In this document: positions 1 to 64,000 of the stretch, one piece after another | Layout: each line of letters begins with the position of its first letter | Numbering within the stretch: position 1 is the stretch's first letter | DNA from: an uncultured Pirellulales bacterium | GTDB lineage: Bacteria > Planctomycetota > Phycisphaerae > Sedimentisphaerales > CAYZTY01 | Direction: 5' to 3' | Assembly (NCBI GenBank): GCA_964444665.1 | Contig: CAYUIE010000003.1 | Location: forward strand, 234,990-298,989 | Length of the DNA stretch: 64,000 nucleotides | Notes under the pieces: model-generated | What the model was told of the DNA's origin: nothing | What the model saw: the letters and a program-made list of their open reading frames with translations, nothing else | Database searches by the model: none | Translations under genes and position numbers: made by a program

Positions 1-7
1 GGGAAGA

Positions 8-460
8 ATGATACTTTGCGACGCTCTGGCATACGCAGCGGAGCAAAAGTGTGAACCAATCATTGACCTTGCGACACTGACCGGGGCGTGCGTAGTAGCG
101 CTGGGAAATTATATGGCGGGATTGATGGGTAATGATGAGAAACTTATAAAACAGCTCGAGAAGGCGGGCAAAGAAAGCGGTGAGAAACTCTGGCCTATGC
201 CGAGTGGTGAAGAGTACCTGGCGGAAATGAAAAGCAAGATTGCCGATTTGAAAAACATCGGCAGTAAATGGGGCGGGGCCTGTACGGCAGCGGCATTCCT
301 GAGCCAGTTCGTGAACAAGACAAAGTGGGCCCATATCGATATGGCGGGAATGATGGATATTAACAATCCCGACAAGACACTCACGGCAGAAGGAGCAAGC
401 GGATTCGGTGTTCGATTGCTCAGCTCATACCTTATCGGACTAATGAAAAAAAGGTCTTAG
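8..460 (+). CDS. pepA: Leucyl aminopeptidase (M17), C-terminal part; gene starts before the window
   Basis: Motifs ILCDAL, IDLATLTGAC, ADLKN, GGACTAAAFL, WAHIDMAG. Confidence 0.92.
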   Translation: MILCDALAYAAEQKCEPIIDLATLTGACVVALGNYMAGLMGNDEKLIKQLEKAGKESGEKLWPMPSGEEYLAEMKSKIADLKNIGSKWGGACTAAAFLSQFVNKTKWAHIDMAGMMDINNPDKTLTAEGASGFGVRLLSSYLIGLMKKRS

Positions 461-479
461 GGAATAAAAGGATAAGAGG

Positions 480-1070
480 ATGGAATCACAAAAGAAAACA
501 AATATAGATATCGAGAGAATCAAAAAGGCCGTCACAGAAATAATCGAAGCGGTCGGCGAAAATGTCGAACGCAAAGGATTAAAAAACACGCCCCGCCGGG
601 TAGCAATGATGTATGAGGAGCTTCTTGGAGGACTTAATGAAAAGCCAGAAAAATACCTGGAGACGGTTTTCAAGGAAAAATATGACGAGATAGTTTTACT
701 GCGCGATATATCTTTTTACAGTGTTTGTGAACATCACCTGATGCCGTTCATCGGAATGGCCCACGTCGCGTATATGCCAACCGGTTCCGTTGTTGGTGTA
801 AGTAAACTGGCTCGCATTGTAGACTGCTTCGCGCGAAGACTGCAACTTCAGGAACGCCTCACAGTACAGATAGCCGATTTTCTGATGGACAACATCAAGC
901 CTAAAGGAGTAGCGGTCGTACTGGAAGCGTCGCACAGTTGTATGACAATTCGCGGAATAAAAAAACCGGGCTCCGCAATGGTAACCAGCGCGCTTCGTGG
1001 GATATTCAAGAGCGACCCGCGAAGCAGAAGTGAGGTACTAAGCCTGATGCATGTTAACAGTCAAAAATGA
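480..1070 (+). CDS. folE: GTP cyclohydrolase I
   Basis: [36 protein letters not shown] motifs. Confidence 0.97.
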
Positions 1071-1148
1071 GAAACAAATCAGCAAAATAAAAAGAAAACC
1101 CAAGGTGGTTTTCCTCTTTTAATTTTTACATTCTATATTTGAATTAGT

Positions 1149-1955
1149 ATGCACAAGCTGGCCAGAGAAATCAGGTTTTCAATAAATCCTTTCTCGTTAC
1201 ACGCGGATGATGGATTCAATTCGTATGCGTCGAAGCCGACGTCCGAAGGGCTGTCGTTTTACTTCGGCCTTTGGGTGGAAGTAAGCGGTCAGGCCGACCC
1301 GGCTACTGGCTTCGTTGTTAACGTGTCGGATATCGACAAGGCCGTTCGCAAATACGCGGCACCGATTCTCAGCCGAATAATAAGAGAATCTTTTAAGAGC
1401 CGCCGGGACCTTTCGCTTGTGGATATAGTTGGATTCCTGAAAAACGCCTGGCGAGAACTTCAGGATAAGTTTGCACCGGCGCACTTGAGTAGATTGTGCC
1501 TGGAATTAAATCCATTCAGGAAAATAGCAGTTGATTCGGAGGACTGCAAAGTGGTTTATTTTAGTGAGAAATTTGAATTTGCCGCGGGGCATAAACTATG
1601 GAATGAAGAATTTTCCAATGAGCGTAATATAGAGCTGTTCGGCAAGTGTGCCAACCCGGCCGGGCACGGACATAACTATATTATAGAGGTTACGGTTAAA
1701 GGGCCTATAGAGCAGGACGGCCATAGTGCGGGAGAATTTGAAAAAATTGTCGAGGAGGCATTTATCAAGCTTGTCGACCACAAGAACCTGAATGTCGATG
1801 TGGCAGGATTTGAAAATATCAATCCTACGGTTGAAAATATCACCGCCTTTGCCTGGAGTAAACTCATGGGACAATTCGGGAAAAGGCAGCTGCATTGTGT
1901 GACTATCTGGGAGACGGACCGGACATACTGCTCTTACTACGGCAGTGACTCGTGA
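1149..1955 (+). CDS. 6-pyruvoyl/6-carboxy-tetrahydropterin synthase family, tandem two-domain form
   Basis: C-terminal domain has FAAGH, CANPAGHGHNY, LVDHKNLN, NPTVENI, IWETD; N-terminal half looks like a degenerate copy; follows folE. Confidence 0.85.
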   Translation: MHKLAREIRFSINPFSLHADDGFNSYASKPTSEGLSFYFGLWVEVSGQADPATGFVVNVSDIDKAVRKYAAPILSRIIRESFKSRRDLSLVDIVGFLKNAWRELQDKFAPAHLSRLCLELNPFRKIAVDSEDCKVVYFSEKFEFAAGHKLWNEEFSNERNIELFGKCANPAGHGHNYIIEVTVKGPIEQDGHSAGEFEKIVEEAFIKLVDHKNLNVDVAGFENINPTVENITAFAWSKLMGQFGKRQLHCVTIWETDRTYCSYYGSDS

Positions 1956-2118
1956 ATCGTATCTCATCGGGAAAAAAGCTTTACCATGCTGATTTTTATA
2001 GTATAGCCGTTTCACTCATAACCAGGCCTGATAAGGCTGTTGTGAACAGCGGACAACCGGTATAATACCTTCTCTACTCGCGGCCCAGGAAGCAACTGCC
2101 AGTCAGAGAATTTCAAAA

Positions 2119-2191
<73 letters not shown>

Positions 2192-2444
2192 AATAACATC
2201 ATACCCCCCTGCTTCCCGGCCTAACAGAGTGCCCAGAAAAATAAAACACTACCGCAAAAAAACAAGGTATGCAAGAAAATAAATGTTACCAAATAGCTGA
2301 TTTTCGTAAAGCCAAATGCCAAAATAGAGATCGCTATAATTAATTAGAAATAGCCGGATTAGACGGGGCTTGGCTTAAATAAATGCGAAGAAATCAATAT
2401 ATGAGTCCGGTCTGAAACAGATATTATAAAGCGATTGTGGTCTT

Positions 2445-3128
2445 TTATTTTGATTCTGCTGAATTAGATAATACCTGGGCAGACCTTATTGCTCGCGATA
2501 AACCGGGGATTATTGCTGTAATTTTATTTAATTCATCAGCACTAAGTTCCTTCTGCGCGGAGCGATAAACGAGCATAAAGCCAACACTATTACCACCCTG
2601 AGACAAAGGAACACCGGCAAAAGTAACTTTGTTTAATACCGACAAATTACCCTGAAGGCCCATAGTAAACATATCTTCGGCTAAACAGAGTTTATAGAAA
2701 TTACTAACGTTTCTGACAAGTTCAGCAGTAAAAATTTCTCCAAATTGCCCAGCATCTATGCCCACAGGTTTTTCGGACTCGAAAATGTGTATCTGAAAAT
2801 TGTGACCATCAAGTAGAAAAAAACCAACGCTTGCATCGGAAATAGCACTCTGAATAGCTTGTGCTGTTGCCCGCAGAATGGCAGTTAAATCGGTCAGGCC
2901 AACCACGACTTCATAGAAATCAACAACAAAGCTGAGCATCTGCAGTCTGGTAATAAAATCTCGCTGGGCGGTAATAATATCATTGCACAATATATCTATT
3001 TTCTTGGCCTGTGCCCGTCGAACTTTATTCAGCTTCCGTAGATATAAACGTAATCTTTTATGTCGTTGATTTTCCAATCCAGACTCACTCCTTGAGAGAG
3101 CCCCTTCTGAAAGGCTCTCTAAAAGCAA
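2445..3128 (-). CDS. Hypothetical protein, N-terminal coiled coil plus GAF-like domain
   Basis: C-terminal FAGVPL..SVGFMLVYR...ADELNKITAI pattern typical of GAF; downstream of the HDOD kinase. Confidence 0.6.
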   Translation of the reverse strand: MLLESLSEGALSRSESGLENQRHKRLRLYLRKLNKVRRAQAKKIDILCNDIITAQRDFITRLQMLSFVVDFYEVVVGLTDLTAILRATAQAIQSAISDASVGFFLLDGHNFQIHIFESEKPVGIDAGQFGEIFTAELVRNVSNFYKLCLAEDMFTMGLQGNLSVLNKVTFAGVPLSQGGNSVGFMLVYRSAQKELSADELNKITAIIPGLSRAIRSAQVLSNSAESK

Positions 3129-3302
3129 TTTCGACCCTCTCAGCCACAGTCTTTAAGGGCCTCTAAAGCCTTTTGAGGGCATAATCTTCCAGCCCTATAA
3201 ACTGCCGATTATTCCGATTATTAATCACTAAAAGGTTTCAGGATAATTCTCAGGAGGCTGAGAGCATGAAAATAGCTTTCCAGTACTTCACCGTTTTCGG
3301 AC

Positions 3303-5537
3303 TTATTTTCGGGGCAGAAGTACAGTTACTATTGTTCCACTGCCCTGCCGACTTGCCAAACGCAAGGAACCTTTGTTCAACTGCAGAACTCGATATGCAT
3401 ATGCAAGGCCCATGCCCCTTCTACGGCCTGCCGGCCTGTCCGAAAAGAAAGGCTTTGTGGCCTTCTGTAAAACCTCGGCGCTCATACCGCAACCGAAATC
3501 CGTGATTTGCAACCTGACAAAATCTCCTGATTCATCGCAGGCACCAATAATCCTGATAGGTCCCCTGCCACCAGGATACGAATCAAGCGCATTCGAAAGG
3601 ATTTTGACGAATGCAGATACCACCTGCCGGGAATCAATGAAAACATTCCCGATGTCATCAAGATTTTTTACCTGAACCTCAAGCGACTCGGTCTTGTACT
3701 CCTTAGCTGTCTCTTTTATTGCCTGTTTAAGTAGCTGTCTTACGCTGCTGGTCGTGGGAGCTGGTGGCAACGGGCGGGCATAATTGACTAAATCAACAAT
3801 AATCTCTGAGATTTCCTTCGTTTTCTCCTGAATCTGGCTGAGTATGCGTTTTTTCTCAGGGTCGGCCTCGGTTTTGGCAAGCAACTGAACTCGGCCGGAT
3901 ATTACCGCAAGTGGATTATTCAACTCGTGGGCCGCCCCGGAAGCCATTTCAGCCAAACCCGCCAGCGACTCAGACTCTATAGCGGCCCATCGTTCCTGCC
4001 GGACCCGTCCAAGAAACTCGGCAAATCGTTCGGAAAGACGAGCCTGCTGCTCACACCACAACCCAAGCGAAATAACAGCCGCACCAACCGAAGCCACTGT
4101 AGAAAAACCAGCCAGGCGATTCTCCAGCGCAATCGGATAGCGCTGCTCAAAAACAATAGCGCCAATTGCCCTGCCTTCTTTTAGCAATGGTGCTATTTTT
4201 GCCTTGCTTGAATTGAAAGGTATTTCCGTCTGCTCGAATAACCAGCCGGCACACTCAGAAGCATCCAAAATGGCAAAGTTTTCTTGCAGCCGGGTAGGTA
4301 TGGCAGAGAAACCCTCCGGCAGCTTAAGTATAAATGATTCTGCGAAACCCGACTCGTTAATTGCAACTGCCTCGAAAAATTGTTTCTGCTGAGCATCGAG
4401 AAGATAAATACAAACCGGACCGGTTTGATAAAACTTTTGCCACCGGACAGCGAATTTTTCTGCAACTTCGGTCGTGGTCATTTCAGGTCTGACTGAAGTT
4501 AAAAAGTCGGTTACCAAATTAAGATGAGCCAAATCGCCCATCAATTTTCGGTTTTCCATTGAAAGTTTCGTATTGTCTCCGGAGAGCTGAACAGATTTAC
4601 TACGTATAGTATCACAATAGGAGGCTAAAGAACCGTGGGCATCAAGACCCAGCACCCGACTTCTCTGCATAACTTCCTCATCGAGCTTTTCGCGCATCTG
4701 TCTTATTTGCTCGCCGCTTAATGAAAGAGACTCGGCCGTGCGGGAAATTGCTTCACCTGTAAAATCATAACTGCCCGATTCGCCTATGTTGGCTTCATGA
4801 GCGATTAAATCCGCCAGGTATACAAGAAGACTAATCTTACATAGCGGCAAACTCTTAGAAATCGTTTCAGTATCACTATGATGCAGCCAGATGGCAAAAA
4901 CCACCTCAGCCGGCAGATGCCACTTTTCGGCCAGATGCTTTCCAATTACCGTGTGGTCAAAACTTAAATACTTTTGTTCTACGATAGAGGAGCATAGACC
5001 TTGTGTTTTTGCTTCATTCACAATACGTTCAAAACTCTTCGGCATCACCTCGGCCAGGGCCAGTTTGCCGATGTCATGAAGAAGCCCTGCTGAAAACGCC
5101 AGCTGCCAATCCGATTCCGGCAAAAAATACTCGGCAATACTCTTAGTGCAACACGCTACTGCAAGCGAGTGAAAAGCAAGTTGCTTGTGGGACAGAATTC
5201 GGTCTCTATCAGTCTCACGGTTATCAATCTCAAAGACCTTCACGGATAAGGCCGCCTCACGCATAACCTCGAGAGGTAAGGCAAAAACAGCTTCACGGAC
5301 CGATGGTCTTGCTTCGGCAAAACGAACACCTTGCGTATGTGCCAATGAAAGAACTTTTATGCTTAGCGCTGGATCAGATTCTACAATCTGGGCCACAATT
5401 TCCGGACTTGAAAGTTGTGATAATAATTGCGTTATTACGGCGGGCAAAGTAGCAAGCGTATTCAAACGACGAACAATCATCTCAATACGGCGACTTGCTA
5501 CTGCTTTCGAAGTGAACTGTTCCATCAGTTTTATCAA
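3303..5537 (-). CDS. HDOD-domain signal transduction histidine kinase
   Basis: N-terminal LATLP/VESDPAL/AGLLHDIGKL (HDOD); C-terminal AHELNNPLAVI (H box), NALD, DFGCGM, FFS, GMGLA (HATPase). Confidence 0.9.
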   Translation of the reverse strand: MIKLMEQFTSKAVASRRIEMIVRRLNTLATLPAVITQLLSQLSSPEIVAQIVESDPALSIKVLSLAHTQGVRFAEARPSVREAVFALPLEVMREAALSVKVFEIDNRETDRDRILSHKQLAFHSLAVACCTKSIAEYFLPESDWQLAFSAGLLHDIGKLALAEVMPKSFERIVNEAKTQGLCSSIVEQKYLSFDHTVIGKHLAEKWHLPAEVVFAIWLHHSDTETISKSLPLCKISLLVYLADLIAHEANIGESGSYDFTGEAISRTAESLSLSGEQIRQMREKLDEEVMQRSRVLGLDAHGSLASYCDTIRSKSVQLSGDNTKLSMENRKLMGDLAHLNLVTDFLTSVRPEMTTTEVAEKFAVRWQKFYQTGPVCIYLLDAQQKQFFEAVAINESGFAESFILKLPEGFSAIPTRLQENFAILDASECAGWLFEQTEIPFNSSKAKIAPLLKEGRAIGAIVFEQRYPIALENRLAGFSTVASVGAAVISLGLWCEQQARLSERFAEFLGRVRQERWAAIESESLAGLAEMASGAAHELNNPLAVISGRVQLLAKTEADPEKKRILSQIQEKTKEISEIIVDLVNYARPLPPAPTTSSVRQLLKQAIKETAKEYKTESLEVQVKNLDDIGNVFIDSRQVVSAFVKILSNALDSYPGGRGPIRIIGACDESGDFVRLQITDFGCGMSAEVLQKATKPFFSDRPAGRRRGMGLAYAYRVLQLNKGSLRLASRQGSGTIVTVLLPRK

Positions 5538-5544
5538 TGCCCCC

Positions 5545-6120
5545 TCAGTCCATTTCTAAAATGCCTGTAATTCTTTCAACCACTTCAGTAATATTAAATG
5601 GTTTTCTTATGAAATCGACGGCACCTGATTTTAAGAGCTCTTCAATCTCGCTCTGATTGACTACGCCACTAATTATAATTATCTTTGTGTTCTCAAAGGC
5701 TGGGTTGCTTCGGATTGTTCTGCAAACTACATTCCCATTGACATCCGGCAGCATATAATCCAGGATTATTAGCTCCGGATGAAATTGCTGAGTCAAAACT
5801 CCTGCCTCATATCCTGTCTCTGCAGCTTTAACATCGAACCTACCATCACGAATCAGAATATCAACCATAAGTTCCACAATTTCCCTGTCATCATCTACAA
5901 TAAGCACTTTTCTCTTACCTGTTTCAAGCTCATCCAAAGGTATGTCATTTTCTTTCATAAATTTTAATAAGCTCTCACGAGGTATTCTGCGAAACTTTGA
6001 ACCTGGAACTTTGAATCCTTGTAGCTTACCAGCGTCAAAACACCGAATAATGGTCTGCTGACTAACTTTGCAAATCCTTGCAGCTTCACCCGTTGTAAAC
6101 AAGTCTTTATTCCTGTTCAT
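5545..6120 (-). CDS. Response regulator with N-terminal excisionase-like HTH
   Basis: FTTGEAARICKVSQQTIIRCFD HTH; VLIVDDD, LDYMLPD and KPF receiver motifs. Confidence 0.9.
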   Translation of the reverse strand: MNRNKDLFTTGEAARICKVSQQTIIRCFDAGKLQGFKVPGSKFRRIPRESLLKFMKENDIPLDELETGKRKVLIVDDDREIVELMVDILIRDGRFDVKAAETGYEAGVLTQQFHPELIILDYMLPDVNGNVVCRTIRSNPAFENTKIIIISGVVNQSEIEELLKSGAVDFIRKPFNITEVVERITGILEMD

Positions 6121-6504
6121 CCCTTATCCCTTCTGAAAAGTCTCGCCTCCATAATTCTGCCCATTTTGCCTTTTCTCTCCAGTTTAACCATTTTTCAAAT
6201 GACTGTCAAGCCCTAATAAAATCCCTAAAAAACATTTTTCTTTTTGAAAAATCTTGAATCAGTCGGCATTCAGTACAATAACGTTTTGTGCAAATATCTA
6301 AAGATTGTTTAGATTTTGCCACAAAGTTGTCTGAAACCAATTTTAATTTCTAATGTTCAGAATACTTTACTTTACGTTTGTAATTACGTTTGTAATGATT
6401 AACACTTCAAACTGTAAAAGGGGATTAAGCGGAAGATGTTTAGCGTAAGAATATATATCTACTTACTTTGTAGCAATAAAAAGCAGCACAATTATATGTG
6501 TCAT

Positions 6505-6834
6505 TTACGAAATCAAAGATTCGGTAAACTGTACTGCAATGTCTATGCTTGCATTATCGAGCAATCTCTTTCTATCGACACGGACAACTTTGCCGCTTTT
6601 GATCCTAGCGAAACTTCCTTTATATTTCGCCAAATCTTTAGTGCGTGGAAAGTTTATTTCAACAATGTGACCCGTCCGAACAGGTACCGCTATAGGAGCT
6701 GATAACAATGCACCGCCTTTACTTATGTTTATACTTCGTACGTTAAAAAACCTGTTAACTTCCGGCAACCACAAACTGACAGGCCAATTTAATTCCGTCC
6801 GTGCATTTCTACGCTGCTCTACAAAAGTTTCCAT
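6505..6834 (-). CDS. PilZ domain protein (c-di-GMP receptor)
   Basis: RRNAR (RxxxR) and NISKGG (D/NxSxxG) motifs intact. Confidence 0.85.
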   Translation of the reverse strand: METFVEQRRNARTELNWPVSLWLPEVNRFFNVRSINISKGGALLSAPIAVPVRTGHIVEINFPRTKDLAKYKGSFARIKSGKVVRVDRKRLLDNASIDIAVQFTESLIS

Positions 6835-7262
6835 ATCTTCACTCTCCGTTAATTTTTATTCTTTTCATATAAATAAAATTATCGGCATTGTCAAGACAGG
6901 CAATTTAGGGTAATTAGAAAATATAAATGCTTTGCAGCACTTTTTTTTGCTATTAATTCTTATTCATACTACAACAGCATTTTTTATCGGTCGTAGTATT
7001 GAATTATATTCGTTAATATTGAAATGATTTAGAAATGCTTAAGATAATCATTAATTGAATGTGCACTACTTTTTTGAAGGCACTTAAGATTTAAGAGAAA
7101 ATTTAGATTTAAAAAACAATGATATAATCTATACAGATGACCTGACTGCAAATTTTATTGAAGTTTATTCAAAAAGGAGTTTAAATATTCAAAGATTAAA
7201 ATATTTTAAAAAGTCAAACCCACCACAAAAAGGATTAAGGTTTCACTTTAAGTAAAAAACGA

Positions 7263-7676
7263 ATGATTAAAAAATTAGCATATACTTTGGAACATTCTTT
7301 TATCAAATTTGCCATCGTAGGTTCTTTAGGAGCTTTAACAAATCTCTCAATTTTTTATGTTTTCGTCGATATTCTCCATTTTTGGGCAAATGTTATCTCC
7401 GTGGCTGCTTTTATAATAGCCGGTATACAAAATTATATTTTACATCATATCTGGACTTTTAGAAAAATAACTTACGGCAATAAAATGTCTTTTCGTAACT
7501 GGGTAAAATTCAATGTAACCACGTCGTTCGGGCTGGGAATAAACCTAATTGTATTGAATTTAATATTATACTTTTATACCGTTAATCAGAAGGTAATTGC
7601 GCAGGCTTGTGGCGTTGTCTGCGGCATGATATTCAACTACTTAGGTTCAAAGTATTTTGTTTTTAATAAAAAATAA
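7263..7676 (+). CDS. GtrA family membrane protein
   Basis: FIKFAIVGSLG start, four hydrophobic segments, NYLGSKYFVF end; AT-rich context. Confidence 0.88.
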   Translation: MIKKLAYTLEHSFIKFAIVGSLGALTNLSIFYVFVDILHFWANVISVAAFIIAGIQNYILHHIWTFRKITYGNKMSFRNWVKFNVTTSFGLGINLIVLNLILYFYTVNQKVIAQACGVVCGMIFNYLGSKYFVFNKK

Positions 7677-7729
7677 ACTTAGAAGAAAAGAAGAATTTGT
7701 TGAAAAATTCTACGTTTGAAAAATCATTT

Positions 7730-8001
7730 TGATATTACCCCTGCTCATGTCCAAACCGTGATTAGAGAAGCATTCACGTTTCGTGCCGTGGATTACCCAA
7801 GCGGAAGCGTAGCAGAGGCCGCAGCAACAAATTCGCCAGCAAAATGTGGCGGGATCTTGTACCCCCCAAACTATGTGGTCGACGATGACTGTATTCCAGA
7901 CGCCACTGCTCGGTAAACACCTTCGCATCGGCAATAAACTCCAGACAATTGTCACTGCGAATAAACTTCGGCGTGCTCCGAAGCGTGAATAGATACCACA
8001 A
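7730..8001 (-). pseudogene. IS3-family transposase relic with right end
   Basis: IRSDN(C)LEFIA fused to EQWRLEYSHRRPHSLG (integrase core with internal deletion); minus-strand terminus ...TGGACATGAGCAGGGGTAATATCA resembles an IS3 IRR. Confidence 0.7.
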
Positions 8002-8047
8002 AACTGCAATCAGATATCTAACCTTTATAATTGGTTAGAAGTGAAAG

Positions 8048-8260
8048 CCAATACCGGCAAAACAGGGCAGTCCTATGGACTCCTCATGTAGGATGCGTAA
8101 CGGCACTTAGTGGACTTACGGAGAGTCGCCCTTTATGATTACGAATACAAACGTAACGGTATATCCTTTTTTTTGATGCTTTAACTATTGGCCCCCAGGC
8201 GATATGTGCAGGTTACCGACACAAGAACAAATGTAGATTTTGCTCTTGTATTTTTTACCT
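8048..8260 (+). pseudogene. IS630-family transposase relic
   Basis: Manual translation: PIPAKQGSP (8048-8074), ~60 bp interruption, then YDYEYKRNGISFFLML*LLAPRRYVQVTDTRTNVDFA (from 8134), matching the IS630 PIPAKPG..YDYEYKRNG..RHVKVTDRRT..DFA pattern, with an in-frame stop. Confidence 0.7.
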
Positions 8261-8812
8261 GTCGCTGTCCATTTTTCAAGAAGATTCCTACTATTTACCA
8301 CGATATTATAGGATTAGGTACAAATAAATTCCGGAGTTAAGATGAAGTTATATTTATGGAATAAAACCGTGAAAAAGAGTATGTAAGCCCTTACAATTGA
8401 GCAAAAAGCAGGTAATCACCTTATGAAAGCCTTTTTACCCAATGAATTCGAACTTGGGCTATCAAGGCAACGTAAAATTGTTGTGCGAATTTAGGAGTGG
8501 AGATAGGTTTTCAATCGCCCCTTTACTAAAGCTATGTTCAGTATCTGCCGATAGTTACGTTAAGTCAGTATGAATTACAAGGGAATTTTTGCGCGGCCGA
8601 CGGGGACAGAGTCTAAGTAAAGTATCGGTGAGAGAATACTTGGTCTTTCCAAAATAAGTCTATTTGCAATTATCGAGCATTTTAGGTATATAAATAAGAG
8701 TTGTGCGAAGGGAAAAACTCGGCCGTAAGGGAGGGAGCTTTATTATATAAGCCAGCCAAAAGCGAGCTGGTAAAAAACGAAACGAGTTATTTTAATCTGA
8801 AGGACAAGTAGC

Positions 8813-9778
8813 TTGAAAACACTCATTACTGGCGGGGCGGGATTTATCGGTTCTAATCTCGCAGAAGAGTTGCTGCGTGCGGGCCAAGAGGTAGCAGTGG
8901 TAGATGACCTGAGCACAGGCAGCCTGAAAAATATCGAGGGAATAAGGCAGAAAAAAGGTTTTATGTTTGTGCGGGACAATGTCCGCAACGCATCGACAAT
9001 GACAATGCTGATAGAACAGTCTGATGTGGTCATCCATCTGGCTGCGGCCGTTGGCGTTAATCTAACGGTAGATGAGCCGGTACACACGATAGAAACTAAC
9101 GTTCACGGGACAGAAGTCGTACTCGATATAGCGAACAAATTCGGGAAGAAAGTGCTTATAGCCTCAAGCAGCGACGTATACGGAAAAAGTAATGCGGTAC
9201 CCTTCCGTGAAGATGACGATAGCGTGCTTGGAAGTACAAGATTTTCCCGATGGGCGTATGCATGCAGCAAGGCGATTGACGAATTTTTAGGATTGGCTTA
9301 CTTCGAGCAGTATGGCCTTGAGGTTATCGTAATAAGATTCTTCAATACAATAGGGCCAAGGCAAACAGGCAAGTATGGGATGGTTGTCCCACGGTTTATC
9401 AACTGGGCGCTTAGGGATGAGCCATTGCTCATTTACGGAACGGGCCAACAAAGCCGCTGCTTCAGCTATGTAGGCGACGTAGTGGAGGGAGTCGTGGAAT
9501 TGATAAACTGTTCCGGAGCAGCTGGAAGAGTTTATAACCTCGGCTCAACCGAAGAGATTACAATCGAGTCTCTGGCGGATAAAATCATCGCGATGACCGG
9601 AAGCAAAAGCAAAAAGCGATTCATTTCATACGAGGAGGCCTTTAATAAACCTTCAGATGATATGATGCGACGGGTGCCGTGTGTGGAGCGCATCAAAGAA
9701 ACTACAGGCTGGGTACCGAAGACAACTTTGGAAGAAGCTTTACAAACTATTATAGGCGAATTCAGAAAACTAACGTGA
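8813..9778 (+). CDS. NAD-dependent epimerase/dehydratase (extended SDR, nucleotide-sugar)
   Basis: ITGGAGFIGS, YACSK (YxxxK), RFFNTIGPRQ; TTG start. Confidence 0.92.
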   Translation: MKTLITGGAGFIGSNLAEELLRAGQEVAVVDDLSTGSLKNIEGIRQKKGFMFVRDNVRNASTMTMLIEQSDVVIHLAAAVGVNLTVDEPVHTIETNVHGTEVVLDIANKFGKKVLIASSSDVYGKSNAVPFREDDDSVLGSTRFSRWAYACSKAIDEFLGLAYFEQYGLEVIVIRFFNTIGPRQTGKYGMVVPRFINWALRDEPLLIYGTGQQSRCFSYVGDVVEGVVELINCSGAAGRVYNLGSTEEITIESLADKIIAMTGSKSKKRFISYEEAFNKPSDDMMRRVPCVERIKETTGWVPKTTLEEALQTIIGEFRKLT

Positions 9779-9793
9779 GATGGAGAAATCTCT

Positions 9794-11119
9794 ATGAAAA
9801 TATCGGTAATCGGGATTGGTTATGTTGGTCTGGTGGCTGCTGGTTGCCTTGCGGACGGCGGTAATCACATCATTTGTATCGACAAGGACAAAAAGCTAAT
9901 CGACAAGCTACAAAAAGGGACAATTCCGATTTATGAGCCGGGTCTGGCGGAAATTATAAAACACAATGAAGCGGCAGAACGATTAGTATTCACTACAGAC
10001 TTAAAGTACGGTATAGATAATTCGTCAGTAATCATACTGGCAGTAGGAACCCCATCGGCAGAAGACGGCTCGGCGGACATTTCGTCCGTGCTCAGTGTTG
10101 CGGACCAGATAGCAAAGTATATGAAGGAATACAAAATCATTGTAACTAAAAGTACCGTGCCGGTCGGGACTTACAAGAAGGTTTGTGAGCTAATTGCCGG
10201 CAAAACCAAGCAATCATTCGATTACGTAAGCAATCCTGAGTTTCTTAAAGAAGGTTCGGCAGTGGACGATTTTTTGAAACCTGACCGGGTTATAATCGGC
10301 ACGGAAAGCCCGAGGGCAATGGAGCTAATGAGGCAACTTTATGCACCATTTATGCGTAAAAGCAGCCGAATGATATTTATGGACCCTGCCTCAGCGGAGA
10401 TGACAAAGTATGCTGCTAATACGATGCTTGCAACGAAAATATCATTGATGAACGAACTGTCAGCATTGTGTGAAAAGCTCGGTGCGGACATCGAGAAAGT
10501 ACGAGTGGGAATAGGCAGTGATTCGCGAATAGGAAGCGCATTTCTTTTCCCCGGCATTGGATATGGGGGCAGCTGCTTTCCGAAAGACGTAAGAGCACTA
10601 ATTTACATGGGCCAAAAAAATGACTGTACTATGACGATACCGCAAGCGGTTCAAGCAGCAAATTATTTACAGCAGGACAGGTTTGCACAACGGATAATCG
10701 ATTATTTTGGCGGCCAGGCCGGGCAGAAAAGGCTTGGTGTATGGGGTCTGGCTTTCAAGGCCAGAACGGACGACGTTCGAGAATCCCCGGCGATACGGTG
10801 CATTGAGAAGCTACTGGAAGCGGGTATTAAAATAACGGCATACGACCCCGAAGCAATGCCGGCAGCAATTGAAAAGCTTGACAGAAGAATTGATACGGCA
10901 GACGAGGCGTACGCAGCACTGGAGGGAGCTGATGGATTAGTGATACTCACAGACTGGCAGGAATTCAGAGCACCGGACTTTGAGCTGATTTTATGTAAGC
11001 TTAAAAGGCCGGTTATCTTCGACGGACGGAATCTATACAACAAGCAGTACGTACAAAAGCAGGGCCTGGAATACTACAGCATTGGAAGAGCAATAGTTCA
11101 GGATAAAAGTAAAACGTAA
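9794..11119 (+). CDS. ugd: UDP-glucose 6-dehydrogenase
   Basis: GIGYVGL, IYEPGL, KSTVPVG, SNPEFLKEG, GYGGSCFPKD, GLAFKARTDDVRES. Confidence 0.96.
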   Translation: MKISVIGIGYVGLVAAGCLADGGNHIICIDKDKKLIDKLQKGTIPIYEPGLAEIIKHNEAAERLVFTTDLKYGIDNSSVIILAVGTPSAEDGSADISSVLSVADQIAKYMKEYKIIVTKSTVPVGTYKKVCELIAGKTKQSFDYVSNPEFLKEGSAVDDFLKPDRVIIGTESPRAMELMRQLYAPFMRKSSRMIFMDPASAEMTKYAANTMLATKISLMNELSALCEKLGADIEKVRVGIGSDSRIGSAFLFPGIGYGGSCFPKDVRALIYMGQKNDCTMTIPQAVQAANYLQQDRFAQRIIDYFGGQAGQKRLGVWGLAFKARTDDVRESPAIRCIEKLLEAGIKITAYDPEAMPAAIEKLDRRIDTADEAYAALEGADGLVILTDWQEFRAPDFELILCKLKRPVIFDGRNLYNKQYVQKQGLEYYSIGRAIVQDKSKT

Positions 11120-11127
11120 GGGCAACT

Positions 11128-12081
11128 TTGGAAATTCTGGTCACAGGAGCAGCGGGATTTATTGGCTCTCATCTGGCCGAGCGATTGACGGCGGAGGGAC
11201 ATATAGTCAGGGGTCTGGACTGCTTTACGGATTATTATCCAAAAACGCTTAAGGAATTAAACGTCCAGGATATTACAGATAAGGGCGTAAGGTTTCTCGA
11301 GCTTGATTTGGCAAGTGATGACCTGCAAGCCGCAATTGCAGACGTTGAAGTAGTTTATCATTCGGCGGCGCAGCCCGGGATTTCGGCCGAGACGCCGTTT
11401 GAGGTGTACGTTAGAAATAATATCACGGCCACTTACAGACTGCTGGAAAGTATCGTAAATTCAAAGACCCTCAAATGCTTAATCAACATCTCGACTTCAT
11501 CGGTCTACGGCGAGAAGGCAACAGGGACGGAAGATGCGCAGCCGAGGCCAAATTCCTATTACGGCGTTACCAAACTCGCAGCAGAACAATTAGTGATGGC
11601 TTACCACCGTCAGCGAGAAATGCCGGCCTGTTCACTCCGACTCTTTTCAGTTTATGGTGAAAGAGAAAGGCCTGAAAAACTTTACCCCAAACTCATAAGA
11701 AGCATTTTAGAAAACAGTCAATTCCCGCTGTATGAAGGAAGTGAAGAACACTGCCGGTCTTTTACATATATCAGTGACGTGGTAGATGGTCTGCTCGGTG
11801 TTCTGGGTAATCTTGAGAAATGCGTGGGTGAAATATTCAACATAGGCTCAGATAAAGAAATGACAACAGGCCAGGGAATAAGAATCGTGGAAGAGATAAT
11901 CGGAAAAAAGGCGAGAATGATTAAGGCACCAAAACGGCCGGGCGACCAATTAAGGACACGGGCAAACATCGAGAAAGCCCGAAAGTTTTTCGGCTATAAC
12001 CCAAAGACAATCCCGGAAGAAGGCCTTAGGGCTGAAGTTGAGTGGTATAAGAAAAGGATTCTCAACAAGATTGAATACTAA
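11128..12081 (+). CDS. NAD-dependent epimerase (UDP-glucuronate 4-epimerase-like)
   Basis: VTGAAGFIGS, STSSVYG, YGVTK, FSVYGERERP. Confidence 0.88.
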   Translation: MEILVTGAAGFIGSHLAERLTAEGHIVRGLDCFTDYYPKTLKELNVQDITDKGVRFLELDLASDDLQAAIADVEVVYHSAAQPGISAETPFEVYVRNNITATYRLLESIVNSKTLKCLINISTSSVYGEKATGTEDAQPRPNSYYGVTKLAAEQLVMAYHRQREMPACSLRLFSVYGERERPEKLYPKLIRSILENSQFPLYEGSEEHCRSFTYISDVVDGLLGVLGNLEKCVGEIFNIGSDKEMTTGQGIRIVEEIIGKKARMIKAPKRPGDQLRTRANIEKARKFFGYNPKTIPEEGLRAEVEWYKKRILNKIEY

Positions 12082-12100
12082 GGAAAGTTGCACATAGATA

Positions 12101-13225
12101 TTGCAGCCGCAAATCATGATAAAAGTTATATGCGTATGTGGTGCCAGGCCCAACTTTATGAAAATATCTCCTCTGATGAAGGTCTTCAAGGCAAACGGCA
12201 GGTTTGAGACACTGCTGGTTCACACCGGACAACACTACGATGAAAATATGAGCAAGTGGTTCTTCGATGACCTTGAGATTCCACGCCCTGATATAAATCT
12301 GGAGGTTGGTTCTGGTAGTCACGCGGCTCAGACAGCGGATATTATGAAGCGGTTCGAGCCGGTCGTTTTGGAATATAAGCCGGATTATGTCCTGGTCGTA
12401 GGAGATGTAAACAGCACTATTGCCTGCGGTCTGGTCGCAGTGAAACTGGGAGTGAAATTGATACATGTGGAGGCGGGTCTTCGAAGCTTTGACCAGAGTA
12501 TGCCGGAAGAGATTAACCGCATACTTACCGACCGGATAAGCAACTTGCTGTTCGTAACGGAACAATCAGGCATCAATAATCTAAAAAATGAGGGGATAGA
12601 CCAGCACAGGATCCATCTTGTAGGCAATGTGATGATAGACACACTGCTTGCGAACCGCGAAAAGGCAAAGAAGTCGACTATTCTACATAAGCTGAAACTA
12701 TCCGCCAAACAATACGGCGTCATTACACTTCACAGGCCGAGTAACGTTGACGATCCAAAGCAGTTCGAGATAATATTGCGGGCATTCGACGAGATTCAAC
12801 AGGATTTAAAACTTGTTTTTCCAATTCATCCGCGTTCACACAAGAACATTAACAGCCCTAATCTGCAGAAGCTCGTTGAAAAAATGGCGAACCTGTTGCT
12901 TATTGAGCCCGTAAGTTACCTCGACTTTTTATGTTTGATGAGCCAGGCCGCTTTGATGATAACGGATTCAGGGGGGATACAGGAGGAAACAACAATTTTA
13001 GGTATTCCCTGCTTAACACTTCGTAAAAGTACCGAACGGCCGATAACAATTGAGCAGGGTACAAACCGGCTTGTGCCATTAACAACCGAGGGCATCGTCA
13101 ACAGCTTTCGGGCAATTATCGCTGAAGACAAAGACAATATTTGCAAGATTCCGGAGCTATGGGACGGCAAGGCGGCAGAAAGAATCGTCAAAATCATCGG
13201 ATACCACCACAATAAGGCAGGATAG
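12101..13225 (+). CDS. wecB: UDP-N-acetylglucosamine 2-epimerase (non-hydrolysing)
   Basis: GARPNFMK, HTGQHYD, GDVNST, HVEAGLRS, TDSGGIQEE; true start probably the MIKV ATG a few codons in. Confidence 0.95.
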   Translation: MQPQIMIKVICVCGARPNFMKISPLMKVFKANGRFETLLVHTGQHYDENMSKWFFDDLEIPRPDINLEVGSGSHAAQTADIMKRFEPVVLEYKPDYVLVVGDVNSTIACGLVAVKLGVKLIHVEAGLRSFDQSMPEEINRILTDRISNLLFVTEQSGINNLKNEGIDQHRIHLVGNVMIDTLLANREKAKKSTILHKLKLSAKQYGVITLHRPSNVDDPKQFEIILRAFDEIQQDLKLVFPIHPRSHKNINSPNLQKLVEKMANLLLIEPVSYLDFLCLMSQAALMITDSGGIQEETTILGIPCLTLRKSTERPITIEQGTNRLVPLTTEGIVNSFRAIIAEDKDNICKIPELWDGKAAERIVKIIGYHHNKAG

Positions 13226-13265
13226 AAGACATAGAAAAAACCTGCATTACCTGCGAGAGTAGATT

Positions 13266-15674
13266 ATGCCGAGATGGTATTTCATTCTTTTAGTGCTTCT
13301 GTCAGTTAATCATTTTGAATCGGTTTTAATCGCCGATAACGTCGCGCTACGCAAACGTTATACTCTTTCGCCAACGCCAAACTATCCACACTGTACTGAC
13401 CCGGACGATAAAGTGCAGCTAACCGACGGTAAAACTCATAGTTGTAAATGGTTAAAAAAGAGTACAGTAGGCTGGATGAAAGCGTCTCCAACGGTTGATA
13501 TAGTTGTGGACCTCGGTGAGAAGTTAGCCGTATATGAAGTTCGGATTCATACCGTGGGTGGAGGTTTTGCCGGTGTATATTTTCCCAGATATCTTGCCGT
13601 GCTGATAAGTGATGACGGCAGAGAATTTCACCTTTGTGGGATTGAAAGCGATAAGAAATTAACAAATTTGCAAAATACTCGCAAATCGGCACGCCCCGCC
13701 GTGATGAATGTCAAGGATATAAACGCGGCAGGTAGATACGTCAAACTTGTGATGAGGCCGAATGTGCGTTTTCTATTCCTTGACGAGATAGAAGTAATTG
13801 GGGAACCACTTGCAACCAGTAAAAAATTAACACCGACAAATAAGCTTTATAAACCCAAGACGATAGAAGAACTCCTCGGAAAGATTGAATCTATAGTGCA
13901 GCTCAGGGAAGCAATCAGTGAAACAACCGAAAGTATAAAGGGAAATAATGTTAAGCTTAAACTTCCGTCCTCATTAAGTGCAAAACTATTAAATGAAACC
14001 GAGCGTATTTCAGATGCTGCTACAATTGAGATAAAAGAAGTACTTCAAAAGGACAATCTGGATAATACCAGGAACAAGTTAGGTATAATACGTTCAGGAA
14101 TATACCGGCAATATTATAAAAAGCCTTTCGTTTGTCTGCCTGCCAATCCAATGGAAATTCTTTATGAGAAAGAGATGATTTTCAATGAGAGCCCCGCCAA
14201 AATAGATCTAAATTTATGGCAAGGCGAGTATGAATCTGCCGCCTTCAATATCATAAACTGCTGCGATGAGCCTCTTGAAATAACTGTTTCCATATCTCCG
14301 TTAACAGGTCCAAGGGGGCAAACGATAGCCAGTAACAACGTTTTCACAATCAGAAGAGCGATATACGTCCAGGCAAACAAGGCCGGTTCGATTGGTGACG
14401 CTCTTATTCTACAAAACGAAAAACCTTTTACAATTGCTCCCGGCCAATTAACTCAGATATGGCTTAGCTTTTTTAATCCCACATTAAAAGCCGGCGAGTA
14501 TAAGGGCAAGATTGCAGTTTTGGCGACGAGAGCCAACGGTCAAACGTTACCAATAGAAACTGTTGAGGTCCTTGCTCATATCAGCGAGAATAAATTTCCC
14601 GAAAAAATAGCACTTAACGTATGTAATTGGGCATATTATCGTGCTGGAACTGAAGCCGAAACAGCTCAAGACCTTAATAATCATTACACAAATGTATGTG
14701 TCTTCGGTTCAGGGGATATACCTTTTCCAAGACTGACATCCGACCGGCCGGGAATTTTCAGGAAACCTGATTATTCAAAAATAGATAAAATCCTGGCACG
14801 CCATAAATATGCCAGAACACATTTTCTATTTCTGAATTTCAGAGAAGACAAAAAAGACTGGGGCAGGTTCGGTAAATGGATGACACAGGAATGGAAAACA
14901 AGGTTTTCTTTATGGCTTTGGAACCTGGTAAATTATCTAAAAAAATCCGGCCTTAGTTATGAGCAGTGGGCCTTGCATCCATTCGATGAAACTTTGTGTG
15001 ACGAGTTTTATGATTTAGCCAAACTCGTAAAAAAAATTGACCCGAACATCAGAATTTATGCAAATTCTTTTGGCAAGAATGAAAAGCAGATAAAGAGATT
15101 CCGCAATTTAGTTGACATTTGGTGTCCGCTGGACAACCACTGCAAGATGCATCCTGACAAGCTGAAACTCGTAAAGAGCTTTGGCAAGGAAGTCTGGACA
15201 TATGCAGCTCGTGGACCCGGCAAAGCTAATGACCCGTACCAATACTATCGTCTTCAACCGTGGCGAGCTTTTAAGCGAGGACAGAACGGCGTCGGATTCT
15301 GGGTTTATCACGACGGAGGAAAATGGAAGAATATTGCGACACCCTGGGACGATACTACTATGGCAATGGGGCACTATGGAGTTATTTATGGCGGGGCCAG
15401 AAGCCCTCTGGGAAAACTCGCTGAAAATATCATTCCTTCAAGGAGATGGGAGGCCTGGCGAGAAGGTATCGAAGATTATCAATACCTGTGCGAAGTGCAA
15501 CGTGAAATCACTGAGACTAAAAAAACTGCTCCTATAAAATCGGCTAAAGCACAGCAGCAACTGGACAGTCAAATCGACCAGGTGCTGCGTAATCCGAAAG
15601 ATAAAGACGCAGTGTATAAAACCAGAAGGAATTTATCAGAATTACTGCTGTCCCTAAAAAACAAGACAGATTAA
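13266..15674 (+). CDS. Secreted protein, discoidin-like N-terminus plus DUF4091/GH123-like C-terminus
   Basis: Signal peptide; LTDG..VDLG..GRYVKL..FLDEIEV discoidin pattern; SRRWEAWREGIEDYQYL motif. Confidence 0.65.
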   Translation: MPRWYFILLVLLSVNHFESVLIADNVALRKRYTLSPTPNYPHCTDPDDKVQLTDGKTHSCKWLKKSTVGWMKASPTVDIVVDLGEKLAVYEVRIHTVGGGFAGVYFPRYLAVLISDDGREFHLCGIESDKKLTNLQNTRKSARPAVMNVKDINAAGRYVKLVMRPNVRFLFLDEIEVIGEPLATSKKLTPTNKLYKPKTIEELLGKIESIVQLREAISETTESIKGNNVKLKLPSSLSAKLLNETERISDAATIEIKEVLQKDNLDNTRNKLGIIRSGIYRQYYKKPFVCLPANPMEILYEKEMIFNESPAKIDLNLWQGEYESAAFNIINCCDEPLEITVSISPLTGPRGQTIASNNVFTIRRAIYVQANKAGSIGDALILQNEKPFTIAPGQLTQIWLSFFNPTLKAGEYKGKIAVLATRANGQTLPIETVEVLAHISENKFPEKIALNVCNWAYYRAGTEAETAQDLNNHYTNVCVFGSGDIPFPRLTSDRPGIFRKPDYSKIDKILARHKYARTHFLFLNFREDKKDWGRFGKWMTQEWKTRFSLWLWNLVNYLKKSGLSYEQWALHPFDETLCDEFYDLAKLVKKIDPNIRIYANSFGKNEKQIKRFRNLVDIWCPLDNHCKMHPDKLKLVKSFGKEVWTYAARGPGKANDPYQYYRLQPWRAFKRGQNGVGFWVYHDGGKWKNIATPWDDTTMAMGHYGVIYGGARSPLGKLAENIIPSRRWEAWREGIEDYQYLCEVQREITETKKTAPIKSAKAQQQLDSQIDQVLRNPKDKDAVYKTRRNLSELLLSLKNKTD

Positions 15675-15705
15675 AATTTAAGTACAGGCTCGACGAACGT
15701 TTCTA

Positions 15706-15734
15706 TTGACAAAAAGGAAGTTATCTGGTATCAT
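15706..15734 (+). promoter_or_regulatory. Sigma70-type promoter
   Basis: TTGACA-17 nt-TATCAT upstream of ORF 15846. Confidence 0.6.
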
Positions 15735-15845
15735 CAATTTTCAAAGAGTAGGCAGGGAACGGATAAAAGTAATGAACCTATACTCCACCCGTGTTTGAGT
15801 GGGTCCCATAACTGATATTCAGACAAATTAAAATCAAGAGGACGG

Positions 15846-17855
15846 ATGATGAAAAGAGAATCTATATCAATTGCCGCAATAATTGTAATTTTATTCCTGC
15901 TTGTCGAGACCGCTAATGCCGCTTTAAATTATTACGTAGACCCCAACCAACCTGACGACACCGGTGACGGGCTTTCACCGTTAACCGCAAAAAAGACAAT
16001 TGATGCAGCATACGAAGCAGCAGTCGCTGCAGGAGAAGACAACATAATTAACTTTATGCCTGGTGTTTACGACGATACAACGCAGGGGACAAATTTTAAT
16101 ATTCTATTAGATAAAGATACTGCCGTTACATTTCAGTCATATACATCTCAAGTTACATTAACAACTAATGATAGCCCTGGATGCGTCAAAGCCACTCAGA
16201 CTACATCAACAAAACAGATAAGTTTCAAAAATATAAAGTTTACCAAAGGAGAGTTGGGCAATAGATTTATTTATATAGCGAATGATTGCGTGTATCATTT
16301 GTACTTTGAAGATTGTGAATTTGACGCAATAGTAGATAAACCTCTGATATTAACAGGTACAGATACTTCTAAGTTAAGAAAGCTTTCCTTTATTAATTGT
16401 ACGCACACCTGTTCAGCATCATCAGACATAAGGATAGATGGCGCCAGACTTCTATATATTAAAAATTGTGCGTTTACTAACAACTATACATCATACGGAT
16501 ATGGAATATTTGATTTGCGGGGAGTTATCTATGCAGTAGTTCTTAAAGATAGTACACTGCAGTCCGCCGAGGGCGTGTTTTATCCCTCTCATAGCAGCTT
16601 GAACCGTATCGAGCAGTTGCATATTGAGAGCAATAATATCATATTGGCGTCAATTGCAGCAGGGCCGTTTTATGGAGTGAAGACACGTGATTCTATTTTT
16701 CGCTCTATTGTAATTAAGGATAATACTTTTAGTTCGCCGAATCCCACGCATAGACCATTCTTCATAGTAATCGGAGGTGAAAATTTTACAAATGGACACC
16801 TATATACAATTATAGGCAACAGTTTTATTACCGGTAATTTGGGCCAAGGCGTGGGAATAAGGACAGGAAATGGATGTGTGGGAACAATTTCTCACAATTA
16901 CTTCGAGAATCTAAGATGGGGCACTTTCACTTATGACACATGTTTGATTACAAATAATATCATATCCAGCTGTGTCAACGGATCATTTGTTCAAGGACAT
17001 CAATCTTTTATAATCAATAATACTTATATTTCAAAGGACCATTCTATCAATGATAGTAGAGCCATCCTTCTCAATCGAAGGACCTTTATGAGTCAGTCCA
17101 ACAGCACAATATTTACAGCGACAACAGCGACATTTGGAGACAGCCCTATTTTGACAAACTCTATGGTGGGAATGTTAGTACCTGTATCTGATAACTGGGG
17201 TGGAGACTTTGAGTACTATGGAGTAATAAATGCCATCAATGATGATACTGATACTGTTACTGTTGACGAATGGCGTAAAATAAGTGATGATAGCATTGAA
17301 ACACCCGGAGATACGAGTTATGCTACAATAGTGCAGTTCCCTCGTAACGTAACAATTTTCAACAACATCTTCGATGCTTTCGACGCCCTTTTTACCATCA
17401 CATTCGATTACTCTCCGATTGCAGCAGGCATTGTTTGTGACTACAACTTATACGTCCCTGGAATAGTAATGTTATCAAATCTTGGGAAAAACCTGGGAGG
17501 CAAAATTAGTGTAACTACGCTGGCAGGTTTGCAAACGAGATGGACCGAATTTGCAGATAGCTACCCATGCTTTACGATTAATGATACCCATAGTATTGAA
17601 GCAGACCCAATGTTTATAGACCCAAATGTCGGTGATTTCAGATTAGACACGAATTCTCCTTGTATCAATGAGGGTATTCCGACGGTCTTAGATGGCTACA
17701 CAACAATTGGTGCGTGGCAGGGAGCAGTTCGCAAGACGTTGCCGCCGGATAATTGCAGCAACTGGATAGAAGAAGACCTGAGCGGTGATTGTATAGTCGA
17801 TTTAGCTGACTTTGCGATATTCGCGGACCATTGGCTCGAAGATAACAGCGAATAA
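15846..17855 (+). CDS. Secreted parallel beta-helix (pectin lyase-like) protein with C-terminal dockerin-like motif
   Basis: Signal peptide; YYVD..GDD.GDG.S..A.KTI start; Asn/Ile-rich repeats; GDFRLDTNSPCINEG; C-terminal DLSGDCIVDLADFAIFADHWLE. Confidence 0.72.
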   Translation: MMKRESISIAAIIVILFLLVETANAALNYYVDPNQPDDTGDGLSPLTAKKTIDAAYEAAVAAGEDNIINFMPGVYDDTTQGTNFNILLDKDTAVTFQSYTSQVTLTTNDSPGCVKATQTTSTKQISFKNIKFTKGELGNRFIYIANDCVYHLYFEDCEFDAIVDKPLILTGTDTSKLRKLSFINCTHTCSASSDIRIDGARLLYIKNCAFTNNYTSYGYGIFDLRGVIYAVVLKDSTLQSAEGVFYPSHSSLNRIEQLHIESNNIILASIAAGPFYGVKTRDSIFRSIVIKDNTFSSPNPTHRPFFIVIGGENFTNGHLYTIIGNSFITGNLGQGVGIRTGNGCVGTISHNYFENLRWGTFTYDTCLITNNIISSCVNGSFVQGHQSFIINNTYISKDHSINDSRAILLNRRTFMSQSNSTIFTATTATFGDSPILTNSMVGMLVPVSDNWGGDFEYYGVINAINDDTDTVTVDEWRKISDDSIETPGDTSYATIVQFPRNVTIFNNIFDAFDALFTITFDYSPIAAGIVCDYNLYVPGIVMLSNLGKNLGGKISVTTLAGLQTRWTEFADSYPCFTINDTHSIEADPMFIDPNVGDFRLDTNSPCINEGIPTVLDGYTTIGAWQGAVRKTLPPDNCSNWIEEDLSGDCIVDLADFAIFADHWLEDNSE

Positions 17856-18038
17856 ATACAGATTTTAGTATTATTTTCACTCTACATATCCTCATCATTT
17901 GCAGGTTAATTGTGCAGATACCCAGTTTGGCATACTTGTGATATCCCTATAAAACCGGTTAAAAATTTAATATTGACCTTAAAAACAATTGCCGGGATTT
18001 TCCCTTAGATTTAAAACCGGTCCGCCAAAAAGAAACAA

Positions 18039-19478
18039 ATGAATATGAGTCATTTATTTAATACCATAAGAGAGTTTTGGCTTAAGAATAAAGCTCTAAT
18101 TCTAATTATTATCCTCTCATTGCTTATACGGACGGCGTTTTTTTGCCAAAGACAATCCTGGAAACAAGAAGTTGTAGAGCACAAGATTATACACGGCGAC
18201 GCAATTCAGTACCATGAACGTTCTTTGCGTATTCTCGAAACCGGCTCACTTTCCTGGTTTCCGTCCGTCAGAACTCCAGGATACAATCTATTTATCGTTC
18301 CTTTCTATTACCTCTTTGGGGCAAGGATTTGGGTCGTTCTGTTAGCCCAAAACCTGCTTGACGTCGGTATCACGATAATGACCTTTTTTCTCGCAAGAAT
18401 GCTTTTTAAATCGAAACTTGTCTCACTGGTAGCAGCATTTCTCTATGCAGTAAACTGGTTGACGCCTCTTTATGCCAACACCCTTCTTAGTGAAATCCCA
18501 TATACATTTATTTTTACGCTAAGTATGATAATTTTTGTGTATGCTCTGCAGCAAGATAAACCTTCTTATACAAATATAATATTATCGAGTTTTCTACTTG
18601 GCGTGGCGACGTTCATACGGCCTCTATTCCAATATTTCATTGCGATTTTTATGTTTTTATTGTTACTTCAGAAACAACAGTTATCTCGTAAGTTGGTTAG
18701 TGTCGCTGTAGTATTTCTGGTATTTGCCGCAGTTCTAATGCCCTGGCAATTGTATAATCTGACTCGGTTTGGGAAATACTCCCTGACCACTACCTTCAAT
18801 GGGACCTTATGTTATTGGATTGCGCCAAGACTGAAGGCAAATGTAGAGAATATAAGCTATGAACAGGCCAGATTAGAGTTCTTAGTTGCTAGCGCAGGAA
18901 AGGAAACAACTATTGCAGAGCAAAAAGAAATATGGGAACAAGCACCTATCGAATTATGGAGCCAGGAAAGAACTGAATTGGCCGGTAAAATAGCAAAAGA
19001 GTATATTTCAAAACATCCCAAGAAGTTTATCGCTCTGCATTTAAGGGGTATGATTGTTTATTTTATGGGGGTAGGTGAAGGTGGAATGAGAGAGCTATTT
19101 GGATTGCGCAAAATACAGGCCGATTCTAAATCATCACTTAGTATTTTAGGCAGACTGCGTAAGTTATTCCGTGATTCTCGTGATGAGTATTTTCTGATTC
19201 CAATACTGCTGCTGATACTGATGATAGAATATGTATTTATGATTATCGGTGCGGTTATAATGTGGGTCAGAAAACTCCAACGCCCTTATCTTGTGCTATT
19301 TATACTAAGCGCCCTCTATTCTCCTTCGATAATAGGTAGTAATTGTGTTGCCAGATATCGAGTGCCTATAGTTGCGCTCTATCTTGTACTCACCGCATTT
19401 GGCATAGTTGAATCTCTTGGCTTTCTAAAAAAAAAGCTTTTCAGCTCACCTGTAATTGCGCACGAGTCAGGTAAATAA
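18039..19478 (+). CDS. GT-C fold membrane glycosyltransferase (ArnT/PMT, GT39-like)
   Basis: GDAIQY, RTPGY, LLSE, TFIRP, ARYRVP motifs; many TM helices. Confidence 0.8.
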   Translation: MNMSHLFNTIREFWLKNKALILIIILSLLIRTAFFCQRQSWKQEVVEHKIIHGDAIQYHERSLRILETGSLSWFPSVRTPGYNLFIVPFYYLFGARIWVVLLAQNLLDVGITIMTFFLARMLFKSKLVSLVAAFLYAVNWLTPLYANTLLSEIPYTFIFTLSMIIFVYALQQDKPSYTNIILSSFLLGVATFIRPLFQYFIAIFMFLLLLQKQQLSRKLVSVAVVFLVFAAVLMPWQLYNLTRFGKYSLTTTFNGTLCYWIAPRLKANVENISYEQARLEFLVASAGKETTIAEQKEIWEQAPIELWSQERTELAGKIAKEYISKHPKKFIALHLRGMIVYFMGVGEGGMRELFGLRKIQADSKSSLSILGRLRKLFRDSRDEYFLIPILLLILMIEYVFMIIGAVIMWVRKLQRPYLVLFILSALYSPSIIGSNCVARYRVPIVALYLVLTAFGIVESLGFLKKKLFSSPVIAHESGK

Positions 19479-19686
19479 GACAGGTAAAAGTAATCTGAAA
19501 GACCAAAACGTTCTATACTTTTTACGAAAGTGAACAATAATTAAATCCAATTCCAATCAAGTACTACGTTTGTGAATTTTGTAGCTGGACTAATTCCGGC
19601 CACCTTCATATTATCTTGACAGCATATGCATACCCACATACAGTAAACGAAGTGCATCATTAAGAATCAACAGCCGGGAGAAAAAT

Positions 19687-20850
19687 GTGAAACTCGGTTA
19701 TGTAACTGTTTTTGACCCTAATAATATTAAGTACCACTCAGGAACACCTTATTACATGGCGAAAGCACTTCAGGCTCAATCCATATCACTTGAGTATCTT
19801 GGTCCCTTGAAAGAAAACTTTTCACTGCTGTTTAAGGCAAAACAGTACCTGCACAACCATTTGTTTAGTAAAAGGTATAGAAGAGACAGAGAGCCTTTGA
19901 TTCTTAAGGGCTATGCGTATCAAGTTTCCAAAAAATTATCTGGTACCGACATAGACGTAGTATTCAGCCCAAGTTCACTTCCAATCGCTTACCTTGAGTG
20001 CAACAAGCCTATTGTTTTCTGGAGAGATGCGACGTTCAGTGGATTAAAGGACTTTTATGTTGATTGCAGTAATTTATGTGAACAAACAATCAGAGCCGGA
20101 CATGCGCACGAGCAGGCTGCCTTAAATAAATGCAGATTGGCTATCTATTCATCTGAATGGGCTGCTAAGATGGCTATCAATGATTATCAAGTCGACCCTT
20201 CGAAAGTAAAAGTCGTCCCCTTCGGAGCAAACATAGAGTGTAATAGAACTGTTGATGACATCAAAAAAATAGTCGACGCAAGGCCTATAGACAAATGCAA
20301 GTTGCTGTTTCTTGGCGTATATTGGACCAGAAAAGGCGGAGACGTTGCCCTCAAAGTGACGAAAGAATTAAATAAATTAGGATTAGATACGGAACTAACA
20401 GTAATCGGATGCCAACCACCTATAAAAGAAACCTTACCCGGTTTTGTTAAACCTTTAGGCTTCATAAGCAAATCCACCACACAAGGAAGAGAACAACTTG
20501 ACAGAATAATTGCCGAATCTCACTTTTTGATTTTGCCTGTACAGGCGGAGTGTTATGGTGTAGTCTTCTGTGAAGCCAACTCTTTCGGTGTCCCCTGCTT
20601 AACATCTAATGTCGGCGGCATCCCTACAATAATCAAAAGGGATGTAAATGGGAAGCTATTTAGTAAACAAGCCAATACTGACGAATACTGCCAGTATATT
20701 TGTAACTTATTTGATAAATACTCGGAATATAAGGAACTGGCTTTATCTTCATTTAACGAATATCAAACCCGTCTTAACTGGACGGTAGCTGGACAAAGCG
20801 TCAAGAAATTATTGACAGAAGTTATTGGTCCCAAAGCCTCCTACAAATGA
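19687..20850 (+). CDS. Glycosyltransferase family 4
   Basis: KGGD, ECYGVVFCEANSFGVP, GGIPTII. Confidence 0.9.
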   Translation: MKLGYVTVFDPNNIKYHSGTPYYMAKALQAQSISLEYLGPLKENFSLLFKAKQYLHNHLFSKRYRRDREPLILKGYAYQVSKKLSGTDIDVVFSPSSLPIAYLECNKPIVFWRDATFSGLKDFYVDCSNLCEQTIRAGHAHEQAALNKCRLAIYSSEWAAKMAINDYQVDPSKVKVVPFGANIECNRTVDDIKKIVDARPIDKCKLLFLGVYWTRKGGDVALKVTKELNKLGLDTELTVIGCQPPIKETLPGFVKPLGFISKSTTQGREQLDRIIAESHFLILPVQAECYGVVFCEANSFGVPCLTSNVGGIPTIIKRDVNGKLFSKQANTDEYCQYICNLFDKYSEYKELALSSFNEYQTRLNWTVAGQSVKKLLTEVIGPKASYK

Positions 20851-21043
20851 TGAAAACCAACGTAGCAAGGGGCTCTTCAGCCGTAAATTTGAATTCCACT
20901 TATTCAGTCGTATAGCTCTCAAATGATGATGTTAAGCTCCATAAGCTAAGGTGGGATTAATTAAATAGACTTGAATTATAGGCTATCTATCACGCAATTT
21001 TGCAGCAATGCGAATCAAAAAAAACTAAGTATAGTTTGAAAGT

Positions 21044-22585
21044 TTGAGAACTGGCATGTCTCTACGAAGACGTATAGTGATAAGCGCAGGATCGAATTGG
21101 ATTTTAACGTTTGTAAACACGTTTGTTGCGTTAATCTTAGTTCGTATCATAATAACCAGTATCGGCGAGACAAACTTTGGAATATGGTGTTTGCTTGCCT
21201 TTGGATTGTCTTATCCTAGGATTCTGGAAAACGCTTTCGTACTGGCGATGAATCGTTTCGCGGCTTTTTACCGTGACCATCTCGAGAATCTAAATCGCTT
21301 TTTGTCGGCATCATTTCTGATTCTTGGGTCCATGGCCGTAATAGTGCTGGTTGTAGCGGTTATATTATCATTTTTTGTTTCGGACATCTTTGCGGCAATC
21401 CCCCCTGAGTCTGCCAAAGACGCACAGATTACTTGCATACTCGTTGGTTTTACGCTGGCGGCAAAGATGTTAGGAGCAACCTTTAGCGGTGGATTGAAGG
21501 GCTTTCAGTACTACACTCGGTGTAACAATGCTATGATTGTAGGCTCGCTGCTCCGAGCAATTTTAACTGTAGGGCTGCTTTTTCTTTGGAAGAGCATTAT
21601 TGCAGTACAATTAGCGCACTTGGTGTCGGCGTCAATCTCTTCATTGTTGCTGTTTATTGTTGCACAAAAGTCCATCATCGGCCTTCGAGTTAATTTCAGA
21701 CTAATCAACAAACAAACAATACGGGAACTGTGGCAGTATACATACCACTCAGTTGCTCGTTCAGGTAGCTCGATTGTTATGTATAACACACTGAATTTGT
21801 TAGTTGGCTACAAAGGTACCGCTGTGGACGTAGCAGCATACAACATCGCTCTCAAGATACCAGCTTTTTTGCGTGGCTTACTTGCGTCAGCCCAGGTTGT
21901 TTTTCTTCCCGCCGTAACCACTCTTTTTGCGAATAAACAAATTGAAGGCATAAAGTCCGTTGTAAAGAAGGCAACTCGGATAAGTTTTGTTTTGACCTGT
22001 GCCTCATCGATTATACTGTTTGTCTTTGCGAAAGAAATTCTGTTTCTTTGGTTAAAAGATTCCGTTCCAGAAGGAACGATTAGATTGATGCAAATGTTAA
22101 TTATATCGATGGTTCCGTGTGGACTTTTCGGAATATGGCTGCCGGTATTGGTTGGGATGGGATATCTTCGTGGCCTGAGCATCGCAGCAATCGCCACTAC
22201 ATTAATCACAATTGTACTAACACTGATTCTTTTTCAGACATCTATTGCAATTACGACGGTTCCAGCAATAGCACTGATATTGGTCCTATGGATAGAACTG
22301 GGACTTTGGCTGCCCCTTTACGGATTGGGCAAATTAAAAATATGTCTTAGAGAATACTTAAAAGACGGTTTATGTCAACCACTGACAGCAACGGCAGTTT
22401 CAATTGCAGCGATATGGGGGCTGAATTACATACTTCCCAAAGAGAACACCGCCTGGCTAATAAGGCTTACGGCATTCACGGCCGTAATAGTGGTAAGTTT
22501 CATAACCATCTCATTACGGAGAGAAACTGCTGATTTAGTGGCCGTAGTCAAAAGGAAAATCGGCGGCAGAAAGGAACTCCGGTAA
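21044..22585 (+). CDS. wzx: Wzx-type polysaccharide flippase
   Basis: ~513 aa, about 12-14 TM segments, located in the polysaccharide locus. Confidence 0.8.
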   Translation: MRTGMSLRRRIVISAGSNWILTFVNTFVALILVRIIITSIGETNFGIWCLLAFGLSYPRILENAFVLAMNRFAAFYRDHLENLNRFLSASFLILGSMAVIVLVVAVILSFFVSDIFAAIPPESAKDAQITCILVGFTLAAKMLGATFSGGLKGFQYYTRCNNAMIVGSLLRAILTVGLLFLWKSIIAVQLAHLVSASISSLLLFIVAQKSIIGLRVNFRLINKQTIRELWQYTYHSVARSGSSIVMYNTLNLLVGYKGTAVDVAAYNIALKIPAFLRGLLASAQVVFLPAVTTLFANKQIEGIKSVVKKATRISFVLTCASSIILFVFAKEILFLWLKDSVPEGTIRLMQMLIISMVPCGLFGIWLPVLVGMGYLRGLSIAAIATTLITIVLTLILFQTSIAITTVPAIALILVLWIELGLWLPLYGLGKLKICLREYLKDGLCQPLTATAVSIAAIWGLNYILPKENTAWLIRLTAFTAVIVVSFITISLRRETADLVAVVKRKIGGRKELR

Positions 22586-23868
22586 TGAAGGTTCTAATTA
22601 TTAATCAGTGTGCCACCAATAAAGGCGATAGAGCGGTTTTATTTTTAGTGCTGAAAGAACTGGAACGAAACGGCCTTAAAGATATTGTAGTATCCACAAC
22701 CATTCCAAAATACTGGGAAGATAATCCTGATGTTCCAGATATGGAGGTAAAATTTGTTCCCTGGGGCTGGGGTCCAGGTCGAAAGAAGAATCCCAGTTTC
22801 CTGGATAAAGTGACTTATCGTATAAAGTCTAATATAAGACGGCGTATCATTTTTCCGATAATAAGAAATGCCCTACTTGCAGGGAAAAAACCAGGCTATA
22901 TTAGTATTTTATGCAATAAAGAATACCTTAATGCGTTGGACCAATCGGATATAGTTATAAGTACAGGCGGTCATCACGTAACAACGATAATTGCCGGCTG
23001 TATGGCTACCGGACAGATTCTTGATATGGCGCTGGCTTTAATATATGACAAGCCTTTATTACTCTGGTCACAATCTATTGGCACATTTGACTTCAAAGAC
23101 CCAAAGAACAAACTAATGGTCCAGAAAATCCTTTCGGAAGCCAGCCAGATATTTATTCGCGATATAGCTTCAGAGCTGGAAATAAAAAAACTCGGTGTTT
23201 CCGTGGACCATGTGCATAAAACCCGTGAATCGGTATTTGGACTTTACGAGCTTGTAAAGGCACGAATCAAACCGAGCGAACGCGAGGCCGTAATGGGACT
23301 TTCCGTATGGACCGGCCGCAAAGCCGACCCAAAAGTACGACAGCACTACATTGACTCTTTAGTAATGCTGGTCAACCATGCCATAGATGCAGGATACAAA
23401 ATCCTGTTTTTCCCGATGGAACTGGAAGGATATGATTTGCCTTTCTTGCGCGATATAATGAATAACTGCCAAAATAAACAGAGATGTAAAATACTGGAAG
23501 ACTGGCCCAATACAACAGAGCATATTAATGCTCTTTCACGATGCAGGATTTTTACCGGTCATAAGACCCACTCAGTGATATTTTCACTCACAACCGCAAC
23601 ACCGCTGGTTGCAATTGCATATCATAAAAAAACCGTGGATTTTATGACTCAGTTTGGAATAGAGGATTACGCCATTCCCGAAGAGAATCTTACGGGCTCC
23701 AGGCTTATTGAAATATTTGACAATGTCAACAGCAATCTCGATGCCATTAATCAGAAAGAAGAACAGACGGCGCTAAGGTTCAGCAGGCAGGTTGTCGATG
23801 ATTTTGCAAAGATGATTGAGCAAAGTAAAAAACTGATTTCTACCGGACGCGAAGATATATCCCAGTAG
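22585..23868 (+). CDS. Polysaccharide pyruvyl transferase (WcaK-like)
   Basis: NKGDRA, QSIGTF, IFIRD..S, H..IFSL, AIAYHKK. Confidence 0.85.
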   Translation: MKVLIINQCATNKGDRAVLFLVLKELERNGLKDIVVSTTIPKYWEDNPDVPDMEVKFVPWGWGPGRKKNPSFLDKVTYRIKSNIRRRIIFPIIRNALLAGKKPGYISILCNKEYLNALDQSDIVISTGGHHVTTIIAGCMATGQILDMALALIYDKPLLLWSQSIGTFDFKDPKNKLMVQKILSEASQIFIRDIASELEIKKLGVSVDHVHKTRESVFGLYELVKARIKPSEREAVMGLSVWTGRKADPKVRQHYIDSLVMLVNHAIDAGYKILFFPMELEGYDLPFLRDIMNNCQNKQRCKILEDWPNTTEHINALSRCRIFTGHKTHSVIFSLTTATPLVAIAYHKKTVDFMTQFGIEDYAIPEENLTGSRLIEIFDNVNSNLDAINQKEEQTALRFSRQVVDDFAKMIEQSKKLISTGREDISQ

Positions 23869-23913
23869 AAATCCGAAGAGCATTTTTAAACAATTTCTTT
23901 AATAGGTCGGCTT

Positions 23914-25287
23914 ATGGCCACAACAATAGCATTTATCTGCATTTTAGTCATGATATTGAGTATCCCGCTGATTTTACTGAAACCTCAGTTGGTTTTCTAT
24001 ATATTTTTGTTTTTTAAAATCTTCGAGAATATATTCGGCGGATATATCGCAGCTGCCAATAATCTTGGCTTTCCCAGAACCTGGCTGCCGGGAGATACAT
24101 TGTGGTTTACTACCCTTATTGCGGCGTTTTTTGTACAATATGAAAAGCGATTTGACACGGACACCGTTGGAAAATGCCTGAGCATAATATTTTTCATCAG
24201 CATCTTTTCCCTGATTCAAGGAACTATTATGTTTTTTGAATCAGCTTTGACTTACTCACGCGTAATTCACTTTGTGGCAGCAATTATTTTTGGTCTTAGA
24301 TACTTCACAAACTATCGTCGGACCAATGCACTCTTTAAGTTCCTGATTTTCAGTATTATAGTAATGTTCGTCCTACAAGTTCTCATAAGATTCGGTCTGT
24401 TTACTCCCCCTATATCTGAACAGATTAAAACTACATCCTTGAGCGGCGAACGAGGTACATACGCTCTCGTTCCCTTGCTGTACATTGCACTGATAGCCAT
24501 CGCCATTGGCCGGCTGGTGACTAAGTCCGGTTCCCGTACAATATCTTTTATTGCTATTTTAGCCAGCATATCTGGTGTATTACTGAGTGAGACAAGGTCG
24601 ACATATGGAGCAGTGGGCGTACTTTTCCTCTCATCTATGATTTTTATCAGGGGCAGGATTAAAACCCTGGTACTTTTCGGCCTTATGACCATAATGGCAG
24701 TTTATATTGCTAACCAAATAGGTTTCGAGTTTCTGGCAAGATTTGAGCAAGATTCCAGTCCTGTGGCCACGGCCATTTCAGCCTTTAAGGGAACAACCTG
24801 GCGTGCGAAAGAGTATGGAATTTTAGCTAATGTCTACAAGGAAACTCCCGGATTTATACTGACCGGACGAGGTGTTGGGGCTCTTCACCAATCAACTGGC
24901 CGTGGTTTAAAGTACGGTGGACAGATTGGCTATTACCATTCAGAGTATCTGGGTTGGCTGGACAGGTGCGGCCTTATCGGATTATTCGCGCTAATTTCTT
25001 TGATGGTGACCGCCACTTGGAGGAGTTTTATTTTGACCAAAAATGAAATTCCACAGATACGCTGTTATGCGATAACCACTTTTTTGCTATTTATATCTTT
25101 AATGGCGGAAGGCCTCTTTCATCCGATATTTTCAAACTCCCGAGCCGCGTCAATTTTAATATGCTTTGCCGTGATTATAGCTAACTGGCAATATATTTAC
25201 TATGATTTCTATGAATGGCAGGATGCTTCGTCGACTTATGAACCTCAAGAAAATGTTCCTCATCAACTCGACGTTGATTTCGCTTAA
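23914..25287 (+). CDS. O-antigen ligase/Wzy polymerase family membrane protein
   Basis: Multi-TM; LLSETRS, periplasmic loop with GRGVG and HSEY..WL..CGLIG. Confidence 0.75.
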   Translation: MATTIAFICILVMILSIPLILLKPQLVFYIFLFFKIFENIFGGYIAAANNLGFPRTWLPGDTLWFTTLIAAFFVQYEKRFDTDTVGKCLSIIFFISIFSLIQGTIMFFESALTYSRVIHFVAAIIFGLRYFTNYRRTNALFKFLIFSIIVMFVLQVLIRFGLFTPPISEQIKTTSLSGERGTYALVPLLYIALIAIAIGRLVTKSGSRTISFIAILASISGVLLSETRSTYGAVGVLFLSSMIFIRGRIKTLVLFGLMTIMAVYIANQIGFEFLARFEQDSSPVATAISAFKGTTWRAKEYGILANVYKETPGFILTGRGVGALHQSTGRGLKYGGQIGYYHSEYLGWLDRCGLIGLFALISLMVTATWRSFILTKNEIPQIRCYAITTFLLFISLMAEGLFHPIFSNSRAASILICFAVIIANWQYIYYDFYEWQDASSTYEPQENVPHQLDVDFA

Positions 25288-25342
25288 TTGTAAGAGATTT
25301 TCGTTTTAAGATGCATTAAGTCTGTAAGGACATATTCATTAA

Positions 25343-26491
25343 ATGCGTGTTTTAATGGTTGAGACTGGAGGTAGAGGCGGATTATATTCATACACGGATG
25401 GTTTGTGTCGCGGTTTGTGTGAAATCGGCGCCGATGTGACTGTGCTGACTAACTCATTATGGCCGGACCTCCCACAGCCATTCAAGATTGAAAGAAATCT
25501 GTTTGAAATTATAGACCCGGAAAAAAAGTGGTCCAAGTTACATTGGGCGTTTGACAGATTTTGGCGAAGCCTTAGTAATAGCCTGCGGCGCAACAGATTT
25601 GCGGAGAAGAATAAATTCGACATAGTTCATATCCAAATTGGAATGCCGTTGATAGACCAGTTCCTGCTAAAACCTTTAGCACGGCGTTTGCCTGTAGTGC
25701 TCACGATACACGATGTTCAACCTCACTCCAGACGTTTTCACTCCATGCATGCATTCTTAAAACGTTATTTTAAGATTCCCAATCGTCTGATAGTTCATTA
25801 TGAGGGCGGCAAGAAGCAATTGGTCGACAAGTATGACATCAGCGCCGAGCATATCAACGTAATTTGTCATGGTATGACACCTCTGTGCAATCCCGCTGTA
25901 CCGTCAGATGCGCGAAAAAAGTTAAATCTTCCTTTAGAGCGCGATATATTGCTTTTTTTCGGCACGATTCGCGCTGACAAGGGCTTAGATATTCTCCTCA
26001 AAGCGTTACAAATACTACGAACACATAATCCTCGTATTTTATTGGTAATTGCCGGACCTACCCCCCGCGAAGTCAGCTTTGAGACATACTCTAATATGAT
26101 TAAAAAGTATAATTTGTCGGCTTATGTGCAAACCTTTATCCGCTTTATCAATGATGAAGACGTAGATTATTTCTTTGCGGCCTCTGATATTGTTGTATTA
26201 CCCTATCTCAGATTTGAATCACAAAGCGGTGTACTACTTCGTGCATATACGCATAAAAAACCTGTAGTAGTCAGCAATGTCGGGGCAATTGGCGAATCAG
26301 TCTATGCGGACAAAATAGGGCTGGTGGTTGAGCCCGGCAATCCGGAATCTCTGGCTAAGGCTATTATAAGTTTATTAAATAATCTTGAAAAATTTAAGTC
26401 CCACTATAGTCCTGAACTCGAAAAAAAGTATAGCTGGAAACACGTTGCCGAACTGACTATGCGCACCTACGAACTGGCTATCGAAAAATAG
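25343..26491 (+). CDS. Glycosyltransferase family 4
   Basis: FFGTIRADKGLD, LPY..ESQSGVLL, VVSNVG. Confidence 0.92.
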   Translation: MRVLMVETGGRGGLYSYTDGLCRGLCEIGADVTVLTNSLWPDLPQPFKIERNLFEIIDPEKKWSKLHWAFDRFWRSLSNSLRRNRFAEKNKFDIVHIQIGMPLIDQFLLKPLARRLPVVLTIHDVQPHSRRFHSMHAFLKRYFKIPNRLIVHYEGGKKQLVDKYDISAEHINVICHGMTPLCNPAVPSDARKKLNLPLERDILLFFGTIRADKGLDILLKALQILRTHNPRILLVIAGPTPREVSFETYSNMIKKYNLSAYVQTFIRFINDEDVDYFFAASDIVVLPYLRFESQSGVLLRAYTHKKPVVVSNVGAIGESVYADKIGLVVEPGNPESLAKAIISLLNNLEKFKSHYSPELEKKYSWKHVAELTMRTYELAIEK

Positions 26492-26672
26492 CAACCCCAG
26501 CTGATAATTATTATGGATTCAGGGAGTTTTGTGACAAATATTTCCTACGGTCACATATTTTAAAATTACAAATGGTATTTTAAAAACAAAGGCGAATGCT
26601 ACCGGAAAATCCGTTATTTTTTCTGCTTAGGAAAATTGGAAAAAGTTTTGATGAAGGTTGTAAAGAACGCCT

Positions 26673-27638
26673 ATGAATCCAGATATTACTGAAAATCTGC
26701 TTTTTCGGTCAAGACAGATGTGGTACTGGTGGAAAATGCTCACGGGCAGAAGTTATTACCATAAAATTCAGAAAATGGGGAAGCTCTTTGTGCCTAATGA
26801 ATTAAAGGGATATTTCAATGATTTAACCGGCAAAATACACTGGACAGGGGAAGTTGACCGTGACGGCGTTCCTGTCAGCACTTTATCTGATGGCAGAAAG
26901 ATTCAATTTCCAATTTTGTTAACGCAAAAAGCTCTTGGACATTACGACCAGTGGCTTGCAGAAAAAGACGATAAAAACAGATTGCAGTTTTTAACATTGT
27001 GCCGCTGGCTTTCAGAACACCAAGACGAAAGTGGAGGCTGGAATACATGGCAGGCTCTTTTTGGACCGAAGTATCCGAAATATTCCGCGATGACACAGGG
27101 CCAGGCGCTATCGGTTTTGTCGCGGGCATTGAAATTAACAAACGACTCAAGATTTCAGCAAACAGCCGAAAAGGCGTTTAATCTATTTCTTATTGACGTA
27201 AAGGAGGGAGGTGTAACTTACTTTGAAGAAAATGGGATTTTTCTCGAGGAACTACCTTCACAACCAAGAAATACAGTTCTCAATGGATGGATATTCGCTT
27301 TATTTGGTCTTTATGACTACAATCTGATTGTTAATGAGTCCAAAGTGAGGGATATGTTTGAGCAATCCATCGATACTCTTGCCCAACACCTTGCCGACTA
27401 CGACTGTGGCTATTGGTCATACTACAACTCCAAAAAATCTATAAGTAGTCCTTTTTACCACAGCTTACACATAAGCCAGCTCGAGGCACTAAACCTAATC
27501 AGCCAGAATCCCATATTCAAGCAATATAACCAGCAGTGGAACATCTACCAACACAAGTTCATCAACAAAACCCGGGCTTTTATTGTAAAGACAATTCAGA
27601 AATTAAAAGAGCCGGCAAGAATTACCATCACGAAATAA
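26673..27638 (+). CDS. D-glucuronyl C5-epimerase family protein
   Basis: YSAMTQGQALSVL, FLEE, VLNGWIFALFGLYD, YDCGYWSYY, FYHSLHISQL motifs. Confidence 0.88.
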   Translation: MNPDITENLLFRSRQMWYWWKMLTGRSYYHKIQKMGKLFVPNELKGYFNDLTGKIHWTGEVDRDGVPVSTLSDGRKIQFPILLTQKALGHYDQWLAEKDDKNRLQFLTLCRWLSEHQDESGGWNTWQALFGPKYPKYSAMTQGQALSVLSRALKLTNDSRFQQTAEKAFNLFLIDVKEGGVTYFEENGIFLEELPSQPRNTVLNGWIFALFGLYDYNLIVNESKVRDMFEQSIDTLAQHLADYDCGYWSYYNSKKSISSPFYHSLHISQLEALNLISQNPIFKQYNQQWNIYQHKFINKTRAFIVKTIQKLKEPARITITK

Positions 27639-27753
27639 TAGTGAAAACAGCATAGTTTCTCACGTTTTTTAAAAGTTAGTTTGACTTCTGTCATTAATAA
27701 ACTCAAAACATACTAAAAGCCCGATTGAAAAACATCACGGCCGATGAGTTGTC

Positions 27754-29094
27754 TTGTTGACAAGGCAGCATAAAGAAAAAAACAGGAACAAATGGATCAG
27801 AGCAGTAAACAGAGAAAACACTATGACAAAACTCACAAGCCCAATTATGAGAAATACCTCAAAAATCCTGACAGAAAGAGGTAAACAGAAGCGGACATAT
27901 AGCAGAGATGGAGGTCCGGTTCGGCAGCCCTGCGAACGGCAGCGGATCTTACACATCGCACCAATGCCGCCAGCTATTGGAGGGATGGTAACTTACTTCC
28001 AGGAATTTCTAAATTCCGGCGTCTCTGAAAAATTTGAGATGCACATCGTTCCCAGCGACCTTGTCAACAAGCTCGCCTGCAAAGGTTTTCACAGAAGTGT
28101 GATGAACATCGTAAACGGTGTGGTAGTTGTCTTCGCTGTATTATGGCAGTTGATAATCTTTCGTCCCAAAATTGTTCACATTCAAGCGAATTCCGGGCCC
28201 GGTTTTTTCGAAAAGTCATTTATATCGTTGCTTGGCCGTTTACTCCGACGTAAGGTGGTAATGCATATGCACGGAGGAGGATTTGGAGATTTCTACCGAC
28301 GTGCTTCACATTTCTCAAAGTGGCTGATTAGGAAATGTATCAATTTAAATCACTATATAGTAGCTGTCTCGCCACAGATGCGTCAAATCCTTATAGAGAT
28401 TGGCACATCACCGGGAAGGGTCCAATTAATAAGAAATGCTATCGTCATACCACCAGAGACTGTTTGGAAACAAAAAGATGCTGTACAAATCAGCAATGCA
28501 TTACCAAGTATAGTGACGGTTTTGTTTCTAAACAGAATTTCAATTGCCAAGGGTGTGATTGAACTCATTGAAGCAGCTAAGCTTGTACATAAGAAATTTC
28601 CATCGGTATTCTTTCGCATAGTTGGAGTTGAATCTGCCGATTGTGAATTTATCAGAAAACATATTGCTGACGCGGGGGAAGAGAAAATTCAACTCTTCGG
28701 TCCGGTTTTCGGTCAGGCCAAGGAAAACGAGTTTATGAATGCAGACATCTATGTTCTTCCAAGCCATTTAGAGGATTTACCTTACGGCCTGATGGAAGCA
28801 ATGTCGCTGGGCTTGCCTTGTATAGCATCGGATGTTGGAGGCATACCAAGCCTGATTGAAAACGAAAGAAGCGGACTACTCGTTAAGCCAAAAGATGTCA
28901 GCACCCTACATCAAGCGCTGGAACTTCTCGTCTCTGATGAGAAACTTAGACGGCGAATAGGTCTCGAGGCAAGGACAAGAATTGAAAAATTGTTTAATTG
29001 GTCTGATCGCGCAGGGGAAATAACAGAGTTCTATAACAAGGTGCTTGGCAGCTACACAACCAAAACTACAGAGCATAATCACGCCGAAAATTAA
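27754..29094 (+). CDS. Glycosyltransferase family 4 (true start probably downstream of 27754)
   Basis: HMHGGGF, KGVIELI, YVLPSHLEDLPYGLMEAM, SDVGGIP. Confidence 0.9.
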   Translation: MLTRQHKEKNRNKWIRAVNRENTMTKLTSPIMRNTSKILTERGKQKRTYSRDGGPVRQPCERQRILHIAPMPPAIGGMVTYFQEFLNSGVSEKFEMHIVPSDLVNKLACKGFHRSVMNIVNGVVVVFAVLWQLIIFRPKIVHIQANSGPGFFEKSFISLLGRLLRRKVVMHMHGGGFGDFYRRASHFSKWLIRKCINLNHYIVAVSPQMRQILIEIGTSPGRVQLIRNAIVIPPETVWKQKDAVQISNALPSIVTVLFLNRISIAKGVIELIEAAKLVHKKFPSVFFRIVGVESADCEFIRKHIADAGEEKIQLFGPVFGQAKENEFMNADIYVLPSHLEDLPYGLMEAMSLGLPCIASDVGGIPSLIENERSGLLVKPKDVSTLHQALELLVSDEKLRRRIGLEARTRIEKLFNWSDRAGEITEFYNKVLGSYTTKTTEHNHAEN

Positions 29095-29113
29095 CCTTGG
29101 TATATGTAACAAA

Positions 29114-30514
29114 ATGGCATCGCTAAAAGAAAAAATCTACTGGAAAATGCCTTTTTTTTGTAAGAACTGGATGGCTTCGTGGAATGCCCGACGGCTTAAC
29201 CGCGAAAGGTTTGGTCCGGATTATGACCGTGCTCTCCAGGAGATTGCCGAGCACGATAACTGGTCGGCTGAACAATTTGTAGACTATCAGCGACGTGAGC
29301 TTTGCAGCCTGATTCGGCACGCAGCCAAAAATGTACCGTATTATCGTAAGCAATTTACTGAGGCAGGTATTAGACCGGATAGCATTTGCGGACCGGAGGA
29401 CCTCAGACATTTGCCTATTCTCGAAAAAAGAACGGTGCAAGCAGAGCCGCCAGCTTTTCTGGATGAGACCCTGAGTAAACGCCAATTGGTAACTTTGTAC
29501 ACTTCGGGCACTACTGGTACGCCACTCACCATATATCGGGATGTGCGGCTTTATTCGGCCGGGTTTGCATATCTCGACGCGAGGTGGCACGCTGTGTCTG
29601 GGATGCGCAGGCGAGTTAACCGGTCTGTCAGCCTTGGTGGACATCTGATTACTGCACCCAATCGGAACAGACCTCCCTTCTGGGTCTATAACAAACGCTG
29701 GAAACAGTTGTATATGTCCAGTTACCGACTCTCGCCAAAGTATCTTGATTACTATGTCGATGAATTGCGGAATTTTAATGGCGAATACATCGAAGGTTAT
29801 CCATCGAGTATATATGCCGTTGCCCAATATATAGTGGACAAGAAACTTGAGCCGATACCATTCAAAGCCTGCTTTACGACGGCTGAGACTCTGTTTGACC
29901 ATCAACGTCAGATGATAAGTGAGGCATTTTGCTGCAGAACTTACAACCAGTATGGCTGCGGAGAACAGGTAGTATTTGCCGCTGAGTGCGAAAACGGCTC
30001 GATGCACCTGAGCCCGGAGATTGGAATCGTCGAGGTACTTGATGATAATGATAAGCCGGTTCAGCCGGGGAAAATAGGACAGTTGGTCTGCACAAGCCTG
30101 ATTAACCGGGTGCAACCATTCATTCGTTATCGGCTGAATGATATTGCCTCGTTACTGCCCGGGCGCTGTTCGTGCGGCAGTTCTTTGCCAATGCTCGGTC
30201 ATATCGAGGGCAGAGTTGACGCGGTACTTATCACACGCGATGGGCGAAAGATAGGCCGTCTCGACCCTGTTTTCAAAGGAGCCAAGGGTATCGCGGAGGC
30301 TCAGATTGTGCAGAATGATTATGACAAGTTCGTAATTAGAATTGTTCCTGGAAATGATTACAGCGCGTCTGACGGTCAAAATGTTATTCAAAATCTGGGG
30401 AATCGCGTGGGAGAGGCTGATATTCGCATTGAAATTGTTGGCCGGATAGAACGAACCTCGGCTGGCAAGTTCAAAGCTGTAGTGTGTAATTTACCTAAGG
30501 AGCGCGCCTGTTAA
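29114..30514 (+). CDS. Phenylacetate-CoA ligase family (PaaK/CapK-like adenylate-forming) protein
   Basis: TSGTTGTP, YGCGE, PFIRYRLND, IEGRVD, RTSAGKFK; start set at MASL ATG 29114 to avoid overlap. Confidence 0.85.
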   Translation: MASLKEKIYWKMPFFCKNWMASWNARRLNRERFGPDYDRALQEIAEHDNWSAEQFVDYQRRELCSLIRHAAKNVPYYRKQFTEAGIRPDSICGPEDLRHLPILEKRTVQAEPPAFLDETLSKRQLVTLYTSGTTGTPLTIYRDVRLYSAGFAYLDARWHAVSGMRRRVNRSVSLGGHLITAPNRNRPPFWVYNKRWKQLYMSSYRLSPKYLDYYVDELRNFNGEYIEGYPSSIYAVAQYIVDKKLEPIPFKACFTTAETLFDHQRQMISEAFCCRTYNQYGCGEQVVFAAECENGSMHLSPEIGIVEVLDDNDKPVQPGKIGQLVCTSLINRVQPFIRYRLNDIASLLPGRCSCGSSLPMLGHIEGRVDAVLITRDGRKIGRLDPVFKGAKGIAEAQIVQNDYDKFVIRIVPGNDYSASDGQNVIQNLGNRVGEADIRIEIVGRIERTSAGKFKAVVCNLPKERAC

Positions 30515-30593
30515 AAAAGTATAACAATATAGATTAGTTTTCCGGATCAAAACTATAAATATCAAATGAGACCCCCGGTTTTGAGGGCATTAA

Positions 30594-31691
30594 ATGCGCA
30601 TTTGCTTTATCTCACAGGGACAATTTCTCCATACTGACGCCTACCTGGATTATTTTAAGAGCAGCGGATATGAAGTGCATTATATTTCGCTAACTCCTAC
30701 TCCGGAAAGAGAAGTACCAACTTATAATCTGGGGTTTGGTAAGAAATATTCAAACACTGAGGGTAAATGGAAATATCCTATTAGCATGCTTCGAGCAAGA
30801 AGGCTGGTCCAAAGGTTAAAGCCGGACATTGTACACACACACTATGCTTCAAGCGGCGGCTTGGCGGGTCTTGTTTGTAACCTTCATCCTACAATTGTAA
30901 CGGTGCACGGAACTGACCTAATGGTTAAGATAAAATCTGGAATATGGCGACTTTTACTGAAAGCCGTATTTAACCATGCAGATTGCATTAACACAGTCTC
31001 AGAAGACCTCAAAAATATGACCTTAAGCCTCGGCATTCCTCCCGACAAAATCAAGACGTTCACGCTGGGAATTAATACCGAAAAATTCTCTTTTCTTGAA
31101 CGGCCGATTATTAATAGAAATCAGCCGCTAAAGTTTGTCTGCACAAGAGCTCTGGCCCCAGTTTATGACCATCCCACCATAATAAACGCCCTTGGTATTT
31201 TGAAACGTAAAGATATTGATTTCCGTACGACTTTTGTTGGGACAGGAGATATGAAGGAAAAACTCGAGCAACAAACTGCCGATTTGGGTCTTACAGACCG
31301 GGTAACTTTCCTGGGAAGTGTCGAAAATAATGAATTGCCTAAAATATTGCATGGAAACGATGCTTATCTATCCTCTTCCATAAGGGACGGAACAAGTCTT
31401 TGTTTGCTTGAAGCAATGGCAACAGGAATATTTCCAATTGTCTCTCGTATAAAAGCAAATACCGCATGGTTGGACGATGGTGAAAGTGGTTTATTATATA
31501 AAGTTGGTGACGCAGATGATTTGGCAAAGTGCATTATGAAACTGCTTAACCAGCCGGAAATTGCTGTAGAAGCTGCACGACGCAATAGAAAAAAGGTGGT
31601 TGAAAAAGGGGATAGAAATAATAATATGAAGTGCCTGGAGCGAATTTATAAAGATTTGATTGATAAAACGCATACAGGCGAGACTGAATAA
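30594..31691 (+). CDS. Glycosyltransferase family 4
   Basis: VTVHGTD, DGTSLCLLEAMATG. Confidence 0.9.
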   Translation: MRICFISQGQFLHTDAYLDYFKSSGYEVHYISLTPTPEREVPTYNLGFGKKYSNTEGKWKYPISMLRARRLVQRLKPDIVHTHYASSGGLAGLVCNLHPTIVTVHGTDLMVKIKSGIWRLLLKAVFNHADCINTVSEDLKNMTLSLGIPPDKIKTFTLGINTEKFSFLERPIINRNQPLKFVCTRALAPVYDHPTIINALGILKRKDIDFRTTFVGTGDMKEKLEQQTADLGLTDRVTFLGSVENNELPKILHGNDAYLSSSIRDGTSLCLLEAMATGIFPIVSRIKANTAWLDDGESGLLYKVGDADDLAKCIMKLLNQPEIAVEAARRNRKKVVEKGDRNNNMKCLERIYKDLIDKTHTGETE

Positions 31692-32040
31692 AAACATATA
31701 AACCTTACTTTGGCAGCGGATATCCCCAAAAACTCATTTGTATATCTATCAGGATAATGGCACACAGCCATCAGGAAAAAGCAGGAGGTAGCACATCCAT
31801 ATATTAGTTGTACATCAGTACTACCTACATAATGGCAAGGCTGGAGGCTCACACTGGAATCAATTCGCGAAGTTTGGGGCGAAGGCAGGTCTTGTAAACG
31901 CCCTGATGCTATTAACAAAGGCACATCATTACTCTAAGTAAGTAAGTTCGATTGATAACTCTGGTTAAAGCGACTTGATAACTCGTATAAAAAGACTTTT
32001 TGGATTAATCGGTCATCCCGGGAAATTATGGAGGTAACGA

Positions 32041-33291
32041 GTGAATATTTTGCTAATCCATCAATACTTTATGAAAAGCATGCAGGTAGGAGGCGGTTCG
32101 AGATGGAACGAGATGACGAAAGTATGGGCAGAACAAGGGCATAAAATCACCGTAATAGCCGGTATGTACTGTCTTTCTTTGGGCAAAAAGAATCCCGAAT
32201 ACGAAGGCAAATTATTCAAGCAAGAAAGTGTTCAAGAAGGATTAAGAGTAATCCGTGTCCATACTTCTTCCAAATATAATAAAAACTATCTTTGGCGAAG
32301 CTGGGCGTATATTAGCTTTATTTTGTTTGGCTTGGTTGGCAGTTTACTTTTTGCGCGCCGTAGTTTTGATGTGGTAATTGCTTCCAGTCCACCTTTAACT
32401 GTAGGGCCGCTTGGAGTAGTGATTTCTTGGTTCAAAAGATGTCCCTTTATATTCGAAGTTAGGGATCTTTGGCCGGAATCCGCAATTGACACCGGCGTTT
32501 TGACGAACAAATGGCTTATCAAGCTGATGTACTTCATGGAGAAGATTTCTTACAAAAAATCTTCCGCTATAAATGTGCTTACACCAGCTTTCCGAAAAAG
32601 CATCAGTGAAAGAAAAAAAATCTCTCCTGATAAAATCTGGATGATACCAAACGCAGCGGATTTGGAACTGGTAAAGCCGGGACCGATGCAAAATGAAATA
32701 CGAAAGAGACATAACTGGGATGACAAATTTGTCGGATTATATATAGGAGCACACGGAAAAGCCAACTATCTGTGGCAACTGATCCAAACTGCAGAACTGT
32801 TGAGAAACGACCCTGAGTATCTTATAGTTTGTGTAGGCAATGGAATGGAGCGCGACGCATTGATCCAAAAAGCTAAACAAGATAATTTGACAAACATTCA
32901 ATTCCTTCCATCGGTTGCAAAACGCGATGTCTACAAATATTTGAATGCCTGTAATGTGTCACTGATAGTATTGAAAAAGGTGGAATCTTTTAAAACCGTC
33001 TATCCAAACAAGATGTTTGATTCAATGGCCGCGGCCCGTCCTGTTATTCTTGCAATCGATGGAGTCGCACGAAAGCTTATCGAAGATGGAAAAGCAGGAA
33101 TTTATGTCGAGCCGGAGAATGCAGAAGAAATTGCCAATGCGATGAAATTTTACAGGTCATCACCGGAAACCGCCATGCAGCACGGGCAAAATGGATACGA
33201 ATTTGCAAAACAAAACTACGACCGTCGTAACTTAGCAGCTAAATATATAAAATTAATAGAAGAAAAAGTTATTAGAAATCCTAATAAATGA
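32041..33291 (+). CDS. Glycosyltransferase family 4 (WbuB-like)
   Basis: ASSPPL, FEVRDLWPES, YIGAHG.AN, PNKMFDSMAA. Confidence 0.9.
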   Translation: MNILLIHQYFMKSMQVGGGSRWNEMTKVWAEQGHKITVIAGMYCLSLGKKNPEYEGKLFKQESVQEGLRVIRVHTSSKYNKNYLWRSWAYISFILFGLVGSLLFARRSFDVVIASSPPLTVGPLGVVISWFKRCPFIFEVRDLWPESAIDTGVLTNKWLIKLMYFMEKISYKKSSAINVLTPAFRKSISERKKISPDKIWMIPNAADLELVKPGPMQNEIRKRHNWDDKFVGLYIGAHGKANYLWQLIQTAELLRNDPEYLIVCVGNGMERDALIQKAKQDNLTNIQFLPSVAKRDVYKYLNACNVSLIVLKKVESFKTVYPNKMFDSMAAARPVILAIDGVARKLIEDGKAGIYVEPENAEEIANAMKFYRSSPETAMQHGQNGYEFAKQNYDRRNLAAKYIKLIEEKVIRNPNK

Positions 33292-33464
33292 AATCGGCCT
33301 TTACTCCTGACTTTGTTATCTTTGGCTGGTGCAGTATAGTATATACGATTATACGGTCACCTGGATGAAGGGATACAGGTGTTTATGTGCGTGATGCTTC
33401 GTCGTTAGCAATGTAGCTTTCATAAATGGCTTTGGATGTATAAACAAAGCTGCCGGAGAAACAA

Positions 33465-34658
33465 ATGCGTTGTGATGCGCTAGTTGGATATGCCTGGTGT
33501 CGTTCAAGCTACGTTGCTATTCGCAGTCTTAGTCAATTAGGACTCCACGTAGCGGCAGCCGACACCACAAGATTTGGAATGGGACAGTGCTCTAAGCACA
33601 CTTCCGCCCGTTATGTCCACGCAAATCCTCGAATCGACCCAGAGCAATTCATAACAGATATAATACAAATACTGAAGGACTGCCAAGCTTATTTTTATCT
33701 TCCGGGACATGATGAAGGCGAGATTGTGGTTCGCTACCGCAACCGACTTCCCAAAGATGTCGTTGTCCCCCTTGCTGGCTATGACACTTTAGTTCTGGCA
33801 AACGACAAAATGCAAACAGCCAAAATTGCCTCGGAACTTGATATACCCACACCCCGTTTGATACATTGGCAAAATATGGATGAACTAAAAAATGCCGTCG
33901 AAAAAATTGATAAACCAATGGTTATAAAGCTCCGCCGAGGCTCCGGAGCGAAAGCAGTCTTCTATGCTCACGGCTCTGAGGAAGTGGTTTCCACAGCGAA
34001 TTCGCTTATAAAACGATACAACTTATCACCGGAACGCTATCCGATAGTACAGGAGCGCGTATCAGGTGAAGGCTGGGGCGTGTCGTGCCTTTACTGGAAC
34101 GGTGAACGAATCGCTTCTTTTACTCATCGCCGGCTGCGCGAGAAGATTACTACCGGAGGAACGAGTACCCTGCGCCAGTCTATACACAATCAGTCGATAG
34201 AGGCATACGCACACAGGCTCTTAGACCGCCTCCGCTGGCATGGACTGGTAATGGTTGAGTTTAAGTGGGATCCTGTCGAAAAACAATCCTGGTTCATTGA
34301 GATTAATCCACGACTTTGGGGCAGTATCGCCCTACCTGTTGCATGTGGTGTAGACTTCCCGGCAATGACCTACATTGCAGCCACTCGGGGATTAAAGGAA
34401 GCACGCAAGCTGTATCACGGGTACCCGGATGGAATCGTAGCTCGTTGGTATTTGGGAGACCTTATACTCAGTGCCACTCTCTTAGCAAAACTACATCCTA
34501 TAGCTGCACTGAGATTACTGCTGCCGGGCGGGGCAGATGTATATGATGACCTGTTATGGGATGACCTCGGCGCAACCGCATCCGAATTTGCATCGTATTT
34601 TATAAGATTTCTAAAGTATCGCTCAACAAATCCACCGGCTCAAGGTGCTCTTGGTTAG
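33465..34658 (+). CDS. ATP-grasp (carboxylate-amine ligase-like) protein
   Basis: LANDK, MVIK, IVQERVSG, GGTSTLR, VEFK, FIEINPRLWGS, GVDFP. Confidence 0.88.
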   Translation: MRCDALVGYAWCRSSYVAIRSLSQLGLHVAAADTTRFGMGQCSKHTSARYVHANPRIDPEQFITDIIQILKDCQAYFYLPGHDEGEIVVRYRNRLPKDVVVPLAGYDTLVLANDKMQTAKIASELDIPTPRLIHWQNMDELKNAVEKIDKPMVIKLRRGSGAKAVFYAHGSEEVVSTANSLIKRYNLSPERYPIVQERVSGEGWGVSCLYWNGERIASFTHRRLREKITTGGTSTLRQSIHNQSIEAYAHRLLDRLRWHGLVMVEFKWDPVEKQSWFIEINPRLWGSIALPVACGVDFPAMTYIAATRGLKEARKLYHGYPDGIVARWYLGDLILSATLLAKLHPIAALRLLLPGGADVYDDLLWDDLGATASEFASYFIRFLKYRSTNPPAQGALG

Positions 34659-34714
34659 CAGTTTGGTGGTGGATTGATGGGTATAATTATTTTATTATTC
34701 AGGAAACAGAGTAT

Positions 34715-35410
34715 ATGAAAGGTATTGATCCTCGCAAACACAAGTATGAACAACTGGAGCCTCGCTGCATTCCTCAGGATTACTACGACTTTTCTTTCTA
34801 CATCTCAAAGGAACGGATGATTACATATTGGTATCAGGTCAAAGAAATCCTGGGAAAACAACCTGATAAAGTACTTGAAGTTGGTATTGGAAACGGAATT
34901 GTTACCAGCATTCTCAAGTCTTATGGTATCAAAACCACCACAGCGGATATCAATGAATCCCTCAGCCCCGACGTGGTGGTATCGATTACGGAATTGGATA
35001 CCGGTTTTAAGAAGGGACAATTTCCATTTATACTTTGCGCCAGAGTATTACAACATTTGCCCTTTTCTGAATTTGACCGGGCATTGTCCCAGTTATGCTA
35101 TGTTACACAAAAGTATGTATTGCTGACCCTACCAGTTGAAACTTTGCGCCTGTATTTACGATTCAGAGTTACGGGCAGTAAAGCAGTTACTGTATCAGTT
35201 CGGTTCCCCCTGATTGTAAAACAAATCCTGCAACGGTTTCTCAAAGTTGCCGATGATAGTAAGACCCAGAACTTCTGGAAAATTAACCAAAGGCGCGAAG
35301 TATCAATGCCCAATGTATGTCGAATCATACAAAATCATTTCCTCATCGAGAAGACCTATCAAGTACCTGAAGATATGAGCCATGCGTTCTTTATTCTACG
35401 GAAAAAGTGA
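34715..35410 (+). CDS. Class I SAM-dependent methyltransferase
   Basis: VLEVGIGNG motif I, TTADI, LCARVLQHLP. Confidence 0.85.
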   Translation: MKGIDPRKHKYEQLEPRCIPQDYYDFSFYISKERMITYWYQVKEILGKQPDKVLEVGIGNGIVTSILKSYGIKTTTADINESLSPDVVVSITELDTGFKKGQFPFILCARVLQHLPFSEFDRALSQLCYVTQKYVLLTLPVETLRLYLRFRVTGSKAVTVSVRFPLIVKQILQRFLKVADDSKTQNFWKINQRREVSMPNVCRIIQNHFLIEKTYQVPEDMSHAFFILRKK

Positions 35411-35454
35411 GGGAAACAAATTTTATGTGTAATACGTGGAGTTAAACAAAAGAT

Positions 35455-36342
35455 ATGCCCACATCTAATGTTATTTCTATCGACGTTGAAGATTGGTATC
35501 ATTCTTCGCTTGACCTCTTTAAGGACAGCGACGTTCCGCACGGCTCAAAACCCGAGCCAAGCGTTGTAAATAACACGCTTCAGACTTTAGATTTGCTTTC
35601 AGAAACAGGCAACAAAGCAACTTTTTTCATCTTGGGAACCGTTGCAGAACACTATCCGAATATTGTAAAAGAAATACTCTCCAGGAAACATGAAGTTGCC
35701 ACCCATGGGTATTCCCATAAATTAGTTTATAATATGAAGCCAGAGGAATTCAAGGATGACCTGAAAGTTTCCTTAGAGCATTTAAATAATGCCGGCTGCG
35801 GGCGGATTTTAGGCTACAGAGCACCGTATTGGTCCATCACTAAACGCTCTTTATGGGCACTGGATGTCTTAAGCAAGCTCGGCTTCAAATATGACTCAAG
35901 CATCTTTCCTATAAAACGTGGTTTGTATGGTATTCCGGATGCGCCGACCGTACCGCACAAACTACCGCAAGGCCTGTGGGAATTTCCACCCACAACTATC
36001 AGATTTCCGGGGATAAATATACCGATTGCCGGCGGTGGTTATCTTCGTCTGACTCCATATTGGATAGTAGCCTCAGCAATACGCAAATCCTCCAGTCAGC
36101 ATGTCAGAGTATTCTATTTTCATCCTTACGAATTGGACCCAACGGACATCAAAGTAAAACACAAAGTTAGATCTGCCGGTTCGTTCGCCTATTGGTTACA
36201 GCAGATAGTCGGCCGAAGGTCAAACCCCGATAAGCTCAAGAAACTTTTATCAGAGTTTACATTTACATCAATCAGGCAAATCCTTGAGACTTTGGAAGGA
36301 GACAAACCTTTAAACTCAAATGAGAATATTAGTAATAACTGA
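35455..36342 (+). CDS. Polysaccharide deacetylase family (DUF3473-type)
   Basis: SIDVEDW, ATFFILG, HGYSH, GYRAP, YDSS, AGGGYLRL, YFHPYELDP. Confidence 0.9.
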   Translation: MPTSNVISIDVEDWYHSSLDLFKDSDVPHGSKPEPSVVNNTLQTLDLLSETGNKATFFILGTVAEHYPNIVKEILSRKHEVATHGYSHKLVYNMKPEEFKDDLKVSLEHLNNAGCGRILGYRAPYWSITKRSLWALDVLSKLGFKYDSSIFPIKRGLYGIPDAPTVPHKLPQGLWEFPPTTIRFPGINIPIAGGGYLRLTPYWIVASAIRKSSSQHVRVFYFHPYELDPTDIKVKHKVRSAGSFAYWLQQIVGRRSNPDKLKKLLSEFTFTSIRQILETLEGDKPLNSNENISNN

Positions 36343-37096
36343 AGAAGATGAGTATTATCTACCCCTCTCTATAGACTACCTCCTCAAGAATTGCAGTGAA
36401 CAGATTGTAGGGGTTGTTTGTGCAAGGAATCCGCTCTTGCCAGGCAAATTTAAAGCTGCTCGCAAGTTTTACAAGGTTTTCGGATTCCGCCCGGTACTAA
36501 TCCATGGATTGCGACTGGCTAAAGCCAAATTACTTGATGCCTTTAACCGGCTTAATTTTACTGGACGATATTACTCTGTTAAACGTGTATGTAAGGCACA
36601 TAAAACGCCTTTTGTATTTTCTGATAATATTAATTCGCCGGAATTTTTACAATACTGTAATGATCTAAATATTAATTTGATTGCTTCCGTTTCACCCACT
36701 CAAATATTCAAGGAAGACCTAATAAACCTGCCCAAATACGGTTGCATCAACATACATACAGCCAAACTGCCGATGTATCGCGGCCTATATCCTACCTATT
36801 GGGCGATGGCACTCGGCGAGAAAACTATAGGTATTACTATCCACTACATTGAAAAGGGGATTGATACCGGCAAGATTATATTACAGGTCGATGTCGAAGT
36901 GCCGCCACATACCACGCTGGACGATATGTTAAAGGTAACTAAACTCAAAGGTGCAGAGCTTTTAGTTAAGGCAATCACGCAAATAGTAAATGGTACGGTG
37001 CAGTCTTTCTATCCAGAAGGCCAGGGTTCTTACTATTCATTCCCGACACCGGATTCCTACAAACAGTTTATAAATCGCGGTTACAAATTGTGGTGA
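36320..37096 (+). CDS. Formyltransferase family (nucleotide-sugar N-formyltransferase-like)
   Basis: INIHTAKLPMYRG (N-x-H), TIHYIEKGIDTGKII. Confidence 0.88.
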   Translation: MRILVITEEDEYYLPLSIDYLLKNCSEQIVGVVCARNPLLPGKFKAARKFYKVFGFRPVLIHGLRLAKAKLLDAFNRLNFTGRYYSVKRVCKAHKTPFVFSDNINSPEFLQYCNDLNINLIASVSPTQIFKEDLINLPKYGCINIHTAKLPMYRGLYPTYWAMALGEKTIGITIHYIEKGIDTGKIILQVDVEVPPHTTLDDMLKVTKLKGAELLVKAITQIVNGTVQSFYPEGQGSYYSFPTPDSYKQFINRGYKLW

Positions 37097-37210
37097 TGTG
37101 TAATAAAAGGCCGTTTTTTCCCCCACTTTAAAGCAAAATTTAGTAGTTCAAATACACGATAATAGCTACACACAATAGCTTATTCTTTTGTTACAAGGCC
37201 CCTTTTGTCC

Positions 37211-37240
37211 TTGACTAAAACGGGGCTTTTTATTATACTA
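37211..37240 (+). promoter_or_regulatory. Sigma70-type promoter upstream of the KamA-family gene
   Basis: TTGACT-18 nt-TATACT. Confidence 0.55.
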
Positions 37241-37335
37241 TGAGTATTCATAAGGGAGTGGGGGAAAGCGTCACAACTTGCGTTAGCTAAATAGGTTATC
37301 TCGCTGACACTAAGTATTACAGAGGAGGGCGCATT

Positions 37336-38454
37336 ATTAAGCTCAGGTACGTTACAAACGTAGGCAGGATACCGCAACTAAGCACGAGTGAGAAGCTCAT
37401 TCTCGGCGAAGTGGCCCAGCGATTCGCCTTTCGGTCAAACAACTATTACCTGTCACTTATCGACTGGGAGGACGAAAAGGACCCCATCCGTCGAATAATA
37501 ATTCCTCAGACGGCGGAGCTTGAAAACTGGGGCCGACTCGACCCATCAAATGAGCACAGGTACACGGTTATGCGCGGCCTGGAGCACAAGTACCCCTCAA
37601 CGGCACTATTGCTGGTAAGCAATGTTTGCGACGGGTTTTGCCGATACTGCTTCCGAAAACGGGTCTTTATGAAAAACTGCCAGGAGGTTCTCCGCGACAT
37701 ACCTGCGGCAATACAATACATCCGCGAACACAGGGAGATAACCAATGTGCTGCTGAGCGGCGGCGATCCACTAAGTCTATCTACACAAAAACTGCATAAA
37801 ATTATTAAGCAGCTGCGCCAGATTGAGCACATCGGAATAATTCGTCTGGGAACGAAAATCCCGGCATATAATCCATATCGAATACTAAACGATCGCCATC
37901 TTATAAAAACCATCAACAAATACAGTACGCCGCAGAAAAGGATATATGTTATTACACACTTCGACCACCCGAGAGAGATAACAGATGTAGCAATCAAGGC
38001 GATAGCACTTTTACACAAGGCCGGCGCGGTGATGGAAAATCAAACGCCGCTTATACGCGGCATCAACGACGACCCCTTTGTGCTGGCAGAGCTATTCAGG
38101 ACGCTGTCTTTCATCGGTATCTCGCCATACTATGTCTTCCAGTGTCGCCCGACAGTAGGCAATAAACCTTATGCCGTTCCAGTCGAAGAGGGATACGACA
38201 TTTTCGAGTCTGCTAAGTCGATGGTCTCGGGCCTGGCGAAAACGGCTCGTTATATAATGAGCCACACCACGGGTAAGATTTCAATCGCTGGAAAAACCGA
38301 AGACCATATTTTCTTCAAGTATCACCGGACTGCAGATGACGAAGATAACAGCCAAATGATTGTTGCCGCAAGCAATCCACAGGCTTACTGGTTCGAGGAC
38401 TACCCGGAACTAATTGAATACCGCGAATTTGTAGAACAACAAATTATTGGTTAG
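37336..38454 (+). CDS. KamA-family radical SAM protein (aminomutase-like); start placed at ATT 37336
   Basis: LEHKYP, CDGFCRYC (CxxxCxxC), LSGGDPL, QTPLIRGINDD; frame is open upstream of GTG 37411 (IKLRYVTNVGRIPQLS...) with GGAGG at 37324-37328. Confidence 0.85.
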   Translation: MKLRYVTNVGRIPQLSTSEKLILGEVAQRFAFRSNNYYLSLIDWEDEKDPIRRIIIPQTAELENWGRLDPSNEHRYTVMRGLEHKYPSTALLLVSNVCDGFCRYCFRKRVFMKNCQEVLRDIPAAIQYIREHREITNVLLSGGDPLSLSTQKLHKIIKQLRQIEHIGIIRLGTKIPAYNPYRILNDRHLIKTINKYSTPQKRIYVITHFDHPREITDVAIKAIALLHKAGAVMENQTPLIRGINDDPFVLAELFRTLSFIGISPYYVFQCRPTVGNKPYAVPVEEGYDIFESAKSMVSGLAKTARYIMSHTTGKISIAGKTEDHIFFKYHRTADDEDNSQMIVAASNPQAYWFEDYPELIEYREFVEQQIIG

Positions 38455-38519
38455 ACTAACAGGGTCAAATTCACTACAATAAGCAACAGAAAAGATTAAA
38501 ATATAAAAGGGCCGGGTGA

Positions 38520-39191
38520 TTGCGAACCATTTTAAGCTGTTTTCTTAAATCGGGGACAATGGCCAAGGCAAATCTAAAACTCAGGTCTTTCTTTAAGCGA
38601 ATCTTCGATATTTGCGCGGCTGCAGTGGCGTGCATTATATTGGCGCCGATTTTCCTGTTGGTCTTTGCGGCAATCAGGCTGAGCAGCCTGGGACCAGCTA
38701 TTTTTAAGCAACAGCGAGCAGGTAAAGACGGTAAAGCATTCACCTTTTATAAATTTCGTACAATGAAAATTAATGTTGGACCGTTTGGCCCAAGTCCGAA
38801 ATCAGACCAGGACCCTCGTTTAACAAGAGTGGGTAAATTTCTGCGGGAATACTCACTGGATGAGTTGCCGCAGCTTTTTAATATTCTGAAAGGCGATATG
38901 AGTATAGTTGGACCCCGGCCGTTATATATCTCGCAAATGGCAGAATGGAATGAAAGACAGAAGAAACGGCTTCTGGTTAAACCAGGCCTGACGGGCCTTG
39001 CCCAGATTTCAGGCCGAGGTGAACTTACACGTGAAGCAAAGTTAGAGCTTGACGTTCAATACGTGGAAAAAGCAAATCTATGGCTCGATATAAAAACAAT
39101 CTGGGCCACACTCACCCAAATCACAGGCAGAAAAAGTATCTACGAGAAGAAATACTCTGAAAGCGAATATACCCGCGGAGAAAAACCTTGA
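38520..39191 (+). CDS. Initiating sugar-phosphate transferase (Bac_transf)
   Basis: KRIFDI, FKQQRAG, KFRTM, SLDELPQL.NIL.GDMSIVGPRP, KPGLTGLAQ. Confidence 0.95.
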   Translation: MRTILSCFLKSGTMAKANLKLRSFFKRIFDICAAAVACIILAPIFLLVFAAIRLSSLGPAIFKQQRAGKDGKAFTFYKFRTMKINVGPFGPSPKSDQDPRLTRVGKFLREYSLDELPQLFNILKGDMSIVGPRPLYISQMAEWNERQKKRLLVKPGLTGLAQISGRGELTREAKLELDVQYVEKANLWLDIKTIWATLTQITGRKSIYEKKYSESEYTRGEKP

Positions 39192-40774
39192 GGCTCGAAA
39201 GACGTATAATCGCGGCTTTTATTGCAAATCTTTTTTTCGTATCAGCATTATTCGGCCTGGAGCCAAATGAAATACTCCTTATCGCCAATAGCAATTTACC
39301 GGCATCGGTACGCATCGCCGGATATTACTGTAAAAAACGTGGCGTACCTCCGAAAAACATACTTGCCCTGCCGCTTGGCCCGGAAGCCGTCGATACTATC
39401 AACCGAGCCGAATACCAAAGCCAATTGGCCGCCCCTATTCGCAGCAAATTATCGAGCCCTGAATTTTCCGGCAAAATTAAATGTCTACTGACCACATACG
39501 GCGTACCATTTAAGGTCGAGGGCCACGGCCCCATAAAAGGTCAAGAGGAAAATATCAAACGACTGGAGAAACTGGCCGAACAGCAAGCCAGCCAGCTCAA
39601 AGATATAATAGAAAAATTAGCGGTTCTATGCAACAAGCAGAACTCATCAAGACCTCAAATCGGTTCAGGCCAAAACATAAAAGTCCTTTTCAAAGATGCT
39701 GAGGTCAAGAGTAAGGCCGCACTGGCACGAATACGGTCGCTCAAGAATAAGACGCAACAAAAACAGGATTATTGGCGATGGTTTAAGTCTTATGGACAAA
39801 TTTTTGGCAAAGCCAGGGCATTTCACTTAGCTAAAGACAATACTTCGTTGAGGTTAAATATATCTCCTGCTGAAACAAGAAAATTTCAAAGGGACCGTGA
39901 TTTAATTAAACAGGCCCGCAACAACAACCAGAACATAGCTGAAAGAATCCGGAGCGATTATTATGATTCAGTTGCTAACGTTAACGGCCTTCTTGAATCA
40001 ATTAGTGTCCTGACCGTTGATATAGGTCGGCTTAAAGGCCAGGAGTCAAGTGCCTCTGTCGACAGTGAATTGTCGATGGTTCTCTTTGATAATTATGAAT
40101 TATACAGATGGCAACCAAACGAGTTTAACACTCGTATCATCTGGACGGGGCTCAAGACACTTATGGTCTGCAGGCTTGACGGGCCAAGCGAACAGATAGC
40201 AAAAGGTCTTGTGGATAAGGCGATAGCGGCAGAACAAAATGGTCTCAGAGGAACAGCATATATAGATTCGAGAGGTCTGAAGGATGAAAAGGCATTCAAT
40301 TCACCCGGCTATTTTGACAAGTCTCTGCGGGATACGGCTCTGCTGATAAAGAATCATACGCAGATACCGGTGGTCGAAGAGCGAACCGATAAGCTTTTCC
40401 AGCCCGGTCAATGTCCCCAAACGGCGATATACTGCGGCTGGTACAGTGTGAAGAATTACATAGACGCGTTTGATTTTGTTGACGGGGCGGTCGGCTATCA
40501 TATTGCAAGCTGGGAAGCGGTGGACCTGCGAGACCCGAACAGCCACCAGTGGTGCCCTGCGATGCTGACCGATGGAATCACCGCCACCATCGGCGCAGTG
40601 GCTGAACCATATCTACATTCATTCCCAAATCCACGAGCATTCCTCAGCGGACTTCTTGCGGGACAATGTTTGGTTGAAGCATACTACAGGACTAAACCGT
40701 TCAATTCCTGGCAACTGGTCTTGATTGGCGAGCCGTTATACAGACCATTTAAACAACCTGAAAAAGACAGATAA
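39188..40774 (+). CDS. TIGR03790-family protein
   Basis: IAGYYCKKRGVP, ASVDSEL, VCRLDGP, YCGWYS, GAVGYHIASWE, GAVAEPY, EAYY..PF.SWQ...GEPLYRPF. Confidence 0.8.
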   Translation: MRLERRIIAAFIANLFFVSALFGLEPNEILLIANSNLPASVRIAGYYCKKRGVPPKNILALPLGPEAVDTINRAEYQSQLAAPIRSKLSSPEFSGKIKCLLTTYGVPFKVEGHGPIKGQEENIKRLEKLAEQQASQLKDIIEKLAVLCNKQNSSRPQIGSGQNIKVLFKDAEVKSKAALARIRSLKNKTQQKQDYWRWFKSYGQIFGKARAFHLAKDNTSLRLNISPAETRKFQRDRDLIKQARNNNQNIAERIRSDYYDSVANVNGLLESISVLTVDIGRLKGQESSASVDSELSMVLFDNYELYRWQPNEFNTRIIWTGLKTLMVCRLDGPSEQIAKGLVDKAIAAEQNGLRGTAYIDSRGLKDEKAFNSPGYFDKSLRDTALLIKNHTQIPVVEERTDKLFQPGQCPQTAIYCGWYSVKNYIDAFDFVDGAVGYHIASWEAVDLRDPNSHQWCPAMLTDGITATIGAVAEPYLHSFPNPRAFLSGLLAGQCLVEAYYRTKPFNSWQLVLIGEPLYRPFKQPEKDR

Positions 40775-40785
40775 TTACTGTCATA

Positions 40786-41511
40786 TCAGCCGACTTGCCT
40801 CTGACGGCGTAAAGCAAAGACATATAGAGTAGCAACAACCACGATACCGGCGACAGCGGAAATCACATCAGCAATCGCTGGACCACGGGCAGTTATGAGC
40901 GAGAAAAGCTTTACAACCAGCAAGAAACCAATCGGCAGAACCGACGCATAGATAATCCACCCTGCCCGGGGTGCCTTATGCGATAGGAAACGTTGAAGGT
41001 ATTGGACCCAAAGTAAGGTAAGAAAAGCGTAAGCAAACAAATGAAATATCGCGCTGGCAAAGGGAAAAAATGAAGCCATAGACACACGGAACACATTCGT
41101 AGAAACAAAGATAATTGTCCCCGTAACGATAATGGAGGCGGGCCAAAAACTTAAGAGTGAAAGCAGAACCAGCCCGGCGGTTGTTCCCATAAGATTGGCG
41201 AGAAAATCACTTGCATCAGTGCTTCGACCCACATAGCCCTGAAGCCATTCATCAATCACACCATACCAGACCATTATCAACAATGTCCACCAAACCGGCG
41301 CCCTTCGCCAATTGACTTTCCTGTCAGGACTAATAGCAAACCACCATAAAGAAACCAGGGCGAGATAGGCAATGAAATGCGCGGATTTGTCGGATACTTG
41401 TGCCCTGCGCATCCAATATGGTATCGCCGGCCAATGTGTAGCAATAAAAATAACCGGCCAATAAATTAACAGTGCTGTTAATATTACCTTTTGTCTTCGA
41501 AAGAAAGTCAC
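40786..41511 (-). CDS. VanZ family membrane protein
   Basis: DKSAHFIAY, DEWLQGYVGRS...DFLAN. Confidence 0.85.
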   Translation of the reverse strand: MTFFRRQKVILTALLIYWPVIFIATHWPAIPYWMRRAQVSDKSAHFIAYLALVSLWWFAISPDRKVNWRRAPVWWTLLIMVWYGVIDEWLQGYVGRSTDASDFLANLMGTTAGLVLLSLLSFWPASIIVTGTIIFVSTNVFRVSMASFFPFASAIFHLFAYAFLTLLWVQYLQRFLSHKAPRAGWIIYASVLPIGFLLVVKLFSLITARGPAIADVISAVAGIVVVATLYVFALRRQRQVG

Positions 41512-41656
41512 AAAAACACCTTAATTGCTTCAAAATGCAACACTTACGATAGACGCCCCGCAGTAAATAATATTGTTTCCGATTAACCAACGCTTTCATT
41601 TTATTCGGTAAAAAGCTATTATGTAACAAATAAATTATGGTTTCTGGAGAAATTAA

Positions 41657-41980
41657 ATGTTGCAAAGACTAATACAGGAAATTACAGCGGAGCCGACGTG
41701 GGGAATGATAGGCTTCCTGGGACAGGCGGTCTTCGGTACAAGATTCATACTCCAGTGGATAGTCAGCGAATACAAGAAAAAATCGCATGTGCCAACGGCT
41801 TTTTGGTTTCTATCACTGCTGGGAAGCCTTATACTGCTCGTCTATTCCATTCACAGAGAAGAGCCGGTATTTATCTTGGGATTTTCGCTCAACACTTTCA
41901 TCTACCTGCGCAACATTCATTTAATATACACTAATTCCAAAGCCAGTAAGGAAACGTCCATCGTTCAAGAGGTGGACTAA
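41657..41980 (+). CDS. Lipid-A-disaccharide synthase N-terminal (LAB_N)-domain membrane protein
   Basis: GFLGQAVFGTRFILQW..SE..KKS..P..FW.LSL.GS, YLRN. Confidence 0.88.
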   Translation: MLQRLIQEITAEPTWGMIGFLGQAVFGTRFILQWIVSEYKKKSHVPTAFWFLSLLGSLILLVYSIHREEPVFILGFSLNTFIYLRNIHLIYTNSKASKETSIVQEVD

Positions 41981-42008
41981 AAGACACATTATGTAGAGGG
42001 CGTACAAA

Positions 42009-43382
42009 ATGAAAACCGCGATTCCAATAACGATTTTTATTTTGTTATCCTGTGCGGTCTTTTCTGTACAGGGAGAGGAAACAACAGAAACTGAAATCAG
42101 CAGGCCGGCTGTTACACCTCTGAGGAAATTGCAGCTTCCGGAGCCGAAGCTGACCGGCATTTTAAGTGTTGAAGAAGCACTGGCTGCTCGTCGGAGTATA
42201 CGGCAGTTTACCAAAGAAGAACTGGACTTGGAACAGGTAGCCCAGCTCGCATGGGCGGGACAGGGAATAACACAAAAGGAAACTGGCTATCGGACGGCAC
42301 CCTCCGCCGGCGCGATTTATCCGATAAGGCTTTACTTTATCATTAAGGGCGGGATGTATGTCTACGAGCCAGGCACGCACAGCCTCGAGAAACTAATTAA
42401 CCGGGACCTGCGAAACGCAATCTCACAGGCGGCATTAAGGCAACAGTCTCTTGCGAAAGCGGCCTGTAATATTCTTATCGCCGGCTCGGTGAAAAAAGTC
42501 GCAGCCAAATATGGGCTAAGGGCACGCCAATATATGCTTTTGGAAGCCGGACATATTGCCCAGAATATTCATCTTCAGGCAGTAAGTTTGGGGCTGGGCT
42601 CGGTACCAATTGGCGCTTTTGAGGACCGGAAGGTTGAAAAAATTTGCGGACTGCCCTCTGAAGAGCAGGCAATTTACCTGCTTGCCGTTGGTCATCCTGC
42701 AGGTGTAGTGCCAACACACAGAAAAAAAGTTGACAAGCGACAAATCCCAGCTCAATCAAAAAACCTTGAAGCGAAAAAAACGCTATTGATAATCGCCGAA
42801 GAAGAATTTCAGGACCAAGAGTTTTTCGACATTCAGGATATTCTCGATATAGCAGGAATCCAGACAACAGTAGCAAGCTGGCAATTGGGAATACTGACCG
42901 GTGAAATGGAAGGTAAAATCGAAGCAACGGTTCTTGTAAATGATGTTAATGTTGATGATTACGACGCGATAGTCATTATTGGCAGTTCTGAGTTAAAAAA
43001 ACACTCTGAGGATGAAGCCGTATTAGACATGGTCCGGCAGGTAGTTAAAAAACAGAAAATTCTTGCGGCAATCGATGAAGGACCAAGGATTCTGGCTGAA
43101 GCAGGTGTGCTCCGAGGTGTTATAGCCACATGCGTCAGGAGTCAGCGACGGCAATTACTCAAAGCCCAGGCCAAGTATACAGGCGGCAGTGTAGAGCAAG
43201 ATGGGCTGATAATAACTGCAGACGGGCAAAAGTCTACAAGCCAATTCTCGCGGACGCTCATCGGGGCCATGCTCGGCATAGGACCGAAACCGAGAGATGA
43301 ACAAGATATTGGTCGATACGTACACAGAAAAATTAAGGAACGCCGAGAAAAATACCAGACTCAGACTCCGGAAGAAAAATAA
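42009..43382 (+). CDS. SagB/ThcOx-type nitroreductase fused to a DJ-1/PfpI-like domain, with signal peptide
   Basis: RRSIR, YRTAPSAGAIYP, LEAGHIAQN..L..VSLGLGSVPIGAF; C-terminal DDYDAIVIIG, AAIDEGP, QDGLIITA. Confidence 0.85.
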   Translation: MKTAIPITIFILLSCAVFSVQGEETTETEISRPAVTPLRKLQLPEPKLTGILSVEEALAARRSIRQFTKEELDLEQVAQLAWAGQGITQKETGYRTAPSAGAIYPIRLYFIIKGGMYVYEPGTHSLEKLINRDLRNAISQAALRQQSLAKAACNILIAGSVKKVAAKYGLRARQYMLLEAGHIAQNIHLQAVSLGLGSVPIGAFEDRKVEKICGLPSEEQAIYLLAVGHPAGVVPTHRKKVDKRQIPAQSKNLEAKKTLLIIAEEEFQDQEFFDIQDILDIAGIQTTVASWQLGILTGEMEGKIEATVLVNDVNVDDYDAIVIIGSSELKKHSEDEAVLDMVRQVVKKQKILAAIDEGPRILAEAGVLRGVIATCVRSQRRQLLKAQAKYTGGSVEQDGLIITADGQKSTSQFSRTLIGAMLGIGPKPRDEQDIGRYVHRKIKERREKYQTQTPEEK

Positions 43383-43478
43383 AGGCAAAAATAACAGGAC
43401 CCAGAGGATGATAGCTTGTGGCGGCCTTCGAATTACCGTGGCCGGTTTATTGAAGACATTATTACTGGATTCTGCATA

Positions 43479-44249
43479 CTACCTTCTGACGGGGATTTGG
43501 TTTTCGGCAAGATAATCCTTCACATCTTTTATAGTATATTCACCATAGTGAAAAATGGATGCGGCCAGCACGGCGTCGGCATTTCCTTCCTTGAGGACAT
43601 GGACCATACTGTCCAATGAGCCTGCACCTCCCGAGGCGATAACGGGAATATTAACGGCATCGGCGACCGCGGCGGTTAGCTCGACGTCGTAGCCCGCTTT
43701 TGTTCCATCAGCATCCATACTGGTAAGCAATATCTCGCCGGCACCAAGCTTCTCCGCTTTTGCAGCCCATTCAACGGCATCAAGGTCGGCCGGTTCAGAA
43801 CCCGCCTTTATACATACCTGCCAACGACCTTCATCTTTCTCAGAACGTCTTGCATCGATAGCAAGAACCACACACTGATTGCCGAATCGCTCGGCGGCCT
43901 TTGTAATCATACTCGGATTCTGAACAGCGGCGGTATTAACGGAAACCTTCTCGGCACCGCTTCTTAAAAGCAAGTCGACTTCATCATCTGTCGTTATACC
44001 CCCACCAACTGTAAAGGGGATGAAGACGTTTTCGGCAACTCTCTCGACCAGCTCCACAATCGTTTTACGGGAGCGGATAGTGGCGGTAATATCCAGAAAG
44101 ACCAGTTCATCGGCTCCGGCCTGGCTATACTGCGCACCCAGCTCGACAGGGTCTCCGGCGTCACGAAGATTGAGGAAACTTACGCCCTTTACGACACGGT
44201 TGTCTTTCACATCCAAGCAGGGGATAACTCTTTTAGTCAGCATTTTCAA
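43479..44249 (-). CDS. hisF: Imidazole glycerol phosphate synthase, cyclase subunit
   Basis: [45 protein letters not shown]. Confidence 0.97.
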
Positions 44250-44866
44250 CCAACCTCACGACAAATCCTTTCGAAATTGCGTAAAACTTTCAATCCGACT
44301 TCACCGCTCTTTTCCGGATGAAACTGTACACCGAAGATGTTTCCCTTCTGCACCGTCGCGGGAAGCTTGAAACCATAATCGGTATACCCAACGTATGTAT
44401 CGATATCGCTCGGTTCGGCATAATAAGAGTGAGCGAAGTAAAAATACTCCTTGTCCCTTAGTCCCTTGAATAATTCCATTTCGGACGGGAATGTAACCAT
44501 GTTCCAGCCCATATGTGGAACAATTTGCTGGGGCGGTAACGGCCGGACATTTCCTCTAATCAGTCCAAGGCCTTTATGCCGGCCGTGCTCAGAGCTTTGT
44601 TCGAAAAGCAACTGATGGCCGACACAGATACCAAGCAGAAACTTGCCGGCAACAACGGCTTCTTTTATCAACTGAGCAGTGAGACCGAGCTGGCTCATTG
44701 CATAGCCGAACGCCGCAACTCCGGGAAGGATAATGCCGTCAGCTTTTTTAATCCTCTCCGGTTTGCTGGACAGTTCCACTTCACAACCGATATGGGAAAG
44801 GGCATTACACACGCTTTTGACATTGCCTACGTTGTAATCGATTACGAGTATCACCAAAATATCCAA
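44246..44866 (-). CDS. hisH: Imidazole glycerol phosphate synthase, glutaminase subunit (start near 44866 TTG or 44854 GTG)
   Basis: [35 protein letters not shown]. Confidence 0.95.
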
Positions 44867-44873
44867 ATGAAAA

Positions 44874-46520
44874 TCAGGGGCTTGTTTGGTCGGCATAACG
44901 GTTGGTAATAGGAAGTCTGCGGTCCCTTCCAAAAGCCTTGGGTGTGATTTTAACGCCGGGCGGTGACTGCCTGCGTTTATATTCATTGTTGTCAACCATA
45001 CGAACAACGCGATTTACCTCCTCGGCCGGCAGGCCCTGCTCGACGAGCTGCCTGGCGGATTTGTCCTGTTCGACATAGGCCTTCAGGATTTTGTCTAACA
45101 ACTGATAATCGGGCAGCGAGTCGGTATCCTTCTGGTTGGGGCGAAGCTCGGCAGTGGGCGGCCTTTTTATTACGCTGGCAGGTATTACTTCACGGCCGGC
45201 GGTGCGATTTATGTATTCGGCAATCTGGTAAACCATTGTCTTGGGGACGTCCTTTATCACGGCGAAGCCGCCGGCAGTATCACCATATAAGGTCGTATAA
45301 CCTACGGCAATCTCGCTTTTATTGCCGGTGGTCAAGACCATCCAGCCGAATTGATTACTTAGGGCCATCAGGATACAGCCGCGAATCCTGGCCTGCAGGT
45401 TTTCATAAGCAATGCCGTTTCTATCCCAGCCTGTAACGTCACTCAAGGTCCTGTGAAACTCGTCAAGGCAGGGCTCTATCGGAATGGTTAAAAGCCGAAC
45501 ACCAAGGTTCTGGGCCTGTCTGGCGGCATCGGCTATTGTCTCCGGATGGTTAAAATTCGAAGGCATCGTAACGGCAGTTACGTTCTCAGAACCGAGAGCT
45601 GCGACCGCAATCGCAGAGGTTACCGAGGAATCTATACCTCCGCTTAAACCGAGCACAACCTTTTCGAAGCTGTTTTTCCTGATATAATCTCGGGTCCCGA
45701 GTACAAGCGCAAGGTAAACTTCCTGCATAAGCTCCACAGGCTCAAATGCAGGTCTATCGACGGCCTTGAGATTAATGGTGCCAGCCTGGTCAGGGACAAG
45801 CTCGGATATCAGCAAATCCTCTTCAAAGGCCTTCGCACAGGCAAGTACCCCCCCTGCCGAATCGACGAACATACTCTGGCCGTCAAAAACCAGCTCGTCC
45901 TGGCCGCCAATAATATTGCAGTAGCCCACTGGACAGTTAAACATTTTGGCACACCGGCTTAGAATTTCCCGCCTCTGGTCTATCTTACCGATGTGGAAAG
46001 GAGAAGCCGAGATATTCAAGATGCACTTTTTCTTCGGGGAGTCTTCAAAAAACCGCTGAACTTGTTCGCCCTGCCATATATCCTCGCAGATTGTAACAAT
46101 AAAATTGATGCCCTTAATATCTACGTTCACGGTTTCAGTGCCGGGCTGAAAATACCTTTTTTCGTCAAACACACCGTAGTTTGGCAGCACTCTCTTTCGA
46201 TAAACTTTCTCGATTAGGCCACCGGCCAATATAGCGGCGGCATTGTAGCAGACCTCCTTCGAGCGTTCGGCAAAGCCGGCAACGATTGTCATTTCGGGAC
46301 ACTCGGCCGCGAGCTTCTTAACGGCTGAGTAATTATCCTGCAAAAAATGTTCTTTTAGCAGCAAGTCTTCCGGCGGATAGCCGCAAACGGCAAGCTCGCC
46401 AAAGACGAGTAAATCAAGCCGTTGGCGAAGAGCCTTCTCGTAGATTTTGCGCATCGACTCGATGTTGCCGGCAAAATCACCCAAAGCGGGATTAAATTGT
46501 CCCAGTCCTACTCGCAACAA
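44874..46520 (-). CDS. nadE: Glutamine-dependent NAD+ synthetase
   Basis: Nitrilase domain (GELAVCGY, ICEDIW) plus GLSGGIDS, ENLQARIRG, TGNKSE, AELRPNQKD. Confidence 0.96.
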   Translation of the reverse strand: MLRVGLGQFNPALGDFAGNIESMRKIYEKALRQRLDLLVFGELAVCGYPPEDLLLKEHFLQDNYSAVKKLAAECPEMTIVAGFAERSKEVCYNAAAILAGGLIEKVYRKRVLPNYGVFDEKRYFQPGTETVNVDIKGINFIVTICEDIWQGEQVQRFFEDSPKKKCILNISASPFHIGKIDQRREILSRCAKMFNCPVGYCNIIGGQDELVFDGQSMFVDSAGGVLACAKAFEEDLLISELVPDQAGTINLKAVDRPAFEPVELMQEVYLALVLGTRDYIRKNSFEKVVLGLSGGIDSSVTSAIAVAALGSENVTAVTMPSNFNHPETIADAARQAQNLGVRLLTIPIEPCLDEFHRTLSDVTGWDRNGIAYENLQARIRGCILMALSNQFGWMVLTTGNKSEIAVGYTTLYGDTAGGFAVIKDVPKTMVYQIAEYINRTAGREVIPASVIKRPPTAELRPNQKDTDSLPDYQLLDKILKAYVEQDKSARQLVEQGLPAEEVNRVVRMVDNNEYKRRQSPPGVKITPKAFGRDRRLPITNRYADQTSP

Positions 46521-46580
46521 CTTACTAATCCTTGAATCAAATTCGAAATGACAACCCGCAGATTCTATTCCGACGAAACA

Positions 46581-47918
46581 CTACAGAATCGGCAGATATT
46601 TATCTATCTCATACTGGTGGACGTGACTGCGGTATTCAGCCCACTCGATTTTTTTACTGGCGATGAACTTCTCAAAAATATGCTCACCAAGCGCTTCCCG
46701 GACAAGCTGGCTATTTTCGGTGCAGGTGATCGCCTCGCCGAGACTGCCCGGTAACGATTCTATGCCCTTAGCGCTAAGCTCGCTGTCGGTCATACCATAA
46801 ATATCCTGCTCGACAGGCTCGGGCAAAGGATATTTTTCCTCGATTCCCTTCAATCCCGCGGCCAGCATAACCGAAAAGGCCAGGTAAGGATTGCAGGCGG
46901 GGTCCGGACAGCGAAATTCTATCCTCGTAGCCTTTTCCTTTCCGGGTTTGTACATCGGCACACGGACAAGGGCCGAGCGGTTACGCCTGCCCCAGGAAAT
47001 ATAGACCGGCGCCTCATAGCCCGGCACAAGGCGTTTGTAACTGTTGACCCACTGAGCCACGACGGAACTCATCTCCCTCGCATGGGCCAGTATTCCTGCG
47101 ATATAATGCCTGGCCACCTCGCTCAAATGATATTCGTCATTCGCGTCGAAAAAGGCGTTACGCTCATCGCGGAAAAGCGATTGATGCGTGTGCATACCGC
47201 TACCGTTCTGGCCGGCGACGGGTTTCGGCATAAAGGTGGCGTAGATTCCGTGTTTGAGGGCAACCTCTTTAAGAATCAGCCGATAGGCCATAGTGGTGTC
47301 TGCCATTTTCAGCGCCTCGGCATACCGCAGGTCAATTTCATGCTGACTGGGCGCAACCTCGTGGTGGCTGTACTCGACCGGAATATCCATATCATGCAGG
47401 GCCTCGATAGTATCTCTTCGCCAGCGGCTGGCCAAATCAAGTGGCGTCATATCGAAGTACCCGCCGAGGTCAAGGAAATCGGTGCCCGCGGAATTCTTGA
47501 AATAGAAAAACTCCAGCTCAGGGCCGACATAAAATGTGTAACCGAGCTGCTCAGCCTTTTTCAGATTACGTTTGAGCGCTCCTCGCGGGTCGCCGATATA
47601 ATCGGAGCCGTCAGGGTTGAGAATGTCGCAAAACATTCGTGCCGTTTTTCCCCGTCCGCCGTCAGCCCAGGGAAGAATCACAAATGTCGACAGGTCGGGC
47701 TTTGCCACCATATCACTCTCATCGATACGTGCGTAGCCCTGGATACTGGAGCCATCGAAACCCATCCCCTCGTCGATAGCGTTTTCCAGCTCATCCGGTG
47801 TTATCTCAAAGCTTTTAAGGAATCCCAAAACATCGGTGAACCACAATCTAATGCTGTGAATCTCCTGGTCCTTGACTGTCCTGAGAATACCGGCTTTTTC
47901 TTTGGCAAACTGTGACAT
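46581..47918 (-). CDS. glnA: Glutamine synthetase type I
   Basis: FDGSSI, GPELEFF, HHEVA, TFMPKP, NGSGMHTH, RIEFRCPD. Confidence 0.97.
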   Translation of the reverse strand: MSQFAKEKAGILRTVKDQEIHSIRLWFTDVLGFLKSFEITPDELENAIDEGMGFDGSSIQGYARIDESDMVAKPDLSTFVILPWADGGRGKTARMFCDILNPDGSDYIGDPRGALKRNLKKAEQLGYTFYVGPELEFFYFKNSAGTDFLDLGGYFDMTPLDLASRWRRDTIEALHDMDIPVEYSHHEVAPSQHEIDLRYAEALKMADTTMAYRLILKEVALKHGIYATFMPKPVAGQNGSGMHTHQSLFRDERNAFFDANDEYHLSEVARHYIAGILAHAREMSSVVAQWVNSYKRLVPGYEAPVYISWGRRNRSALVRVPMYKPGKEKATRIEFRCPDPACNPYLAFSVMLAAGLKGIEEKYPLPEPVEQDIYGMTDSELSAKGIESLPGSLGEAITCTENSQLVREALGEHIFEKFIASKKIEWAEYRSHVHQYEIDKYLPIL

Positions 47919-47994
47919 AACTTAACCCTTTATTTTACAGTGGCAGATTTAATTTTACGTCCTTCACGTAGAAAAGGCCTTAGACCATTTCCAT

Positions 47995-48083
<89 letters not shown>

Positions 48084-48280
48084 AAAATACTCCGCAAAAA
48101 TGGTTGCGTTGTAAAGGTACACATAGTTAATCGATTTTGCAAGAAGATTGAGCTGTGATTTACTCTTTAAGAACGGTTAAAAGCTGCTTACTTCTTAAAA
48201 ACCGCCCGAATTTAGTTGAAAGCCCAGGGATCAATCTCTAAAATCGCGATGTAAATCGCAGACAACAGGGAGTAGAAAAA

Positions 48281-49003
48281 ATGTACGTTATACCAGCAAT
48301 TGACCTTATATCAGGCAAGTGTGTAAGGCTCATTCAGGGTGAATATGACCGAGAAATCACCTATGAAGAAAACCCGGTCAGGCAGGCCCATCAGTTTATA
48401 TCAGAAGGCGCTGAGTGGCTGCACATAGTGGACCTCGACGGGGCCCGGATGGGAAAGCCGGTCAATATTGAGCCGGTGCGGGCTATAGCAGAGCTTGGGC
48501 AGTTAAAGATTGAACTTGGCGGTGGAATTCGAGATAAAGCCTCTATTGCCCGGATGCTTGATATGGGTCTTGAGCGTTTGATAATCGGGACGAAGGCGGT
48601 TCAAGATTTCGACTGGTTCAGTCAAATGGCAACCGAATTCAGCGGCAGAATCGTCTTAGGGCTGGACGCCCGCGGCGCTAAACTGGCATCCGACGGCTGG
48701 ACAGAAGACACTAAAGGGGAGCTGATTGAATTCGCAAAGCAGGCGATAAAGCTGCCCATTGCCGCTATAATTTATACTGATATCAGCAAAGACGGAATGC
48801 TCGCCGGACCGAACCTTGAGCGAACAAAAGCTGTAGTAAATGCGGTTGATGTGCCGGTAATAGCGGCAGGCGGCGTAAGCAGCACAGAAGACATAAAAGC
48901 TCTGGCGCAAGCAGGCGTTTCGGGCGCGATAATCGGCCGGGCTCTTTATGAAGGCCGGCTGACCCTGACCGAGGCTATCAAGACGGCAAAAGAATGTAAA
49001 TAA
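48281..49003 (+). CDS. hisA: ProFAR isomerase
   Basis: IPAIDL..GKCVRL.QG, LHIVDLDGA, GGGIR, YTDISKDGML.GPN, AAGGVSS. Confidence 0.96.
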   Translation: MYVIPAIDLISGKCVRLIQGEYDREITYEENPVRQAHQFISEGAEWLHIVDLDGARMGKPVNIEPVRAIAELGQLKIELGGGIRDKASIARMLDMGLERLIIGTKAVQDFDWFSQMATEFSGRIVLGLDARGAKLASDGWTEDTKGELIEFAKQAIKLPIAAIIYTDISKDGMLAGPNLERTKAVVNAVDVPVIAAGGVSSTEDIKALAQAGVSGAIIGRALYEGRLTLTEAIKTAKECK

Positions 49004-49063
49004 AACCCTCAAAAGTAACGATATTGTAATAACTCAGGCCGGCATAGTTTTGTAACAGCATAT

Positions 49064-49092
49064 TTGCAATTTGGCTGACGATGCAGTATAAT
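49064..49092 (+). promoter_or_regulatory. Sigma70-type promoter of ssrA
   Basis: TTGCAA-17 nt-TATAAT upstream of the tmRNA 5' end. Confidence 0.65.
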
Positions 49093-49119
49093 ATTGTCGG
49101 CGGGTTGAAAAGTAAATAC

Positions 49120-49472
49120 GGGGGCGAATGGCTTCGACCGGACAGGTTGACGGATAAGTGGCATGTCCAGGACGCCGGTTGGCCTGGCTAATCATCCGGC
49201 ACAAAAATTAATTGGCAACTACCAGTTGCGTATGGCTGCGTAACTAACGCGGCCCGCCCTGTCGAGTCTTTCCTGCGGGCACGGCAAGGGCGCCAAACAG
49301 CAGGATAGCCCAGCCGGTTTTTTCGGGCCGGTGGGGTGAAAATTATCCGAAATAGCCGACTCAGGGGCCTGTCGTTCGGCATCTGATAAGGCGAAACTCA
49401 ATCGACCGACTAAACATGTAGAGGCTTATCCTGAAGTGTCACGGGACGGGGGTTCGAATCCCCCCGCCTCCA
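49120..49472 (+). ncRNA. ssrA: tmRNA; tag (A)GNYQLRMAA*
   Basis: 5' GGGGGCGAATGGCTTCGAC; tag ORF 49214-49243; 3' GGGGGTTCGAATCCCCCCGCCTCCA T-arm/acceptor. Confidence 0.96.
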
Positions 49473-49498
49473 TTCTCTTCGTTTCTCCAATTTTTTAC

Positions 49499-49527
49499 TT
49501 GACAAAGACTTACATCACACCTATTCT
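49499..49527 (+). promoter_or_regulatory. Sigma70-type promoter of the island integrase
   Basis: TTGACA-17 nt-TATTCT immediately after the ssrA 3' end. Confidence 0.65.
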
Positions 49528-49565
49528 GCCATGAAATGCTTATGGGAGCATAAAGGGAGTATTTT

Positions 49566-50657
49566 ATGGCATTTTTATTTGCACGGAAGCATCAGCGTGG
49601 CAAGACGTGGTATGTGGGTTACTACGTTGATGGCAAGCTCGTCCGCAAGAAGATTGGCCGAAGTAAAACACTGGCTGAGAAGGCCCGGGGGGACATTGAA
49701 GCCAGAATCGAGAGAGGTGAAGCAGGTCTTCTAAATAGAGACTACCCTATCCGTAGATTCTTCCAGGAGTATCTTGGACGGACAAAAACCAGGCACTCCG
49801 CATCCTACCACGACAGAAACAGAAGAGTCATAAAACAGTTCGAAAGATTTCTTGATGCCGAAAGACCATATCTGACCAGACTATCTCAACTAAAGCATGC
49901 CGTTATTGAAGCATACCAGCGGTTCAGATTGAATGAGACCGTCCCAAATAGCGGCAAACCCGTCAAAAAGAGAACCGTGAATATCGAGGTCAGCAGTCTT
50001 AAAACTTTCTTGAACAAAGCAGTAAAGTGGGATATGCTCTCCAGTAATCCCCTCGACAACGTGGAATACCTGAAAGAAAACGACAGCAAGAACATTCGAG
50101 CACTGACAGAAGAAGAAGTGCAAAAACTGCTTGAAGAAGCTAACGGCTGGTTCAGACCAGTACTTTTAACGGCACTTTACTCGGGCCTGAGAGAAGGGGA
50201 ATTAATAAATCTGGAGTGGGACGATGTTGACCTCAAACGTGGCGTGATACGAATACGCCGTAAGGTTGGCTGGGTACCCAAATCAAGCGGGAGAAGTATT
50301 CGTGAAAGGGACGTGGCCATCCCGAAGCAACTCGTGGAATTCCTGGAAAAGTACAAGAAACATCCGAGCTATGACGATGGCAAAGTGTTTCATAACAAGT
50401 TCGGTGATGAACTGAAGCCCGGGTTACGGAAGATCCTAATGAGGCTCACAAGAAGATGCGGCTTCCCCGAGGTTACGCAGTTCCATGCTCTAAGGCATAC
50501 ATACGCGACGCATCTGATTAAAGCGAGCAAGGATTTGCAGGTTGCAATGGACCAGTTAGGGCATGCTGATATTCGCACGACAATGCGGTACTCTGACATG
50601 ACCCTGGAGAGAAAGCGTAAAGCTGCAGAGAGGCTAAAATATGAAACAAGCAAGTGA
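49566..50657 (+). CDS. Tyrosine integrase (bacterial, arm-binding N-terminus)
   Basis: WYVGYYVDGKLVRK N-terminus; catalytic SGLREGE (R), FHALRHTYA (HxxR), LGHAD (H), TMRY (Y). Confidence 0.95.
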   Translation: MAFLFARKHQRGKTWYVGYYVDGKLVRKKIGRSKTLAEKARGDIEARIERGEAGLLNRDYPIRRFFQEYLGRTKTRHSASYHDRNRRVIKQFERFLDAERPYLTRLSQLKHAVIEAYQRFRLNETVPNSGKPVKKRTVNIEVSSLKTFLNKAVKWDMLSSNPLDNVEYLKENDSKNIRALTEEEVQKLLEEANGWFRPVLLTALYSGLREGELINLEWDDVDLKRGVIRIRRKVGWVPKSSGRSIRERDVAIPKQLVEFLEKYKKHPSYDDGKVFHNKFGDELKPGLRKILMRLTRRCGFPEVTQFHALRHTYATHLIKASKDLQVAMDQLGHADIRTTMRYSDMTLERKRKAAERLKYETSK

Positions 50658-50739
50658 CAACTGTAAAAAGATATTAATACTGTGGCCATATATCAAAATA
50701 GATTTGGTGGGCTCTTAGCGAGTATTCGGAGATGATTAC

Positions 50740-52416
50740 ATGGCTAAAAACAAGTTAAACGATATTCCAAAAAAAGGTACACTTGAAATCAAAGTTGACA
50801 AGGCGGTGGTTAAGCACCTGAGCATCGGCCTATACCGCAACTATGCACTCGCCATAAAAGAATTGGTCTCTAACGCGTACGATGCAGGAGCAACAGAGGT
50901 GAAGATAAAACTGGATTTGAAGAGGAAGAGAATCGTAATTCGAGACAATGGGCGAGGCATGGACTACGATGACTTAGATAACGAATATCTCTGCATCGGC
51001 CTGCATAAAGCACCCTCCAGAAAGCCGGACGAATTGGGTCGAATGCGGATTGGCACTTTTGGGATTGGCTTTCTTGCACCTCTTCCATATTGCAAGCGAA
51101 TGACCGTAATTACTAAGAAACGGGGAAGCGACAGTGTCTTTCAGGCAACAATTAAGGCTACGAACTTCTTTAGCAAGGGCAATTGGGACATCAAAGACGA
51201 GAAAGTAGAATACGAAATCACAGACAGTGACCTTCCCCGAAAATCTGGTGAGACAATCGTGATTTTGGAGGAGATAGAGCCACAAATAGCGGAGGATTTA
51301 AATAGAAGCCGGAAGAAGGCAAAGGCCAAGATCGATCAGCTTGGTGGGTTCGATAAATTCAAATGGACTCTGTCTCAATACTGCCCGATCGAGTTTCCCC
51401 CTGAATGGAAGGAGTTGAGGAAATTCTTTGCTTATCCCGAAAGGATTCCGATGCGGCTGTGGCTTGATGGAAAAGAGCTTTTTAGAAATGTGCCTGAGGC
51501 GTGTGAGATTCTCGAAAAAGACGAGAAGGTCTTTGGGAATATTCACGTCAAATATGTGATATTGACACCTTACCACACTGTCAAGCCTGAGGAAGCAAGG
51601 GGTCTCCAGCTACGTCTCAGAGATGTGGCAATTGGATTCCCTCAGGATTTTGACGTCACAAAACTGGGAAGAGTCTTGGGAAAATTGAATCAGTTATGCG
51701 GAGAAGTCCACATTCTCAAAGGCCTAGACAATGCTCTAATGATTACAAGGGATACTTTTAACTATACCGAGGAAGTTTCCGAGCTGTACAAGTTCTTTAG
51801 AGAGAAGCTTACGAAGTGGAACAACTGGCTTGCAGACGAGGCAGATGCGACAAAGAAAGTGTATGAAGCCCTGCCCCCAGACAAAGCAGATGCAATAGCG
51901 GAGACTCTAAGGGAGGCAGATGTTGTTAAATTTCCAAAGGAGAGATTCCGCCTGCCTAAGTTTCCTATATCGAGCAGGCGCAAAGGTGAAATCTCCGCAC
52001 CTTCACAGCAACTAAAGGAGGCGCTCAAATCAAGACGAGGATTTTCTGTAGTATCTAGTAAGGCCAAGAGGACTAAAGACCAGCCTGCCATTGAGGTTGA
52101 TAAGAAGCGGAAATCCGTAACCGTTTACGACGAGCACCCTTCTTTTCTTGATTCTATTGAGGTAGAAAATAAGAAAATACTTGTGAGTTACGACAAATGG
52201 GAGGTCACTGGAACGCCCTATTCGATCTGCAAATACGACCGGAGACATAACAAGGCGGTGTTCAATACGGACCATCCACTCTTTAAAGCAAAAGTCAGTG
52301 ACAAAGTAGTGAAGCAGCTATCCTTGGGTATCTTGATATTGTTGGAAGGAACCAAGGAAAAAGAGCGAATTGTATCCAGATTCAATCGCATGCTTGAGGA
52401 TGTGTTCCAGGGGTAG
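50740..52416 (+). CDS. GHKL (Hsp90/MutL/MORC-like) ATPase
   Basis: KELVSNAYDA (N box), RDNGRGM (G1), RIGTFGIG (G2), followed by S5-like region. Confidence 0.88.
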   Translation: MAKNKLNDIPKKGTLEIKVDKAVVKHLSIGLYRNYALAIKELVSNAYDAGATEVKIKLDLKRKRIVIRDNGRGMDYDDLDNEYLCIGLHKAPSRKPDELGRMRIGTFGIGFLAPLPYCKRMTVITKKRGSDSVFQATIKATNFFSKGNWDIKDEKVEYEITDSDLPRKSGETIVILEEIEPQIAEDLNRSRKKAKAKIDQLGGFDKFKWTLSQYCPIEFPPEWKELRKFFAYPERIPMRLWLDGKELFRNVPEACEILEKDEKVFGNIHVKYVILTPYHTVKPEEARGLQLRLRDVAIGFPQDFDVTKLGRVLGKLNQLCGEVHILKGLDNALMITRDTFNYTEEVSELYKFFREKLTKWNNWLADEADATKKVYEALPPDKADAIAETLREADVVKFPKERFRLPKFPISSRRKGEISAPSQQLKEALKSRRGFSVVSSKAKRTKDQPAIEVDKKRKSVTVYDEHPSFLDSIEVENKKILVSYDKWEVTGTPYSICKYDRRHNKAVFNTDHPLFKAKVSDKVVKQLSLGILILLEGTKEKERIVSRFNRMLEDVFQG

Positions 52417-52422
52417 GGCTGA

Positions 52423-53151
52423 ATGGGTAACAGCAGTAGTTTGAAAGACGAGATGATCGAGAAATTATGGCTCCCAAAAGCTAAGGAGGCGTGGAGTATC
52501 ATTTGTCCCAGGCGGAAGAAACATGCTCGGATGTGTATGCTTACACTGTCGGATGGCCTTGACTTGGGCGAGGTGTCTAAGTTGGAGGAGGCGAATTTGA
52601 TTACGCGGGAAGACTCTGTGGGCTGGGTCTCTTCAATGAATAAGCGATGGAGGGTCGAAGCAGAAAATATTGGACTGGTCATTGACGGGCATGTATATGA
52701 TTCGTCATTTCTCACGCCATCTTGCCCACTGGTAAGCCATTTCCCTTTTGACATCCTCAATCTGGATTTTGGCTCCCAAGACGCCGACATGAATGAGGGA
52801 CGGACGGAAACCGAACTCATGGCGTTTGAAAAATTCATCGATCTTCAGGGACAAAATGGCAAACGCAAATTTCTCGTCATCTTCACTGTTCCAATCAACT
52901 CCTGCGATCTGGATTGCGCAAGGGTCGCGAGGGGATCTGACGCAACGAGAGTCAATGGCTGGGGCGGACTTAGATTGGACGAATACTCCGAGCATATTGC
53001 AGAACAAAGCGAAAAGACGGACTTCATCCAAGCTATTGCAGACAGTGTTATCCGGAAATATGGCTATAGTTGTAGTAACGGTTTAGTACCGCTATTATGT
53101 TCCGACTCTAACAGGATTCTGTTCTCCGTCGCAGGAGTCCTGGTGAGGTAG
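52423..53151 (+). CDS. Hypothetical protein, possibly degenerate SAM-methyltransferase-like fold
   Basis: Tightly packed in operon; MLTLSD and FPFDILNLDF segments; fold guess only. Confidence 0.55.
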   Translation: MGNSSSLKDEMIEKLWLPKAKEAWSIICPRRKKHARMCMLTLSDGLDLGEVSKLEEANLITREDSVGWVSSMNKRWRVEAENIGLVIDGHVYDSSFLTPSCPLVSHFPFDILNLDFGSQDADMNEGRTETELMAFEKFIDLQGQNGKRKFLVIFTVPINSCDLDCARVARGSDATRVNGWGGLRLDEYSEHIAEQSEKTDFIQAIADSVIRKYGYSCSNGLVPLLCSDSNRILFSVAGVLVR

Positions 53152-53154
53152 AAA

Positions 53155-53934
53155 ATGGCTAAGTTTAATATTGACAAATTGCCACCACTGGCGAGAAGCA
53201 TGTTTGAAAGCCAGTCGAAGTGGGCAGACAAAAACTGGAAAGATACCTTGAGATTGCGTGCGCGTGAAATCAATACTCTCTTGGATAACATAAGCATTTT
53301 CGATCTCTGGAAGAAAGTGCTTGGAGACGAATACGGTAAAATTGGGCAAGATTTGTTGCCTGAAATTTATATGGACGCCTATGTGTCAGTACATTTCGCT
53401 TGTATGGGTCTGTACAAGCAAAGCCATGTATGTTTGAGATCCGAACTAGAGAATGCTCTGCGTCTGGTCTACTTTGCAGTGCACCCTGTTGAGTATGGCT
53501 GGCGGCGGTCTGGGAAGGATTTCTTCAAAAAAAAGGATGTGTGGGCAGACGATTATCGCTATTTTCGGCAACTTGATGAGGTCCAGAAGTTTCAGCAGAT
53601 TTGTAAAAAGGATGGAAACAATGTTATTGTCTTTGACGCTGTAAGAAATCTTTATAGTAAACTATCTCAATATGTTCATACAGGGCCTACTACTTTTATA
53701 ACTACACCTAATCGCTTTGCTCCCAAATACAAAAAACCAGAATTCGGAAAATGGCTAAATGCCTTTAAGGAGACGCAGAAGTGTATAAATCTAATTCTTG
53801 TCTTGGGATTCACCGAAGATTTCAAGAAGTTGACCCTGCCTAAGAAGAAGGGAATCTTGAAAAAAACCGGTGACAAAAAAGTCAAGAAAGGTCTACGTAA
53901 ATCCATACCAGTAAAATTCGTGGGGGCTATCTGA
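53155..53934 (+). CDS. HEPN-like (DUF5677-type) helical protein
   Basis: LRSELE and LYSKLSQYVH motifs with helical character. Confidence 0.55.
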   Translation: MAKFNIDKLPPLARSMFESQSKWADKNWKDTLRLRAREINTLLDNISIFDLWKKVLGDEYGKIGQDLLPEIYMDAYVSVHFACMGLYKQSHVCLRSELENALRLVYFAVHPVEYGWRRSGKDFFKKKDVWADDYRYFRQLDEVQKFQQICKKDGNNVIVFDAVRNLYSKLSQYVHTGPTTFITTPNRFAPKYKKPEFGKWLNAFKETQKCINLILVLGFTEDFKKLTLPKKKGILKKTGDKKVKKGLRKSIPVKFVGAI

Positions 53935-53935
53935 T

Positions 53936-55009
53936 ATGATAATAAAGAAGGAAGATATCTTTAAGAAAGCTCCTTCGACAAGATATCAAGGTAGCAAGAG
54001 AAGGATTCTGCCTTGGCTTTACGATAATCTCAAAGACTTGGACTTCCACACAGTTTTTGATGGTTTTGGAGGAACTGGAAGTGTTAGTTATTTATTTAAG
54101 TTAATGGGTAAAAAAGTTACTTTCAATGATATATTAGCTTCGAATTATTTGGCTGGTGTAGCTTTGATTGAAAATGAGTCTGTCAAATTAGACCGAGATG
54201 ATGTTGATTTTATTTTACATGAAAATGGTTTTAATTATCCTAGTTTTATCGAGGACAATTTCAGGGGGACCTATTATTTGTCTCGGGAGAACAGATGGCT
54301 AGACGTTGTATCTCTTAACATCCGAATGCTTTCTCAAAAGTATAAAGGTGATATCTTAAGGAAAAAGCAGGCTTTAGCCAATCATATTTTATTTCAAGCT
54401 TGTTTATGTAAACGCCCCTTTAATCTTTTTCACAGAAAAAACTTATATTTGAGAACAGCACGAGTAAAAAGGAGTTTTGGAAATAAAAAAACATGGAACA
54501 CAAGTTTCCAAAGGTTGTTTCTAAAATTTAATGAAGAAATCTCTCAAAAGATTTTTTCTACTAAATTGAAGCATACCGCTCTTTGCGAAGATATTATGAA
54601 AGTCAGAAGGAAAAAGTTTGATCTTGTGTACTTAGATCCGCCGTATGCTAGGAAAAATGAAAGACATCCCAAAGATTATCATTCTTTATATCATTTTTTT
54701 GAAGGAATGCTTGATTATGATAATTGGGCGGAAAGAATTAATTGGAACACTAGAAATCATTGTTTAGTTCAGGAAAAGACAGGATGGGATAAGGATTCAA
54801 TCGAGGAGAATTTTGATAAATTATTTAGGAAATTTCAAAATTCGATTATAGTTGTTTCCTACGGTAGTCCAGGTGTCCCTTCCATTGATACAATCAGAAA
54901 GCTCCTGAATAAATACAAATCTGTGGTCTATATTAAACAAAGGCAGTATTGTTATAAATTGAACCGTAAAAATGGTGGTTTATACGAGGTTTTATTGATA
55001 GGCAAATAA
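53936..55009 (+). CDS. DNA adenine methyltransferase (Dam/D12 class)
   Basis: RYQGSK, FDGFGGTGSVS (motif I), FND, YLDPPY (motif IV). Confidence 0.92.
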   Translation: MIIKKEDIFKKAPSTRYQGSKRRILPWLYDNLKDLDFHTVFDGFGGTGSVSYLFKLMGKKVTFNDILASNYLAGVALIENESVKLDRDDVDFILHENGFNYPSFIEDNFRGTYYLSRENRWLDVVSLNIRMLSQKYKGDILRKKQALANHILFQACLCKRPFNLFHRKNLYLRTARVKRSFGNKKTWNTSFQRLFLKFNEEISQKIFSTKLKHTALCEDIMKVRRKKFDLVYLDPPYARKNERHPKDYHSLYHFFEGMLDYDNWAERINWNTRNHCLVQEKTGWDKDSIEENFDKLFRKFQNSIIVVSYGSPGVPSIDTIRKLLNKYKSVVYIKQRQYCYKLNRKNGGLYEVLLIGK

Positions 55010-55093
55010 CTTTTCTGAAGCCATACAAGAGGTATCTTTCATTTTCTTCAACAGCGAAATAAGTGTCACTTTTATATTCCAAGCAAAGAAGAT

Positions 55094-55891
55094 TCACCAC
55101 TTCTCGCACATCCCCTGATATCCACAGTTTCCGCATAGATAGCCTTCGTTTGGATAATAGAAGCCGCCCCGTATTGCGTTTTCGACCTGTCCCGCAAGGC
55201 GGGAGAAACGATCGATGTCCGCCTGTGTCCTTTTCCCGTATAGCTGCTGGATCTTCGGCTGTTTGTTTCTTACCATTACGTCGAGACGGACACCTTTTTC
55301 TTCCTGGCCGTAGAGCGTGCGGAAGGCCAGCGAATAGGCAGTCAACTGAACATCCTTTTCTGCCGTGTTTTCCGGGAAGCTCCGTTTAGTCGTCTTGTGG
55401 TCGATGATGCACTGCTTATCGTCGATAAGGTCGATATATCCTTTAAGGGGAAGCTTGGTTCCAACCGTGTCAATGAGGAATTCCCGCTCGACTTCGACCG
55501 GCTGGACGCTTGGAGCAACCTGATCGAAGTATGCCTTCAGAAGATTCACGCCGTCATCTTTGAGCTTCCCAGGATTCTCTCCGTCTTTGAACTCCGTTTC
55601 CCCGACTTCACGTTCCCAGTACTCGCTGAAGAGTTCAGTAATATGAGAAACAATAATATCATGGCCGGTCTTTATTTTCTGCCTGTAGTTATCTTTAAGG
55701 GTATGATGAATCGTCCGGCCAAGAGTCAGGTCTCCTGTCGGCGGAGTCTTAATATCACATATGTATCGGAAAAAGTATGAAAGAGGGCAACGAATGTACA
55801 TCTTAAGCTGGGAGACGGACAGGTGGGGCCTTATCGTCGAGACGGTTCCCACCTGCCCATCTGAAGAGAATTCACTGTCGGCCTCTGTCAT
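55094..55891 (-). CDS. PD-(D/E)XK nuclease, RecB/AddB/Cas4-like with four-Cys cluster
   Basis: LSVSQLKMYIRCP, GRTIH, VERE, GYIDL, IIDHKT, QLTAY, C-terminal CGNCGYQGMC; start at MTEAD ATG 55891 after GGGGG. Confidence 0.88.
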   Translation of the reverse strand: MTEADSEFSSDGQVGTVSTIRPHLSVSQLKMYIRCPLSYFFRYICDIKTPPTGDLTLGRTIHHTLKDNYRQKIKTGHDIIVSHITELFSEYWEREVGETEFKDGENPGKLKDDGVNLLKAYFDQVAPSVQPVEVEREFLIDTVGTKLPLKGYIDLIDDKQCIIDHKTTKRSFPENTAEKDVQLTAYSLAFRTLYGQEEKGVRLDVMVRNKQPKIQQLYGKRTQADIDRFSRLAGQVENAIRGGFYYPNEGYLCGNCGYQGMCEKW

Positions 55892-56309
55892 TGTTCCCCC
55901 CGCCATTGTTATCCTGTGCCGGAGTCTCCGGTTCACCCTCGAAGACGTAGCGTTCAAAGAATCTCGCCGTCTCGATGGTCAGATCCTTCTTGGCATCAGG
56001 GTCAAGCTGAACGGGTGCAAGAATCTCGCTGGCGGATTTCAGGCACGACATCCTTGCGATCTGCCTGTCCTTGCCGTTTGGCCGGTATTGCGGCAGTTCG
56101 TTGCCGTTACCATTCACCGGCTCTATATCCGTCATGTTCTTGAAATTTCCGCTCTGCCTGAAGTCGTAGTCGATGGTTACGCCTTCCTGGAGCGTGTCAA
56201 AGTACTTGTCGTCCCAGACGCTGTATCTCTCTCCCCCGACCTGGACGGTCAGGTATTTCTGTCCCTTTCTGCTCTCGTTCTCCCAGACCTGCTCAATAGC
56301 CCCTCTCAT
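55872..56309 (-). CDS. Hypothetical, putative OB-fold ssDNA-binding protein of mobile elements
   Basis: Beta-rich N-terminus (KYLTVQVGGERYSVWD..FKNMTDI), RQIARMSCLKSA helix, acidic/Gly tail; GGAGGTG SD before ATG 56309. Confidence 0.55.
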   Translation of the reverse strand: MRGAIEQVWENESRKGQKYLTVQVGGERYSVWDDKYFDTLQEGVTIDYDFRQSGNFKNMTDIEPVNGNGNELPQYRPNGKDRQIARMSCLKSASEILAPVQLDPDAKKDLTIETARFFERYVFEGEPETPAQDNNGGGNNDRGRQ

Positions 56310-56328
56310 ATTACACCTCCACACTTCT

Positions 56329-56592
56329 TCAAGGCAGCTCCTCAACGGTTGTCCCGTCTTCAAGAATTGATTTCGGGCAGAAGCGGCGACACTGCTTCAC
56401 CTCCTTGGAAGACGGAATCTTCTTCAACACGGCACACCAGATGCCTCTGCCGTTTTCAATTCCGCAGATGCAACCTTCACACTTTGCCGGGTATGGATCC
56501 TCCGATTTGTAGCTGCCTGCCATTACAGGAGGTTTCTCAGGTCGGCATTTTAGGGTATCGGAGAAAGGGTATGCGATTCGTGCTGTTGCCAT
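56329..56592 (-). CDS. Small Cys-rich hypothetical protein
   Basis: CEGCIC..WC..CRRFC; co-oriented between the recombinase and the SSB-like gene. Confidence 0.5.
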   Translation of the reverse strand: MATARIAYPFSDTLKCRPEKPPVMAGSYKSEDPYPAKCEGCICGIENGRGIWCAVLKKIPSSKEVKQCRRFCPKSILEDGTTVEELP

Positions 56593-56608
56593 GTAAGGAG
56601 AATGATGA

Positions 56609-57808
56609 TTAATCGTCGGTTTCAGGGTTTGTGAGTTCCCCGATCTTCCGTGCGAGTATGTCCCGGAAGTCCTGGTCCTGAATTAGCCTGTCCATAATTT
56701 GGTCGGCTTTGTTCCGCTCAAGGTTCTTCTTGATGATTTCACTAGCCGTTTTCTGATCTAACACTGTGCCACAACGGCTGCAAAATTTGTTCGTTGATGC
56801 GTTTTCTACCTTGCACCGTGGACAAGCTTTTGGCCTTAACTTGCCCTCCGGTCTCCGGCTCGTGTCAGTAGCAATACCGTAGGTCTTTAGCAGAGCGTTG
56901 TCAACGTCACGCCCCGAAAGGTGAACGTATATGGATGGCATGTTTGAGCCCTGGGTCCATCCGAAGACTTCATTCATCTGTGCTTCGGTGAGATGGTTGG
57001 CCAGGTGTGTCGCCCTGCTGTGGCGAAATGAATGCGGGTTGATTCTCTTCTTAATTCCAGCTCGTTTCGCTGCTGCATCCAGTATGTCGCGTATCCTCTT
57101 ATAACTCAGACGGGACGCTCTGTAGTCTTTTGAAACCCACAGGTATTCCTGTGGTTGTGACTTCTTAGGGTGAATGTTAAGCCAGTCGGTCATATATGGA
57201 GCTGATGTGATTATTAGTAATCTTCTTGTTCCTGTCTTTCCTGATACGATGATTCGAAAACCATGAATGTGTGGAAGAACATGCTTTATTCTCATCGATG
57301 CAATTTCCCCTATTCTGCACCCGGTCTCGTAAAGAATCGATACGAGGGCCCTGTCCCTGGGATCATGGCATGCCTCAATTAGCCTGGAAATGTCCTCTTC
57401 CGTAAGAAGTTCATCAGGAAGCCTGTTGTTGCAGTTACGGCGGCTGAGCTTAATCCACGCCGTTTCCTGCGGATCTTCATTAACTCCCCGGAGCCAGCGA
57501 TAGAATTTCTTTATCGTAAGCTTGAGGTCCTGTTTTGTCCATTCGGAATAACCGGACTGCTGAATGGTTCTTACGAGCGTCTCAATGTCAGCTTTAGTGG
57601 CATCAGCGAAGTCCTTTTTAAAGAGAGAAGCGAGGCACTTGAGATGGCCGACATATTTCTCCACGCGTGGAATGCTCAGTCCCTCGGAGAAACAGTAATC
57701 GGAAAAATCCAGAATGGCACGTTTGTTTTTCGGAGAGAAGTTAGACTTCTTGATTAGCTCTATTCTTCTCTCCAGCTTACGTTCATAGTTATGGAAGCTA
57801 TCATCCAT
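56609..57808 (-). CDS. Tyrosine recombinase of archaeal type with C-terminal zinc ribbon
   Basis: YSEWTKQDLKLTIKKFYRWL, ETGCRIGE (R), GKTG (K), PHSFRHSRAT (HxxR), FGW, YVHLSGRDVD (Y), CPRC..N..KFCSRCG. Confidence 0.92.
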   Translation of the reverse strand: MDDSFHNYERKLERRIELIKKSNFSPKNKRAILDFSDYCFSEGLSIPRVEKYVGHLKCLASLFKKDFADATKADIETLVRTIQQSGYSEWTKQDLKLTIKKFYRWLRGVNEDPQETAWIKLSRRNCNNRLPDELLTEEDISRLIEACHDPRDRALVSILYETGCRIGEIASMRIKHVLPHIHGFRIIVSGKTGTRRLLIITSAPYMTDWLNIHPKKSQPQEYLWVSKDYRASRLSYKRIRDILDAAAKRAGIKKRINPHSFRHSRATHLANHLTEAQMNEVFGWTQGSNMPSIYVHLSGRDVDNALLKTYGIATDTSRRPEGKLRPKACPRCKVENASTNKFCSRCGTVLDQKTASEIIKKNLERNKADQIMDRLIQDQDFRDILARKIGELTNPETDD

Positions 57809-58153
57809 GAAGATTCACCCACGCCAGGCTTTTAAGACCTGACGTGGGCACCGTGCTTTTCACCCCACGCCGAGGATGGGTGTTCAACGAAAAGTACAAC
57901 GCCCACAGAATTCAGACCTTAAAGCCTATGAGAAATAGTTAACTGAAGAGATATTTAAGCCTTGCGCTCGTAAGAATATTGGTTAGAAATGCAGGATAGA
58001 ACAAACTTTACCCATTCCGGAGTTCTGATCGCCCGGTCATTCTCACTTTCCATGCTGAAATATAGGTGAATGCCTTTTTTCATCCTTCTTTCCACATGTT
58101 GCGCACCATGCCAGTAAAGCGCAAATGGGTGCACCGAAATCGCGTCAAATTCC

Positions 58154-58702
58154 CTATTCGGCTACCATCGTTGCCGATAGCTTCTTTCGCACCCATAACG
58201 AGAACCACATCGAGAAGACACATAAGGCAAATGCCGGAGGGAGTACGACGAGTGTGTTAGCTACAGGGTTATCACATAGGAGGAAGCCCTGTACAGGCTC
58301 AGGAGAGCGTGCTCTACTGACAAGATACTCACCACAGAATGCGTTGCTTACTGGACTGTAAGGATTTGAATAGAAAATCCGTATGACACTGTAGGAAGGG
58401 CTCTGTGAATGGAAGAGATTCAGTCCTACCGGATTGATTACCAATGTCACGATGGCAACGGAGGTAACAATGATTAGTAATGCCGCGACAAGGTAATCCT
58501 TGAATGTGGCACGAAGCAGAAAGGCAACCCCAAATGGAATGGCAATGCAGTTTATGGCAGGAAGGATCATGCTGAACTGAAGGTTTATAGCTCCGAGAAA
58601 GTCCAGAAGAAGGACGAACCACAGCAAACCCGCAAGCAATGAGAATACCCACCAGAGTAGAAAGACTTTGCCCACAGTTCGGACGTTATTGATATCCTTC
58701 AT
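58154..58702 (-). CDS. Hypothetical membrane protein (about 4 TM)
   Basis: Hydrophobic segments; divergent from ORF 58758. Confidence 0.6.
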   Translation of the reverse strand: MKDINNVRTVGKVFLLWWVFSLLAGLLWFVLLLDFLGAINLQFSMILPAINCIAIPFGVAFLLRATFKDYLVAALLIIVTSVAIVTLVINPVGLNLFHSQSPSYSVIRIFYSNPYSPVSNAFCGEYLVSRARSPEPVQGFLLCDNPVANTLVVLPPAFALCVFSMWFSLWVRKKLSATMVAE

Positions 58703-58726
58703 GTTTTAGTATATAATATTGACGAA

Positions 58727-58741
58727 TTATTAAGCTATCGG
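58727..58741 (-). promoter_or_regulatory. Archaeal BRE+TATA-like motif (possibly bidirectional TATA)
   Basis: Minus strand CCGATAG-CTTAATAA starting 39 nt before ATG 58702; plus strand GACGAA-TTATTAAG with TATA at -31..-24 of ATG 58758. Confidence 0.5.
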
Positions 58742-58757
58742 CGAAAGGGACAGGAAG

Positions 58758-60281
58758 ATGAAGACTGGTTTGTTTCTGGCGCTATGCGTGTTTCTTACAC
58801 TCTTATCTATCACATCAGCTTCCTCTGGCAAGGGATTCCCTCCAAAATGGATCGAAGGAGATGCATATGTGACTCAGGGAGAAGTGATTGACGGAAAACC
58901 AGTAAGTGGGAGAGGTGTCAAGGTTTCTATAACACGTTCTAAGGGAGCCGAATCCAGTGGACCATATCACTACACTGTAAGAATTCAGCCAGGCGATCCA
59001 TGGGAACATGGTACAGCAAGCGGAAGGACAGTATGGATTGAGGGACATGGTATCAGCCAGATCATCATCTCTCTGCCGGTCGATACGGCGGAAATTACAA
59101 ATACCAGAGTCTTGATAATCGGAAAGACCAGAGAACAAACAATGAGGGAGCTACAGGCAATTATGACAGAGGGGTTCAAGGGGTATGCCGAGGAACAAAT
59201 AAGGCAAGCAGCGGACAAGGCCAAGGATATTGTGTTTGGAATTCCAACCTCCTACATTGAGTTGGAAGAACCGTTTGAACTAAGTCCTCGAGATGGTCTC
59301 ATTATACTGAAGTGTGATTTCGAAGGAGCCAATGTCAGTCAGCGTTTTGACAAAATTGAAGAAGTTGTCGTTTCCTTCGATCTAACCTATAAGAAACCAA
59401 GCAAGCATTATATAGTAATAACTCCAGACATCAGAGCTACAGGCAACCTAGTTGATACATCATTACCTCTGAGGGGGAGCATAGGTGGTTACTACCTCAT
59501 TGAATACAGACAGGAGTTCATTCTAACACATAGTGGTGACTTTGAGAGTCGTCAAAACTCGGAAGGTCACCCGTATTTTCCGCTGACTGTGGGCAACAAA
59601 TGGACATACGATACGCGTGTGCAAATGGTGGTTCCGGGGTTCATGGAGAACCCCCCTAAAGAGGGTTCAACTACCTTTGCGGTCGCAGATAAGAAAAGGG
59701 TCAGCGACAAAGACTGCGTAGTAATTAGAGAGGGTATGAACGAAAGCTACTACTATATTGAAGACGGGTGTGTGATGTTAGCTGGTTCGCGCGGATGGGC
59801 CAGCATTGAGGAGTTTCTGTCACAGCAGGGTCTAAAAATCAAGTTCCCCACGAAGTATTTGGAGAATTCACTAACAACCGGTAAGTCATGGATAAGGGAA
59901 CATATTATTGGCTCTCATCCTGATGCTAGTTTAGTATCACGAGTTTTGTGTGTCGAAACTGTTACTGTCCCTGCAGGAACATTCCAAGACGCCATCAAGA
60001 TTAAAAATCGTCTTTCTGTGGGTAGTATGGGAGAGGTAGTTGTTATTGAATGGTTGGTAAAAGGTGTTGGAAGAGTAAAGGGCTCTATGTTAAGCCGCTT
60101 GGGGGGAAATAATAGTGGTGCTATGCCCGTGCAAGTTAAAATGGAATACGAACTTAGCTCATATGATATTGCTATGGGCGATCACAAAAGGAATAGTGAA
60201 GAGAAAGATAAACAGCAACACAAGGAAAAAAAGATTGGATGCAGTTTCACCGATGAACTTTCACCCGGCGGAGTAGGTTAG
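58758..60281 (+). CDS. Secreted hypothetical protein, C-terminal DUF3108/TapB-like beta domain
   Basis: Signal peptide MKTGLFLALCVFLTLLSITSA; YFPLTVGNKWTY ... ETVTVPAGTFQDAIKI pattern. Confidence 0.65.
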   Translation: MKTGLFLALCVFLTLLSITSASSGKGFPPKWIEGDAYVTQGEVIDGKPVSGRGVKVSITRSKGAESSGPYHYTVRIQPGDPWEHGTASGRTVWIEGHGISQIIISLPVDTAEITNTRVLIIGKTREQTMRELQAIMTEGFKGYAEEQIRQAADKAKDIVFGIPTSYIELEEPFELSPRDGLIILKCDFEGANVSQRFDKIEEVVVSFDLTYKKPSKHYIVITPDIRATGNLVDTSLPLRGSIGGYYLIEYRQEFILTHSGDFESRQNSEGHPYFPLTVGNKWTYDTRVQMVVPGFMENPPKEGSTTFAVADKKRVSDKDCVVIREGMNESYYYIEDGCVMLAGSRGWASIEEFLSQQGLKIKFPTKYLENSLTTGKSWIREHIIGSHPDASLVSRVLCVETVTVPAGTFQDAIKIKNRLSVGSMGEVVVIEWLVKGVGRVKGSMLSRLGGNNSGAMPVQVKMEYELSSYDIAMGDHKRNSEEKDKQQHKEKKIGCSFTDELSPGGVG

Positions 60282-60332
60282 GCGTTTGTCGCTAGTTGGA
60301 TCGAAAGCCACAGGTCTTGGGTACGAAGTGGA

Positions 60333-60701
60333 TTGTGTGGCACAAAAGATGAAAAGCCTTGTTGGCTTCTGGGATATCTCGAAAGAGGTCCTAAACTTGA
60401 GTTCCATCTTACTTTTTGCGGTAGCGGGGGGTCTCCAAAAGTCCATCTACAACCAAGAATATGGTCTATAACGTTTGAGGGAAAGAGATCGTACTGGACA
60501 GAAGTTTGGGATAGCCGTTCGAGACGACGCTATACAGTCGTTGTGGATGTTGATTTCTGTGGTCGTGACAGATTCGAAGTTAGAAGTGGGGAATACTGGG
60601 AGACCTTCAGGGTTGTTGGCGACAAGAATTTGGAAGTAGTAACTGAGAGCAAGACTCACATTAAGGCTCGATGGCATCTGCATATCGAACGGATGTATTA
60701 A
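60333..60701 (+). CDS. Possible hypothetical protein or degraded gene
   Basis: Fills the gap between convergent genes; beta-rich C-terminal half; no family recognised. Confidence 0.3.
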   Translation: MCGTKDEKPCWLLGYLERGPKLEFHLTFCGSGGSPKVHLQPRIWSITFEGKRSYWTEVWDSRSRRRYTVVVDVDFCGRDRFEVRSGEYWETFRVVGDKNLEVVTESKTHIKARWHLHIERMY

Positions 60702-60735
60702 CTTGGGACTTAGCATTTCAGAGACGTTGATAAGG

Positions 60736-61776
60736 TTAGCTTGAAACATTGAATTCTCTCACCTTTCCTTGTATCGCAGCCCGTTTCGCTCGTATTAAAC
60801 CTGTCTCAACAAGTTTGTTGCAGTAGTCTGAATAGGTGCGGATGGCTATAGGCTTAATTGCCTTCGATGTGCATGTCCTGAGATACAGCCGCCATAGGTC
60901 ACCCGACAGAATTCCCGGATTTCCTGCGATTAGCTCAAACAACAGCTTATGGTGGTCGGTCAGCTTGTGAAGGATGAACGCCTTTTTCAGGGTCTTCGAG
61001 TTGTTCCACGCCTGCTTAACATGGGAAGTCATAATTGGACCCTGGCCGTCTCTTTCAGCGATATAAACGGCATTTTTGAGGGTCTGTATGGCCACCCTCG
61101 CATCACCGGTTGCAAGCTGTGCTATGAGACGCAAAAGACCCTCGTCGCATGTTCCTGGTGTAAGAGCATATTGCGCCCGATGATTGAGAATGCTAAACAA
61201 CTCATCGCAAGAGTAATCCTTAAAGAATACCTGAGCAGGATTGAGCCTGGATTTCACTCTTTCCTCAAGGCCGAAATAAACGTGCTCGGAATTGCAAGCA
61301 CAGATTAGACCAACTGTCGGAAGGTCCGAAAGGTTATATAGAATTGAATGCCTTTCCTTCGGAGGTGGCTGATTTATTTCATCGAGAATGATGACCAAAC
61401 GCTCCCTGGAAATATGCCTTTTGAGTCTCTCCAGTTTGAATGAGGTGCTGAGCTTATCGGCGCCCAGCATACGCAACTCAATCGCAATACGCTCGAGCAC
61501 CGAGAAGAAGGTCGGATTCTCCCAGCAGTTAACGTATATGCCTTTGATCCCTGCTTCCTGATGAAGCTTTTTTAAGATAAGTCGGGCTATGACGGTCTTG
61601 CCAGTGCCGGGTTTTCCGTGAAGCCAAGTGTGTATGGGCTTTCTGCCTTCGGTAATCGGCCGAAGGCACAGTGCAATCTCCTTCAAGTGAGATTCACGCT
61701 TGAGAGTTTCCTCTGGAATATGGCTTTCGCTGAAGAAATCTGGGTCCAGCAGAATTGGTTGTCCTTCAGGAGGCAT
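60736..61776 (-). CDS. cdc6: Orc1/Cdc6-family replication initiator (archaeal type)
   Basis: FSESHIPE..LKRESH.KEIA.CL.P N-terminus; Walker A GKPGTGKT; YVNC; Walker B IILDEI; Arg finger RVKSRL; F..YS.DEL..IL..RA; sensor II GDARVAI; C-terminal winged helix. Confidence 0.9.
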   Translation of the reverse strand: MPPEGQPILLDPDFFSESHIPEETLKRESHLKEIALCLRPITEGRKPIHTWLHGKPGTGKTVIARLILKKLHQEAGIKGIYVNCWENPTFFSVLERIAIELRMLGADKLSTSFKLERLKRHISRERLVIILDEINQPPPKERHSILYNLSDLPTVGLICACNSEHVYFGLEERVKSRLNPAQVFFKDYSCDELFSILNHRAQYALTPGTCDEGLLRLIAQLATGDARVAIQTLKNAVYIAERDGQGPIMTSHVKQAWNNSKTLKKAFILHKLTDHHKLLFELIAGNPGILSGDLWRLYLRTCTSKAIKPIAIRTYSDYCNKLVETGLIRAKRAAIQGKVREFNVSS

Positions 61777-61799
61777 ATCTATGATTCGCGCTGCATGGG

Positions 61800-61814
61800 A
61801 ATATATCTTTCGGT
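61800..61814 (-). promoter_or_regulatory. Archaeal BRE+TATA-like motif upstream of orc1/cdc6
   Basis: ACCGAAAG-ATATATT; CCGAAAG begins 37 nt before ATG 61776; no SD. Confidence 0.6.
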
Positions 61815-61903
61815 ACTACACAGCTTGCGGTTTATGCGGATAAAGGTGGAGGTTTAGACAATAGTTCGGAATGTATAAACCGGGGATGATACGCTCTACT
61901 TTT

Positions 61904-62236
61904 CTACCGTGCGCGATATTTAAATATCCTCTCGTACTCTTTGTGTGAACACCAATCGAGAATTATGGCTATGATTTCTATGCCCTCCCGGCCCAGGGAA
62001 TACAGCAACCTCCATGCATTTGGAAGGTCATATTTGTACAGGTTATTTATGCTATACAGTTTTATATATCTCTTGGGTATCAATCGCTTTGGTATCGCAG
62101 TACCACAATCAGGTTTGAGCTTGATGTCCTCTATGGCCCGCAGAATGAATCTGTAAAGCTCTCTGAGTTCTTCGTTGGTTTTCAGTTTAAGAAAGTTCTT
62201 CTCTGCCTTTCGGTCAACGAAGTATACCTCCACCAT
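61904..62236 (-). CDS. RelE/ParE-superfamily toxin-like protein, archaeal style
   Basis: NLYKYDLPNAWRLLYSL...IILDWCSHKEYERIF; coupled to the upstream wHTH gene. Confidence 0.7.
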   Translation of the reverse strand: MVEVYFVDRKAEKNFLKLKTNEELRELYRFILRAIEDIKLKPDCGTAIPKRLIPKRYIKLYSINNLYKYDLPNAWRLLYSLGREGIEIIAIILDWCSHKEYERIFKYRAR

Positions 62237-62535
62237 TAAACCACCTTTAGATCAGGTCTCGATTTATACTCTCTGACCAGAAGAGGATTATATACCCAGA
62301 CTATCTTTCCCTCTCTGTCAGACATAACGAAGCCTTTCGCGTAGAAGTATTCGATTATCAGTTTAAGAGTGGGGTAGATGACTGTTCGTGGCAATGCTTT
62401 ATAGAGCTCGGTTATAGTACACGCTCCGAGCTGCTTTAGCGTCCCCTCTACCATCAGAACAGTGTCAAGTGTCGGAGAATGGGCATTTCTCCTCTTTTTT
62501 AATTCCATCGAACTGCATCTATCAAGCTTACTCAT
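62236..62535 (-). CDS. Small winged-helix protein, putative antitoxin/regulator, archaeal style
   Basis: HSPTLDTVLMVE..LK..G..T.TELYKALP...YPTL..I.EY...G......GKIVW.YNP; stop overlaps the RelE-like start. Confidence 0.65.
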   Translation of the reverse strand: MSKLDRCSSMELKKRRNAHSPTLDTVLMVEGTLKQLGACTITELYKALPRTVIYPTLKLIIEYFYAKGFVMSDREGKIVWVYNPLLVREYKSRPDLKVV

Positions 62536-62556
62536 GTATTTACATATAAATATTCA

Positions 62557-62575
62557 TACTTAAATATCTTTCGGT
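62557..62575 (-). promoter_or_regulatory. Archaeal BRE+TATA-like promoter
   Basis: ACCGAAAG-ATATTTAAGTA; TTTAAGTA at -29..-22 from ATG 62535; no SD. Confidence 0.65.
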
Positions 62576-63002
62576 GAAGCGAGGATGATAAATCGCCCAA
62601 AATAAATGGACTAGGACTGGAAACCATCAGGTTAAGGTAGTAGCTCTACTTTGGGAAGGCCAGATGGTTCAGAGTTCTTACGTAAAACGAACTTTTCGCT
62701 ATTCACAAGCCTCTTGGATCAGAAACTGAGAACATTCAAAGAAAAGCGGCCAACTATGAGCATCGGATCGACAGTCCGAATCGGGGCTTTATAAGTGTTT
62801 GTGAATAAATGGCTTGTGATGCTGACCGAAAGATAGCCGTAATGTAACTGAGGCCCAGACAAGCATAGTTGTCGCGCGCTTTGTTGCGTATCTCAGTGGC
62901 TGGCTTAATCCATTCTCGTTTATGCTCAAACGCGGGTTGGTTAGGCTGGTACTTTCAGGTTGGATTAAAGGCCTTCAACCATTTGTACTGACGGCATATA
63001 TT

Positions 63003-63205
63003 TTAACTGCCGTTTGGTAATTTGCTCAGGGTCCAATACGAATCAACTATCCTGATTGCCTCCGCGAACCCTTTATAATCAACAGGCTTTACTACATAAC
63101 CGGCAACGCTGAGCTTGAAGCTTTCGTCTATGTGCAACTCCTCATTGGAGGTGGTCAGCACCACAATAGGAATCTTTTTCAAGACATCATCAACCTTTAA
63201 AATTC
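63003..63205 (-). pseudogene. C-terminal half of a single-domain CheY/Rcp1-like response regulator, cut by IS66
   Basis: Manual translation ILKVDDVLKKIPIVVLTTSNEELHIDESFKLSVAGYVVKPVDYKGFAEAIRIVDSYWTLSKLPNGS*; homology ends at the IS terminus. Confidence 0.85.
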
Positions 63206-64000
63206 GTAAGCGTTCAGGCGGTTTTGGCTAAACAGCCTACAGTTTTTATTAACGATGGAGTTGGAATACCATCCAAATGACAACGACACGCATGATGCAA
63301 ATATTCAATAACACTTCGTCCTTGCAGGCGGCAAGTGGCGCAGGCGGTGAGGATCCGTTCCACATATCGTGCCCCGCGTTCGCTCTGCGTGCCGAAGCTG
63401 CCCTTACGCCACAAGACGGCCTGCCGCACCATCCGCTCGGCCAGATTATTGGTCGGCTCTACCCGCGCATCGTGCACGAATGTCCACAGATAATGCCGCT
63501 GGTTGAAAATGCGGCGGCATTGGCCCGACAAAGGCGAGCCACTATCGGCGCCTCGGGCCAGCAGCCTTTCCACCCGCTGCATCAGCGGCTCCATTCGACG
63601 TCGAAAAGTTTGCCAGCTAAGCGTTCCATCCCGCATCCGTTTGCGCAGGTGCAGGATTTGTTTGGACAAGGCAAACAATTTGCTCCCGATCCGGCCTATG
63701 GTCCCTTTCATCTCGCTGAAGGCTTGAAAATCTCGTTTCAGATGAGCCCAGCACAGTTGCCGCAGGCCGCCAAAGCAATTGTAGCCGCTCCAGCGGTCGC
63801 AATGCAGAATGCCGGCAAAGGTTCCCAGCAGTTTTTGAGCCGCTGTCTGCCCGCGTCCGGCCTGGATCAGAAAGACGGCCGCCGTGGTGCAACACAACGT
63901 CCAGAGCCAGCCTTTCTGCCGATTGCCGCGAGGCCAACCGGTTTCGTCAGCGTGGGCGATCGACTGCTGTTGCACATGTTCCAGCAGTTCTTGATGCGGG
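63206..64000 (-). mobile_element. IS66-family element, right end; continues beyond the window
   Basis: Terminal GTAAGCGTTCAG at 63206 (IS66 ends begin GTAA); visibly GC-richer DNA. Confidence 0.85.
63214..63975 (-). CDS. IS66 transposase TnpC, C-terminal part (5' truncated by the window)
   Basis: HADETGW, HCDRWSGY, QLCWAHLKRDF, EPTNNLAER, RKGSFGTQS. Confidence 0.93.
   Translation of the reverse strand: MQQQSIAHADETGWPRGNRQKGWLWTLCCTTAAVFLIQAGRGQTAAQKLLGTFAGILHCDRWSGYNCFGGLRQLCWAHLKRDFQAFSEMKGTIGRIGSKLFALSKQILHLRKRMRDGTLSWQTFRRRMEPLMQRVERLLARGADSGSPLSGQCRRIFNQRHYLWTFVHDARVEPTNNLAERMVRQAVLWRKGSFGTQSERGARYVERILTACATCRLQGRSVIEYLHHACRCHLDGIPTPSLIKTVGCLAKTA

What the first reader, a model, noticed from the sequence alone, without database searches (positions are those of the whole stretch)
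60736..61776. Full-length Orc1/Cdc6 initiator in a bacterial genome
Seen: 346 aa with the complete Orc1/Cdc6 architecture (Walker A, Walker B LDEI with N rather than the usual D next, SRL arginine finger, GDAR sensor II, C-terminal wHTH) and no frameshift. Inference: it may initiate replication of the excised element, or be a passenger. No MCM helicase or primase is encoded in the window, so function in a bacterium would need a different helicase-loading partner.
Basis: partly seen in the sequence, partly recalled or inferred. Interest (0 to 1): 0.85.

Follow-up and report, generated by a model that had tools for sequence, protein, structure and literature searches.

The report
Archaeal-type Orc1 on bacterial mobile island
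An intact archaeal-type Orc1/Cdc6 DNA-binding ATPase sits in a bacterial chromosome as the signature gene of a widespread, apparently undescribed family of integrating mobile elements that carry anti-phage genes, which raises the question of how such a protein works without its usual MCM helicase.

Summary
ORF 60736-61776(-) encodes an intact 346-aa Orc1/Cdc6 protein: TIGR02928 is above its cutoff, all ATPase motifs are present, and the predicted fold matches DNA-bound archaeal Orc1 over its full length, winged helix included. The host is bacterial. A tmRNA lies 11 kb away, an independent contig repeats the same tmRNA-island junction, and a relative sits on a closed Aminicenantes chromosome.

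It is not a passenger. It belongs to a compact clade (227 representatives at E<=1e-30) under purifying selection (dN/dS 0.12-0.14). In 33 of 35 well-flanked loci it is linked to a tyrosine recombinase and/or a HerA/FtsK-like ATPase, usually with a small Cys-rich protein, an OB-fold protein and, in this clade, a Cas4-like nuclease. Variable defence genes flank this core. The window copy lacks the HerA pair.

A conserved 20-nt site precedes orc1 and the other two core operons. I found no ORB array, no unwinding element and no circular form.

Best reading (0.42): Orc1 is the element's site-specific initiator and regulator. A regulator-only role or a defence role remains possible. Novelty: new variant of a known kind.

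The parts
60736..61776 (-). orc1: 346-aa Orc1/Cdc6-family AAA+ ATPase with lid and C-terminal winged helix. It carries a D135N substitution after Walker B that is unique in the family.
61824..61843 (-). Strong copy of the conserved 20-nt site TTATCCGCATAAACCGCAAG, about 50-65 nt upstream of the orc1 ATG. It is present 63-89 nt upstream of orc1 in all 18 family copies scanned (weak in three).
58098..58117 (-). Weak second copy of the site (8.4 bits), ahead of the micro-ORF/integrase unit. In relatives without cargo, this copy lies 9-32 nt after the orc1 stop codon.
56570..56589 (-). Weak third copy of the site (8.6 bits) in the int2-p64 spacer. It is homologous to stronger copies at the same position in L002, L003, L013, L015, L017 and L028.
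57955..58053 (-). Conserved 32-codon micro-ORF (MESENDRAIRTPEWVKFVLSC...) between orc1 and the integrase.
57809..57958 (-). Conserved structured leader of about 150 nt (two hairpins) immediately upstream of int2. It is found only in the clade with int2-type integrases.
56609..57808 (-). int2: 399-aa tyrosine recombinase with a C-terminal zinc ribbon. It is a core partner of orc1.
56329..56523 (-). p64: small Cys-rich protein, probably zinc-binding, with no family match. It is a core gene.
55872..56309 (-). 145-aa protein with a predicted OB-fold beta-barrel plus helical hairpin and no Pfam family. It is found on contigs whose lengths match orc1-homologue contigs, which indicates co-occurrence.
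55094..55891 (-). PD-(D/E)XK / Cas4-like nuclease (the longest ORF extends to 55957). It is a core gene only in the clade with at least 60% Orc1 identity.
58024..60740 (.). Window-specific cargo insertion between orc1 and the integrase unit: a membrane protein (58154-58702, minus strand) and a secreted protein with a weak DUF3108-like match (58758-60281, plus strand).
61904..62535 (-). Two small overlapping genes upstream of orc1: p110 (61904-62236) and p99 (62236-62535, with a weak wHTH hit). They are shared with L003, L024 and L025 and could be a toxin-antitoxin pair or a regulator pair.
50740..55009 (+). Cargo that is a candidate defence system: a GHKL (HATPase_c_3) ATPase, two unknown proteins and a D12-class adenine methyltransferase.
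49566..50657 (+). int1: P4-like tyrosine integrase next to the tmRNA. It is shared with L033 (80% identity) but absent from L003.
49120..49475 (+). tmRNA gene (tag GNYQLRMAA). It marks the host as bacterial and forms the left edge of the island.
62909..62917 (+). Weak candidate for the island's right end: the 9-nt core TCCATTCTC, identical to the tmRNA 3' end at 49469. It lies in a 416-nt non-coding stretch next to a host response-regulator gene that is disrupted by IS66.

Best explanation
The ORF encodes a functional Orc1/Cdc6-type AAA+ winged-helix protein. It is the signature gene of a family of integrative mobile elements found in bacterial chromosomes.

The ancestral core of the element reads: a small protein, a HerA/FtsK-like ATPase, Orc1, a tyrosine recombinase, a Cys-rich p64 and an OB-fold protein. 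The window's clade adds a Cas4-like nuclease. Interchangeable anti-phage defence genes accumulate on both sides of the core and inside it.

The window carries a reduced copy that has lost the HerA pair. It lies in an island of about 13.4 kb between the tmRNA gene and a host response-regulator gene.

Proposed mechanism: ATP-bound Orc1 binds a conserved 20-bp site in front of its own gene and in front of the two other core operons. From there it autoregulates the core and, after excision by the recombinase, initiates replication of the circular element. In place of MCM it would recruit either the element's HerA/FtsK-like ring ATPase (where present) or the host's DnaB system.

Shown here: family membership, fold, bacterial location, conserved synteny, purifying selection, and the conserved sites.

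Inferred, not shown: that Orc1 binds those sites, that the element excises, and that Orc1 starts replication.
For: Family and fold:
- TIGR02928 is above its cutoff.
- The best PDB sequence and fold matches are origin-bound archaeal initiators.
- All ATPase residues and the C-terminal wHTH residues (R313, T314, G337, R340) are invariant or nearly so across 58 family members.

Selection: dN/dS is 0.14 and 0.12 in the two unsaturated pairs.

Bacterial location:
- tmRNA in the window.
- An independent tmRNA-linked copy in L033.
- A closed Aminicenantes chromosome, L005, that carries the small protein, DUF87, orc1, the integrase and the OB protein.

Synteny:
- Of 35 loci with flanks on both sides, 26 have a tyrosine recombinase, 21 have the DUF87/HerA ATPase, 14 have both and only 2 have neither.
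- The link persists down to 30% Orc1 identity.

Nature of the core:
- The partners are DNA-handling proteins: an OB fold, a Cas4-like exonuclease and a HerA/FtsK P-loop ATPase.
- No other replication gene is present.

Conserved sites: a 20-nt site lies upstream of orc1 in every locus. Further same-strand copies sit after orc1 and in the spacer after the integrase. They were found with a matrix trained only on the upstream copies, giving 120 hits against 50 in shuffled sequence.

Module swapping, as with rep or immunity modules:
- orc1 is 67% identical at nucleotide level where its flanks are 78-86%.
- L003 and L029 share a 93%-identical orc1 but carry different integrase types.

Precedent: archaeal integrated elements and ICEs use Cdc6/Orc1 as their replication protein (PMC6563490).
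Against: - There is no clustered ORB array and no AT-rich unwinding element. The sites are single, dispersed and promoter-proximal, which suits a transcription factor.
- No circular contig was found among about 100 loci.
- No convincing att repeat was found, only a 9-nt core.
- No MCM, primase or replicative helicase is in the island, and this copy also lacks the HerA partner.
- No Orc1-type initiator has been shown to work with a bacterial replisome.
- The window copy has a unique D135N change next to Walker B, of unknown effect.
- Many genomic islands never replicate autonomously.
Confidence: 0.42

Rival explanations
1. Regulator only. Orc1 is an ATP-dependent transcription factor of the element, comparable to the non-initiator Orc1-2 of Sulfolobales. 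It switches the three core operons on or off, for example to control excision or transfer, and plays no part in replication.
For: The 20-nt site lies at a fixed 63-89 nt upstream of the orc1 ATG. It recurs on the coding strand just ahead of the micro-ORF/integrase unit and ahead of the p64-OB-nuclease unit. There is no site cluster or AT-rich unwinding element and no circular form. There is precedent for Orc1 paralogues acting as global regulators through promoter motifs (PMC6061795 and PMC9738581, listed).
Against: Plasmid initiators commonly autoregulate as well, so promoter-proximal sites do not exclude initiation. The tight linkage to a HerA/FtsK ring ATPase, an OB-fold protein and a nuclease points to DNA transactions rather than to transcription alone. 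The binding protein has not been identified. Orthology to Orc1-2 was not tested.
Confidence: 0.25
2. Defence component. Orc1, with the HerA/FtsK-like ATPase where it is present, is itself an anti-invader system of the kind proposed for Orc/Cdc6-HerA 'capture' systems. Orc1 would localise on DNA and HerA would intercept foreign DNA. The recombinase would simply reflect the location in a mobile defence island.
For: Burroughs and Aravind describe mobile neighbourhoods that couple HerA/FtsK to Orc/CDC6 ATPases and infer an immunity role (PMC10853773). The orc1 loci are embedded among defence genes: RM systems, pAgo, TIR/SLATT, AbiE, GmrSD and GHKL-methyltransferase. The orc1 allele turns over faster than its flanks.
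Against: The defining inactive-REase insert between the AAA+ core and the wHTH is absent (346 aa, fold match over the full length). No active REase or other effector is constant across the family. There is no significant PADLOC match; the best is mad8 at 19 bits. The conserved binding sites lie in the element's own promoters. The window copy has no HerA gene.
Confidence: 0.12
3. Recombination accessory. Orc1 acts as an AAA+ helper of the adjacent tyrosine recombinase, handling target choice or control of excision and integration, as TnsC, MuB and IstB of the same AAA+ clade do for DDE transposases.
For: orc1 and a tyrosine recombinase are neighbours in 26 of 35 loci, often 140-550 nt apart. 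There is a weak PHROG match to a 'DNA transposition protein' (phrog_296, E 2e-10).
Against: The integrase type and orientation are freely exchanged next to nearly identical orc1 genes (L003 against L029), which argues against a co-adapted pair. Nine loci have orc1 without any recombinase nearby. No tyrosine recombinase is known to need such a helper. The protein scores far better against Orc1/Cdc6 models than against transposition-ATPase models.
Confidence: 0.08
4. Inert passenger or artefact. The gene is either a decaying fragment of archaeal DNA, or archaeal sequence joined to bacterial sequence by misassembly.
For: The contig is a metagenome assembly. Some relatives carry archaeal bin labels: Aenigmatarchaeota and Helarchaeota. 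The copy has a unique D135N change.
Against: The ORF is intact and all other motifs are conserved. dN/dS is 0.12-0.14. The same tmRNA-int1-island-orc1 arrangement appears in an independent contig from another sample. A relative lies on a closed 4.3-Mb bacterial chromosome. GC content is continuous across the junctions.
Confidence: 0.03

Closest known systems
Archaeal Orc1/Cdc6 initiators (S. solfataricus Orc1-1, PDB 2qby_A; A. pernix ORC1, PDB 2v1u_A)
   Same: Same domain order: AAA+ core with a helical insert, lid, and winged helix. Same catalytic motifs. The fold matches over the full length (TM 0.75-0.80), sequence identity is 29-30%, and TIGR02928 is above its cutoff.
   Different: About 40 aa shorter. 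It falls far below the cutoffs of all four curated archaeal Orc1 models in NCBIfam (for example 129.7 bits against 501). It is encoded in bacteria, with no MCM and no ORB/DUE origin next to it. Its linked genes are a tyrosine recombinase, a HerA/FtsK-like ATPase and an OB-fold protein.
Archaeal integrated elements and ICEs that encode Cdc6/Orc1 (e.g. thaumarchaeal NitGar-E3, NitVie-E3, NitAQ6f-E1; PMC6563490)
   Same: An integrase plus Orc1 as the only replication-type gene on an integrated element. Cargo includes defence-type genes.
   Different: Those hosts are archaea, which supply MCM. Here the host is bacterial. The specific core of DUF87, p64, OB protein and Cas4-like nuclease, and the 20-nt site, are not described there.
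HerA/FtsK-Orc/CDC6 'capture' neighbourhoods (Burroughs and Aravind 2024, PMC10853773)
   Same: Mobile bacterial neighbourhoods that pair an Orc/Cdc6-clade ATPase carrying a C-terminal wHTH with a HerA/FtsK ATPase, in a defence-island setting.
   Different: Their Orc/CDC6 always has an inactive REase inserted before the wHTH and comes with an active REase. This protein has no insert. Their text mentions no recombinase, OB protein or p64 in these neighbourhoods. The window copy has no HerA gene.
Small integrative conjugative or mobilisable elements built from int, xis, rep and an FtsK-like translocase: actinomycete AICEs (from my own knowledge), and the Firmicute operons with HerA/FtsK, a D5 helicase, Xis and a Y-recombinase (PMC10853773)
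   Same: Same functional layout: a tyrosine recombinase, one replication-type protein and one FtsK/HerA-family ring ATPase, with integration next to a tRNA-like gene.
   Different: The replication slot is filled by an archaeal-type Orc1, where those elements have a rolling-circle Rep, a prim-pol or an SF3 helicase. Transfer, excision and replication are all untested here.
Sulfolobales Orc1-2 DNA-damage regulator (PMC6061795, PMC9738581)
   Same: An Orc1 paralogue that acts through a short promoter motif and not at an origin. It is a model for the promoter-proximal sites seen here.
   Different: Orc1-2 is a chromosomal archaeal regulator of host genes. There is no evidence of orthology, and the motifs are unrelated.

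Membership tests
Orc1/Cdc6 family (TIGR02928) | Full-length match to the family HMM above its curated cutoff | tested here: met
   187 bits against a cutoff of 181.3, covering residues 11-333
Orc1/Cdc6 family (TIGR02928) | AAA+ motifs: Walker A, Walker B, sensor 1, box VII arginines, sensor II | tested here: met
   G54/G57/G59/K60/T61, L131/D132/E133/I134, N162, R173/S176/R177 and GDAR 224-227 are invariant or at least 90% conserved in 58 sequences. Only D135N deviates.
Orc1/Cdc6 family (TIGR02928) | Cdc6-type lid domain | tested here: met
   PF22703 scores 59.5 bits against a cutoff of 27
Orc1/Cdc6 family (TIGR02928) | Helical insert between beta-2 and beta-3 of the AAA+ core (initiator-specific motif) | tested here: met
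   In the model, helices 90-100 and 111-122 lie between strands 78-83 and 127-132. The fold match to 2qby_A and 2v1u_A covers the full length. DNA contact itself was not tested.
Orc1/Cdc6 family (TIGR02928) | C-terminal winged-helix DNA-binding domain | tested here: met
   The sequence HMM PF09079 is just below its cutoff (22.3 against 25.1). The model has helices 274-285, 291-304 and 312-324 plus the hairpin 328-332/340-344, and it aligns to the wH of DNA-bound Orc1. R313, T314, G337 and R340 are invariant.
Archaeal chromosomal Orc1 orthologous groups (NCBIfam NF001623/4/5/6) | Score above the cutoff of one of these curated models | tested here: not met
   151.6 against 354, 129.7 against 501, 116.4 against 417 and 89.6 against 311
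Archaeal-type replication origin module | Several ORB repeats flanking an AT-rich unwinding element next to orc1 | tested here: not met
   There is one strong site upstream of orc1. The other copies are 1-5 kb away and promoter-proximal. There is no AT-rich dip at 60-62.6 kb.
Archaeal-type replication origin module | MCM helicase available for loading | tested here: not met
   No MCM match among the island genes or the window's large ORFs. The host is bacterial.
Archaeal-type replication origin module | Origin activity, meaning autonomous replication that depends on Orc1 | not testable with these tools
   This needs a plasmid-maintenance or marker-frequency experiment. No circular contigs were seen.
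HerA/FtsK-Orc/CDC6 conflict systems (PMC10853773) | Inactive REase domain inserted between the AAA+ core and the C-terminal wHTH | tested here: not met
   346 aa with the lid joined directly to the wH, and a full-length match to plain Orc1
HerA/FtsK-Orc/CDC6 conflict systems (PMC10853773) | HerA/FtsK ATPase gene coupled to the Orc/CDC6 gene | tested here: not met
   Absent from the window and the 7.7 kb beyond it. Present in 21 of 35 related loci.
Integrative mobile element / genomic island | Site-specific recombinase gene(s) within the element | tested here: met
   int1 at 49566-50657 and int2 at 56609-57808, both PF00589
Integrative mobile element / genomic island | Insertion next to a tRNA-like gene, with variable presence between genomes | tested here: met
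   The island starts at the tmRNA 3' end. The block 50723-62586 recurs in L003 in a different flank, and in L033 at the same tmRNA site with part of the cargo deleted.
Integrative mobile element / genomic island | Flanking att direct repeats | tested here: inconclusive
   Only a 9-nt core, TCCATTCTC, at 49469 and 62909. No repeat longer than 12 nt.
STAND NTPases (AAA_16 / NB-ARC hits) | NTPase fused to a sensor repeat array and/or an effector domain | tested here: not met
   There are no extra domains. The NB-ARC, NACHT and AAA_16 hits cover only the P-loop core and are weaker than the Orc1/Cdc6 hits.
Transposition AAA+ helpers (TnsC / MuB / IstB) | Partnership with a DDE transposase of the same element | tested here: not met
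   The partner is a tyrosine recombinase. The only DDE gene nearby is an unrelated IS66 transposase outside the island.

The most novel reading that the evidence does not exclude
This is a family of integrative elements, possibly spanning both prokaryotic domains, in which an Orc1-type initiator works without MCM. It would recognise a 20-bp site and load or recruit a HerA/FtsK-family ring ATPase (or the host's DnaB) to replicate or transfer the excised element in bacteria. That would make it a third kind of initiator-motor pairing beside DnaA-DnaB and Orc1-MCM.
Probability: 0.15. Interest if true: 0.85.

Novelty: new variant of a known kind. Interest (0 to 1): 0.6.

Why it matters
Orc1/Cdc6 is treated as the archaeal and eukaryotic initiator and is even used as an 'archaeal chromosome marker' in metagenome pipelines (TIGR02928 in bioRxiv 10.64898/2026.05.20.726742).

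A conserved, selected and syntenic Orc1 clade in bacterial chromosomes shows that this marker can mislead.

It also gives a concrete system in which to ask how an Orc1-type protein functions without MCM.

Separately, the elements are carriers of diverse anti-phage systems in poorly studied phyla (Planctomycetota, Latescibacterota, Aminicenantes). The conserved core could therefore serve as a flag for finding new defence cargo.

Tried and rejected
- **tmRNA-derived att repeats.** A short-word BLAST of the tmRNA 3' region against the window plus 7.7 kb beyond it found nothing longer than 12 nt. The 19-nt hit is only T-arm similarity to tRNA-Ser. What remains is a 9-nt core at 62909.
- **ORB arrays.** The strict motif occurs once per locus. 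The weight-matrix scan found only dispersed, promoter-proximal copies.
- **Matching C/G variant between the site copies of one locus, as a sign of co-evolution with Orc1.** It looked promising in five loci but is broken in L022, L002 and L003, so I dropped it.
- **The 27-nt inverted repeat bracketing the orc1 segment (57950-57976 and 61902-61928).** It is 74% complementary, no better than many chance pairs in the same region.
- **Circular contigs.** None among about 100 loci.
- **Viral origin.** No close relative in IMG/VR. The only PHROG match is a family of unknown function.
- **Known defence systems.** No significant PADLOC hit for Orc1, int2, p110 or p99.
- **Domain-diagnostic RNAs or tRNAs in long related loci.** None found, so the domain of the Aenigmatarchaeota-labelled contig L004 is unresolved.
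- **p64 as an excisionase.** No Pfam or PHROG match. It is Cys-rich and shows no sign of an HTH.
- **Host phylum from GlnA.** Ambiguous between Planctomycetota and Syntrophales-type bacteria at about 72-75% identity.
- **Literature.** Seven completed full-text searches (an eighth was rejected for its syntax) found no description of this bacterial family.
- **Not done.** A taxon-labelled phylogeny against archaeal chromosomal and mobile-element Orc1 proteins, because the large protein libraries carry no taxonomy.
Full report
**1. The observation**

ORF 60736-61776 on the minus strand is an uninterrupted 346-codon frame. It matches the NCBIfam model TIGR02928 (orc1/cdc6 family replication initiation protein) at 187 bits, above the curated cutoff of 181.3, over residues 11-333. 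In Pfam it matches Cdc6_lid (59.5 bits) and several AAA core models. The Cdc6_C winged-helix model falls just short of its cutoff (22.3 against 25.1). Its best relatives among solved structures are S. solfataricus Orc1-1 (2qby_A, E 1e-32) and A. pernix ORC1 (2v1u_A, E 3e-31), aligned end to end.

An AlphaFold model built on 58 homologues has a mean pLDDT of 87.8. It shows the AAA+ core with a two-helix insert, the lid, and a C-terminal domain of three helices plus a beta-hairpin. Foldseek places it on DNA-bound archaeal Orc1 structures over about 350 columns (TM 0.75-0.80), ahead of eukaryotic ORC/Cdc6 and well ahead of RuvB.

The residue after LDEI is N135, whereas 57 of 58 family members have D.

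**2. The host is a bacterium and the linkage is real**

- A full-length tmRNA lies at 49120-49475 (Rfam 170.7 bits; ARAGORN tag GNYQLRMAA).
- The rest of the window encodes bacterial-type two-component kinases, O-antigen and glycosyltransferase genes, HisA, NadE and GlnA.
- Every named relative of GlnA is bacterial: Syntrophales, Planctomycetota/Brocadiia and Deltaproteobacteria at about 72-75% identity. The phylum stays open.
- The window is part of a 336-kb JGI contig, and GC content is continuous across the island.
- An independent contig, L033, carries tmRNA (tag GNYQLQMAA), an int1 homologue (80%), the start of the same GHKL gene, the nuclease, the OB protein, p64, an integrase and an orc1. 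This rules out a chimeric join.
- A 41%-identical relative, with the same partners, lies on a closed 4.3-Mb chromosome labelled Aminicenantes (L005).

**3. What surrounds it in the window**

Reading from the tmRNA, the order is:
- int1, a P4-like integrase;
- a GHKL ATPase, two unknown proteins and a D12 methyltransferase, which together look like a restriction-modification-type defence cargo;
- a Cas4-like PD-(D/E)XK nuclease;
- a 145-aa protein;
- the 64-aa Cys-rich p64;
- int2, a 399-aa tyrosine recombinase with a zinc ribbon;
- two cargo genes;
- orc1;
- two small overlapping genes;
- 416 nt of non-coding DNA;
- a host response-regulator gene split by an IS66 element, with gas-vesicle genes beyond the window.

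The Phycisphaerae-labelled contig L003 shares DNA with window 50723-58023 (86%), 60741-61755 (67%, orc1 only) and 61910-62586 (78%). It lacks int1 and the tmRNA, and it lacks the 2.7-kb cargo at 58024-60740.

**4. The family and its constant companions**

The protein belongs to a compact clade of about 346 aa. There are 496 relatives at 90% clustering, and 227 representatives at 50% clustering score E<=1e-30. Bin labels include Planctomycetota, Phycisphaerae, Pirellulales, Latescibacterota, Aminicenantes and 'bacterium'. They also include Aenigmatarchaeota and Helarchaeota, on contigs whose domain I could not verify.

I fetched about 100 loci and compared them at the protein level.
- Among 43 non-redundant loci with at least 3 kb downstream, a tyrosine recombinase follows orc1 within 6 kb in 28 and the 145-aa protein is present in 21. 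The nuclease is present in 8, all of them in the clade with at least 60% Orc1 identity.
- A specific DUF87/HerA-FtsK-like ATPase of about 650-690 aa, together with a small partner protein, is also linked to orc1. In at least 13 loci it sits directly upstream on the same strand.
- Of 35 loci with adequate flanks on both sides, 26 have the recombinase, 21 have the HerA-like ATPase, 14 have both and only 2 have neither.
- Compact versions (L037, L055, L086, L098) read: small protein, DUF87, orc1, recombinase, p64 where detectable, OB protein. This persists down to 30% Orc1 identity.
- The window's copy has lost the DUF87 pair.
- The 145-aa protein has no Pfam family. It is predicted as a five-stranded barrel plus a helical hairpin, and its only (weak) fold matches are OB-fold nucleic-acid binders.

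Around and inside this core the genes differ from locus to locus, and they are overwhelmingly defence systems: type I and II RM, pAgo, TIR/SLATT, AbiE, GmrSD, BrxC-like and OLD.

**5. Selection and modularity**

All catalytic residues and the conserved C-terminal wHTH residues are invariant or nearly so. The two orc1 pairs with unsaturated synonymous divergence give dN/dS of 0.14 and 0.12.

The core is mosaic. orc1 is the most diverged segment between otherwise similar islands. L003 and L029 share a 93%-identical orc1 but carry different integrase types in opposite orientations.

**6. Conserved DNA**

A 20-nt site, TTATCSGCAYAAACNGCAAG, lies 63-89 nt upstream of orc1 in all 18 family copies scanned (the window and 17 loci). 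It is weak (9-11 bits) in three of the more distant ones.

A weight matrix trained only on those upstream copies also finds same-strand copies in two other places:
- 9-32 nt after the orc1 stop, ahead of a conserved 32-codon micro-ORF and the integrase;
- in the spacer after the integrase, ahead of the following core genes.

The scan gave 120 hits against 50 in shuffled sequence.

In the window the copies are at 61824-61843 (strong), 58098-58117 (weak) and 56570-56589 (weak). The cargo was inserted between orc1 and the second copy. The strict motif is single-copy. There is no cluster of sites and no AT-rich element, so this is not a classical ORB/DUE origin.

A two-hairpin leader of about 150 nt precedes int2, with 9 of 30 pairs showing compensatory changes. 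It is restricted to eight loci of the int2 clade.

**7. Interpretation**

The data establish that orc1 is a functional core gene of a mobile-element family resident in bacteria. It is not a passenger and not an artefact.

The most economical mechanism is that Orc1 is the element's sequence-specific, ATP-dependent DNA-binding protein. It would recognise the 20-bp sites, regulate the core, and initiate replication of the excised circle. This matches the layout of small integrative conjugative elements (integrase, one replication protein, one FtsK/HerA-type ATPase) and of archaeal integrated elements that use Cdc6/Orc1.

The step from binding to replication is inferred only. The promoter-proximal layout of the sites, the absence of an unwinding element, the absence of circular contigs, the weak att evidence and the lack of any helicase in this copy all leave a regulator-only role nearly as likely. 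A defence role of the kind proposed for Orc/Cdc6-HerA systems is possible. However, this protein lacks the REase insert that defines those systems, and it gives no PADLOC match.

**8. Novelty**

Automated pipelines already name such bacterial proteins 'Cdc6/Cdc18 family'. Orc/Cdc6-clade ATPases in bacterial conflict systems are known. Orc1-bearing integrated elements are known in archaea.

I found no description of this plain Orc1 clade with its core of recombinase, HerA-like ATPase, OB protein and nuclease, nor of its 20-nt site, in bacteria (seven completed literature searches). I therefore class it as a new variant of a known kind, of moderate to high interest.

Noticed in passing
window 57809-57958 (minus strand); also L002, L003, L013, L014, L015, L022, L092: A conserved structured leader of about 150 nt lies directly upstream of the int2-type integrase. 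It has two hairpins, and 9 of 30 pairs show compensatory changes. It could be a regulatory RNA, a recombination site or a DNA hairpin. It matches no Rfam family.
   Followed up: partly
window 57955-58053 (minus strand): A conserved 32-codon micro-ORF (…TPEWVKFVLSC…) lies between orc1 and the integrase. It is present even in L004, which lacks the integrase.
   Followed up: partly
window 50740-55009: A four-gene cargo: a GHKL/HATPase_c_3 ATPase, a 242-aa and a 259-aa unknown protein, and a D12 adenine methyltransferase. It is 80-90% conserved in L003 and truncated in L033. PADLOC gives only partial REase_II/MzaB-like and MTase_II hits, so it may be an uncharacterised restriction-modification-like defence system.
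   Followed up: partly
window 61374 region (residue 135 of the Orc1): The D135N substitution in the DEID box is unique among 58 family members. Its effect on ATP hydrolysis is unknown. It might lock or weaken this copy, which has also lost the HerA partner.
   Followed up: partly
window 63003-63182 and 63214-64000 (continuing in L001 7136-8563 and 6848-7087): An IS66-family transposase has split a host response-regulator gene. A gas-vesicle (gvp) gene cluster follows just beyond the window end.
   Followed up: no
window 61904-62535 (minus strand): Two overlapping small genes lie upstream of orc1: p99, with a sub-threshold wHTH repressor-like hit, and p110. They are 74-83% conserved in L003, L024 and L025 and take the place occupied by the DUF87 pair in other elements. 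They could be a toxin-antitoxin pair or a regulator pair.
   Followed up: partly
window 58154-60281: The cargo inserted between orc1 and the integrase unit encodes a multi-pass membrane protein and a secreted protein of about 470-507 aa with a signal peptide and a weak DUF3108-like match. Unlike most cargo in this element family, it does not look defence-related.
   Followed up: no
L016 2906-3979 and 10001-11044: One related locus carries two Orc1/Cdc6 paralogues 6 kb apart on the same element-like region, next to a type I restriction subunit and the DUF87 pair.
   Followed up: no
L003 678-8620: Next to the L003 copy lies a cluster of genes: an OLD-family ATPase, a radical-SAM protein, an adenosine deaminase, a NUDIX-deoxynucleoside kinase fusion and a PRTase-CE protein. 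It looks like a nucleotide-modifying or nucleotide-depleting defence system.
   Followed up: no
L004 (Aenigmatarchaeota-labelled contig JAFGSV010000024.1) 9934-11400: This contig has the orc1 (64% identity), both flanking 20-nt sites and the micro-ORF, but no recombinase, OB protein or nuclease. Its neighbours (RelA/SpoT, ABC transporter, radical SAM) do not reveal the domain. Whether the family truly occurs in archaea is unresolved.
   Followed up: partly
general (TIGR02928): At least one metagenome study uses TIGR02928 as an 'archaeal chromosomal marker'. This bacterial clade scores above the model's cutoff and would produce false archaeal or misassembly flags.
   Followed up: no
window 8813-41511: A large surface-polysaccharide locus: UDP-glucose dehydrogenase, many GT4 glycosyltransferases, Wzy-like ligase, MatE-type flippase, pyruvyl transferase and a TIGR03790 protein. 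It includes two ORFs of 802 and 669 aa with no family match.
   Followed up: no
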